DNA of 64,000 bases, taken from positions 36,580,001-36,644,000 of the forward strand of contig NC_091982.1 of assembly GCF_044704955.1 (NCBI RefSeq), given 5' to 3'. The notes under the pieces are model-generated. The model was given only the letters and a program-made list of their open reading frames with translations, made no database searches and was not told the origin of the DNA. A program made the position numbers and the translations under genes. Below, in pieces: positions 1 to 64,000 of the stretch. The stretch comes from Pristiophorus japonicus. Lineage: Eukaryota. Positions within the stretch are counted from its first letter, which is position 1. Each line of letters opens with the position of its first letter.

Positions 1-276
1 TGCACTGCTCTTCCTGTTGGTCTTCCATTCCCTATCTGGCTGTGGATCCTTTCCCTGCGGTACGACCAACTCGCTACACGTGATACTCACGTCATTCTCA
101 GCATCGTGGATGCTCCAGAGTGAATCCACCCTCAGCTCCAACTCCGCAACGCGGTCTGTCAGGAGCTGGAGGCGGATACACGTCCCGCACACGTAATCGT
201 CAGGGACACCGGAAGTGTCCCTGAGTTCCCACATGGTACAGGAGGAGCATAACACCCGACCGAGCTCTCCTGCCAT
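1..276 (-). CDS. CR1 ORF1p N-terminus (CxxC...CxxC zinc finger plus coiled coil), partial
   Basis: Manual translation; open from 276 to the window edge. Confidence 0.8.
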   Translation of the reverse strand, partial: MAGELGRVLCSSCTMWELRDTSGVPDDYVCGTCIRLQLLTDRVAELELRVDSLWSIHDAENDVSITCSELVVPQGKDPQPDREWKTNRKSSA

Positions 277-460
277 GACTTAACCCTTATATACACTTAA
301 ATTGGCAACAACAATGTTAAAAGTTACTCACTGATATAGAAGAGAAAAAAGAAAAACAACTCACCAATCACCAGCCAATCACTTACCCTCTTGGCTGTGA
401 CGTCACCTTTTGATTTCTTTCTACTTCTTTTTTGCCTTCTCCCTGTAGCTGCACAAGTAC

Positions 461-672
461 GCCTTTTATAGGCCTCTCCACGCACCTCCTCGACGCTGCT
501 CCCGACTGCCGCCGACACTGGGCCCCGGACTCCCTGCTGTGCCTTTTATAGGCCTCTCCACGCACCTCCTCGACGCTGCTCCCGCCGACGCTGGGCCCCG
601 GACTCCCTGCTGTGCCTTTTATAGGCCTCTCCACGCACCTCCTCGACGCTGCTCCCGACTGCCGCCGACGCT
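461..672 (-). promoter_or_regulatory. ~80-bp GC-rich tandem monomer array (x2.7), each unit with a TATA-like GCCTATAAAAGGC
   Basis: Units at 461-540, 541-613 and 614-672, each starting gccttttataggc on the plus strand. Promoter role is inferred. Confidence 0.7.
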
Positions 673-689
673 ACATACCTGTCTACATA

Positions 690-1380
690 CCTGATATCAA
701 CCGCAATGCCGTCATCCACCCTCTCCGTTTCTTCATCAGAGAACTCGATGAAACACGATTTGTCTTTAACAAATCCATGCTGACTGTCATTTATTAACCC
801 ATATTTTTCCAAGTGACAATTAATTGTGTCTTGGATTATTGTGTCTAAAAGTTCCCCCATCACTGACATTAGGCTGACTGGCATGTAAATGCCAGGTTTA
901 TCCCTCTCCCCTTTTTTGAACAGGGGTGGAGCATTTGCAATCCTCCAGTCCTCAGGTGCCTCTTGCATATCTAAGGAAGATTGGAAGATTGTGGCCAGAG
1001 CCTCTGCTATTTCCAGCCTTACTTCCCTCAGCAACCTAGGATGCATCCCATGGGTGCATTTCGACTTTAAGCACTGCCAACCTTTTAAGTACTTCTTTAT
1101 CTATTTTTATTCTATCCAATTTCTCTACTACCTCCTCCTTTACTGTGACATTGGCAGCATCCTCCTCTTTAGTGAAGACAGGTGTAAAGTACACATTTAG
1201 TACCTCAACCATGCCCCCTGCTTCCACAAGAAGATTTCCTTTTAAGTCTCCAATTGGCCTTGTCCTTTTTAGTATTTATATGTTTATAAAAGACTTTTGG
1301 GTTCACTTTTATGTTTTCCGCTATTCTATTCTCTTATACTCATTTGTGTCTGTGATTCTCCAAATGCGTTTGTATAGCAC
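690..1380 (-). mobile_element. Older CR1 ORF2 fragment (degenerate RT N-terminal region)
   Basis: ORFs 546-1046 and 1036-1227 contain HPRLLREV, EDWRIAN.PLFKKG, PVSL.SV and QHGFVK, with frameshifts. Confidence 0.9.
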
Positions 1381-1398
1381 CTTTTACAACCTCAAGCT

Positions 1399-3210
1399 GT
1401 CCCCTGCAGTCAGAATCAGGGGAAGTCATAACGGGGAACAAAGAAATGGCGGACCAATTGAACAAGTACTTTGGTTCGGTATTCACTGAGGAGGATACAA
1501 ACAACCTTCCGGATATAAAAGGGTTCGGAGGGTTTAGTAAGGAGGAGGAACTGAGGGAAATCCTTATTAGTCGGGAAATTGTGTTGGGGAAATTGATGGG
1601 ATTGAAGGCCGATAAATCCCCAGGGCCTGATGGACTGCATCCCAGAGTACTTAAGGAGGTGGCCTTGGAAATAGTGGATGCATTGACAGTCATTTTCCAA
1701 CATTCCATTGACTCTGGATCAGTTCCTATGGAGTGGAGGGTAGCCAATGTAACCCCACTTTTTAAAAAAGGAGGGAGAGAGAAAACAGGGAATTATAGAC
1801 CGGTCAGCCTGACATCGGTAGTGGGTAAAATGATGGAATCAATTATTAAGGATGTCATAGCAGTGCATTTGGAAAGAGGTAATATGATGGGTCCAAGTCA
1901 GCATGGATTTGTGAAAGGGAAATCATGCTTGACAAATCTTCTGGAATTTTTTGAGGATGTTTCCAGTAGAGTGGACAAGGGAGAACCAGTTGATGTGGTA
2001 TATTTGGACTTTCAGAAGGCTTTCGACAAGGTCCCACACAAGAGATTAATGTGCAAAGTTAAAGCACATGGGATTGGGGGTAGTGTGCTGACATGGATTG
2101 AGAACTGGTTGTCAGACAGGAAGCAAAGAGTAGGAGTAAATGGGGACTTTTCAGAATGGCAGGCAGTGACTAGTGGGGTACCGCAAGGTTCTGTGCTGGG
2201 GCCCCAGCTGTTTACACTGTACATTAATGATTTAGACGAGGGGATTAAATGTAGTATCTCCAAATTTGCGGATGACACTAAGTTGGGTGGCAGTGCGAGC
2301 TGCGAGGAGGATGCTATGAGGCTGCAGAGCGACTTGGATAGGTTAGGTGAGTGGGCAAATGCATGGCAGATGAAGTATAATGTGGATAAATGTGAGGTTA
2401 TCCACTTTGGTGGTAAAAACAGAGAGACAGACTATTATCTGAATGGTGACAGATTAGGAAAAGGGGAGGTGCAACAAGACCTGGGTGTCATGGTACATCA
2501 GTCATTGAAGGTTGGCATGCAGGTACAGCAGGCGGTTAAGAAAGCAAATGGCATGTTGGCCTTCATAGCGAGGGGATTTGAATACAGGGGCAGGGAGGTG
2601 TTGCTACAATTGTTCAGGGCCTTGGTGAGGCCACACCTGGAGTATTGTGTTCAGTTTTGGTCTCCTAACCTGAGGAAGGACATTCTTGCTATTGAGGGAG
2701 TGCAGCGAAGGTTCACCAGACTGATTCCCGGGATGGCGGGACTGAACTATCAAGAAAGACTGGATCAACTGGGCTTGTATTCACTGGAGTTCAGAAGAAT
2801 GAGAGGGGACCTCATAGAAACGTTTAAAATTCTGACGGGGTTAGACAGGTTAGATGCAGGAAGAATGTTCCCAATGTTGGGGAAGTCCAGAACCAGGGGA
2901 CACAGTCAAAGGATAAGGGGGATGCCATTTAGGACCGAGATGAGGAGGAATTTCTTCACCCAGAGAGTGGTGAACCTGTGGAATTCTCTACCACAGAAAG
3001 TTGTTGAGGCCAATTCACTAAATATATTCAAAAAGGAGTTAGATAAAGTCCTTACTACTAGGGGAATCAAGGGGTATGGTGAGAAAGCAGGAATGGGGTA
3101 CTGAAGTTGCATGTTCAGCCATGAACTCATTGAATGGCGGTGCAGGCTAGAAGGGCCGAATGGCCTACTCCTGCACCTATTTTCTATGTTTCTATGTTTC
3201 TATGTTTCTA
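1399..3210 (+). mobile_element. Young 5'-truncated CR1 LINE with (TTTCTATG)n tail
   Basis: Uninterrupted RT ORF, 3'UTR and tail at ~3178-3210; near-identical to the 53.4-57.5 kb copy. Confidence 0.97.
1446..3104 (+). CDS. CR1 ORF2 reverse transcriptase portion, open but 5'-truncated (no endonuclease)
   Basis: 552 aa with KSPGPDG, YRPVSLTS, YLDFQKAFDKV, GVPQGSVLGP and KFADD motifs. Confidence 0.92.
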   Translation: MADQLNKYFGSVFTEEDTNNLPDIKGFGGFSKEEELREILISREIVLGKLMGLKADKSPGPDGLHPRVLKEVALEIVDALTVIFQHSIDSGSVPMEWRVANVTPLFKKGGREKTGNYRPVSLTSVVGKMMESIIKDVIAVHLERGNMMGPSQHGFVKGKSCLTNLLEFFEDVSSRVDKGEPVDVVYLDFQKAFDKVPHKRLMCKVKAHGIGGSVLTWIENWLSDRKQRVGVNGDFSEWQAVTSGVPQGSVLGPQLFTLYINDLDEGIKCSISKFADDTKLGGSASCEEDAMRLQSDLDRLGEWANAWQMKYNVDKCEVIHFGGKNRETDYYLNGDRLGKGEVQQDLGVMVHQSLKVGMQVQQAVKKANGMLAFIARGFEYRGREVLLQLFRALVRPHLEYCVQFWSPNLRKDILAIEGVQRRFTRLIPGMAGLNYQERLDQLGLYSLEFRRMRGDLIETFKILTGLDRLDAGRMFPMLGKSRTRGHSQRIRGMPFRTEMRRNFFTQRVVNLWNSLPQKVVEANSLNIFKKELDKVLTTRGIKGYGEKAGMGY

Positions 3211-3385
3211 AATTGCTTCACAGCCAATGAAATACTTCTGAAGTGTAGTCACAGTTGTAATGTAGGAAACGCGGCAGCAATGCGATAATGACCAGATAAT
3301 CTGTTTTTTAGTAGTGTTGTTGAAGTAATAATTATTAGCCAGGATATCAGAGAGAATTACCCTGCTCTTCTTCAAATAATGCATA
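3210..3385 (-). mobile_element. Deu-type SINE fragment
   Basis: Matches part of the SINE at 8358-8826 (gttgtaatgtaggaaa...aatgaccagataatctgttttt). Confidence 0.7.
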
Positions 3386-3954
3386 GGATTGATACATTTG
3401 CAATATGTATTGTATATGGTATATTATACCTGAACTGTCTTCAGAAGTTAGTATTTATTTTGTAACTTTCAGAAAAGTATTCCTCTATAAGTCTCCCAAA
3501 TAGTTGCTAAGCTTTCATGGTGATTATGTGAAGATAATATTAGAACAGCCCAGTGCAACAGCTATGCCTCTTTTCTGGCTCAATTGAAATGTTCGGGACA
3601 GTGTGGAATGTCATTCCATTAAAGTTCTGCCAACCTAGTCCCTGAGGGAATAACTACCGATATAAAGATAGCATTCAGAGAATCCAGTAGCTACATAGTA
3701 TCAATAGAATTCTGTGGAGGACTAATGTGATGGCAACAATTAGCAGGTTGTGTTACATGATGTGACAGAGCAGGGCACCATAGAGCTGTTTAAAAACCTC
3801 CAGGTGGTTATTTCGAAGCTTTCCTTACAGCGATCATCAGCTTCTGATGACACTTAGTATTCACTAGTCTTTATCACCCTTGAGTCTGAGGGTACCACAC
3901 TCTATTAGTTGTGCTGGCACAATTGGGAACAGACCATATTGCTAAAATGCTGTG

Positions 3955-4263
3955 CCCATTGGCAGAAGGGTCGAGAACCAGAGGACACAGATTTAAGGTG
4001 ATTGACAAAAGAACCAAAGGTGACATAAGAAAACACTTTTTTTACACAGCGAGTGGTTAGTATCTGGAATGCACTCCTTGAAAGGCAGACTCAATCACGG
4101 CTTTCAAAAGGGAGCTGAATAAGTACCTGAAAGAAATTTTTTTGCAGGGCTGCAGTGAAAGGGTGAGGGAGTGGGTCTAGCTGAGATGCTCTTGCAGAGA
4201 GCCGGCACGGGCTCGACGGGCCGAATGGCCTTCTTCCATGCTGTAACCATTCTATGATTCTAT
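3955..4263 (+). mobile_element. CR1 3' end, second subfamily, (ATTCTATG)n tail
   Basis: RTRGH / FFTQRVV.IWNAL-like end followed by the tail. Confidence 0.85.
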
Positions 4264-5204
4264 GCTTGTTCGTCTCTCACCTATCTTGCCTAGTTTGTCT
4301 TTTATTTTCTGTCCATCTTTGTGCCACCCTATGGTGAGCAGTATTCCTTGACCAAGAGAGTGAGCGTGTGCCCCATTTTTTATTCTAGTGCTGTCTCTAA
4401 TGGGAAATGGCTTCATTTATTTACAGTGTCATTTGTTCTCAGTTGTGTTGTTATCTCCACAGGCTATGAAAGACATTTCTTACAAATAACATTGATGTGT
4501 ACAATCAGATTTTGGATCCTGGGGAGATTACAAATATCCGCACACATTAATTAACATGAATGTTTCAAGTCACACTTTGGGAATTGCTATTCTCCAGGCA
4601 TGGGGCAGAGTAAAATTGGGTAGAGATCCATTATGCAGCTCTTCGCCCCCAGGGATTTGTTGAGGGTTCCTTGGGATATGTAATTTGACCTGTACCTGTA
4701 GTAGTCACAGGCTTAAAATAACTATGGTAATGAGGGAGGAGGGTGCATTCTTGGCCTGCCACCTCATCTTCTTTGACTTTTGACCAATCCAGTGCAGAGA
4801 CACCTGTCAGAACTTGGCACTGTGGCCTGCTCCTGGACCCTCACGAACTAGAGGGTCATCAGGGGTCGTGGGGACAGGCTGCAGAATGCAGGGTTACAGA
4901 TCACTAATTTATGTGCCCCTCCATCGCCCAACCCCCCCCCCCTTTCAGGAATATCCGAACCACCCGCAGCAGTATAAAAGGCCCCAATTTCAGAGATTTG
5001 ATGTGCCGATGCAGGTTTGCACTTATTTTTGCTCCGATTTTTTAGACCTTAGGCCCAGCCTGCTACCCCATTCTAATAGCTCGTGGGTGTGGGGGGTGGG
5101 GGCACAGGCACAGTTCACCTCAGGATCACTGTGCCTATTGCATGCCAACTGCCACCTGTTGGACTGCTTTCTTGCTTTTTTTCATTTTGTTGCATTAAAC
5201 ATCA

Positions 5205-6201
5205 GATTACACTGTTTACACTGTACATTAATGATTTAGACGAGGGGATTAAATGTAGTATCTCCAAATTTGCGGATGACACTAAGTTGGGTGGCAGTGT
5301 GAGCTGCGAGGAGGATGCTATGAGGCTGCAGAGCGACTTGGATAGGTTAGGTGAGTGGGCAAATGCATGGCAGATGAAGTATAATGTGAATAAATGTGAG
5401 GTTATCCATTTTGGTGGTAAAAACAGAGAGACAGACTATTATCTGAATGGTGACAGATTAGGAAAAGGGGAGGCGCAACAAGACCTGGGTGTCATGGTAC
5501 ATCAGTCATTGAAGGTTGGCATGCAGGTACAGCAGGCGGTTAAGAAAGCAAATGGCATGTTGGCCTTCATAGCGAGGGGATTTGAGTACAGGGGCAGGGA
5601 GGTGTTGCTACAGTTGTACAGGGCCTTGGTGAGGCCACACCTGGAGTATTGTTTACAGTTTTGGTCTCCTAACCTGAGGAAGGACATTCTTGCTATTGAG
5701 GGAGTGCAGCGAAGGTTCACCAGACTGGTTCCCGGGATGGCGGGACTGACCTATCAAGAAAGACTGGATCAACTGGGCTTGTATTCACTGGAGTTCAGAA
5801 GAATGAGAGGGGACCTCATAGAAACGTTTAAAATTCTGATGGGTTTAGACAGGTTAGATGCAGGAAGAATGTTTCTAATGTTGGGGAAGTCCAGAACCAG
5901 GGGACACAGTCCAAGGATAAGGGGTAAGCCATTTAGGACCGAGATGAGGAGAAACTTCTTCACCCAGAGAGTGGTGAACCTGTGGAATTCTCTACCACAG
6001 AAAGTTGTTGAGGCCAATTCACTAAATATATTCAAAAAGGAGTTAGATGAAGTCCTTACTACTAGGGGGATCAAGGGGTATGGCGAGAAAGCAGGAATGG
6101 GGTACTGAAGATGCATGTTCAGCCATGAACTCATTGAATGGCGGTGCAGGCTCGAAGGGCCGAATGGCCTACTCCTGCACCTATTTTCTATGTTTCTATG
6201 T
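5205..6201 (+). mobile_element. Young 5'-truncated CR1 LINE
   Basis: C-terminal ~300 aa of RT in ORF 5083-6108, near-identical to 1446-3104; TTTCTATG tail. Confidence 0.96.
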
Positions 6202-6800
6202 TACACACACTCAGTTGTAGTAATGGCAGGATCAGATCTTTATTTAAGCCTCATACCACACAAAAACCAGTGTGAAAGTTACTGAGACATGAACCCCAAA
6301 GTTACTGAGTCATGTACTGCTAAAACAGTGTTCACTCACATCTCTTGTACAAAATTTTGCCTTTGAACACTACATTACATGCATACTATCAATAAATCAT
6401 GGTGCATCAAAGGTACATACAAATACTAACAGAATGACAATGTAAACTAAACAAACAGCCACTCAGCCTCCTGAAAACAGGCAATCGACTCTTGCCAGGC
6501 ATTCTATTAATATAACACACATGTGACCAAATTGACACATTCGAATATGGTTGAATAAATTTCACACCTTCTAGTATCTTCTTTCCTGTGAAGACATCCT
6601 CTGCTTTGATCTCGTACCCAATTTACAACCCATGCTCATCGGAAAGCTGCTTGAACTTTTAATCCTTCATGTGTCATCTCACAGACTGCGCAGAGAGCAA
6701 GGTATTCAGGTAATACAGACTTTTGCTCCCACAGCACCCAGAGAAGAAAATCTACCTTCACAAGATTCTACACAAAGGCTGTACCCAGAGCTGGAACAAT
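6199..6800 (-). mobile_element. Possible old LTR retrotransposon 3' end (LTR-like 6199-6379)
   Basis: TG...CA bounded segment with a minus-strand AATAAA; adjacent sequence encodes QERRY, like a Gypsy pol C-terminus. Weak. Confidence 0.3.
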
Positions 6801-6929
6801 GCCCCTGGGGCCTCACATTAAATTGCTCACTCATGTGAGTTCAAAGTCATTGTGGAAATTGGAAGGCAATGCACAACTACTCTCCTCCCAAATTTTGTGG
6901 GTTTGTTACACAGATCACGCTTGAAAAGT

Positions 6930-7270
6930 TACATAGAATATACAGCACAGAAACAGGCCATTCGGCCCAACTAATCAGTGCTGGTGTTTATACTCCACCT
7001 ATACTCCCCCCATTCCATGTACCTCGTCTTAGCCTTTCAGAGTATCTTTCTAATCCATTTTCTCTCATGCACTTGTCTAGTTTCCTTTCAAAAGCGTTAA
7101 AGCTATTTGCCTCAACCACTTTCTGTGGTAGCGAGCTCCCCATTCTAACCACTCACTGTGTAAAGAAATTTCTCCTTATTTCCCTATTGGATTTATGAGT
7201 AACTATCTTGTATTTATGGCCCATGCTCTTGGACTCACCCACATGGAAACATTCTCTCCACGTCATGATC
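6930..7270 (-). mobile_element. Old CR1 3' end
   Basis: Reverse complement encodes RRNFFTQ.VVRM..SLPQKVVEA, followed by a CR1-type 3' hairpin and tail. Confidence 0.8.
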
Positions 7271-8357
7271 CTAAACTCAATTGGCATTAGATCAGCTTGG
7301 TTTTTTTAGTCCCTTACAGCATCGAATGATATCAGGCGTCCGATCTAAGTGCAGGAAATGAATTAATGTCAAATGTCACTTAGGTTCGCAAAGGTTCCGC
7401 CATAACTACAACAACCACTTAGGGCCAGTTGCAAGATCACCAATATTAAGCTAAGTCAATTAATGGAAGAGTAAAGCACCCATGCCCCTTTGAACCATTT
7501 CTATAGAAGATGTTGTTGTTACTGGATAGATAGTGGATAAAATATGACAACACATGCATCTAGCAGGCTGGTTGACTCTCCGACATAAAAGCGTGCTGCA
7601 TTCCAACTCACACTCACAGTTCTTTCTCATTACTGAAACGGTTGTCAGCTGTTATCCACATGCTTTACCATAAATTACATTGCTCTGTGTCCAATTGCCG
7701 ATTATTATTTTCATGCACTTTACTGTGTATGGAAACATTTTTCTGCTCTCCTCTTCTCAAAGTGTTGGCTGCTTGCTGGAATGGTTCCACCGGGCGCAGG
7801 TAATCCTCCAATACCTCACTCAAATTGCTATTATTCACATGTGAGCATCTGCACGTCAGTAGACTATTCAATCCTGTTCTTTCAGCAAGGGTTGCTGGAC
7901 AGCAATTGGGAGCATGATTTTCCTCTACATAATCCTGATACAGTGAAACCAATCATAGCCTGCCTATCCCCACTGCAACTGGGATGAGCAAACTCAGCAT
8001 AGGCCAGGAATCATATTTGGAGCCTTCCTGTTCTGTATGATACAACCATGGACCAATTTCTGCTAACAGGTCTACAGCATGTCAGGTGTCGACACCCCCA
8101 TAGTTGAATAATTTGCTACACTCACTGCCAAAACCAGCAGATGAATAAGGACCATTTGGACAAGATGGATAGCTGGCCTCCATGGAACTGTACCATAGCA
8201 AATAAGGAGGGAGAAAATTGTTACAAATAATTTTAGTGTTTTCCAAGTTTTAATTTTTGTTTACGAATGCCCCCCTCCCCCTAATTATTCAGTGATCCCA
8301 GCTGGAAAAAGGTTGTGGACATATGAGCACAGTATTGGGCTCAATTTTGATACCCCC

Positions 8358-8826
8358 AAAGAAAGAAAGACTGGTATTTCTATAGCGTCCTTCACAACCT
8401 CAGGTCATCCCAAAGCACTTTACAGCCCATTAAGTACTTTTGGAGTGTAGTGACTGTTGTAATGTAGGAAATGCAGCGACCAATTTGCGCACAGCAAGTT
8501 CCCACAAACAGCAATAGGATAATGACCAGATAATCTGTTTTTTAAGTGATATTGATTGAGGGATAAATATTGTCCAGAACACCAGGGATAACTCTCCTGC
8601 TTTTCTTTGAAATAGTACCATGGGATCTTTGACATCACTTGAGTGAGGAGAAGGGGCCTTGGTTTAACATCGTATCCAAAAGATGACACCTCTGACAGTG
8701 CAGCACTCCTTCATTACTACACTGGAGTATCAAGCCTATATTTTTGTGTTCAAGTCTCTGGTGTGGGAATTGAACACATAATCTTCTGGCTCCAAGGTGA
8801 GAGTGCTACCCACTGAACCATTGGAC
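8358..8826 (-). mobile_element. tRNA-derived Deu-type SINE with L2-like tail (SacSINE-like)
   Basis: Minus-strand head with A/B-box-like tggttcagtggg...gttcaattcc, central domain, tail gctatagaaat...(TTTC)n. Confidence 0.8.
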
Positions 8827-9027
8827 ACAGTTGAATAGATTGCCAAAAGTCACCAGCTAGATTCACACACAAAGACTAGCCACTTGGTATCAGAGGGTGG
8901 CTGGCACCTCTGGAACTGTACCACTGCCAGGGACTGAGCCTTTTAAGGGGAGAGGCGAAAACTGAAAACAAATAAAGGTTTTATACATGCAATCATCTTT
9001 ATAGGTTTATCGGTCAAGTGGTAAATG

Positions 9028-9448
9028 TCAGTTTGGCTCAGTTGGCTGCACTCTTGCCCGAGTCAGAAAGTGTGGGTTTAAGCCCAACTCTGGTACTTTA
9101 GCATATCATCTCACAATTCAGTGCATTGTTGGAAGTGCCCTCTTTCAGAAGAGATGTTAAATTGAGACCCCAAATGCCTGTTCTGGTAATTCAAGTGTAT
9201 GTTAAAGATCGTTTGGTGCTCGTTGAAAAAGAACAATGTGCTGTCCAAAATTCCTCCCTCAACTAACACCATCAAAACAGATTATCTAATCATTCATTTC
9301 ATTGCTATTTGTGAAATCTTGCTATGCACAATATGGCTGCTATGTTTAACCACATGATAGTAATTGCATAAGTAATTCATTGTGTATGATATGTCTTGGC
9401 ATGTTTCTGAAAGATCTGATAATGGTGCGATATAACTCCTTTCTTTAA
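9028..9448 (+). mobile_element. Older Deu-type tRNA SINE
   Basis: Head tggctcagttgg...ggtttaagccc; collinear with the 8358-8826 copy. Confidence 0.7.
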
Positions 9449-10127
9449 TCACGAGATAGACTCATATTGCTGCAAACGCTAGAACTGAGGGGCATAGGTT
9501 TCAGCTTAGGAGAAGGAAAATAGAAAAACAGATAGATGTCATTACTTTATACAGAAGGTGGTGAACAGACTGCCCAAGGAGGTAAGTAGTGTGAAAACAA
9601 TTCAGGTATATTTGGATAGATATTAGAGGGATTGGCTGATTGAGGTGTATTTGCTTTTAGGACTGGATAAATGGACTGCAGTGTCTTTCCTGGTCTTGTA
9701 CTTTCCAACTGTTCCAAACACCTCTGTGCTGTACTTTTTCTGTCCTTTGGATTAGCATTGCAAATCAAAACTCTGAGGTTTCTACCATTGACTGAAAGAT
9801 ATCATATGCCAAATTTAAAACATGTGTCTGAGTAACTAGGTAAAGGGGTTTATTTTCCTGCATTAATAGCCTACAATGTGTTACACTAGCACAGATTATA
9901 GCATTCTTGTCACTAGTTTAGAAAGTTCGGCCCCCATTCTTGGATGTGCAGATATAACTTTGGCTGTCAATTCTGTGCAGTACTGAGGGAATCTTACATT
10001 GCTGGAGGTGGAATTATTTGGCTGCAACATGAAACCAATGTCCTGACTGCCTGCAGCAGTGGTTCAGATGGATGATGAAGATCCCATGGAATTATTTGAA
10101 CCAGTACAAAGAGTTCTTTCATCAGCG

Positions 10128-10257
10128 AAAGCAAAAAACTGCAGATGCTGGAAGTCTGAAATAAAAACAAAAAATACTGGAAATACTCAGCAGGTCAGGC
10201 AGTATCTGTGGGGAGAGAAACACAATTAACGTTTCAGGTTGATGACCTTACATCGGA
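10128..10257 (-). mobile_element. Penelope-like terminal repeat fragment
   Basis: Reverse complement matches 61838-61920, which follows the GIY-YIG ORF; degenerate hammerhead-like core. Confidence 0.7.
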
Positions 10258-10383
10258 ACAAGGTTTGTCATCATCTGAACCAAACTGTTTTCAACCTTGG
10301 TGTAATATTTGACCCTAAAATGAGTTTTAATGGTGGGAGACTGGTGGAGCTCTGGAGAGAGGGAGCAGAGGAATTGCATGGAA

Positions 10384-12171
10384 GGGCTGCAATTTCTCCA
10401 CATGTGGCGGGATCCATGCGGCCATGGTTACCGGCGGTGGAAAGCCCGCTCCCAACTCTCTCCCGCTCTCTCTCCCGAATATTCCCATGATGGTGCTTGT
10501 TAAACCCGCCCTGCAGGCTTCCCGGACAATTAAACAGAAGCCGATCTGATGAAGTCAATTGATGGCGCGTCTTCAGCCGGTTTTCTTAAAGGGACCATAC
10601 CACAATGCTTTTGACAGTTCTTCTGTCAGTGTCCTGCAGCATTGAGGAGTTGCAAACACTGACAATCACTACACAGAGGTGCACGGCTGCACCCAGGCTC
10701 TCCAATGGCTCCCTCCAGATGCTTATGGAGGGAGTCACAGCATGCAAGGAGGTTCTCTTCCCTTCCCATGGGCAGAAGAGACCTCCCCAGGACACCATGC
10801 AGCCTGGTTGCACATTGCACAGGAGGGCATAAGCCAGGATGTTGCCAGGAGGACCAGGCTGCAGTAGCGCAAACCTTTCGATGATCTCAGTCGATCACGA
10901 AACATTACTGCAAAACTACACTCAACCACATCCTCCTGTGCCACTCATCACATTCCCATCACTCTACCTTCCCTGCTCTACCCCTGCACATCCTTTCTCA
11001 CACCAACTTACCTTGCACCTTCACCCATCCCTCTCTCACTACATTATCAGTTCCCCATTTCACAGCCACCCCTCACAGGCTCCCTCATCCTATTTCAATC
11101 ATACCAACTAACAACACACAAGGGTAGGCACTCGGGTCTTTTAGCCAATTTTCATGTATAGTTAATGTTGATATATTGTCAAACATTGAAATCTTTATTT
11201 TCAGGACTTTGCATTCTTGGACAGATTTGTGAGCACCTTTGGAAGTGGCTTAGTGAGTTGTAATGAATGATAAGACATAAGGGTACCCTCCGCAATGGTG
11301 ATGAGTGTGAAAGGAATGGGTTGGACATTGTAGGGATGCTTTATGGAACTGATGTGGGGTGGTGCCAACCTGGCGCATCATGTGGTAGTCAGGGTGAACA
11401 TCATCAAGTGAAGTAAATGTGGCCATGGTGGGGCCATCACTGGCCTCCCGGGCAGCAATGCGGTCGGGTGCTGATGCCCTGTGTCCTATGCAGCATCAGG
11501 TGATTGCGGAGAAGATTGGTGTTGTTGGTAGTGATGCTGGTGTGTTTAGTGATGTTGGTGTTGGGGGTGATTGTGGTGGGATTCTGAGAACTAAGGTAAG
11601 ATTTTTTCAAGGGCACCGATGCTGCTGGAATAGATGGCAGGTGAGGTTGAGATGACAGAGGCAATCTGTCAATGGTGAGAGAGGTTGCTCCAAGGAGATG
11701 ACAGTGAATGGAGAGTTCACTGCAAACACTTCCAAAGTGCATACTGCTCAAAAGTCTCTTCCAAGTCCTGAAGGCTTCAGCTTATGACATTGGAAAGTGA
11801 ACAGCTATGAAATGGTAACTTTTATATCACTTCTGCAGTTGTCAACTAGCCAAAGCAATAGAGAGTCACTGAGCACCTGACTCGACTTACCTGACGTGTT
11901 CCCTGAGGAATGCCAAAACCATCAAAAGGTTGGTAAAATTGTAAGTACCTGCTTTTAAGCCTCTTAACTAGAATTTAAGTATTTTTTAATGATGTTAATT
12001 ACCTGTCCTGCCACTTGCTGTCGGGTCTGCTGTCCAAATGCAGATCTGACAGCTGAGAAACTCACACGAGGCATGTTCAGAGCGGGATCCCAACCCGCTG
12101 TCAATCAGGGCCATTTTGACAGCGGGCCCGCCTCCAAACCCACACGCGCAGGGCGGGGAAGATTCCGGCCA
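10384..12171 (+). mobile_element. Internally deleted Harbinger-type DNA transposon with Myb/SANT-like pseudo-ORF
   Basis: Imperfect TIRs gggctgcaatttctcc / ggggaagattccggcc. 10680-10895 reads, across a frameshift, AAPRLSNGSLQMLMEGV..KEVLFP...AAWLHIAQE..RRTRLQ*RK.FDDL. Confidence 0.7.
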
Positions 12172-12498
12172 CGGTATTAGTCTTAAAGAGAAAGAAATCC
12201 ATGAGCTCTTTACATTTGGTATTGGTGGCAAGTGTTGAATCGGCAGGCGAAAGAGGTTGAGGAGACAGCTATGGAGACGGAGAGCTTAAGTTTTCCCTTA
12301 TGCTTGAGGATGATTTTGGAATAGTAGGCAGTTTTGTCAGAAGAAAGTGAGGCATGGTAAACATTGATAACTGTTGTGCCAGACCTAGTGATTTATGACA
12401 AGGCTAGTTTTGTGCCAGAAATATTCAACTTTGAGTCCTTCTGGTTTTTGGGAGCAAAGATGGAGGAATTGTTAGTTGGAGAGATAGGAACAGGATAC

Positions 12499-12711
12499 TG
12501 TTATGTTCAGAATAACTCCACAAGACTGTATATCTTAAGCTCAAACTGTTGTGACCTTGGTCGCTTTATTGTAACTCCAGAGTGAGGAAGCAGCATGGTA
12601 GACTGCCTTTTATACCTGCTTGCCTGGGGTGTGCAGGCGACCCTTGGGTCTCCCACAGGTGCGCCCCCTGGTGGCAAGTATTACACATTGGTAATGTTTA
12701 CATACATAACA
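12499..12711 (-). mobile_element. Solo LTR (Gypsy/Mag-like) with 5-bp TSD GATAC
   Basis: TGTTATG...CATAACA termini; GATAC at 12494-12498 and 12712-12716; minus-strand TATAAAA and AATAAA; resembles LTRs at 32555 and 46401. Confidence 0.9.
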
Positions 12712-12764
12712 GATACAGTGATAGTTTTGCAGGGAACAAGGACATCATAAATTACAGTAAGGGA

Positions 12765-13518
12765 AACTCCCTAGCCACTGACTCCATCCCTCTCCTTAAC
12801 TTCTGTCTGAGGCTGAACCAGACTGTTCACAAAATTGGTGTCATATCTGATCCTGAAATTAGCTATCGACCACATATCTGTGCATAATTAAGTCCACCTA
12901 TTTCCGTAACATCACCTGGCTCCGCCCTTGCCTCAGCTCATCCGCTGCTGAAGCCCTCATCCATGCTTTTTTTACCTCTAGACTTGACTGGCCTCCCACA
13001 TTCTACCCTGCGTAGCTGATCTAAAACTCGGCTGCCCATGTCCTAACTCACACCAAATCCGGCTCAGCCATCATCCCTATGCTCGCTGACCTATATTGGC
13101 TTCCGGTTAATTTCAAAATTCTCATCCTTATTTTCAAATCCCTCCATGGCCTCGCCATTCCCTATTCCTCTAATCTCCTCCAGCCCCACAACCCCCACTT
13201 CCGCCCCCCCCTCCCCCCCCCGCCGAGATGTCTGCGCTCCTCGAATTCTGCCCTCTTGAGCATCACTGATTAAAATCGCTCAAACATCTGTTGGGGCCTT
13301 CTGTTGCCTAGGCACCAAGTTCTGGAACTCCCTGCCCAAACCTCTCCACCTCTCCACCTCTCTACCTCCCTTTCCTCTTTCAAAACACTCCTTAAAACCT
13401 ACCTCTGTGCTAATTTCTACTTTGCGGCTTGGTGTCAAATTTTTACCTCATAATACTCCTGTGAAGCGCTTGGGCCATTTCACGATGTTAAAGGCGCTAT
13501 ATAAATACAGTTGTTGTT
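12765..13518 (+). mobile_element. L2 LINE 3' end
   Basis: LADLYWLPV.FKILILIFKSLHGLA motif; tail aaaggcgctatataaatacagttgttgtt. Confidence 0.85.
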
Positions 13519-14279
13519 AATTTAATATGTTGACAGCAGCAGAGATATCATGGCAGGTGAGGGCCAAAGTAAAGGGAATAGGGAGTGAGAACATCAGAAA
13601 TAGGAGCAGGAGTAGGCTATTTGGCCCCTCAAGCCTGCTCCGCCATTTAATATCATGGCTGATCTGAAACAGAACACATACGGGAGCTAATGGGTGAACT
13701 GTTCAGGTGATGGGATTGGAAAAAGTTGGAGAACATGGGTGGTGAGAGAGGAGAGGAAATAGTCTAACATAACCTTATTCGTGATCAAAATATCACACGC
13801 AGAGAGGCCACGAGTAATCGCGAGATCGAAAGGGTGACCATGGGTATGAGTAGTAGAATTTATGTGGAGGGTGAGACTAAGTTAGAGGAGAGGGGGCTGG
13901 GAGGTGAAAGTTGAAGCCATTAAGAATAAGGAATCGCTGAGTGCAAAAGCCTTCACTCTTCTAACTTATCTTCACTTTTATTCTAACATTATCACCCCCA
14001 CATTACCATCAACATGGTGAAAGGACCTATGGAAGACAGCTTGTGATGTGCCAGACAACTTGATGTGCTAGTCTGATGCTGCATACTGCTCATATTCACC
14101 ACCAGTTGCTCAATTCAATTCCTCTTGTGAGGGGATTTTGGCAAAGAAATGTGGCAAAGACCATATCGGAGAAGTTAATGGAGAATCCCCCTGAGCCTCT
14201 TACAGCCTTTCTGTAAATGCATGCCACTCAGTGGCCGAGATGAGATCTGATGAAACGCACCTCAAATTATTCATGATTA

Positions 14280-15130
14280 AACAGCAACTTGCATTTGTAT
14301 AGCATCTTTACGGTGCTTCGGAGGCGTAATCAAAAAAATTGGACGTTAAGCTAAAGAAGGAGCTATTACGAGAGTGACAAATAGTTTGATCAAACAGGTG
14401 GATTTTAAGGAGGGTCTAAAACAAGAGGGAGGTATAGAGGGAAAGATGTTTAGGGAGGGAATTCCAGACTGTGGAGCCTAGATGGCCGAAGCACAGCCAC
14501 CAATGGTAGGGTGAGGAGGGATACACAATGGTCATAGTCAGTGACACACACTAACTCTGTAACCTTCTCCAGCCCTACAACCCACGCCTATTCCTCAGCC
14601 CATATGCTACTGAAACCCTTATCCATTGTCTATGTTACCTCCAGATTTGACTATTTCTGTGTTTTCCTGGCTGGCCTCCCAACCTCCGCCTCCATAAGCT
14701 TCCGCTCATTCAAATTTCTACTGTCCGTGTCCTATTCCACTTAACCATTCATCATCATATCATCATGTTACGCTGACCTCATTGACCTATGGTGTGGCCA
14801 TGAAACTATTTAAACATGAAGATGAGAATTTTAAGTTTGAGGCATTGGGGAAATAGGAGCCAATATAGGTCAATGAGGTCAGCGTAACATGATGATATGA
14901 TGATGAATGGTTAAGTGGAATAGGACACGGACAGTAGAAATTTGAATGAGCGGAAGCTTATGGAGGCGGAGGTTGGGAGGCCAGCCAGGAAAACACAGAA
15001 ATAGCCAAATCTGAAGGTAACATAGACACCATTGTGGTTTCAGTAGCATATGGGCTGAGGAATAGCTCAGTGCCGAGGCTGGGAGGAAAAGAGGAAGGAT
15101 ATCTTCGGGAGAAAGTCAGGGTGAGACTCG
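14280..15130 (-). mobile_element. L2 3' end containing an inverted duplication
   Basis: L2-type tail at ~14282 (caacttgcatttgtatagc); homologous to 12765-13518. Confidence 0.75.
14588..15065. repeat. Long inverted repeat: ~200-bp arms (14588-14790, 14865-15065) and 74-bp spacer
   Basis: Direct base pairing; two substitutions and one short divergent patch seen. Confidence 0.95.
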
Positions 15131-15406
15131 GGGAGGTACTAGACAAAAGAGTTTGCAGGGTCAGAGGACAGCCCCATCATGTGTATACACATAGCAGGTG
15201 CTTTTGCTACTATGGACACTTCTCAAGGGCCTGCTGCCTCGGTAGGGTGGAAAATCAGCCCGTTTCTGCTAGTGCAGGGGGGTGTCAGGTGACCCCACCT
15301 CAGAAAGATGATTTTACGGTCTCCTTGGCCTCCTTTCTAAGCAAGTCTATAAAAAAAGGAAATATTGTTTTTATCTGCCAAGCCTGACCCAGAGGTGGGC
15401 ATCACA

Positions 15407-15872
15407 ATTTTTTTATATTCATTCCTGGGATGTGGGCGTCGCTGGTAAGGTCAGCATTTATTACCCATTCTCAAATGTCCTTGAGAAGGTGGTGGTGAGT
15501 CACCTCCTTGAATCGCTGCAGTCCGTGTGGTGGAAGTGCTCCCACAGTGCTGTTAGGGAGGGAGTTCCAGGATTTTGATCCAGCGATGATGAAGGAACGG
15601 CGATATATTTCTAAGTCAGGATGGTATGTGGCTTGTAGGACAACTTGGAGGTGGTGGTGTTCCCATGCGCCTGCTGCCCTTGTCCTTCTAGATAGTAGAG
15701 ATCATGGGTTTGGGAGGTGCTGTCAAATGAGCCTTAGTGAATTGCAGCAGTGCATCTTGTAGATGGTACACACTGCAGCCATGGTATGCCGATGGTAGAG
15801 GGAGTGAATGTTGAAGGGGGTGGATGGGATACTAATCAAACGGGCTACTTTGTCCTGGATGGCATCGAGCTT
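15407..15872 (-). mobile_element. 3' end of a further CR1/L2-group LINE family
   Basis: Same sequence at 27840-28265; tail gggtaataaatgctg...gacgcccacatccca...poly(A) on the minus strand. Confidence 0.8.
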
Positions 15873-15873
15873 C

Positions 15874-16190
15874 AGGGGTACGGTAACAGAGTTGTTATGT
15901 TACTGGACTAGTAATCCAGAGGCCTGGACTAATTATCTGGAGACATGAGTTTAAATCCCACTACAACAGCTGGGGAATTTAAGTTCAGTTAATTAAATAA
16001 ATCTGGAATAAAAACCTGTATCAATAATGGTGACCATGAAACTACTGGCTTGTTGGAAAAACCCATCTGGTTCACTAATGTCCTTCCTTGGTCTGGCTTA
16101 TATGTGACTTCAGACCCACAGCAATGGTGGTCGACTCTTAACTGCCCACTAAAATGGCCTAGCAAGCCACTCAGTTGTACCAAACCACTA
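15874..16190 (+). mobile_element. tRNA-derived SINE (second family), 3' part missing
   Basis: Collinear with 22005-22408 and 41035-41440. Confidence 0.8.
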
Positions 16191-17461
16191 CGAAAAACAA
16201 TTATCACTGAAGAGGTAGGAATGTCTCTTTTTTCCGAAGATCCACCAGGTCTCTGAGAGATCCAGTAATCATAAACTCCCAGCATAGGAGATCTCTGCTC
16301 CCGACCCTGCCCCCTCCACATCAATGGCCTTGTTTGGGGTGGGTGGAGGGTCTGACCACAAACAGATTTAATAGGGGAGTTTCCAATGGCGTTGTTTCAG
16401 GTCAGATCCTCCCCCCACCTCAAACAAGGCCATTGGAAACTTCCCTATTAAACCTGCACCCGGTGTATCTGGGTCGTGGTGTAGTTTGCAGTCTTTCTGC
16501 TAAACTCCCCCTGGACTTACGGGAGGAATGCATTGGAAGGGCTGAGGATTTTCTGCCCCTATTTCTTTTTCAATGAATAAAATGCAATGCCCATGTTCAT
16601 TGTAGATTCCAAAATACTCGAAAAATGCACCAAATAAAGGGTCAAGATCAATATTTTCTGGCAGGTGATACCCTCAACACCTACTGCACCCCAGAAAATA
16701 AATCTTGTGCTTTCAATGTTTTTCACACCTTTGAATATTTAAGTTTTTTCACTCCAGTACAAGTGAAAGAACATTGGGAATATCTATAACTTATATCATA
16801 AAGTCATCAATACATTAGAATATCTGATAACTTAAACATAACATGCTTCATTGTACATAGAACGAAAGGAAATGAATTCATGTGAAATGGCAAATATTTT
16901 GCATAGTCACACTCAAACATTATTTGTGAGTAAAATTAGCAGCATCAAAAAGGGACAGGATGTACAGTGGCTGAGATATATCAGTTAACGTTTCTTTTTC
17001 AATACCTAAGTGTAGGTCCACAATTAGTGCAGCACAGCTCTGAATTTACTTCTCCTTCAAATCTGCTGACTTTTTCTCCTTTCCTGATGGTGCTGACTTA
17101 CACTGTGATAAGTTTCGCTAAAATCTAAATAAACAACATCTCTCACGCTCCCCCAAAATTGAATTATTTTTTTTTAACGGGTCTCTCCCATTTGTTGCAA
17201 TAAACTGAAATTTAAAAAAAATACATCCTTGTGTATTAAAACGTATATTCTGCTCCCTGATTTTATTTGTAGGTAACAGATAAATTCCTGGAAGCAATCT
17301 CTTGCCTTTGCAGAGTAGTAAGAAATGGGAAAGAAACAACTCCGAATCCCAACTGAATCAACATCCCACAGCTTGACATGCTGTTCACATACACCATTCA
17401 GTCTGTTGAGGGTCTCACGTGAAGGGGAGGCAAAGAGTAAATGAACTGCATTATGAGTATC

Positions 17462-17712
17462 CCTATTATGCCTTCTGTTGCCTAGGCCCGAAGCTCTGGA
17501 ATTCCCTGCCTAAATCTCTCCACCTCGCTACCTCTCTTTCCTCCTTCAAGACGCTCCTTAAAACCTACCTCTTTGACCAAGCTTTTAGACACCTGCCCTA
17601 ATTTCTCCTTATGTGGCTTGGTGTCAAATTTTTTATCTCATAATATTCCTGAGAAGCACCTTGGGACATTTCACCACGTTAAAGGCACAATATAAATACA
17701 AGTTGTTGTTAT
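17462..17712 (+). mobile_element. L2 3' end
   Basis: AF.CLGPKLWNSLP...FKTLLKTYLF and tail ataaatacaagttgttgtt. Confidence 0.85.
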
Positions 17713-17996
17713 TATGAAGAATAATATGGCTAAAAGAGTGCTTCAAAGATTCAGGGCTCAACACTGTGGTTTATAATGCCATCTAAAACCCTTGATGTAT
17801 TAGTGCTTTATAATACAATCCAACTTATGTGTATTTCCTGTATGCAAAATGGATGCATAATTATACAATTTGTACAACCGTGTCATACCTTGGTAAAACA
17901 TGTATTATTATTTATACCACCAAATGTATCATTTACCTGTTAGTACACATCCTGAGTAATCTTTACTGATCTACTGTCCTTACTTCTACAAGCATA

Positions 17997-18368
17997 ATAT
18001 AAAATTCTGACGGAACTGGATAGGTTAGCTGCGGGAAGAATGTTCCCGATGTTGGGGAAGTCCAGAACCAGGGGACACAGTCTCAGGATAAGGGGTAAGC
18101 CATTTAAGACTGAGATGAGGAGAAACTTCTTCACTCAGAGAGTTGTTAACCTGTGGAATTCCCTACCGCAGAGAGTTGTTGATGCCAGTTCATTGGATAT
18201 ATTCAAGAGGGAGTTAGATATGGCCCTTATGGCTAAAGGGATCAAGGGGTATGGAGAGAAAGCAGGAAAGGGGTACTGAGGTGAATGATCAGCCATGATC
18301 TTATTTAATGGCGGTGCAGGCTCGAAGGGCCGAATGGCCTAGTCCTGCACCTAGTTTCTATGTTTCTA
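17997..18368 (+). mobile_element. CR1 3' end
   Basis: ORF 18040-18279 is the RT C-terminus; TTTCTATG tail. Confidence 0.93.
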
Positions 18369-18840
18369 TAATGGAACTCTCATCAACAAAACACTGAACC
18401 CAGAATCACTTGTGTCGGTCAAAAATTAAGCAGTAGGTTATTGCAAGAGATTAGAAATGGATAGAAATTTCACTACAGCAGGATGCTATTCAACCCATTG
18501 TGCCTGTGCTGGTGCTTGTTCAATGACAGGCTCTAATCCCTGTGCTGTAAACAGAGCTACGCCAAGCTTCAAACCATTACAACCTCTGCAGTATATATTT
18601 TTATATGAAATCTTAGCTAGGCCAATGTATTGTGAATTTAAAATGAAGCTCTGCTAGTTGTTTCCTAAAAGGATGTATTGGTTTTTGAGAGAGGGGGGAA
18701 GTGAGACAATACGCAAATAGATTTAGTTTTGAGGGGATGCAGCCAGGGTGGTTCCCCACAATGCTGTTTATTTCCTATATTTACCAAAGAATTGGATCTG
18801 AATTTTACTCTTGGTTTTAAGATGCAAAGCATGTTCTATA

Positions 18841-19454
18841 GGCTAAACTTTCGTATCATTTTCGGTGGGTTCTCGGCGACTTTCTCGGCGGTATAGCTCT
18901 TTTTCCGCCCGGCGAATGTTTCCCCATTATTTTTTTAATGGTATCGCCCAAATCTGAAAGTGCCCACCGGGACCAAACTGCCGATTTGCAATGCCGAGAA
19001 AATCACCAGGGCGTAAGTTTGGCCTCAACGGAAGCCTGTCCAGATCGCCGACGGAACCGTCCTGTAAAAGCTGCTTAAACAGGGCGGTAAGTGAGTACTC
19101 TGCAAAGAAAGGTAAGTTAAAGGTTCTTTATTTTTTTTTACATTTTAAAACGGCGATTAGATGGAAAAGTGTCTTGGGAATGTTTTTTATGTTTTTAGTT
19201 TTTTTTGTGAAATTTTTTTTCAGTTTTCTCCCCTCCCTCGGCCCAACTGCAGCCTCAGACTAAATTAAAAAAAAACACCCGTTTTATTTAGTTTCCCCTT
19301 AACCGCCGAGAATAAAGGTGCAAGACCCATTTTCTCGCTGGACAATTAGTTTTAACATAAAAATGTAAATTTTCACCAGCGTTGCTTTCCAAACATTAGC
19401 GGTTTTTCTGAGCGGGCAATTGGATGTTGAGGGGCTCTCAGGAAAGTCTAGCCC
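18841..19454. mobile_element. Non-autonomous TIR element (Harbinger-like MITE)
   Basis: TIRs ggctaaactttc / gaaagtctagccc; ATA flanks both ends; CpG-rich and non-coding. Confidence 0.7.
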
Positions 19455-19521
19455 ATACTCTCATTTTTGGTAACAAGCTATGGCCTAGAAATTGGGCTAC
19501 TTACTGCCACCCGTTTGCGCT

Positions 19522-20404
19522 ACAGGCTGCAGGGGGACTTGGACAGGTTAGTTTGAATGGGCAAATGCATGGCAGATGTAGTATAATGTGGATAAATATG
19601 AGGTTATCCACTTTGGTGGCAAAAACAGGAAGGCAGATTATTATCTGAATGGTGACAGATTAGTAAAAGGGGAGGTGCAACAAGACCTGGGTGTCATGGT
19701 ACATCAGTCATTGAAGGTAGGCATGCAGGTACAGCAGGCAGTAAAGAAAGCAAATGGCATACTAGCCTTCATAGCGAGGGGATTTGAGTATAGGAGCAGG
19801 GAGGTCTTGCTGCAGTTGTACAGGGCCTTGGTGAGACCACACCTTGAGTATTGTGTGCAATTTTGGTCTCCTAATCTGAGGAAAGACGTGCTTATTATTG
19901 AGGGAGTGTAGTTAAGGTTCACCAGACTGATTCCCAGGATGGCAGGACTGACAGATGAAGAAAGACTGGATCGGCTAGGCTTATACTCACTGGGATTTAG
20001 AAGAATGAGAGGGGATCTCATAGAAACGTATAAAATTCTGACGGGACTGGACAGGTTAGATGCAGGAAGAATGTTCCTGGTGTTGGGAAAGTCCAGAACC
20101 AGGGGACACAGTCTAAGGATAAGGGGTAAGCCATATAAGACCGAGATCAGGAGAAACTTTATCACCCAGAGAGTTGTGAACCTGTGGAATTCTCTGCCAC
20201 AGAAAGTTGTGGAGTCCAGTTCGTTGGACATATTCAAAAGGGAGTTAGATGTTGCCCTTACGGCTAAAGGGATCAAGGGGTATGGAGAGAAGGCAGGGGT
20301 GGGGTACTGAGGTTGCATGATCAGCCATGATCATGTTGAATGGCGGTGCAGGCTTGAAGGGCCGAATGGCCTGCTCCTGCATCTATTTTCTATGTTTCTA
20401 TGTT
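19522..20404 (+). mobile_element. 5'-truncated CR1, nested in the Harbinger-type element
   Basis: ORFs 19588-19911 and 19939-20310; TTTCTATG tail. Confidence 0.95.
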
Positions 20405-20782
20405 TATCTTGGTGATAAATGGCAGCGGTCCCCCCAGTGCCCTTCTCTGGTGTAGGACTCGGCGAAGGCATTTTAGTGAGGGCCTGCTCACCCTGGACAT
20501 GTAAATGAAGAGAGCGTGATGTCAATCGGCATGCCTTTGACCATAGTGTTGAGTTCGACGCTAAGACCTAAGCTCACTCTGAAAAGCGAGTGTTCAGCAG
20601 ACTGATGGAAACGCTGTCAGCACTTCTTAAAGGAACACACAGATCTTTCAGGTAAATTTAAATTTAAGCTTTTGGACTGGATGTTTAAAATGTTTTTAAA
20701 TAGTGGTTAAACGTTTTGTAAGTGTGCAGGGAGTGCTGCTGGATTACAGCAAGGCCTCAGATGATAAAGGAAGGCCTCTGAG

Positions 20783-20925
20783 AAGGCAGAAAATGCTGCA
20801 AATACTCAACAGGCCAGGCAGCATCCACAGAGAGAGAGAAACAGTTCACGTCTCAGGTCAAGATGCTGCCTGACCTGCTGAGTATTTCCAGCATTTTATG
20901 CTTTTATTTCAGATTTACAGCATCC
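20783..20925. mobile_element. Penelope-derived inverted (hairpin) terminal repeat
   Basis: aaaatgctgcaaatactcaacaggccaggcagcatc pairs with gatgctgcctgacctgctgagtatttccagcatttt; matches 61838-61900. Confidence 0.75.
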
Positions 20926-22004
20926 GCTTGCAGAGAGAAGAGGAAGATGCAGAAGAGGAGGAAGCCGAAGAGAATGAAGCAGAAGGATGCATCACCCTTT
21001 CTGGCCAGGATATCTGGGATGAAATCACCTACCTGTGGTACCAGGGACCATGACCACAATTCCCCTTTCAACATTAGTCCTACCTTACCTTCCCTCTGTT
21101 ACTGACCATCACAGCGTCCTCTTGGTCACTGTGCTGAAATAAAGGCCATCATAAAGCAAACTTTCCAATCCAACTTTATACATCTATCCATCCAATATGA
21201 CATCAAGAAATCAATTAATCATCCTAATGCATTCCCTTAGTTTCTTCCTTGTGTGTGCCTTTGCCTAACCTACTGATGTCACGCAATGCTACCCCAGTGC
21301 CTGCAACATGACTGGTGGAAGGCTGCTGACTTTCAGTGGGTCGGGGGGACACGGCAAATGGCCTTGCTAGTCGACCTTGAGGAGCTGGTGGCTGGGTGTG
21401 TCAATTCGAGTGACGGTGCTTTTTCGTAGCCTTCTTCCTCTTCTTCCACTTCCTCTTCCTCTATCTCTTCTCCACTTCCTGGGCAGGCTGCATTTCTTGG
21501 GTGTGTGAAATGAGGAAGGCACAAGGGTGGAGTTGTGGAGAGGGGATGGTGGGGGGGTGGGGGGGGGGGGTGAGAGGGGGGAAAGCAAGAGGTGCATGTG
21601 AAAAGGAGGATAACATATGAAGATACCAGTGCTGTGCGTTGATGCACTGAGCAGAGTGTGAAGCTAGTGGTGCAGTTGGTAGGAGACGGCTGTTGAAAAT
21701 GCATTCACTGACCTTAACAACTGGCCTGAGGTCATGAAGCTAATTTCGGCACAGGCGCCGAGTTGTAGGGGCAACATTGCTGACAGTAACGGCCTTGGTG
21801 ATCTGGTCCCACATCCTTCTTTCTGAAGGGCCTCCTGCCCCCTGTGGGTGGAGCATTCTCACTGTATTGACCCCCCTGTACAAAGATAGAATGCTGCGTG
21901 CGAGACCCGAGGTGCCCCTTCCCTGGCTTGCTGAGCTATTTGTGTTAGTACTGAAACACGTTTCCCATTATTTTAGGTGTGGAAGGGAATTCAGCTTTAA
22001 GACC

Positions 22005-22408
22005 CCACGGGGAATGGTGGCTTAGTGGCTATGTTACTGGCTATTAATCCAGAGGCCTGGACTAATGATTTAGAGACATGAGCACGGCAGCTGGGGAATT
22101 TTAATTCAATTAATTAAATAAAACTGGAACAAAAAGTTAGTACCAGTAAAGGTGACCCTGAAACTGGATTGATGTAAAAACCCATTGGTTCAATAATGTC
22201 GTTTAGGGAAGGAAATTTGCTGTCCTTACCTGGTCTGGCCTATTTGTGACTCCAGACCCACAGCAAAATGTGGTTGACTCATAACTGCCCTCTGCCACAA
22301 AGGTGGCTTCAAGGTATATTCAAGAAGGTGGCTCGCCACCAACTTCTCATGGGCAATAAATGCTGGCCTTGCCTGCAATGCCCACATCCTATGAATGAAA
22401 TAAAAAAG
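22005..22408 (+). mobile_element. tRNA-derived SINE with LINE-derived tail
   Basis: Head ggtggcttagtgg; tail gggcaataaatgctggccttgcc...cccacatcctatgaatgaaataaaaaa. Confidence 0.82.
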
Positions 22409-22879
22409 ACACCCATTTAGGAATTCTTTTTAATGTTTATTTTTTTTTTCCAGAAGGCAGTTGAGCTGTAAGGGCTAAACACTGCCAATTTTTACATGAT
22501 TTTTTTTGTTCATTTCAGAAGGCAGTTCCCCTTTAAAAGACCAAACTGCTTTCTGAAATGACAGCCTTGCTTTAAGAGAAGGCTGCTCTTGCTGTATGAC
22601 ACTACAGCCATGCTACATTGGGGCCTCCTGCCAGGACGAATGCTACCAGGGCAGCATTGCACAGTGAGTTTAGTGCCGGGCGAATAACCCCCAGCGCTAA
22701 TTCTTCAGTCTTGCCGGCGCCACCATTTTCGGCAGTCGTTAACACCCGGCTGCAGTAGCACCGGCAGCTTTTGTGGAGGCCGTGAATTTCTAGGCCCAAA
22801 TGTTTAAGAACAGTCAAGGTATTTGGTATACAAGCCATGTCAGAAGTAATCACGTCTATCTAAAAATCAAAACTCCAAA

Positions 22880-25830
22880 TAAAAATCAAATGTGAAAATA
22901 CTCAACTGGAGGAGGGCTAATTTCAGTGAGTTGAAAAGTGATCTGGCCCAAGCGAATTGGAATTAAAGATTGGTTGGTAAAACAGTAAATGAGCAATGGG
23001 AGGCTTTCAAAGAGGACATAGTTCAGGTACAGACGAGACACATTCCCATGAGTTGGAAAGGAAGGGCATCCAAAGCTAGAGCTCCCTGAATGACTAATGA
23101 TCGAGATATTAAAATGTAACAGAAAAAGAAGGCTTATAATAAATATCGGGTTCATAATTCATCAGAGAACCAAGCTGAATAGACAACGTAGAGGGGAGAA
23201 CTAAAAAAGGAAATAATAGGGTTAAAGAGAATGTATGAGTATATGTTAGCAGGTAACATAAAAGGGAATCCAAAAGTCTTTTATAAACATATGTGGCCCA
23301 AAATTCCACATGGACTTTTATTGGCACAGTTGTCGAGGTAGTCCGATTTTTTAGTGGCCCGTCTGCGCCCCAAAAAATAGTTCCAACTTTCGGCGGCATA
23401 ACCTTTCATTTTGGAGCAGCACAGATGTCCTTAAGCTCTGTGGGTGGAGCTTAAGGTCTGCGCCAAAAAACTGAGGTTGCCAGGGTAACGAGGGACGCTG
23501 AATTTATCCTGTAGTGTCATTGCTGATTTCGCTCTCCCCAAGAACTTCTATTTTCATAACAGGTGTAAGCATTCCAAGAGACTAATTTAAAAAAATTGAT
23601 TTGTCTCTTTGTAAACTCAACCATGACCCCGTGATGGCCCCCGCCCCCCTCCCCCACCCCCCTGCACTCGATGCCTGCCGCTTCTATCCCGGGCAGAAAG
23701 GCCCCCCGCACTGGCCCACTTCTATCCCGGGCCAAATGGCCCCCTGCCCCGCCGCCGTGTCTTCAGCTCCGCTGAAACAATGGAGTCTTCTCTCCGTCGA
23801 TTTTCTCTTCTCTGCGCCGATTTCCTTAAATGTACGTGAGGTTTTTCAGAAGGGTGCAGTGCACTGTTTTAGAAAAAAATCCTACTTGGCCAAACTTGCT
23901 TCAATGGCCAGGAATGGCGCACCTGGCAGGTTCCGCCCCCTTAAAAACATTAAAAAAATCGGGAACTAAAAAAATCGGACGTACCTACTTTAGAATGGCG
24001 CAGAAACTTTGGTGAAACTTGCAAATTTTAGTCTGCTCCAAAAAAAACAGCGTAGGCCAAAAAAAATGGTGCCGAAAATTCAGCACATAAAGAGTAAATA
24101 GTCTATAACAGTAGTCACATGAAGGGTAGGGCCGATTCAGGACTAAAAAGGAGATCATTTTGTGGAGGCTGAGATCATAAATGAAGACGAGGATACTGCC
24201 AATGTAGTAGCAAAGGAGGTGGCAGCAAAGAAATTGGATAGAATAAAAATAGATAAAGGGGAGCTACTAAAAAGGTTGGCAGCGCTCAAAGTAGAAAAGG
24301 CACTTGGTCCGGGTGGGGTGCATCCGAGTTGCTGAGGGAAGTAAGGGTGGAAATTGTGGAGGCTCTGGCCACAATCTTCCAATCCTCTTTAGATATGGGA
24401 GTGGTACCAGAGGACTGGAAGATTGCAAATGTTACACTCCTATTCAAAAAGGGGGAGAAAGTTAAATCTGACAACAATAGGCCAGTCAGCCTAACGTCAG
24501 TGGTGGGGAACCTTTTAGAGACAGTAATCTGGATCAAAATTAATTGGCATTTGGGAAAAAAATATGGATTAAATAAATGAAAGCCAGCATGGATTTGTTA
24601 AAGGCATGTTTGACTAACTTGATGAGTTCTTTGATGAAGTAATGGAGAGAGTTGATGAGAGTAGTGTGGTTGATGTTGTGGCATTTGATAAAGTACCGCA
24701 CAATAGACTTGTTAGCAAAATTGAAGCCCATGGGATTAAAGGCACAGTGAGAGCGCGGAAACAAAATTGGCTAAGGGACAGAAAGCAGAGAGCAATGGTG
24801 AATGGTTGTTTTTCAAACTGGAGAGAAGTGTGCAGAGGTATTCCCCAGGGCTTGGTGTGGGGACCACTGCTCTTTTTGATATATATTAATGACCTAGACT
24901 CGGATATACAGGACATAATTTCAAAGCTTGCAGATGATATGAAACTCAGAAAAGTAGTAAACAATGAGGAGGATAGTAACAGACTTCAGGAGGACATAGT
25001 CAGACTGGTTTAATGGGCAGACACATGGCAGATGAGATTCAACGCAGAGAAATGTAAAGTGGTTCACTTTGGTAGGAAGAATGAGGAGAGGCAATATAAA
25101 CTAAATGGTACAATTTTAAAGAGGGGTGCATGAATAGAGAAACCTAGGGGTGTATGTACACAAGTCTTTGAAGGTAGCAGAACAAGTTGAGAAGGCTGTA
25201 AAAAAGGCACAAAGGATCTTTGGCTTTATCAATAGAGGCATAGAGTACAAAAGCATGGAAATTATACTAAACCTTAATAAAACACTGGTTAGGCCCCAGC
25301 TGGAGTATTGTGTCCAATTCTGGGCACCACACTTTAGGAAGGATGTCAAGGCCTTTGAGAGCGTGCAGAGATTTACTAAAATGTTACCAGGGTTGAAAGA
25401 CTTCAGTTACATGGAAAGACTAGAGAAGCTGGGGTTGTTCTTCTTAAGGGGAGATTTGATCGAGGTGTCCAAAATCATGAAGGGTTTTGATCAAGTAAAT
25501 AAGGGGTAACTGTTTCATTTGGCAGAAAGGTCGACAGCCAGAGGACACAAATTGAAGATAATTGGCAAAAGAACGAGAGGCAACATGAGGAAAAAATGCT
25601 TACGCAGCAAGTTGCTATGATGTGGAATGCACTGCCTGAAAGGGCGGTGGAAGCAGGTTGAGTGATAACTTTCAAAAGGCAATTGGATAAATACTTAAAG
25701 TAGAAAAATTTACAGGGCTAAGGGGCAAGAGCGGGGGAATGGGATTAATTGGATAGCTTTACCAAAGAACCAGCACAGGCATGATGGGCCAAATGGCCTC
25801 CTTCTGTGCTGTGTCATTCTATGCTTCTAT
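22880..25830 (+). mobile_element. Older CR1 ORF2 3' part with many disablements, interrupted by a MITE
   Basis: Fragment ORFs 24329, 24642 and 25150 carry RT motifs; ATTCTATG-type tail at ~25816. Confidence 0.92.
23293..24086. mobile_element. MITE inserted in CR1; same family as 62981-63925, opposite orientation
   Basis: CR1 sequence resumes on both sides (ttataaacatat|ataagagtaaa); imperfect TIRs; internal blocks shared with the 63-kb element. Confidence 0.72.
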
Positions 25831-26449
25831 CTGCCTGAATGCTAAAACTGATTAGAAACATGTTTGCATGTCTATTGTTTTGATCCAGGTGCCAAAAGCA
25901 GTATAGTATAAGCTGTGACTACTTTTCTCTGTGCTGCAGTTTATTATCTGAAATCTTTTGTTTCCACATTGTAGTGATGAAACACGACTACAGAGAAATG
26001 TCAGAAGTTATTTTGGTCACAATAACATGTTCTGATATGATTTTCACCATTGTCTCACATATACTTAAACAGGAGAAAGAATGTTGGACAATTTTGTTCA
26101 AGTGCACTGTTTAAAATTTCACACTGTGCTTTTCCCAAAAGTGACCACTAGTCTGCACTGCAGCATAAGGGGCAGCTGAAAGTTGGCATGAATACAGACA
26201 ATATGTTCAGTAATATGTGAGAACATAAGAAGTGAAGAAGTGAAAACAAATTTGACCCATCAAAACCCACTCAATCCAGAGTCCAAGCATGATTACACTG
26301 TCATGGACTTTCCTCCTGCTCCCCCACTACTACCAGTACCACTGGTGGATCCCCCCAAAATCCTGCAGTCTGCTGCTCCATAGTGCGATACACCTATTGT
26401 ACCTGTGGCCCAGCAGTGCTTCCCATGTTTGGGTAGCCTGCTGGCTCTC

Positions 26450-27177
26450 AGGCCTAAGTTCTCCGAAGTTAACACCAATGCCAACCACTTTCACCTCAAT
26501 CGGTTACCGTTGACGTTGCGATCAGAAACCTCGGCCTCAAAGTCCAAGGGGCCGATTTTGATGAACTTACCGCCCACTGCCGCCGACTGCCGCCCACTGC
26601 TGCCAACAATTCCCCTGCTCGAACCGCCCAGTGCCACTTTCGACCTGGCCTGGAGTGGGCGGGACTGGAGAGCCGCCGGGAAGCGCCCGCCGACGTCAGC
26701 GGAGGGCCGATGGTTGTAAGTACACTCCCGCCCGCCGATATGCCAGATTGGCGCGGGCAGGAGTCGGCTGGAGTCGGCGGCAGGACGGCGATGGACCGCT
26801 GAGTGGAGGCAGCTCTGTCCTGAATAATGAGTGCCAAGATCCTGTAACAAAGGTAAGTGGAATGTTTTAAATTATTTCTTTACAGGTACTTATCTGGATG
26901 GGGTCCCTTGAAGGTCGTCAGATGTTTTTTTTTTGTTGGTGATGATTTTTATTTTTACCTCTTCGACCCTCCGTGGGCCAGACTCCATCCTCGGCGGCAC
27001 TTCCCGCCCTCTGCCACCCAGATTGGCGCCGTAAGTCGTTGATTTGCCACCCGCCGACCTTCGAGGGACCTCGGCAATGAAAACCCCGCCAAAAGTACCA
27101 TCCGGTACCTCGCCGGCCATCTGCGGCACTTTGGGCGACACTTGGGCGGGCAGAGGCCTTGACCAAGTTTGGCCCCC
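26450..27177. mobile_element. CpG-rich MITE-like TIR element
   Basis: Ends aggcctaagtt / aagtttggcccc; organisation like 18841-19454. Confidence 0.6.
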
Positions 27178-27839
27178 AAGTTCACAATGACCGATTGGGT
27201 GAGGCACTAAAGCACTGCTGGTTCCCGTGCACCCAGAGCCAAAAAGGAAGTCACCTCTTTCAGGAGGCAAAATAAAAATAGAGACGCAAAGCACTTCAGG
27301 AGCAATAAACATTAAAGGACCCGCAGGATATAAAAAGCCATGAGGTAGAGACTGCCCAGCAAAAAATGTCTCCCCTTTCAAAACGATGAAGAAGTATTGA
27401 ACTGACATAGGCTGTCACACATAAGTGGTATCCGATGACAAAATAGACAAGAAAGCTACAAGAATGGAAGTTTCTCTTCGCCCCCCCACACACATTACAC
27501 AAGCAGAGTTTGATTGAAGTAAAGCAGAGAACAGAACCTCAGTATACAAAGCCAGTTTTTTGGTGATTCGGTTCATGTATTCTAGAATAGCCTGCGTCAT
27601 AAGTAAATCAGCAACTAATTCAAATTAATTGGAATTGCTGCATACAAATGTATTACATTGAATCTATCCTTGTGACAAGAATAATGGAATACTGTCCCAG
27701 CATCTCAGTGTATGACTCTCAATGCTTATTGTGCTTATCCTCTTCTAATGAGAATAACTCTGATACAAATGGACTGAAATCATTATCACCAGTTTAAATG
27801 CACGTGGGGCCCAATTTTCAATAGCTGTATTTTTTCTTT

Positions 27840-28265
27840 TAATTTATTTATTCAGGAGATGTGAGTGTTGTTGGCAAGGCCAGCGTTTATTGCCCATCCC
27901 TAATTGCCCTTGAGAGGATGGTGTCGGGGAGCCACCTTCTTGAACCGCTGCAGTCCTTGTGAAGGTACTCCCACAGTGCTGTTCGGGAGGGAGTTCCAGG
28001 ATTTTGACCCAGTGACAGTGAAGGAATGGCCAAATATTTCAAAGTCAGGATGGTGTGTAACTTGGCGGGGAACTTGGAGGGGATGGTGTTCCCATGCGTC
28101 TGCTGCCCATGTCCTTTTAGGTGGTAGAGGTCACAGGTTTGGGAGGTGCTGTTAAAGAAGCCTTGGCGAGTTGCTGCAGCCCTGGTACTCCGGTGGTGGA
28201 GGGAGTGAATGTTTTAAGGTGATGGATGGGGTGCCAATCAAACGGACTGCTTTGTCCTGGATGGT
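27840..28265 (-). mobile_element. 3' end of the same LINE family as 15407-15872
   Basis: Near-collinear sequence with poly(T) at the left edge. Confidence 0.8.
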
Positions 28266-28890
28266 TCAACTGTAATTATGTTATATCTTCCATAATGCTA
28301 TGTTTGTGACTTTCCACAGATTGGTATCAGGTTACAGGCAGCCATTTCTTTATCTACAGCTAATATGCCTCTTGGATGTTAATTACAAGGATGTGCCATA
28401 AATCGATCTAAAGGAGCTGAAAGTACAATGGCAAATTCCTGAATTCATAATACATCTAGAATTGAAAAATATAATGTGGAGAAAGGAACCAGTTTGAAAG
28501 ATTTATTGAGACCCTGCTTGAGATCAGTTGGGAATTCTCTGGGCAGCACCCACACTGGTGTATGTGTACTGGAAGATCACAAAGGTCCTGTTTGTGTACA
28601 ACAAGCTTAGAATTTGCTGATTAAGCTGGTGTAAAGTACTGATTACACGTGGCTTCTCACATTCTAGAGGTTTTATACTCGATAAGTTCTTGGGTTTAAT
28701 GTCACCAGTCCCATAAGTGGGTTACCGTCATCATTGTGATCAGAAAACCTTGGCCAAGAATAACCACTTGGGTGAGGTACGGGGTACTGCTTAGTACCCA
28801 TGCAGCCAGAGTCAAAATCAATCTCCTACAATGTAAGTACACCGTTTTCAGTGAGACCCAGGTTCGTAACAGAGAACCCTTATCCTGTAT

Positions 28891-31800
28891 CATCATCATA
28901 GGCAGTCCCTCGGTGACTGAACAGTCCAATACGAGAATCACAGTCCCTGTCACAGGTCATTGAGGGAAAGGATGGGTGGGACTGGTTTGCCGCACGCTCT
29001 TTCAGCTGCCTGTGCTTGATTTCTGCACGCTCTCGGCGTTGAGACTCGAGGTGCTCAGCGCCCTCCCAGATGCATTTCCTCCAGTTAGGGCGGTCTTTGG
29101 CCAGGGACTCCCAGGTGTCGGTGGGGATGTTGCACTTTATCAAGGAGGCTTTGAGGGTGTCCTTGAAACGTTTCCTCGGCCCACCTTTGGCTCATTTGCT
29201 GTGAAGGAGTTCCGAGTAGAGCACTTGCTTTGGGAGTCCTGTGTCAGACATGCGAACAATGTGGCCTGCCCAGCGGAGCTGATCGAGTGTGGTCAATGTT
29301 ATGTCTTTAACCCTTTGTAACCTGCATGACACCTGACCAACAGAGCTGCAAATCCTGCAAACCACCATGTTGCAGAGGAAGTTCGATCTACAATGGATCA
29401 GGCTGAATTGGAGACTCGTACTAAGGAGTCACAAGTGTACGGGGTACACACGTTCACGACAAAATGTCCACCAATAATGTTGAAAGTTGAACTGAACGGA
29501 ATTCCAGTATCTATGGAGCTGGACATGGGGGCAAGTCAATCCATAATGAGTAAAAAGGCCTTCGACAGGCTGTGGGGAAATAAGGCACAAAGGCCCAAGC
29601 TCAGCCCCATTCACACCAAACTAAGGATTTACACCAAGGAACTAATCCCTGTAATTGGCAGTGCAGAAGTCAAAGTTTCCTACGACGGAGCAGTACATGA
29701 ACACCCGCTGTAGATTGTACCAGGGGATGGCCCCACGTTGTTTGGCAGAAGCTGGCTGGGAAAAATCTGCTGGAGCTGAGACGACATCCGAACGCTTTTG
29801 TCAGTCGATGACGCCTCATGTACCCAGGTTCTGAGCAAGTTCCCATCGTTGTTCGAACCAGGCATTGGAAGCTTATTAGGGGCGAAAGTGCAGATCCATT
29901 TGGTTCCCGGTATGCTACCCATCCACCACAAGGCACGGGCGGTACCGTACATGATGCGTGAAAAAGTGGAAATTGAGCTGCAACGTGAAGGCATTATCGC
30001 GCCAGTGGAATTCAACGACTGGGCCAGTCCGATTGTCCCGGTATTCAAGGAGGATGGCACGGTTAGAATTTGTGGGGACTATAAAGTAACAATTAACCAT
30101 TTTTCGCTGCAGGATCAGTACCCCGCTACCCAAGGCTGATGACCTATTTGCGACCCTGGCTGGAGGGAAGACGTTCACCAAGCTGGACCAGACTTCAGCC
30201 TACGTGACGCAGGAGCTGGAGGAGTCTTCGAAAGGCCTCACCTGAATCAACACGCACAAAGGTCTGTTTATGTACAACCGGTGCCCGTTCGGGATTCTTG
30301 CAGCGGAACATGGAGCGCCTACTAAAGTCGGTTCCTTCAACAGTGGTCTTCCAGGACGACATATTGGTTATAGGTCGGGACTCCGTGGAGCGCTTGAAGA
30401 ATCTGGAGGAGGTTCTTAGTCAGTTGGATCGCGTGGGACTCAGGTTGAAACGCTCGAAGTGTGTTTTCCTGGCACAGGACGTCGAATTCTTGGTAAGGAG
30501 AATCACGGCAGATGGCATCAGACCCACCGACGTCAAGACGGAGGCCATCAAGAACGCGCTGAGACCACAGAACGTGACAGAGCTGCGGTCGTTCCTGGGA
30601 CTCCTTAACTATTTCGGTAATTTCCTACCTGGGTTAAGTACTCTGCTAGAACCCTTAAATGCGCTACTGCGCAAGGGAGATGATTGGGTATGGGGGAATT
30701 CATAAGAGGCTGCCTTTAAGAAAGCCAGAAATCTGTTGTGTGCTAACAAATTGCTTGTCCTGTATAACCCTTGTAAACGATTAGTGCTAGCTTGCGATGC
30801 GTCGTCATACGGGGTCGGGTGTGTGTTACAATAGGCTAACGAATCGGGGATTTTGCAACTGGTCGCTTATGCGTCCAGGAGTTTGTCCAAGGCCAAAAGG
30901 GCTTCCAGCATGGTTGAAAAAGAAGCTCTGGCGTGCGTTTATGGGTAAAAAAAATGCACCAGTACTTACTTGGCCTCAAGTTTGAGTTTGAAACTGACCA
31001 CAAGCCGCTCATATCGCTGTTCTCTGAGAGCAAAGGGATTAATACCAATGCCTCTGCCCTCATTCAAAGATAGGCGCTCATGCTGTCGGCATACAACTAT
31101 GTAATTCGCCACAGACCAGGCACAGAGAACTGCGCAGATGCTCTCAGTCGGCTGCCATTGCCCACCACTGGGGTGGAAATGGCACAGCCAGCGGACTTGC
31201 TCATGGTCATGGAGGCATTCGAGAAGACCCCTTTACGGCCCACCAGATCAGGACCTGGACCAGCCAGGATCCTTTATTGTCCTTGGTAAAACAAACTGTG
31301 TCCTCCATGGGAGCTGGTCCAGTGTCCCAGTGGAGATGCAGGAAGCAATTAAGTCGTTCCACAGACGCAAAGACGAGTTGTCCCTGCAGGCGGACTGTCT
31401 ATTGTGGGGGAATCGCGTGGTCTTGCCCAAGAAAGGCAGAGATACGTTCATATGTGAACTGCACAGCACCCACCCAGGCATTGTAATCATGAAAGCCATA
31501 GCCAGATCCCATGTGTGGTGGCCCAGCATCGACTCTGATTTAGAGTCATGTGTGCGGCAGTGCAACACTTGCTCTCAGCTGAGCAATGCACCCAGAGAGG
31601 CACCGTTAAATTTGTGGTCGTGGCCCTCCAAACCGTGGTCGAGGATCCATGTAGACTATGTGGGCCTATTTCTAGGCAAAATGTTTTTGGTTGTCATGGA
31701 CGCGTACTCAAAATGGATTGAATGTGCAATAATGTCTGTAAGCACGTCCACGGCCACCATTGAAAGCCTACGAGCCATGTTTGCCACGCACGGCCTACTG

Positions 31801-33038
31801 ATGTCCTAGTCAGCGACAATGGGCCGTGCTTCACATGTCACATCTGCCCCGTTCAAGTACGCACCCAATGGCCAGGCAGAACGGGTAGTTCAGACCATCA
31901 AGCAAAGCTTGAAACGTGTGTCGGAAGGCTCCCTGTAGATCCGGTTGTCCCGAGTGCTGCTCAGCTACCGCACCAGACCCCACTCACTCACCGGGGCTCC
32001 CCCAGCTGAGCTGCTCATGAAAAGGGTGCTTGAAACAAGGCTCTCTCTTGTCCACCCTGATCTCCATTATCACGTGGAGGGCAAGCGGCATCAACAGAGT
32101 GTGTACCATACTGTGCAAATTTGTCACGCGATATTGAGATCAATGGTCCTGTGTTTGTGCTCAATTATGGACATGTTCCCAAATGGCTTGTTGGCATGGT
32201 CACAGCCAAAGATGGGAGTAGGGTGTTCCAGATCAAATTGGCCAATGGACAAACGCACAGAAAACATTTGGACCAAATCAAATTGCAGTTCACCAACAGC
32301 TACAAACAACCCGAAGAGGACACCACCAACTTTGACCCTCCAAGACACACAAGTGGCAACTGACATCATGGCTGACCACGAAACCAAACTCATCATCCCC
32401 AGCAGCCCGGCAAGGCCGGCTGCTCAACAGCCCAGTGAAGAGCTGACCAACCCACCCACAGCCGCGTTTGTACCGAGACCATCGACAGGGGAGCGTAAAG
32501 CCCAGATCGTCTCACCTTGTAAATAAGTGTACTACTGACTTCACGGAGGAGTGATGTTATGTATTTAACCCTTTGTAACCTGCATCACATGACCACCAGA
32601 GAGCTTACCTGTTGGAGTCCCAAGGGATCCCAGCATCCCTTGGGAGCACAGTATATAAGCAGGCCACCCACGAGGTACTGACACTCTGGAATCTTATTAA
32701 AGGAGCTAAGGTCACACTTGCTCATTGCACACAGTGCTCAGCCTCACCCTTTACTATGGGATAACAGTCAGTGCTGGGGATGTTGGCCTGGTCGAGGACG
32801 CTAACGTTGGTGCATCTGTCCTCCCAGGGGATTTGCAGGATCTTGCGGAGACATCGTGGGTGGTATTTCCCCAGGCAGACAAGGGCAGACATTGACGACG
32901 AGATTCAACACTGCCTCCAGTGCTGCCTTCGGCTGCCTGAGGAAAAGAGTGTTCAGAGACCAGGGCCTCAAATCTACTGCCAAGCTCATGGTTTACAGGG
33001 TTGTAGAAATACCCACCCTCCTATACGGCTCAGAAACA
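28891..33038 (-). mobile_element. RTE LINE insertion with inverted 5' segment and 11-bp TSD, split by a Gypsy element
   Basis: (CAT)n tail at 28891; minus-strand RT C-terminus at 28891-29296 and 32767-32870; plus-strand RADIDDEIQ...LLYGSET at ~32875-33038; TSD TTATCCTGTAT at 28880-28890 and 33039-33049. Confidence 0.9.
29297..32766 (+). mobile_element. Gypsy (Mag-like) LTR retrotransposon with pseudogenised pol; most of the 5' LTR and gag deleted
   Basis: TSD GTCAA/GTCAG; 3' LTR 32555-32766 after a purine tract. Protease (LDMGAS), RT (WASPIV, ICGDY, FQDD), RNase H (DAS, ETDHKPL, ADALSR), integrase (HPG..H..C..C, IHVDY, SDNGP). Confidence 0.95.
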
Positions 33039-35598
33039 TTATCCTGTATATCGATTACTGGAATGTGTCACATGCTGTCATATGATTTGCTTCTTTTCAG
33101 TAAGTGGACTGAATGTACATTCTCACTCGATTGAAACTAGGCTTTCAACTAACAAAGGGTTTTATTTACACAAGACAGACGATGAACAGTAAGCAGTACA
33201 ACACAGTGCTGCATACATTACTCTTTTAAAACACAGTTGGCATACTGAAACTGGCTGTAGCCCGACTCCCAGGTAAAATAGGTTTCCCATAGAAATACAA
33301 TCCGACCTCCTTTAAAGTATACATAAACAAAGAAAATAGATGAATGCATCAATTGTGGATCAACAGCTATTCACAAGTTATCAATTATAATAATTATTGT
33401 TATCTGTGTCAACACAAAGACCACGGCCACTTTGAGTGACAAATGGAGACGTCTAGTTGTGGAAATCTGGAACTCGCTCCCTCAAATTGAAAATTTAAAA
33501 ACTGAGATTAATAGGTTTAATTTTGGCTGCAGCCATAAAACTGTTGTTTGAAGATTGACCACCTGTTGTACACCCTCCCCGATATTACAGAACATTGACC
33601 AAGAAGAATTGGACGGTGTATGACGGGAGGTGTGACAGGAGGAGTGATGGGGGCGGGGGCATGTGTGTGTGTGACCGGCGGGTGGGGAACGTGCCGGGGG
33701 ATTACCGGGGGCGCGGGTGGGGGGGAGAAGTGACCGAGGGTTTGACAGAGGGTGACCGGGGTCTAAGAGGTGACGGAGCGGGTGAGGGGGGGGGGGAGTG
33801 ATGGAGGGGTGGGGGGGTGTACCGGGGGTGTGATGGAGGTGGTGTAATGGGGGGAGCGGTGACAGGGTGACGGGGGTGTGATGGGGAGGTGATGGGGAGG
33901 GGGTGAAGGGCGACAGTGACAAGGGAGGGGGTGATTGGCGGGGATGAAGGTGGCATGATGGGTGTGACGGGGGAGTTGGGACGGGCGGGGTGCTGTGGGT
34001 TGTGAAGAGGCGGATGTCCGGGCTGTGCAACGGTGGGGGGGGGGGGGGTGTGACTGGGGGTGTGATGGGGGAGTGATGGGGGGGGGGTGCGGGGTGATGG
34101 GGGTTTGATGGCGGGGTGACAGGGGTGGGGCGGCGTGGCGGCCCCGATCTGCGAGAGACCATCAGCGGCAGGTCGGGGCCATAAAAGGAGCGGCGAGCAG
34201 CAGCCATGGGCAGCGTGGCGGTGTACCACGGCAAGGTACAGCGCGAGCTGGTGCAGGAGGGCAACGGCAGCGAAGAGGGACATCATCAAGGTCCAGGTCG
34301 GAGGGAGGGTTTGATGGGGGTGCAGCGGGCGGGAGAGTGACGGAGGGTTTGGGACAGTGGGGGGTGACGGGGGAGGGGGGTGATTGGCGAGAATGAAGGG
34401 GGCGTGATGGGGGCTGAAGGAGGAGTTGGGACGGGCGGGGTGATGAGGGTGTGAGGAGGCGGGTGTCCGGGATGTGCAACGGGGGGGTGTGATGGGGGGG
34501 GGGGGGGCTGTGACGAGAGGATATGACGGGGTGGTGTGACGGGGGGTGTGACGGGGTGTGTGACGAGGGGATATGACGGGGGGGTGTGATGGGTGGGTGA
34601 CGGGGTGTGTGACGTGTGTGACAGGATGTGTGACGGGGGTGTGTGACGGGGTGTGTGATGGGGTTGTGTGATGGGGGGTGACAGAGGCGGGTGTGTGACG
34701 GGCGGGGGGTGATGGGGTTGTGTGATGGGGTGTGTTATGGGGAGGTATGACGGGGGTGTGTATTGGGGGGTGATGGGGTGTGTGACGGGCTGTGAGACGG
34801 GGGGATATGACGGGGTGGGGTGATGGGGGTGTGTGATGGGGGTGTGTAATTGGGGGGGTGATGAGGTGTGTGACGGGGGTGTGTGATTGGGGGGGTGACG
34901 AGGTGTGTGACGGGGGGGTGTGATTGGGGGGGTGATGGGGTGTTTGACGGGGGTGTGTGATTGGGGGGGATGACGGGGTGTGACAGGATGTGTGATTGGG
35001 GGGGTGACAGGGTGTGCGACGAGGTGTGTGACGGGGGTGTGTGATGGGGGTGACAGCGGGGGGGGTGTGACGGGTGGGGGGTGATGGGGGTGTGATGGGG
35101 TGTGTTATGGGGGGTTATGACGGGGGGTGTAATGGGGGGTGATGGGGTGTGTGATGGGCTGTGAGACGGGGGTTGTGATAGGGTATGTGACAGGGTGTGT
35201 GATGGGCGGGGCGGGGGGAGGATAGGGGGTGTGATGGGAGAGGTATGACGAGGGGTGTGACAGGGTATGATGGGATGTGTGACCAGCGGGGGAATGACGG
35301 GGTGTGATCGGGGGGGGGAGGTATGATGGGTGAGTGACGGGGTGAGTGACGGGGTGTGTGACGGGGGGCTTTAACGGGGGGGTGTGATCTGTTATGATGG
35401 GGGCTGTGACAGGGGGTGTAATGGGGTGTATGACGGGGGTGTGACGGAGGGCTGTGACGGGGTGAGTGACAGGGTGAGTGACGGGGTAAGTGAAGTGGGG
35501 TGTGACGGAGGGTGTGATCAGGGATGACAGGGGGTGTGACGGGGGGTGTAACGGGTTGAATGACAAGGTGTGTGATGGGGGTATGACGGGGGGTGTGA

Positions 35599-37043
35599 CA
35601 TAGGAACATAGAAACATAGAAAATAGGTGCAGGAGTAGGCCATTCGTCCCTTCGAGACTGCACCGCCATTCAATGAGTTCATGGCTGAACATGCAACTCA
35701 GTACCCCATTCCTGCTTTCTTGCCATACCCCTTGATCCCCCTAGTCGTAAGGACTACATCTAACTCCTTTTTGAATATATTTAGTGAATTGGCCTCAACA
35801 ACTTTCTGTGGTAGAGAATTCCACAGGTTCACCACTCTTTGGGTGAAGAAGTTTCTCCTCATCTCGGTCCTAAATGGCTTACCCCTTATCCTTAGACTGT
35901 GACCCCTGGTTCTGGACTTCCCCAACATTGGGAACATTCTTCCTGCATCTAACCTGTCTGAACCCATCAGAATTTTAAATGTTTCTATGAAATCCCCTCT
36001 CATTCTTCTGAACTCCAGTGAATACAATCCCAGTTGATCCAGTCTTTCTTGATATGTCAGTCCCGCCATCCCGGGAATCAGTCTGGTGAACCTTCGCTGT
36101 ACTCCCTCAATAGCAAGAATAGCAAGTTAGGAGACCAAAACTGTACACAATACTCCAGGTGTGGCCTCACCAAGGCCTTGTACAACTGTAGTAACACCTC
36201 CCTGCCCCTGTACTCAAATCCCCTCGCTATGAAGGCCAACATGCCATTTGCTTTCTTAACCGCCTGCTGTACCTGCATGCCAACCTTCAATGACTGATGT
36301 ACCATGACACCCAGGTCTCATTGCACCTCCCCTTTTCCTAATCTGTCACCATTCAGATAATAGTCTGTCTCTCTGTTTTTACCACCAAAGTGGATAACCT
36401 CACATTTATCCACATTATACTTTATCTGCCATGCATTTGCCCACTCACCTAACCTATCCAAATCACTCTGCAGCCTCATAGCATCCTCCTCGCAGCTCAC
36501 ACTGCCACCCAACTTAGTGTCATCCGCAAATTTGGAGATATTACATTTAATCCCCTCGTCTAAATCATTAATGTACAATGTAAACAGCTGGAGCCCCAGC
36601 ACAGAACCTTGCGGTACCCCACTAGTCACTGCCTGCCATTCTGAAAAGTACCCATTTACTCCTACTCTTTGCTTCCTGTCTGCCAACCAGTTCTCAATCC
36701 ACGTCAGCACACTACCCCCAATCCCATGTGCTTTAACTTTGCACATTAATCTCTTGTGTGGGACCTTGTCGAAAGCCTTCTGAAAGTCCAAATACACCAC
36801 ATCAACTGGTTCTCCCTTGTCCACTCTACTGGAAACATCCTCAAAAAATTCCAGAAGATTTGTCAAGCATGATTTCCCTTTCACAAATCCATGCTGACTT
36901 GGACCTATCATGTCACCTCTTTCCAAATGCGCTGCTATGACATCTTTAATAATTGATTCCATCATTTTACCCACTACCGATGTCAGGCTGACCGGTCTAT
37001 AATTCCCTGTTTTCTCTCTCCCTCCTTTTTTAAAAAGTGGGGT
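35599..37043 (-). mobile_element. Young 5'-truncated CR1 inserted in the G-rich array
   Basis: ORFs 35698-36069, 36078-36305 and 36318-36974; (CATAGAAA)n tail at the left edge. Confidence 0.96.
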
Positions 37044-37259
37044 GTGACGGAGTGAGTGACAGGGTGAGTGACGGGGTGAGTGACAGGGTGTGTGAAGTGG
37101 GGTGTGATAGGTGTGTGACGGGCAGAGGGGATGATGGGGTGTGATGGGGTGTGACAGGGGTTGTGAGGGGGGGGAGATGATGGGGGTTGAGTGTGACGGG
37201 GGGTGACGGGGTGGGGGTGTTATTTACATAAGCACATTATGGGCACTTGAAGTGCTGTA

Positions 37260-38408
37260 ACCTATAGGATACGGACCGAGAGCTGGCAAGTGGGATTAGA
37301 CTGGATCATCATCATCATAGGTGGTCCCTCGAACGAGGATGACTTGCTTCCACAAGAGTTCATAGATGTTTCAATGAAGGACCTGATATTCCAGTCCTGA
37401 ACTCCAGTTGAAAGGGTGGAAGAATCCTGTGCGTGGATTTTTTTAACGTGTGGAGACCATTGCACATCAGCCACCACATGGGCCTTTATCCGGTGGCAAG
37501 GGTTAACCAGGATGACTGGAGACCTGCTCTGCTGCACGGACCTAGTGCGCACACATATCGCGGTGTGGGCTGGCCCCTGCTGCCCCTGGGCCCTCGGCTC
37601 TTCTGGGCCCCATACTCTCATTTGCCGTACCTCTGCCACAATCTCTCGCCGCTCCTCCGCCATGATCTCCCACCGCACCTCTGCACCAAACATTCGCCAA
37701 ACCTCCGCCACGCTTACCCACCAAACTTCAGCCACGATCCGTGGCCCTCCCGACCTGCGAGAGAACATCTCCGCAGGTCGCGAAGTATAAGAGCTGGAGC
37801 GGCATACCACTGCAACTTCCAGCACGAGCTGGTCCAGGTATGCGACGGCTTCATGTTGGGCGATTGGGTAATGTCATCAGGACCCAGGTCGCTGTTTGGA
37901 GCATGGGCAGGAACATTGGCGGGGCCCAGGTACAGCAGAGGAGCGGGAAGGTTGTGGCGGAGGTGCAGCGAGTGATTGAGTTGGAGGAGCGTTAAGACTG
38001 GATAACCTCTTGTTGGCTGGCGCAGATATAATGGTAAGTACTTCAGGGAATCTAATACGGCGAGAGTGATCTCCTGGGCTAGTTTCGATCGCCTAGATGG
38101 GTTGGCAGGAATTTTCCGATTTTTTTTCCCCAATTGGCCTGGGTTTTCATCTGTTTTTTTGCCTCTCCCAGGAGATCGCATGGTGTGGAGTGTAAAATGT
38201 TGTGATGCATGGGGTGTGACAGATGTGTGGGGGCGGACTGGTTGGGCTGGGTGCTCTTTACCTGTCCACCATTGTACATTGTTCATAGGTTTATATGTAA
38301 CCTTCAGAGAGCTGCTAACTGAGGGCCGTGTGGCTCTTTGTCGGCTGGCGTGGTCAAGATGGGCTGAAATGGCCTCCTTCTGCGCTGTAAATTTCTATGT
38401 TTCCATGT
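37260..38408 (+). mobile_element. CR1-type 3' end with extended 3'UTR, interrupted by an RTE-derived element
   Basis: GYG..AGKWD* end, terminal gatgggctgaaatggcctccttc and TTTCTATG tail at ~38392. Confidence 0.65.
37307..37994 (-). mobile_element. Non-autonomous RTE-derived element with inverted 5' part and 9-bp TSD
   Basis: Tail catcatcatcatagg..gtccctcgaa..gagga.gacttgcttccac matches the RTE 3' end at 40750-40796; TSD AGACTGGAT at 37298-37306 and 37995-38003; no RT coding sequence. Confidence 0.8.
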
Positions 38409-39779
38409 TATGGGGGAATGACGGCGCTTGACATGGGGGGTGAAGGCACGTGACAGGGGTGGGGTGTGACAGGGCATGTGATGGGCGGGATGATGGAGGG
38501 TGACGGGGCATGATGATGGGGGGGGGTGACGGGGGTGTTAGGATGGGCGTGAGGGTGACGGGATGTGACAGGGGGTTGACGGGGGGCGGGGATGATGGGG
38601 GGGTGATGGGGTGTGTGACGGAGAGTGACGAGGCGTGACGGGGGTGACGGGGGGGATGATGGATAGGGTGATGGGGATTGTGAGAGGAATGGTGAAGGGG
38701 GGGGTTGAAGGGGGGGTTGATGGGTGGGTGATGGGTTTGTAAGGGGGGATGACAGGGTGGACGGGCAAAGGAATGATGGGAGGAGTGTTGGGGTGGGTGT
38801 GACCGGGGGGGGGAGGGGGGGTGAGGGGCTGACGGACGGTTTGATGGGGGTGTGACTGGCGGGTGTGATGAGCGGGAGCGTGATGATGTGTGACGAAGAG
38901 TGACTGGGTGTGACAGGTCGTGATGGGGTGATGGGGTGTGACGAGCTGTGATGGGGGTGACGGGGGAGAGGGGGGGTGACGGTGTGACGGGGGGGGTGAC
39001 GAGGTGTGACGGGGTGTGATGGGTGTGACGAGGGTGATGGGGGTTACGGGGTGTGCTGGGGGGGAGGGGGGGCGACGGGCTCTGAGCAACTAATACTTCA
39101 AGACCAATTCCTTCCTTTGCAAATTCACGATGTGCTTAAATTGAAACTGCACTCAGCAAAAAAAAACAAATGTATATATCTACTCAAATAACATTTGCTT
39201 TATTTACTGCTTTGATGGCATGCAGCTGGCTAGGTTCTGTTGATAACATTTATTTGCCTGACTGTTGTACTTTTGTCAAGGGGCTTGATAGCCAGAGAAA
39301 AATGTAATATGTGATAGCCAATGCCAAATTGAGCTGTTTTAACCGGAGGTCTGACGGCACAATTTACAGATCAGGCAAGGTCAGAGCCGGTCATCACAGT
39401 TATCAAAAACCATCAAGATCTCTTAGTGCCCCTGGCTTCTATGTTAAAAACTTGCTGCAAGCATATGTGTCAGCAGGTTAACCAGAGAATGAATGCTTTT
39501 CAGAGTCTTGGAAAATATTTATAGTTAAAGGCGCTATATAAATGCAAGTTGTTGCTGCCTCAAATAGTTTGCGTATCCCTAAAGAAAGATTTTGGAGACT
39601 TACAAATAATCATAGAGGTGAGCGATTGAGGTTTTCCCAGTATTCTGTGTTGTAGAAGACTATTAAGCCCAATATCTGGACAGTCAGTACAATCATTAGT
39701 ATTTGTTGCTACAACAAAGAACAATACCATTCGATGATATGACACAAAAGTGACTGCAGATCACAAAGGACAAACCATA

Positions 39780-40930
39780 TACAATCAATGTTTTAAAATG
39801 GTGACTGAAATGAGAAAGACATTTGTAACGGTTAGGAATAGGTCAGGATAGCTGCAGCCGAACATCAGGAATTTCATGAAATCTACAATCTGCGGTCCTA
39901 ATCACAATCCCAGGCAGCAGCCCTGAGTGTCCCTGCTTTTTTGTGCAGGTCTGAGTATTCCAAAGCTATGCCAGGCCCTATTTGATGAAGTAGAGTGCCC
40001 TATAGAGTTAGCTGAGGTCGAAAGGCAATAGTGGGCATGCAAGGGGGAAAGTCCCCAGATTTGGCTAGCCATCTGTGAAATCATACGAAAATATTCTGCC
40101 CAAGTTAGGGTTGGTATTACTGAAAAGGGTATAAAAGTACAAAGCTCTCTGATACACTCAGTGGTGCTCTTAGTTCAGTCTTAGCAAACACGAGGAAGGA
40201 TGCCATCCACGACAGCAGCTACAGGCCCATCTTGCTGTTAAATATTGTCAACGATGTCTCCACAAGATCCTACAAATCCCCTGGGAGGACAGACATACCA
40301 ACATTAGCATCCTAGACCAGGCCAACATCTCCAGCGTTGAAGCACTGACCATACTTGATCAGCTTCGCTAGGCGGGCCACATAGTTCGCATGCCAGACAC
40401 GAGACTCCCAAAGCAAGTGCTCTACTCGGAACTCCTTCACGGCAAACAAGCCAAAGGTGAGCAGAGGAAACATTACAAGGACACTCTCAAAGCCTCCCTG
40501 ATATTGCCACTGACACCTGGGAGTCCCTGGCCAAAGACCACCCAAAGTGGAGCAAGTGCATCCGGGAGGGCGCTGAGCACCTCAAGTCTCATTGCCGAGA
40601 GCATGCAGAAATCAAGCGCAGGCAGCGGAAAGAGCGTGCGGCAAACCTGTCCCACCCTCCCTTACCCTCAATGACTCTCTGTCCCACCTGTGACAGGGAC
40701 TGTGGTTCTCGTATTGGACTGTTCAGCCACCTAAGGATTCATTTTAAGAGTGGAAGCAAGTCTTCCTCGATTCCGATGGACTGCCTATGATGATGACAAA
40801 GTACTGGCAAAATACTTGCACAGCTTATGGAATCAGTGTCACATGTTACACATGGTGATCGGACAAGACTTGTAAAAGAGCATTAGTCCTTAGATATACT
40901 GAAGAAACACACACATTATAACAATTAAGG
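39780..40930 (+). mobile_element. Ancient L1/Tx1-type RT relic interrupted by an RTE
   Basis: LSIPKL, SYRPILLLNI before the RTE, then KVLAK, ILA and HGDRT.LVK after it; resembles the YRPISLLN.D.KILAK...H.DQTGFVK pattern. Confidence 0.6.
40249..40796 (+). mobile_element. RTE LINE 3' fragment
   Basis: RCLHKILQIPWED, GHIVRMPDTRLPKQVLYSEL, C-terminal CPTC..H zinc finger, (ATG)n tail. Confidence 0.92.
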
Positions 40931-41034
40931 TCCTCGGCATAGAAGATTATGAAAATCAACTTCTCTTTTGGGGGTGAGGGACCTTAGAGAGCCAAGATGG
41001 GGGACACTGGGCCTGTCCTGGGATAAAGCAAAAC

Positions 41035-41440
41035 TAGGGGTACGTTAGCATACTCATTATGTTACTGGATTAGTAATCCAGAGGCCTCGACTAATTGATC
41101 CGGAGACATGATTTCAAATCGAACCATGGCAGCTGGGGAATTAAAATTCAGTTAATTAAATAAATCTGGAATAAAAAGCGTGTATCAGTAATGGTGAGCA
41201 TGAAATGACTGGATTGTTGTAAAAACCCATCTGGTTCACTAATGTCCTTTAGGGAAGGAAATCTGCCGACCTTACCCAGTCTAGCCTATATGTGACTCTA
41301 GACCCACAGCAATGTGGTTGACTATTAACTGCCCTCTGAAATGGCAGCTCACCACCACCTTCTCAAGGGCAATTAGGGATGGGCAAAAAATGCTGGCTTT
41401 GCCGGTGTCGCCTACATCCCATGAACGAATAAAACAAAAC
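41035..41440 (+). mobile_element. tRNA-derived SINE with LINE-derived tail
   Basis: Collinear with 22005-22408. Confidence 0.82.
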
Positions 41441-43419
41441 ATCTTTATTTATTTTTCACTGCTGCTTTCATTTATATTAGAAGGGTTAATTGGAAAGGAA
41501 TGAGTTCATTGGAATATTTATACCACATTTTATGATGTTGATGTTTTACATGCCTGGGTTGATGTCATCTTATCGTCAGGCTAAATTGTTTGTTATTGTA
41601 GTTTGTGATTCATTATAAATGATTTTTTTAAAAGAAAGTAATAATCATAACTAGGAAAATATATGTTGCATGTGAAATGTGTGTGCAGAAGTATTGTTAG
41701 CAGTGCACCTTCATTTTTGTCACCAGGTCAAGGTGTTTTTTTAATTCCATGGATAGGCAAAGAACACAACATTATGAGAAAGCTACAGCAATGGGAGAAT
41801 CACGTTCTGGCCTTCATTGGCACAGAACTAATTCTTAGAATAAAAGCTGCTGAAGGCACAGAGATATGCGCACAAAAATACAATGCCCATCATCCATGTT
41901 GAAGGGTTTGCAGAATGCCACAAATATCATGCAATGCCTGAGTGCATAGGCACCCATTGTCACCATAATCCCTTTGTTTTCTTATCTTTGCTCCACAGGG
42001 CAACACATACACATCGATGGAGAAGCTAAGAGGGAGAAATATGCATTGTTACTAGCATTGAGCACGAATGGCAGCATAGGTGCCAAGTTGTAGAGAAAAG
42101 GGATAAATCACCGTGATATTAGTGCTACATATCGTGTGGGAGTGGATACAGTGGATTCCTAAACCACAACAGGGGACCAACCATCAATACTTTGGGGATA
42201 AGAACCTTGATGCAAATCCTTTGGAACAAAAGATGCTGGATTTATCATCAAGAAGCGCATATGACACTGAGTTCCATGGAGCAAAATATGTTGGAATGTT
42301 TCACTGATATGCCTTACCGACATGTATAACAAGAGACCAGCTGGTTATCTGCATAGATCAAGGTTCAGTCGAATACATTTTGGCATTCGGAACATGTGGC
42401 TGCAACTGTAGATTCCACAATGTCATGACCCTGAAAGCCTGGACATACCATGAGGCATAGAAACTTGGAACTATTATTTCAGGGGAGGGCTGTGCTAACT
42501 GAAGAATGGCCCTTCAGATCTGCTTCTACAGATGGGGCAAATCAATCAGCACATCCCGATTAGCCTTAACCTTTGCACATGGTGTGTTCTCTGAGAGCCC
42601 GTTAATTTGTCCTGACCCTGCAAGTACTCTCATGTAAGTATTTGATGTCAATAGCAGATAGTCTTCTGTACAATCTTCTTCAGCCCTTTCAGCCTGAAGG
42701 CTCAAATGCTTGTGCACCAAAAAAAACACAAGTCACGATTGTAATATGATTAATTTCTGCTGCAAAAGGTCAAGCTAACTGCGACAGCTCTTTAAAGACT
42801 CATTGAAGAACATGCAGACAATTAATAGCGCAATTTAGAATTTTTTTTTAAAAGTGGAAGGCTACATGAGAAGATCTTCAATTTGTATTTAATTGTCCTG
42901 AAATTGCCCTTGGGATGCTTCTGCACATTAAAGGTGTAAGTTGTTGCTAAAATAGTTCTTTGGCTTTCAAAAATAAGTATTGAATTTTTCAGCACATATT
43001 GTCCAGGAGTGGTAATCTCCAAGTGTGACTAGCTGCAGGTTCCACTACTAGTGTGTTTTTTTGCCTTGGTCTCTGCCAGTTCTAATGCCTGTAACCCCAC
43101 AGCCACTCAGGCACAATTCAAGCGTGCAACGAGATCCCACATCTTCCTTAATCACCCCCAGGAATCGATGTTTTGTGTTTATGCAGTCTGGTTTAATTAG
43201 TGGAGCTTATTTGGTTACATTGCACATGAAAATTTCCCTTCAATTTTCCAGTGCTAATTTCTCAAACGCCCTCCAGTCTCTGGGTATAATTGAAGCGGAG
43301 CTTGCTAAGTGGTATGGTTTAATGCTGAGATCGGATTTAAATTCGGAAATCTAGGTGCAATTGTAAGTGGCAAATAGTTCTTCCAGCATGAATAGTATTT
43401 GCACCACTTCGGTAGAGAT

Positions 43420-43530
43420 AGAAAGACAGAAAATGCTGGAAATACACATGCATGGGCGGAAAAGAAAAAGTAGGGTGTAGACCCCTCATCAGTTGCAATG
43501 TATTTCCAACATTTTCTGTTGCTTTTTGGT
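43420..43530. mobile_element. Decayed Penelope-derived hairpin
   Basis: acagaaaatgctggaaatac pairs with gtatttccaacattttctgt; minus-strand ctgatgaggggtc in the loop. Confidence 0.6.
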
Positions 43531-43680
43531 GGCACATCATTTGAGAGGGAGAGTGCAGCAGGGCAAACAACCGGTGAAAACTGATTTCACACAAATAGTT
43601 AAATCTTCTGCCATTTTGTAGTTCAATGTTCAGTGTTCATTGTTACATGGTTAGACTAGATTCTGCAATTTGGTCGGATA

Positions 43681-46372
43681 CATAAGAACATAAGAAATAG
43701 GAACAGAAGTAGGCCATACGGCCCCTCGAGCCTGCTCCAACATTCAATAAGATCATGGCTGATCTGATCATGGACTCAGCTCCACTTCCTTGCCCGCTCC
43801 CCATAACCTCTTATCTCCTTATCGTTTAAGAAACTGTCTATTTCTGTCTTGCATTTATTCAATGTCCCAGCTTCCACAGCTCTCTGAGGCAGCGAATTCC
43901 ACAGATTTACAACCCTCTGAGAGAAGAAATTTCTCCTCATCTCAGTTTTAAATGGGCGGCCCCTTATTCTAAGATCATGCCCTCTAGTTCTAGTCTCCCC
44001 CATCAGTGGAAACATCCTCTCTGCATCCACCTTGTCAAGCCCCCTCATAATCTTATACGTTTCGATAAGATCACATCTCATTCTTTTGAATTCCAATGAG
44101 TAGAGGCCCAACCTACTTAACCTTCCCTCATAAGCCAACCCCCTCATCCCTGGAATCAACCTAGTGAACCTTCTCTAAACTGCCTCCAAAGCAAGTATAT
44201 CCTTTCGTAAATATGGAAACCAAAGCTGCACGCAGTATTCCAGGTGTGGCCTCACCAATACCTTATATAGCTGTAGCAAGACTTCCCTGCTTTTATACTC
44301 CATACCCTTTGCAACAAAGACCAAGATACCATTGGCCTTCCTGATCACTTGCTGTACCTGCATACTATCCTTTTGCATTTCATGCACAAGTATCCCCAGG
44401 TCCCGCTGTACTGCGGCACTTTGCAATCTTTCTCCATTAAATAATAACTTGCTTTTTGATTTTTTTCTGCCAAAGTGCATGACCTCACACTTTCCAACAT
44501 TATACTCCATCTGCCAATTTTTTGCCCACTCACTTAGCTTGTCTATGTCCTTTTGCAGATTTTTGTGTCCTCCTCACACATTGCAATTCCTCCTATCTTT
44601 GTATCGTCAGCAAACTTGGCTGCGTTACACTCAGTCCCTTCTTCCAAGTCATTAATATAGATTGTAAATAGTTGGGGTCCCAGCACTGATCCCTGCAGTA
44701 CCCCACTAGTTACTGGTTGCCAACCAGAGAATGAACCATTTATCCTGACACCCTGTTTTCTGTTAGTTAACCAATCCTCTATCCATGCTAATATATTACC
44801 CCCAACCCCGTGAACCTTTATCTTGTGCAGTAACCTTTTATGTGGCACCTTGTCAAATGCCTTCTGGAAGTCCAAATATACCACATCCACTGGTTCCCCT
44901 TTATCCACCCTGTTTGTTACATCCTCGAAGAACTCCAGCAAATTTGTCAAACATGACTTCCCCTTCATAAATCCATGTTGACTCTGCCTGACCGAATTTT
45001 GCTTTTCCAAATGTCCTGCTACTGCTTCTTTAATAATAGACTCCAACATTTTCCCAACCACAGATGTTAGGCTAACTGGTCTATAGCTTCCTGCTTTTTG
45101 TCTGCCTCCTTTTTTAAATAGGGGCGTTACATTTGCAGTTTTCCAATCTGCTGGGACTGCCCCAGAATCCAGGGAATTTTGGTAAATTACAACCAATGCA
45201 TCCACTATCCCTGCCACTACTTCTCTTAAGACCTAGGATGCAAGCCATCAGGTCCAGGAGATTTATCTGCCTTTAGTCCCATTATCTTACTGAGTACCAC
45301 CTCCTTAGTGATTGTGATTGTGTTAAGTTCCTCCTCCCCATAGCCCCTTGACTATCCACTGTTGGAATATTGTTAGTATCCTCTACCGTAAAGACTGATA
45401 CAAAATATTTGTTCAGAGTTTCTGCCATCTCCATGTTCCCCATTACTAATTCCCCGGTCTCGTCCTCTAAGGGACCAACATTTACTTTAGCCACGCTTTT
45501 CCTTTTTATATATCTATAGAAACTCTTGCTATCTTGTTTTATATTTTATGCTAGTTTACTTTCATAGTCTATCTTCCCTTTCCTAATCATTTTTTTAGTC
45601 GTTCTTTGTTGGTTTTTAAAAGCTTCCCAGTCTTCTGTTCTCTCACTAGTTTTGGCCACTTTGTATGCCCTTGCTTTTAATTGGATACCGGGTCCTTAAT
45701 TTCCTTGGTTCGCCACGGATGGCTATCTTTTCTCTTACACCCTTTCCTCTTCACTGGAATATATTTTTCTTGAGAGTTGTGAAAATATCTCCTTAAATGT
45801 ATACCAATCTTCATCAACCGTTCTACATGTTAATCTATTTTCCCAGTCCATTTTACCCAACTCTGCCCTCATACCTTCATTGTCTTCTTTAATTAAGCTT
45901 AGTACGCTGGTTAGAGATCCAACTTTCTCACCCTCCATCTGGATTTGAAATTCAATCATGCTATGATCACTCATTCTGAGGGAATCCTTTACTTGGAGAT
46001 TGTTTATTAATCCTGTCTCATTACACAGAACCAGATCTAAGATAGCCTGCCCCCTGGTTGGTTCCGTTACATAATGCTCAAGGAACCCGTCCCTTATGCA
46101 CTCTATGAACTCCTCCTCAAGGCTACCCTGACCAATTTGATTTGTCCAATCAATATAGAGGTTAAAATCACCCATGATTATTGCTGTTCCCTTTTTACAA
46201 ACCCCCCACTATTTCCTGGTTTATGCTCTGGCCAACAGAGTTGCTACTGTTAGGGGGCCTACAGACTACGCCCACCAGTGACTTTTTCCCTTTATTATTC
46301 CTTATCTCCCCTAAACTATTTCAGCACACTTCACCCTTATCATTTGAGCCAATATCGTCTCTTACTATTGCA
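43681..46372 (-). mobile_element. CR1 LINE (subfamily with TTCTTATG tail), truncated within the endonuclease
   Basis: ORFs 43776-46175 carry APE (MGDFN, ILDLVL, SDH) and RT motifs with stops and frameshifts. Confidence 0.95.
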
Positions 46373-46400
46373 GTGCTATACTGTAACATTAGATTGTTAC

Positions 46401-49400
46401 TGTTATATATGCAAACTATAGATATACTCTCTGTATAATCACTGTATAGTTGCATAAGATGGAGACTTGTTTACGTGATGTACTATCAATAAGGTTTACA
46501 CTGTGTATATAGTATGCTGGCACCACTAGAGGGTGCAACTGGTGGAGACCGGGGTTTCCTGCCCTGGTGGCAGGGGCTGTATAAAAGGGTAGCCATCAAG
46601 CGGCTGCCTCACTCTGGAGTTACGAATAAAGGACCACGGTCACTACAGTTTGAGTACAACACATTGCCTCGTGGAGTCATTCATAGGTACATTACAGGCA
46701 TAACAACTGGTGACGAGAATACGGACTTTCATGCGATTATGGCTATCTGTGGCAGACTAAAAACTTCGTAGAGGGTGATGATTGGGATGCCTTCACGGAA
46801 GGCTCAAGCAATATTTCATGGCAAGTGACCTAGCAGGGGAGACGGGCACATTGGCAGAGAAGCTCAAGGCTATACTGCTGACCAGTTATGGTCTGAGGTC
46901 TACCGCCTCATCAGGGACTTGCTGGCACCCACGAAGGCCAAGGATAAGACATACGATGAGCTGACTGAACTAATTCGTGACCAACTAAAACCAAAAGAGA
47001 GCATCCTCACGGCCAGGCACAGATTCTACACGCACCGCAGACCTGAGGGCCAGGAGATTGCAAAATATGCTTCCGACCTCAGGACACTTGCGGCAGCATG
47101 TGATTTTGGCACGCACCTCAACGAAGCATTGCGAGGCATCTTCGCTATAGGAATTGGCCATGAGGGCCTCCTTCACAAGCTATTATCTGCCGACACCACA
47201 GTCAATCTGCAGAAGGCCATCAGCATCAGTCAGGCGTTCATGACCTCGACCTGCAGCACCAAGCAAATTATTCCTCCTGTGGACTCAAACCCGGCAAGTA
47301 CTGTACACAGAATAGAAACATAGAAACATAGAAAATAGGTGCGGGAGTAGGCCATTCGGCCCTTCGAGCCTGCACTCAAATCCCCTAGTTATGAAGGCCA
47401 ACATACCATTTGTCTTCTTCACCGCCTGCTGTACCTGCATGCCAACTTTCAATGACTGATGTACCATGACACCCAGGTCTCGTTGCAACTCCCCTTTTCC
47501 TAATCTGCCGCCATTCAGATAATATTCTGCCTTCGTGTTTTTGCCATCAAAGTGGATAACCTCACATTTATCCACATTATACTGCATCTGCCATGCATTT
47601 GCCCACTCACCTAACCTGTCCAAGTCACCCTGCAGCCTCTTAGCGTCCTCCTCACAGCTCACACCGTCACCCAGCTTAGTGTTATCTGCAAACTTGGAGA
47701 TATTACACTCAATTCCTTCATCTAAATCATTAACGTATATTGTAAATAGCTGGGGTCCCAGCACTGAGCCCTGCGGCACTCCACTAGTCACTGTCTGCCA
47801 TTCCGAAAATGCTCCGTTTATCCCAAATCTCTGCTTCCTGTCTGCCAACCAATTCTCTATCCATGTCAGTACATTACCCCAATACCGTGTGCTTTAATTT
47901 TGCACACCAATCTCTTGTGTGGGACCTTGTCAAAAGCCTTTTGAAAGTCCAGATACACCACGTCCACTGGTTCTCCCTTGTCCACTCTACTAGTTACATC
48001 CTCAAAAAATTCTAGATTTGCCAAGCATGATTTCCCTTTCAAAAATCCTGCTGACTTGGACCAATCCTGACACTGCTTTCCAAATGTGCTGCTATTTCAT
48101 CTTTAATAATTGATTCCAACATTTTCCCCATGACTGATGTCAGGCTAACCGGTCTATAATTACCCATTTTCTCTCTCCCTCCTTTTTTAAAAAGTGGTGT
48201 TACCTTAGCTACTCTCCAGTCCATAGGAACTAATCCTTAGGTGATAGATGGTTGGAAAATGATCACCAATGCATCCACTATTTCTAGGGCCACTTCCATA
48301 TATACTCTGGGATGCAGACTATCAAGCCCCGGGGATTTATCGACCTTCAATCCCATCAATTTCCCTAACACAATTTCCCACCTACTAAGGATTTCCTTCA
48401 GTTCCTCCTTCTCACTAGACCCTCAGTCCCCTAGTATTTCCGGAAGGTTATTTGTGTCTTCCTTCGTGAAAACAGAACCAAAGTATTTGTTCAACTGGTC
48501 CGCCATTTCTTTGTTCCCCATATAAATTTACCTGGTTCTGACTGCAAGGAACCTACGTTTGTCTTCACTAATCTTTTTCTCTCCACATATCTATAGAAGC
48601 TTTTGCAGTCAGTTTTTATGTTCCCAGCAAGCTTCCTCTCATACTATATTTTCCCCTCCTTAACTAAACCCTTTGTCCTCCTCTGCTGCATTCTAAATTT
48701 CTCCCAGTTCTCAGGTTTGTTGCTTTTTCTGGCCAATTTATATGCCTCTTCTTTGGATTTATCACTATCCTTAATTTGCCTTGTTGGCACGGTTGAGCCT
48801 CCTTCCCCATTTTATTTTTACTCCAGATAGGGATGTACAATTGTTGAAGTTCATCCATGTGATCTTTAAATGTTTGCCATTGCTTATCCACCGTCAACCC
48901 TTTAAATATCATTCATCAGTCTATACTAGCCAATTCATGTCTCATACCATCGAAGTTACCTTTCCTTAAGTTCAGGACCCTAGTCTCTGAATTAACTGTG
49001 TCACTCTCCATCTTAATAAAGAATTTCTACCATATTATGGTCACTCTTCCCCAAGGGGCCTCGCAGAACAAGATTGCTAATTAGTCCTTTCTCATTACAC
49101 ATCACCCATTCTAGGATGGCCAGCCCTCTAGTTGGTTCCTCGACATATTGGTCTAGAAAACCATCCCTAATACACTCCAGGAAATCCTCCTCCATCGTAT
49201 TGCTACCAGTTTGGTTAGCCCAATCAATATGTAGATTAAAGTCGCCCATGATAACTGCTGTACATTTATTGCATGCATCCCTAATTTCTTGTTTAATGCT
49301 GTCCCTAACCTCACTACGACTGTTTGGTGGTCCGTACACAACTCCCACTCACGTTTTCTGCTCTTTGGTATTCCGCAGCTCCACCCATACCGATTCCACA

Positions 49401-52141
49401 TCATCCAAGCTAATGTCCTTCCTTACTATTGTGTTAATTTCCTCTTTAACCACAACGCTACCCCACCTCCTTTTCCTTTCTGTCTATCCCTTCTGAATGT
49501 TGCATACCCCTGGATGTTGAGTTCTCAGCCTTGGTCACCCTGGAACCATGTCTCCGTGATGCCAATTATATCATATTCATTAATTGCTGCCTGTGCAGTT
49601 AATTCATCCACCTTATTACAAATACTCCTCGCATTGTGGATGCCTTTCACAGGCAAGACTGTAGAACGTGGCTCTGCCCAGGGCAGAGAGCACAGACCTC
49701 AGCGTTCCAGAACACAGAGTCCGCCGAGGGGTGCTAATTGATTAGCCCCATTCTGGCATTGCAGATGAAACCATAGGGCTCACCAGTGAAGGTTTGTTGA
49801 GTTCGTATGCAAAGCCTGTAACACGACGGGCCACCTCCAGCGTATGTGTATAAAAAATACGACTCACCCTCTAGCAGAGGAGTCGGTAGATGACTTTGAA
49901 TCCAGTGGGGTGTATGATGATTTGGCCAGAGAGGCAGCTCATCCTCAAGAAGAAGTGTATGGAGTGTATACCTGCACCACCGATTGTCCTCCAGTGAAGA
50001 TGGAAGTTGAGATAAACGGCGTTCCAGTTTTCATGGAAGTGGACACGGGAGTGAGCCAGTCAGTGATGAGCCAGGATGCCTTTTAGAGACTATGGGATGA
50101 AAAATGACCTGAGCTGGTTCCAGTACAGGAAAAGTTGCGCACCTACATCAAGGAGCTGATCCCAGTGCTTGGCAGTGCGGATATAAGTGTAATCCATAAT
50201 GGTGTGGTGCACAAGTTACCTCTGTGGATTGTTGCAGGTGATGGTCCAACATTACTCGGTAGAAGGTGGATGGGGAAGATCCAGTGGAAATGGGAAGACC
50301 TCTTCACTCCAGCAATTGATGTCCTCCATGCTCAGAGGCAGAGCAAAACCTCACTTTCGCTTGGGCCAGGCACCAGAGAACAGACCAGCGCAGCACCTGA
50401 GGCACAGACCGTCCATCATAACTCCGTGGCAATGATCCGACAGGAACGACCTAAAAGTACCTTCCCGGCTCCAGTGGCTGGACTCCTGGGGAGGAAGATC
50501 GAATTCACAGGCACTCTTCCAGCTTTTGTGGCAAAATCGCGGGAGAGAAGGATCAAGGCAGTCGACCTCGAGGACAGAGGCAAGATGGTGTCCCTGCTGC
50601 AGCGAGGTGCAGCATGGCTGAAAAAAAAGATGGCCACGGCAATACCATGAGGTGCAATGCTGAGGGACCAACACGTGGTGTCTAACAAAGGATTTGATTG
50701 GGGTAAAGCCAGCAGGGTTCTCTTAAAGGAGACCTGCAACCAACTGAACTTAAAGAGACATTGTATGCATGGCAATCAATGTAACGAACTGATTAAGATT
50801 GTGAACAAAATGTTGTTGCGAGATGTCGGGAATAGAATGTCTCCAAAAGTAGCAAGCGAGCGAATTCGGGAGGGTAAAGGCGCTGATGCTGATGCCCTGC
50901 CCCAGGTGTCCCCACAGGTTATAGGCCAGCGACCTCAGGAGGGTGAAGGCACTGATCCTGATACCCTGCCCCAGGTCTATCCTACGCTGTAGGCACCCGA
51001 TGGCACTATTCGCCATGGACCTGGAAACGAAAATGGCGCCAAAACGGCCGCTGTTGCCCATCACCCGGGTGGAGACGGTGCAGTCCCTAGACCTAGTCGC
51101 TACCTCGGCTATTCTGGGAACGAAAGGTCAGAACCAATGAGTTCCCCAAACGGGACCTGGAACAACCAGGTCCCCAACACCATTAGAGAGCAGGAAAAAG
51201 ATCCTGCAGCCCTCAAAGGGGGACAGGGGGGCCACACACATCTGTGACTCTGCCCACCACTAGGCAACGGCAAAGGCCCTGAGTCCTGGCAAGTGAATGA
51301 GCCAAGTCCACCCCGCTAGCAAGGGGCGCAGTGCCGCCATCAGACAACTAGGACCCTGTCCGGTTGCTCTGGAACTAGCGTTCTCGCATACCTGTACTGC
51401 TAACTCAGGACTGGCCATGACTGAACTAATTATGCAATCTACCCAATCCTGGGGCACGACCGTAAAATGTAATGAATGTAAATCACTGAACCAAGGTGTC
51501 ACAATACAAACTGTAAAACATTTTTATTTCTTCCTTTCTTTGTACTTGCACTGTGTCTGATCCTGTATGTTAATGTAACAGGCCAGTTGCATAATCTCGC
51601 AGTGGCGGGGGGGAACGGGGTCGGGGGGGGGTGGCAGTGAAGTGGATGTATGTAGCCATCGACACACACACTGATCACAACCAGAACCCACTGGAACCTC
51701 CACTGCATCATCGAACCATCCAAACTGGTAACCACTATCCAACGTTGTGGCAAAAGGACTTGGGGGTTAACAGGGAGAGAGCCAAGCCAAAGCACAGCCA
51801 ATGTGCAAGGGCTATTGGCACTTAAGTCTGGGGAGAGCTAAGCCAGAGCACATAGCGCAAAGGTAACTGGCACAAAGGACTTGGGGGAGAGTGATGTTAT
51901 ATATGTAGACTATAGATTTACCCATGTGTACTGTCAATAAGGTTTACACTGTGTATATACTATGCTGGCACCACTAGAGGGAGACCGGGGTTTCCTGCCC
52001 TGGTGGCAGGGGCTGTATAAAAGGGCAGCCACCATGCGGCTGCCTCACTCTGGAGTTATGAAGAAAGGACCAAGGTCACTACAGTTTGAGTACAACACAT
52101 TGCCTCGTGGAGTCATTCATAGGTACATTACAGACATAACA
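46401..52141 (+). mobile_element. Non-autonomous Gypsy/Mag-like LTR element (gag plus protease; no RT/RNase H/integrase core)
   Basis: LTRs 46401-46705 and 51895-52141; TSD GTTAC; PBS-like TGGTGACGAG at 46708; purine tract gggggagagtga; gag with double CCHC relic at ~49750-49850; protease MEVDTG...LLGR. Confidence 0.92.
47312..49637 (-). mobile_element. CR1 LINE nested in the Gypsy gag, with an internal 3' deletion
   Basis: (CATAGAAA)n tail; ORFs 47285-47848 and 49013-49348; RT C-terminus missing at the ~47375 junction. Confidence 0.95.
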
Positions 52142-52464
52142 GTTACCATAACTCATAAATATATTTCAAGAATATCGGACAGAATTCAAACTAAATTTAG
52201 CACGTTACAGTCAGCAGTGTGTGAATGTGCAGTGGAATAAAGTCGCTAGTGTTTGAAGAATAATCTTTTTGTTTAACATCAATACCATGGGTTCTTTTAA
52301 CATGACCATCAAAGGATTAGCTACACTCTATGCATTATTTGTACTTCCAATGCATTAACTAAGTGTGATCCTTTCATAATAAGTCACATATCTATGTGAT
52401 ATAATCTATTGCCCAATGAACTATTAATGCTTTAGTTCATGTCATTATAGATATATTGCAATAG

Positions 52465-53142
52465 AGTTTCCACTTTGGGTGCAATTGGGAAATTGCACCC
52501 AAAATGCACTTGAAATTGTGCTGGCTAGGTTACAGTTCAAGTTTCCATTAAAATGATTTTACATAATCACAAATGTAAAATCTTCAATGAACCAGTGCAA
52601 TTGGGCAGAATGTAATTGTTTCTTTTCTTTCCATTAAAAAGTATCCCTTGATGTATTTAAGTGGGGTAACCTGGCACAATTTTATTAAAACAGCAGAAAA
52701 TGGGTTTATCACCAAAAATACACATTTTTAATGTCCTCCACCTCTGAGTAACCTGATATAAAATCACTGAAAATGACTTTAAAAAAAACTATATTGAACC
52801 ATTTAATAGTTTCATTGGTGTACCCTCGTCAGTTTCTTAGTAAATGTAATATTCTTTGATTTGAAAATCTATTAAAGTGTGCCTGCTTGTGCCTGTGTGG
52901 CGAAAAAAAAATGAGTGCAATTGAAAGAGCCCAGAGGAATTTGTGAAATCTCGCAGTTTCCATCAGAGTTTGTGGGCGGGGCCTGATCTGGGCGAATTGG
53001 ATCTTGAACCAGCGTAAAAGATTGCGGTAAACACGAGCGTAAGTGGTTTTGCCTGTTACTTATGTTTAAAATTCCTCGATCTTCAGCCAATTCCGCCTGG
53101 ATTGCGCTGATATAACTAGCGGAAACAAGTGCAAACTACCCC
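52465..53142. mobile_element. Possible decayed MITE-like element
   Basis: Weak TIR-like ends (agagtttcc / aaactacccc); CpG-rich right end resembling other MITEs here. Confidence 0.35.
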
Positions 53143-53423
53143 AATATTTTTCTCCATCCTTTTTTGAGATTTACCAAGCCAAACACAAGTTCTCAGTTTT
53201 GAGAACAGGCAAACATTTAATCCTCTTCTGGGTATAGATGAGCCTTTGCTCTTCCAGATGAAAACCTGAGGGTTTACCATTCCCTTATACCAGTTAACTG
53301 CTCAACTGAGCTTCCTAATCAAATACATTCAGTGATTCTATGTTCAGTGTTCATTGTTACACGTCTCGACCAGATTCTGGAAAGTGATCAGATATTGTGC
53401 TCGGCTGTGATATTAGACACTGG

Positions 53424-53580
53424 AGTTGGTGAGAGGCAGGAGCGGCCTATAAAAGGCCCAGCGGGAGATCGAGAGCCAGCGGCAGTTGGTGAGAGGCGGG
53501 AGCGGCCTATAAAAGGCCCAGCGGGAGATCGAGAGCCAGCGGCAGTTGGTGAGAGGCGGGAGCGGCCTATCAAAGGCGTA
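53424..53580 (+). promoter_or_regulatory. 60-bp tandem monomer array (x2.6) with TATA-like GCCTATAAAAGGC
   Basis: Units start at 53424, 53484 and 53544. Promoter role is inferred. Confidence 0.7.
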
Positions 53581-54439
53581 CGGTGTCCATGAGGACTACG
53601 TGTGTGAGAAGTGCATCCGCCTCGAGCTCCTGACGGTCCGCTTTGCGAAATTGGAGCTGAGGGTGGATTCACTCTGGAGCATCCACGATGCTGAGAATGA
53701 CGTGAGTATCACGTGTAGTGAGTTGGTCTTACCGCAGGAGAAGGGTCCACAGCCAGATAGGGAATGGAAGACCAGCAGGAAGAGCAGTGCAAGGAAGGTA
53801 GTGCAGGGGTCCCCTGTGGTCATCCCCCTGCAAAACAGATACACCGCTTTGAGTACTGTTGGGGGGGATGACTCATCAGGGGAGGGCAGCAGCAGCCAAG
53901 TTCATGGCACCGTGGCTGCTCTGCTGCACAGGAGGGCAGGAAAAAGAGTGGGAGTGGTGAGGGGAATAGATAGACGTTTCTGCGGCCGCAACCGAGACTC
54001 CAGGATGGTATGTTGCCTCCCTGGTGCAAGAGTCAAGGATGTCTCGGAATGGGTGCAGGACATTCTGAAATGGGAAGGAGAACAGCCAGTTGTCGTGGTG
54101 CACATTGGTACCAACGACATAGGTAAAAAAAGGGATGAGGTCCTACGAAACGAATTTAAGGAGCTAGGAGCTAAATTAAAAAGTAGGACCTCAAAAGTAG
54201 TAATCTCGGGATTGCTACCAGTGCCACGTGCTAGTCAGAGTAGGAATCGCAGGATAGCGCAGATGAATACGTGGCTTGAGCAGTGGTGTAGCAGGGAGGG
54301 ATTCAAATTCCTGGGGCATTGGAACCGGTTCTGGGGGAGGTGGGACCAGTACAAACCGGACGGTCTGCACCTGGGCAGGACCGGAACCAATGTCCTAGGG
54401 GGAGTGTTTGCTAGTGCTGTTGGGGAGGAGTTAAACTAA
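53581..54439 (+). pseudogene. CR1 ORF1p (zinc finger/coiled coil plus SGNH esterase) lacking its start and the GDS block
   Basis: CLPGA, VHIGTND and DGLH esterase blocks present; N-terminal MAGEL...CSSC absent relative to the copy at 1-276; no GDS before VRGID. Confidence 0.85.
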
Positions 54440-54516
54440 TATGGCAGGGGGATGGGAACCAATGCAGGGAGACAGAGGGAGACAAAAAGGAGGCAAAAGC
54501 AAAAGACAGAAAGGAG

Positions 54517-57422
54517 ATGAGGAAAAGTGGAGGGCAGAGAAACCCAAGGCAAAGAACAAAAAGGGCCACTGTACAGCAAAATTCTAAAAGGACAAAGGGT
54601 GTTAAAAAAACAAGCCTGAAGGCTTTGTGTCTTAATGCAAGGAGTATCCACAATAAGGTGGATGAATTAACTGTGCAAATAGATGTTAACAAATATGATG
54701 TGATTGGCATTACGGAGACGTGGCTCCAGGATGATCAGGGCTGGGAACTCAACATCCAGGGGTATTCAACATTCAGGAAGGATAGAATAAAAGGAAAAGG
54801 AGGTGGGGTAGCATTGCTGGTTAAAGAGGAGATTAATGCAATAGTTAGGAAAGACATTAGCTTGGATGATGTGGAATCTATATGGGTAGAGCTGCAGAAT
54901 ACCAAAGAGCAAAAAACATTAGTGGGAGTTGTGTACAGACCTCCAAACAGTAGTAGTGATGTTGGGGAGGGCATCAAACAGGAAATTAGAGGTGCATGCA
55001 ATAAAGGTGCAGCAGTTATAATGGGTGACTTTAATATGCACATAGATTGGGCTAGCCAAACTGGAAGCAATATGGTGGAGGAGGATTTCCTGGAGTGCAT
55101 AAGGGATGGTTTTCTAGACCAATATGTCGAGGAACCAACTAGGGGGGAGGCCATCTTAGACTGGGTGTTGTGTAATGAGAGAGGATTAATTAGCAATCTC
55201 ATTGTGCGAGGCCCCTTGGGGAAGAGTGACCATAATATGATGGAATTCTGCATTAGGATGGAGAATGAAACAGTTAATTCAGGGACCATGGTCCAGAACT
55301 TAAAGAGGGGTAACTTTGAAGGTATGAGGCATGAATTGGCTAGGATAGATTGGCAAATGATACTTAAGGGGTTGACTGTGGATGGGCAATGGCAGACATT
55401 TAGAGACTGCATGGATGAATTACAACAATTGTACATTCCTGTCTGTCGTAAAAATAAAAAAGGGAAGGTGGCTCAACCGTGGCTATCTAGGGAAATCAGG
55501 GATAGTATTAAAGCCAAGGAAGTGGCATACAAATTGGCCAGAAATAGCAGTGAACCTGGGGACTGGGAGAAATTTAGAAATCAGCAGAGGAGGACAAAGG
55601 GTTTGATTAGGGCAGGGAAAATGGAGTACGAGAAGAAGCTTGCAGGGAACATTAAGGCGGATTGCAAAAGTTTCTATAGGTATGTAAAGAGAAAAAGGTT
55701 AGTAAAGACAAACGTAGGTCCCCTGCAGTCAGAATCAGGGGAAGTCATAACGGGGAACAAAGAAATGGCAGACCAATTGAACAAGTACTTTGGTTCAGTA
55801 TTCACTAAGGAGGACACAAACAACCTTCCGGATATAAAAGGGGTCAGAGGGTCTCGTAAGGAGGAGGAACTGAGGGAAATCTTTATTAGTCGGGAAATTG
55901 TGTTGGGGAAATTGATGGGATTGAAGGCCGATAAATCCCCAGGGCCTGATGGACTGCATCCCAGAGTACTTAAGGAGGTGGCCTTGGAAATAGCGGATGC
56001 ATTGACAGTCATTTTCCAACATTCCATTGACTCTGGATCAGTTCCTATGGAGTGGAGGGTAGCCAATGTAACCCCACTTTTTAAAAAAGGAGAGAGAGAG
56101 AAAACAGGGAATTATAGACCGGTCAGCCTGACCTCAGTAGTGGGTAAAATGATGGAATCAATTATTAAGGCTGTCATAGCAGCGCATTTGGAAAATGGTG
56201 ACATGATAGGTCCAAGTCAGCATGGATTTGTGAAAGGGAAATCATGCTTGACAAATCTTCTGGAATTTTTTGAGGATGTTTCCAGTAAAGTGGACAAAGG
56301 AGAACCAGTTGATGTGGTATATTTGGAATTTCAGAAGGCTTTCGACAAGGTCCCACACAAGAGATTAATGTGCAAAGTTAAAGCACATGGAATTGGGGGT
56401 AGTGTGCTGACATGGATTGAGAACTGGTTGTCAGACAGGAAGCAAAGAGTAGGAGTAAATGGGTACTTTTCAGAATGGCAGGCAGTGACTAGTGGGGTAC
56501 CGCAAGGTTCTGTGCTGGGGCCCCAGCTGTTTACTTTGTACATTAATGATTTAGATGAGGGGATTAAATGTAGTATCTCCAAATTTGCGGATGACACTAA
56601 GTTGGGTGGCAGTGTGAGCTGCGAGGAGGATGCTATGAGGCTGCAGAGTGACTTGGATAGGTTAGGTGAGTGGGCAAATGCATGGCAGATGAAGTATAAT
56701 GTGGATAAATGTGAGGTTATCCATTTTGGTGGTAAAAACAGAGAGACAGACTATTATCTGAATGGTGACAGATTATGAAAAGGGAAGGTGCAACGAGACC
56801 TGGGTGTCATGGTACATCAGTCATTGAATGTTGGCATGCAGGTACAGCAGGCGGTTAAGAAAGCAAATGGCATGTTGGCCTTCATAGCGAGGGGATTTGG
56901 GTACAGGGGCAGGGAGGTGTTGCTACAGTTGTACAGGGCCTTGGTGAGGCCACACCTGGAGTATTGTGTACAGTTTTGGTCTCCTAACTTGAGGAAGGAC
57001 ATTCTTGCTATTGAGGGAGTGCAGCGAAGATTCACCAGACTGATTCCCGGGATGGTGGGACTGACCTATCAAGAAAGACTGGATCAACTGGGCTTGTATT
57101 CACTGGAGTTCAGAAGAATGAGAGGGGACCTCATAGAAACGTTTAAAATTCTGACGGGTTTAGACAGGTTAGATGCAGGAAGAATGTTCCCAATGTTGGG
57201 AAGTCCAGAACCAGGGGTCACAGTCTAAGGATAAGGGGTAAGCCATTTAGGACCGAGATGAGGAGAGACTTCTTCACCCAGAGAGTGGTGAACCTGTGGA
57301 ATTCTCTGCCACAGAAAGTGGTTGGGGCCAATTCACTAAATATATTCAAAAGGGAGTTAGATGAAGTCCTTACTATTCGGGGGATCAAGGGGTATGGCGA
57401 GAAAGCAGGAAGGGGCTATTGA
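54517..57422 (+). pseudogene. CR1 ORF2p (APE endonuclease plus RT) with nonsense and frameshift lesions
   Basis: NARS, ITETW, GGGV, VYRPP, GDFN, SDH and RT motifs. TGA at 56776-56778 (GGA in sibling copies), YLDF changed to YLEF, 1-bp deletion at ~57200. Confidence 0.93.
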
Positions 57423-57726
57423 AGTTTCATGTTCAGCCATGAACTCATTGAATGGCGGTGCAGGCTAGAAGGGCTGAATGGCCTGCTCCTGCACCTATTT
57501 TCTATGTTTCTATGTTTCTATGCCATTGACAAACATATTTCAAAGGATGCAGGTATATAATTAAAATTAAATGGAACATAATACAGTCAGTGCATGAACA
57601 CTAGTGTTTGACGAAGAACTTTGGGTTCCGCTAACAATGCATCAAAGGATTCGCTACACTCCAGACAATATTTATACTTCTAATACTTCTAAATAAGCGT
57701 GATTCCTTCATAATCGTTCACACAGC

Positions 57727-58495
57727 TACATGACTTGATGTCGAGGGCAGTCACTTTCACTTCACCTCTGGGATTCAGCTCTTTTATCCATGTTTGGACC
57801 AAGGCTGTAATGAGGTCTGGAGCTGAGTGGTCCTGGTGGAACCCAAACAGAGCACCGATGAGCAGGTTATTGGTGAGTAAGTGCAACTTGATAGCACTGT
57901 TGACGACGCCTTCAATCACTTTGCTGATGATTCAGAGTCGACTGATGGGGCGGTAATTGGCCGGATTGGATTTGTCCTGCTTTTTGTGGACAGGACATAC
58001 CTCGGCAGTTTTCCACATTTTCAGGTTGATGCCAGTGTTGTAGCTCTACTGGAACAGCTTGGCTAGAGATGCCACTAGTTCTGGAGCACAAGTCTTCAGC
58101 GCGACAACCAGAATGTTTTCGGCGACCATAAGCCTTTGCTGTATCTAGTGCGCTCACGCTTTTCTTGATATCACATAGAGTGAATCAAATTAGCTGAAGA
58201 CTAGCTTCTGTGGGGACCTCAGGAGGAGGCCCATATGGATCATCCACTCAGCACTTCTGGCTGAAGATGGTTGCAAACACTTCAGCCTTGTCTTTTGCAT
58301 TCGTGTGCTGGGCTCCGCCATCACTGAAGATGGGGATGTTCATGGAATCTTCTCCTCCTGTTAGTTGTTTAATTGTCCACCACCACTCACGACTGGATGT
58401 GGCTGGACTGCAGAGGTTTGATCTGATCTGTTTATTGTGGAATAGCTTAACCCTGTCTATTGCATGCTGCTTCCGTTGCTTAGAATGCATGAAGT
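57727..58495 (-). mobile_element. Internal RT fragment of a divergent CR1/L2-group LINE
   Basis: KAEVFATIFSQKC, FGFHQDHSAPDLITALVQ, VTALDIK. Probably the family whose 3' ends lie at 15.4 and 27.8 kb (not proven). Confidence 0.8.
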
Positions 58496-58837
58496 CACCT
58501 CATTTTAAATAGTTAATCAGTTGCACCCTTTTCAGATGCAATGAGGTGTAACCACATGAAAGCCCATAGAGAAAGTTGAGGGGCAGTGAAAATGAAGTGC
58601 AGAACCAGTGCAATATGTCTGCACCAATTTTTCCTCTTTGTTGCATCTATAATCCAATTGCAATTTGAGAACAGGAAAGAGAAAAATCTGCTGTGTGGTC
58701 TCTTCCAGCCTTGGGATTGTCTATGATATCATTTAACAAAAAAAAACTTTTGCAGCAACTCTCACAGCCATTGCCATAGCAATGCTGACCAAACTGCAGA
58801 AAGTTATATTGATTTATGTCTGCTTGTTTTTCTCACA

Positions 58838-59030
58838 GAAAGAGGAAGAGAGAAAAAGGAAGGAATCAAGAGACAAAGATACAGAGAAAATGATGAGAGA
58901 AAACTTGCGAGGCATACAGAGAAAGAGAGGGAGAAAGAGGGAGGTAGAGAGTGGGACACAAACAGATAACAGAGAAAGGGAGATTGAAGGAATTAGAGAT
59001 TGGGAGACACACTAAGATACAATTACAGGA
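58838..59030 (+). repeat. Purine-rich (GA) low-complexity tract
   Basis: Base composition. Confidence 0.7.
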
Positions 59031-59107
59031 AGGGATACATTTGTTTTGCTTTGGCCCTGAACAACCCCACAGGGTTAACTAGTTTCAATTGAAAAATATA
59101 ATACTTA

Positions 59108-61298
59108 GTGTACTTCCCCTCTCCACCACAAACCGTCTTCTTAAACCTCTCCTCTCTGCATCCTCCACCCTCACCTCCAACAACAAGTGTGAGCAGTTCA
59201 TGGACTTCTTTGTCACAAAGATCAAGACCATCTGTTCAGCTGCCTTTGCCACTTCCCTCCCTTCCCCTAGCCCCCCGGGCCAAACTTCCTCTAAGGTTTC
59301 TCCATGCCCTAGCCTTGAAGCTGCATCTTTCTCTAGTTTCTCTCCCATCTCAGCTCATGCTCTCTCCAAGCTCATCTTGTCGATGAGACCCATCTCGTGC
59401 TCCTTTGCCCTATTCCCACGAAACTGCTGACCACCCAACTTCCTGGCTCCCATGTTAGCTGATATTGTTAACGGTTCTCCCTCCTCAGGTACTGTCCCCC
59501 CCTCCGTCAAATCAGCCATCATCACCCCTCTTCTAAAAAAAAACAACCCTTGACCCCTCCATCCTTGCAAACTACCAGCCCATCTCCAACCTCCCTTTCC
59601 TCTCCAAAGTCCTTGAATGTGCTGTCGCCTCCCAAATCCATGCCCATCTTTCTCAGAATGCCATGTTTGAATCCTTCCAATTAGGTTTCCGCCCCTGCTA
59701 CAGTAGCGAAAGGACTCTTACCAAAGTTACGAATGACATCCTATTTAACTGTGACAAAGGTAAACTCTCCCTCTTCGACCTTCTTCACCTCTCAGTAGCT
59801 TTTGACATGGTTATAAGAACATAAGATATAGGAGCAGGAGTTGGCCATTTGGCCCTTCGAGCCTGCTCCACCATTCAATAAGATCATGGCTGATCTACCT
59901 CAACACCACCTTCCCACCCCATCCCCATATCCCTTGATTCACTTAGTATCCAAAATTATATCAATTTCTTTGAATATACTCAATAACTAAGCTCTGGGAT
60001 AGAGAATTCCAAAGATTCATAACCCTTTGAGTGAAGAAAATTCACCTCATCTCAGCCCTAAATGTGACCCCTAGTTCTAAACTTGCCAGCCAGCAGAAAC
60101 ATCCTCCCAGCATCTACCCTGTCAAGGCCCTTCAGAATTTTATACATTTCAAAGAGATCACCCCACATTCTTCTAAACACTACGGAACATAGGCATAGTC
60201 TACTCAATCTGTCCTCATAGGAATATACTACTTCATCCTCCTCCAACGTCTCTCCACTGTCATCCAGCTGGGTGGGACTGCACTCGCCTGGTTCCATTCT
60301 TATCTATCGAGTTGTAACCAGACAATCACCTGCAATGCTTTCTCTTCCTGCTCCCGCACCGTTACCTGTGTTGTCCTCCAAGGTTCTATCCTTGCTCCCC
60401 CACCCCCTCTTTTTCTCATCCGCATGTTGCCCCTTGGCAAAATCATCCAAAATCACAGTGTCAATTTCCACATTTACACTGATGACACCCACCTCTACCT
60501 CACCACCACCTCTCTCGACCCATCCACTCTCTCTGATTTGTCACACTGCTTGTCCAATATCCAGTACTGGATGAGCAGAAATTTCCTCCAATTAAATATT
60601 GGAAAGACCGAAGTCCATACCATAAACTCCATTCCCGAGTTACCAACTCCATCCCTCTCCCTGGTAACTGTCTGAGGCTGAACCAGACTGTTCGCAAGCT
60701 TGGTGTCATATTTGACCCTGAGATGAGCTCCAACCAAATATCTGTGCCATCACTAAGGCGGCCTATTTCCACCTCCAGAAATTCCAACTCCACCTCAACC
60801 TCAGCTCATCTACTCTTCCGTAAACTTGAGGTCATCTAAAGCTCGGCTGCCCATGTCCTAACTCGCACCAGGTCTCATTCACCCATCCCCCCCATCCCCC
60901 CATCCCCCTTGTGCTCGCTGATCTACATTGGCTCCCTGTTAAGCAACAACTCAATTTTAAAATCTCAAACTTGTTTTCAAATCCTTCCATAGCATCTCCC
61001 CTCCCTATCTCTGTAATCTCCTCCAGCCCTACAACCCCCAGAGATCTCTGGCCACTTGAAAATCCCAGATTTTAATTGCTCCACCATTGATGGCCGTGCC
61101 TTCAGCTGCCTAGGCCCTATGCTTTGGAATTCCCTCCCTAAACCTCTCTGCCTCTGTACGTCTCTTTCTTCCTTTAAGGCGCTCCTTAACACCCACCTCA
61201 CCTGTCCTAATTTCTCCTTATGTGACCCAGTGTCATTTTTTTAAATAATGCTCTTGGAACGTTCTACTATGTTAAAGGAGCTATATAAATACAAGTTT
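59108..61298 (+). mobile_element. L2 LINE ORF2 3' half, degenerate, interrupted by CR1
   Basis: FFVTKI, NYQPISNLPFLSKVLE, FHIYTDDT, FLQLNIGKTE and LWNSLP; tail gctatataaatacaag. Confidence 0.9.
59813..60224 (-). mobile_element. CR1 3' end nested in L2
   Basis: YEDRLSRL...GDLFEMYKILKGLDRVDAGRMF; (ATAAGAAC) tail. Confidence 0.88.
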
Positions 61299-61464
61299 TA
61301 GTGTGGAACTGAACAACAGAAACTAGGCAGGTTCCTGGTTCAATTGCCAGTCCTTACTTATTTAGCAATCTCTACCTGGGTGACAGGGGTCTCAATCCTC
61401 TATAGTAGAGAGAGGGGAAGAAGCAGACAGGGTTCCTGTACCCCTCCCTTCCCACTATCCAGTG

Positions 61465-61920
61465 CCTCAAATACTCCTTCCAGGTGAAACAGCACTTTAC
61501 TTGTACTTCTTTCAATTTAGTATACTGTATTCGCTGTTCACAATGTGGTCTCCTCTACATTGGGAAGACCAAATGCAGATTGGGTGACCGCTTTGTGGAG
61601 TACCTCCCTTCAGTCCGTAAGTGTAACCCTGAGCTTCCGGTCGCCTGTCACTTTAATTCTCCACTCCACTTCCACTCCGACATCTCCGTCCTCAATCTCC
61701 TACACTGTTCCATTGAAGCTCAACGCAAGCTCCAGGAACAGCACCTCATCTTTCGTTTAGGAAGGTAGCAGCCTTCTAGACTCAACATCGAGTTCAACAA
61801 TTTCAGATAACCTCTGCCCATTTTTGGCTCCCTCCATAGATGCTGCCTGACCTGCTGAGATTTCCAGCATTTTCTGTTTTTATTTCAGGTTCCAGCATCC
61901 GGAGTATTTTGCTTTTGTAT
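61465..61920 (+). mobile_element. Penelope-like element 3' end (GIY-YIG endonuclease relic plus terminal repeat)
   Basis: FTCTSFNLVYCIRCSQCGLLYIGKTK.RL.DRF.E...VACHFN...EQHLIFRLG...LNIEF. Confidence 0.9.
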
Positions 61921-62899
61921 TAGAGTTCCTGTTCCTATTTGTTATCCAGTCACCTCAACTGGAATCTCTGTGAGTTGACATTAAGTCAGGAGAGCATCAG
62001 TTATGGCTGTGATAACCTTGAGAGTCAAATAGCATGCTGACTTTCACGATCTAGGCTCACACATGGAGAACAGCCACTAGTTCAAGATATTTGAGAGCGC
62101 CCAGTGCCTGTGGAACTATGCCCCAGACGAGGTCACCACCTTGAAAAGTGGAAGAGAGAAAAAGATTGTGGTGAAATGTGCTTGTAAAAAAACTTGTCTC
62201 CTTCCCTACGTAAATGTGTGCTCGAGGTAACTAATAAAATGTATGAGTAGCTCTTTTGTTTTATCTTTAAATACGCCAGTCTATGCACTACTGGGACCAG
62301 CCAGAAGGACTGTAATACTCTTACCATTCCTGTACATTGCTATGTTTCTACATTTGCATTTAACTAGAAAGGTTAGCTATAAAGCAGGAGGTTTTCCTGA
62401 ATCGAGGAGTGGATCATCAGAAATATCACAGTGACTATCAGAAATTGAGGTCGGTTAGAGTGCACGCCTGTAAACGTACCCTCCCAACTTTTAAGTTCAC
62501 TAATCATGTCACTTTCTCTCCCCCCCCTCCTTCATATACATTGATTTCTCTTTAAACAACATAATATTAGAAAGACTGAAGGATCTGGTATGTAACTAAT
62601 CTGATTCCTTCTTCCTTGAAAGAATTGGAGCTTTTCTTTACATCTTTTCCAGACAATGTTACATTAATCTAGGACTGCCTTCTCTGAATAAAGTAGTGCC
62701 AACAGTGACTACACTCCAAAAGTACTTCATTGGCTGTAAAGTGCTTTGAGACGTCAGGTGGTCGTGAAAGGCACTATATAAATGCAAGTATTTCTTTCTT
62801 CTTTCTAACTTTATTAGACAGGATAGCAGTAGTTCTAGCTAATATTAATATTTCTCCCCCTGCGACAGTCTTCACTGCTCTGTGGATCCAATCCATAGA

Positions 62900-64000
62900 T
62901 ATTAGTGGAATAAGGGTGGTAGACATTTGGAACGCACTTCCACAAACAGCAATTGATGCTTGGGGTAAAGGCAGGTATATGGGGCTCAATTTTCCCCAGT
63001 GATTTGTGCCATTTTTATGGAGCGGGCCGCTTTTTTTGTCCTAAGTTGAAAAACCATAGTTTCCCCAATCAATTTGTACCAGCGTAACTCAGTTATGTTT
63101 TTTTAGGTAAGTTATTTTTTCAGCCAAAGGGGGCATAACCTTCCACCCACGCCAATTCTGGCCATTTAGAGAGGTTTGGCCAGCTGAGAGTTACTCCAGT
63201 TCTGCTTAGACCAACGTATGTGGCCTCTGTAGAAAAACCTTCTGGCGAGTTAAGGAAATCGGCGCAGGTAAGTACAGCAGATGCCCGGATAGCAGCAGCA
63301 GGAGAGGTAAGAGAGAGGAAGAGAGAGAGGGGAAGTGGAGTCTTTCGGGTATAGTTAAGTGTAGAGACTGGGAGGGAGGAAACATTCAGCCTGGGATAGG
63401 GGCGGGGGAGTGGACCGGGAGGCCACTCGGCCAGGGTTAGAGGCGGGGGAGCGGACTGGCAAGCCACTCGGAGCTAGGAGCGGGCGCAAGAAACAGACCA
63501 GCAAGCCATTCGGAGCTAGGGGCAGGCAGGGGAGTGGACCCGGAGGCCCATCGGCCTGGAATAGGGGCGGGGATCGGCATCGACATCGGAAAGGGGGGAT
63601 ACTTTAATAATTCTCGGTAAGTTGCTGCAATGTATTTTAATGTGTTTTTAAGTTGCTGCAATGTATTTTAATGTGTTGGGAGCTGGCTGTATGTTTCACT
63701 TTGCAGCCTCAGCTCGCACTGCGTCCCTGGTTACTGTGGCAACCCGGTCTTTTTGGCACAGATCAAGACTCCACCCCCAAAATGAAAGGACAGGTTAGGC
63801 TGCGCCAAAATGAAGAAGTCAAACGAGGAAACTTAGAAAACTTTTCTTTTTGATGTACTTGGCCCCAAAAATAGAGCATAACTCTTCAAGTACACCAAAA
63901 AAAAGCTTTGGGGAAAATGTAGCCATTGAGTTAGGTCACAGATCAGCCATCATCTCGTTGAATGGCGGAACAGGCTCAAGGGGATAAATGACCTGCTTCT
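62900..64000 (+). mobile_element. Short CR1 3' end split by a MITE
   Basis: RVVDIWNALPQ before 62980; cagatcagccat...gaatggcggaacaggctc after 63925. Confidence 0.7.
62981..63925. mobile_element. Harbinger-like MITE
   Basis: TIRs ggggctcaattttcccca / tggggaaaatgtagcca; GC-rich internal repeats; related to 23293-24086. Confidence 0.78.

Follow-up and report, generated by a model that had tools for sequence, protein, structure and literature searches.

Because upstream DNA is lost when a LINE is copied from RNA, its promoter is expected to be internal and TATA-less. The window analysed here (64,000 nucleotides, positions 36580001-36644000 of contig C6, in a genome of 5.9-Gb whose repeats look shark-like) contains two CR1 elements, A and B, which belong to one ORF2 lineage (95.7% identical over 3,965 nt) and are headed by distinct tandem arrays of monomers with TATA-like boxes. 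The locus raises the question of how a box lying upstream of the RNA start could serve such elements, and of how two close relatives came to carry different arrays. The explanation that we consider probable combines a relay of TATA-bearing monomers, rebuilding of the arrays at the DNA level, reshuffling of the monomers of A and B, and capture of entire 5' modules elsewhere in the family. Each monomer of 58-90 bp, with its one TATA-like box, would start a capped RNA ~31 nt downstream; a new copy would arrive without the box from which it was launched, with the boxes behind retained, such that each unit would fire the next, and the array would be rebuilt in DNA by unequal exchange or slippage.

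Structure of elements A and B

ORF2 of these elements encodes an APE endonuclease (PF03372) and a reverse transcriptase (RT, PF00078), and ORF1 an esterase (PF13472, E 2e-12; all by Pfam), both as in vertebrate CR1 LINEs, and the 3' tails consist of 8-nt or 7-nt units. A short-unit 3' tail, no poly(A) and no regular long target site duplication (TSD) are hallmarks of CR1; a long recurrent TSD, sought to fix the junctions in the fetched copies, was found in none of them, a single 8-nt TSD being present at L302. The RT trees comprise copies of this genome only, and the CR1 label rests on architecture.

Arrays of ~80-bp units in A and 60-bp units in B had been proposed in a preliminary description, and both are real, TRF giving a period of 73/80 on the minus strand for A and of 60, with 97% matches, for B (53424-53577). 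The features of both elements are listed in Table 1. Element A ends 5' at the A at 672, which lies at +32 from an absent upstream box. Its ORF1 is complete in locus L173, which extends past the window to a TTTCTATG-type tail, and its ORF2 is fragmented into pieces of 421 and 454 aa. The last box of element B is TATCAAAG, the deletion behind its array took the spacer, the ORF1 ATG and ~19 codons, and its ORF2 has a premature stop at 56776-56778. Both elements are dead copies, ORF2 being broken in each. Element A is hosted by an older CR1 RT fragment (window 673-1100 and the 3' flank of L173), and a 12-nt tandem duplication is located immediately outside its 5' end.

Table 1. Features of elements A and B in the window, and loci of the recipient lineage
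Feature	Position or locus	Strand	Remarks
Element A 5' monomer array	461..672	-	80-bp type and one 73-bp deletion unit
Element A boxes, first T	623, 550, 470	-	Motif positions
Element A spacer (tether)	277..460	-	184-nt, array to ORF1; family-conserved
Element A ORF1 start	1..276	-	ATG at 276; zinc-finger-like Cys motifs followed by esterase
Element B 5' monomer array	53424..53580	+	60-bp type; 5' end phase +37
Element B boxes	53448, 53508, 53568	+	Motif positions
Element B predicted starts	A 53478, A 53538	+	
Element B deletion junction	53578..53586	+	~248 nt gone between CCGGTG copies, compared with intact relative
Element B ORF1 remnant	53581..54439	+	SGNH/GDSL esterase, PF13472, E 2e-12
Element B ORF2	54415..57422	+	APE endonuclease PF03372, RT PF00078
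Element B 3' tail	57497..57522	+	8-nt TTTCTATG units
Stacked native recipients	L255, L256, L257, L275, L288; also L265, L266		
ORF1-truncated recipients	L227, L228, L232, L235, L236, L240, L241, L245, L246		
ORF1-truncated recipients, rest	L258, L259, L271, L281, L284, L285, L287, L292		

The spacer (window 277-460, minus strand) contains a CRE-like palindrome and two CCAAT boxes in reverse orientation, together with sequences resembling splice donors and acceptors. We take TGACGTCA at 405, the reverse CCAAT boxes at 380 and 369 and the donor-like GTAAGT/GTGAGT near 387 and 365 to be candidate motifs, and the family spacer could possibly act as an enhancer, an antisense promoter or an intron. 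Further 5'-truncated CR1 copies in the window (1399-3207, 5212-6202, 19525-20405, 35601-37043, 43677-46379 and 47371-49635) span at least three ORF2 lineages, that at 43677-46379 being 76% and 69% identical to the two main ORF2 lineages. Broken gag/pol-like ORFs of gypsy-type LTR retrotransposons, as judged by eye, are located at 30208-32526, 46829-47323 and 50108-50650, and G-rich degenerate minisatellite tracts of 10-13-bp units, with a CR1 fragment in between, occupy 34034-39079.

Monomer types in the CR1 family

A 27-nt motif of the family spacer has 10,376 exact matches in the genome (control 0). The first 100 listed places on contig C1 were fetched together with element A, 101 in all, and removal of 10 segmental duplicates and element A left a blind sample of 90. 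The first 4 Mb of C1 (L091-L105, L195-L208) harbour large segmental duplications, in which CR1 insertions are repeated with identical flanks. A TATA-like box occurs within 260 nt in 77 of the 90 elements, and the 13 boxless ones begin in the spacer or in the last partial unit; arrays were recognised by TRF in 54 of the 101 fetched elements, before deduplication. The monomers, whose absence from other CR1 5' ends would have spoken against a promoter role, thus recur in the blind sample, and both types are found genome-wide, with 372 A-type and 605 B-type candidates (40 scored of each).

Clustering at 88% identity resolves the monomers into 18 types of 58-90 bp, each with one box and with a median identity of 0.70 among types; element B joins type T02 at 0.90. 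The box is the sole element fixed at position 1 across all types. The remainder is built largely from shared words in varying order: 9-mers of other types cover 88% of the monomer body bases, compared with 34% (maximum 50%) in dinucleotide shuffles, and some arrays (L113, L142, L111 and L136) are of mixed type. Mutation at the box positions was not consistently lower than in the rest of the monomer, the result being mixed.

The A and B arrays had been described as differing outside a shared core while heading a nearly identical ORF1. Their monomers are instead related beyond the core, at 67% identity with gaps over 176 nt (0.66 global), and ORF1 identity amounts to 91% for the 211 nt inside the window and 92.9% overall, below the 97.1% of the ORF2 RT. 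A and B do both finish their arrays in AAAGGCGTAC, as had been noted; this ending is not general, other types meeting the spacer at other phases. That the two promoters are unrelated and one was captured from elsewhere, as in the A/F replacement of mouse L1, would agree with their different lengths and low global identity, with the wholesale swaps seen in the family and with an unrelated ~320-bp unit stacked in some of its members (see below). It is nevertheless very improbable, given that A and B align beyond the core, that types T17, T04 and T06 are intermediate (0.71-0.82 identity to B) and that all bases of the A and B monomer bodies fall in 9-mers of other types. Reshuffling inside one homologous monomer family is the better reading of this pair, and rapid monomer evolution, one of the two origins initially suggested, accounts for it. 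The other, promoter swapping, fits A and B less well and is met with between other lineages of the family, where the whole 5' module was swapped.

Monomer type was compared with the phylogeny, as had been advised. It tracks the RT tree, imperfectly, with 13 type changes over 48 rows (minimum 8, shuffled mean 30), and the ORF1 tree requires 21 over 57 rows (minimum 9, shuffled mean 38). Turnover of the monomers is much faster than that of the body, since the young groups T01, T02 and T03 are 96-98% identical to B in RT and their monomers only 0.51-0.73 alike. A young type, TGTCAAAAG, is common, with 9 of the 90 elements, and 47 of 278 boxes read TACAAAAG, so that spread does not depend on a canonical TATA.

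Phase and first base of the 5' ends

Phase was scored in the 65 elements with a well-aligned array, leaving out 25 of rare type, short or truncated. In 40 of them the 5' end follows the first T of the missing upstream box by 28-38 nt (+28 to +38), where 9.6 would be expected; the interval was picked after the phases were seen, and 40 or more were reached in none of 200,000 simulations. The best 11-nt interval holds 42/65 ends when counted from the upstream box versus 23/65 from the downstream box. The remaining 25 ends fall outside +28 to +38, and the sets of top hits are more spread (15/28 and 9/14). The ends set in abruptly at +30 to +32 and trail off to ~+45, from which we infer a fixed start with small losses at insertion. 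A TATA-Inr core promoter of RNA polymerase II starts ~30 nt past the first T of the box, and both the left edge and the A at +31/+32 match this spacing.

Reverse transcriptase reaching a cap can leave a G, and among A-type copies starting exactly at +32 a G occupies -1 in 40 of 54. The corresponding figure for B/T02-type copies starting exactly at +31 is 50/72, or 40/62 without likely duplicates, compared with control values of 16/62 at +35 (some being internal variants) and 0/4 at +54 (Fisher p 3e-7 and 3e-5). In element A the base before the 5' end is not G. Twenty of the 40 G-preceded +32 sites were fetched, and all 20 are genuine 5' ends. Empty sites could be rebuilt for four, the G being templated by the target in two and extra in two; target-templated sites weaken the signal and do not remove it, because a cap-derived base would also favour G targets. 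At the predicted start behind the last box, one position examined in four copies, G was found in 0/4, and at +37 of the B type, examined as a second candidate capped start, in 2/5, too few copies to judge. A literature search for reports of a cap-derived G where LINE copies begin yielded nothing usable. The G excess is of the kind that a capped start would leave, and is indirect evidence for one. Together with the clustering of 5' ends it matches the earlier proposal of a start ~30 nt past a TATA.

Two other accounts of the phase were weighed. The start might depend on an initiator, or on a factor site further downstream, within the transcript (compare YY1 in mouse L1), the TATA-like box being incidental. 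A GGCGGGAG word at +37 to +48 in 11/19 types, C-A steps at the start sites and the continued activity of TGTC and TAC box variants fit this alternative, which is unlikely in view of the box alone being kept at position 1 in all types. Furthermore, T03 and T07 have only positions 1-38 in common and both start at +32, T07 without GGCGGGAG near its start, and the start moves to +36/37 in TGTC arrays. RNA processing or stalling of the reverse transcriptase at a 5' ribozyme or fold could also generate a phase in arrays that are neutral minisatellites, and arrays of up to 50 units do behave in a minisatellite-like manner in DNA. We regard this as hardly probable at all, as the sequence near the start varies by type at a constant distance from the box and the G excess is confined to +31/32. 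A relay running from TATA-like boxes is well supported by what DNA alone can reveal, and use of TBP and promoter activity would be its presumed basis.

Box variants offer a further view of the start. Among 33 scored of the 34 fetched T02-group copies starting at +31, the next box is TATAAA in 19, TATCAA in 10, TGTCAA in three and another in one. Blind-sampled T02 copies, none of which starts at +31, have TGTC boxes in 6/9 (p 0.001 against the 3/33); this deficit among +31 starts is suggestive, the two samples having been selected differently. The frequency of TGTC boxes among blind T02 copies indicates that a poor box is no bar to the spread of a type.

Length and regrowth of the arrays

Arrays in the blind sample have mostly 1-4 boxes, the longest 17, and those of the top hits reach ~50 units. 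Copies of the same insertion differ by one unit in L111/L112 and in L093 versus L096 and L100, which implies that array length changes in DNA after insertion. Such differences show change, not its direction, and a net gain of units is presumed. Regrowth through end-to-end template jumps was also considered and is unsupported, an extra internal G occurring in 0/189 A-type and 0/551 B-type matches, in which overlapping loci were counted repeatedly. The 50-unit B-type array of L045/L046 (C3:283049936-283052988) consists of alternating blocks of 59- and 60-bp units, an alternation that suggests duplication of blocks of ~10 units. In L170 a copy of the array-spacer junction is located inside the array and the monomers resume at a short overlap, this being a duplication that took in the start of the spacer.

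Capture of the 5' module by a second lineage

One branch of the RT tree is ~70% identical to the remaining copies and contains chimeras. Compared with A, these are mostly 90-98% identical in ORF1 and the ORF2 leader and 81-94% in the spacer, and identity falls to 53-70% from the start of the endonuclease. The 90 copies comprise 25 chimeras, 57 of donor type and eight unclassified. In 11 chimeras the donor endonuclease start is retained, and the leader and endonuclease native to the recipient follow it, with a 4-nt GGAA overlap at the join; this order gives the direction of capture. The other 14, with a short junction, may derive from a deletion or go back to a second event. Template switching is the presumed route, and assembly artefacts are an unlikely source of junctions present in thousands of copies.

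A motif of the recipient leader has 5,595 matches. Among the first 30 listed, about half of which belong to duplicate groups, 26 carry the captured module and four a native ORF1 (~69% identical), and native recipient ends have 545 exact matches; the chimera is several-fold commoner than its native parent in the sample. Types T07, T12, T06, T17 and T01-like are found on both lineages, and 4 of 20 fetched copies combine an A-like array with a recipient ORF2; this suggests that exchange between the lineages went on.

In native recipients the spacer is homologous and the 77-bp unit related, whereas the ~320-bp unit upstream of them is unrelated (Table 1). The full stack consists of spacer, 77-bp TACAAAG units (up to ~14), a second tether and the ~320-bp unit, the last with an AP-1-like site and a TTTAAAA box, and this stacking looks like promoter accretion. 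The spacer motif set described for element A is kept even in this native lineage. ORF1 is truncated in 9/30 recipients, which are headed by a TATA-less 38-bp array. Arrays of this subfamily consist of 37-38-bp units, up to 93, joined ~170 nt before the ORF1 stop, and a single phase of their 5' ends is not obvious.

These exchanges invite a broader model, offered tentatively and at less than even chances. The promoters would be combinatorial, a fixed TATA-to-start ruler being set amid freely recombining 7-10-nt factor-binding words, giving rise to dozens of types. Units and modules would be traded between ORF2 lineages 30% apart, and captures of a better promoter might sweep, driven by host silencing or tissue choice.

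Comparison with known systems

HeT-A and Penelope likewise use an upstream copy as promoter for the sequence behind it (PMC2377424, with HeT-A as cited there); there a neighbouring element supplies the promoter with its 3' UTR, whereas here it would be a dedicated 5' unit. Canonical vertebrate CR1 elements share the esterase ORF1 and APE-RT ORF2 (PMC13343379), and reticulate evolution of ORF1 has been described in CR1/L2 (PMC4120745). In a 2026 survey, some ORF1-less elements of the CR1 group have 100-500-bp repeats, numbering 1-5, close to the 5' UTR (PMC13343379), unlike the arrays described here, which head ORF1-bearing elements; the words monomer, promoter and TATA have no occurrences in that survey. 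No paper on TATA monomer arrays in CR1 was found in a search whose scope lay outside most subscription journals and Repbase notes. The diversity of monomer types and the documented module capture are the additions made here.

Mouse L1Md (A, Gf and Tf) is the closest parallel in organisation, with monomer promoters and a tether. Tandem monomers, a conserved tether before ORF1 and phased 5' ends are common to both systems, as are variable unit numbers of up to ~50 and mixed, mismatched promoter types, and unequal crossing-over has been proposed for expansion of the mouse arrays (PMC6454616, PMC9022269). The mouse units measure ~200 bp and their starts lie close to YY1 or AP-1 sites, whereas those described here are 58-90 bp with a TATA-like box upstream of the start, and 'TATA' has no occurrences in the main texts of these two papers. 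The host in mouse is an element of the L1 clade with TATA-less units, and here an esterase-ORF1 CR1 element with at least 18 coexisting types. An upstream TATA relay would be an alternative solution to promoter loss in LINEs, and the question raised by mouse L1, of arrays spent and rebuilt, is testable here, where the units are short, the start base is predicted, copies number in the thousands and box mutants occur naturally.

In mammalian L1, 5' UTR replacement exchanges front ends while ORF2 persists, the new UTR being non-homologous and families succeeding one another (PMC5381506). Here, in contrast, the array, spacer, ORF1 and leader of a sister CR1 were taken whole with the scar visible, and donor, recipient and chimera coexist. 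With the scar kept and all three in one genome, the family documents with unusual clarity the capture of a promoter and ORF1 by a LINE.
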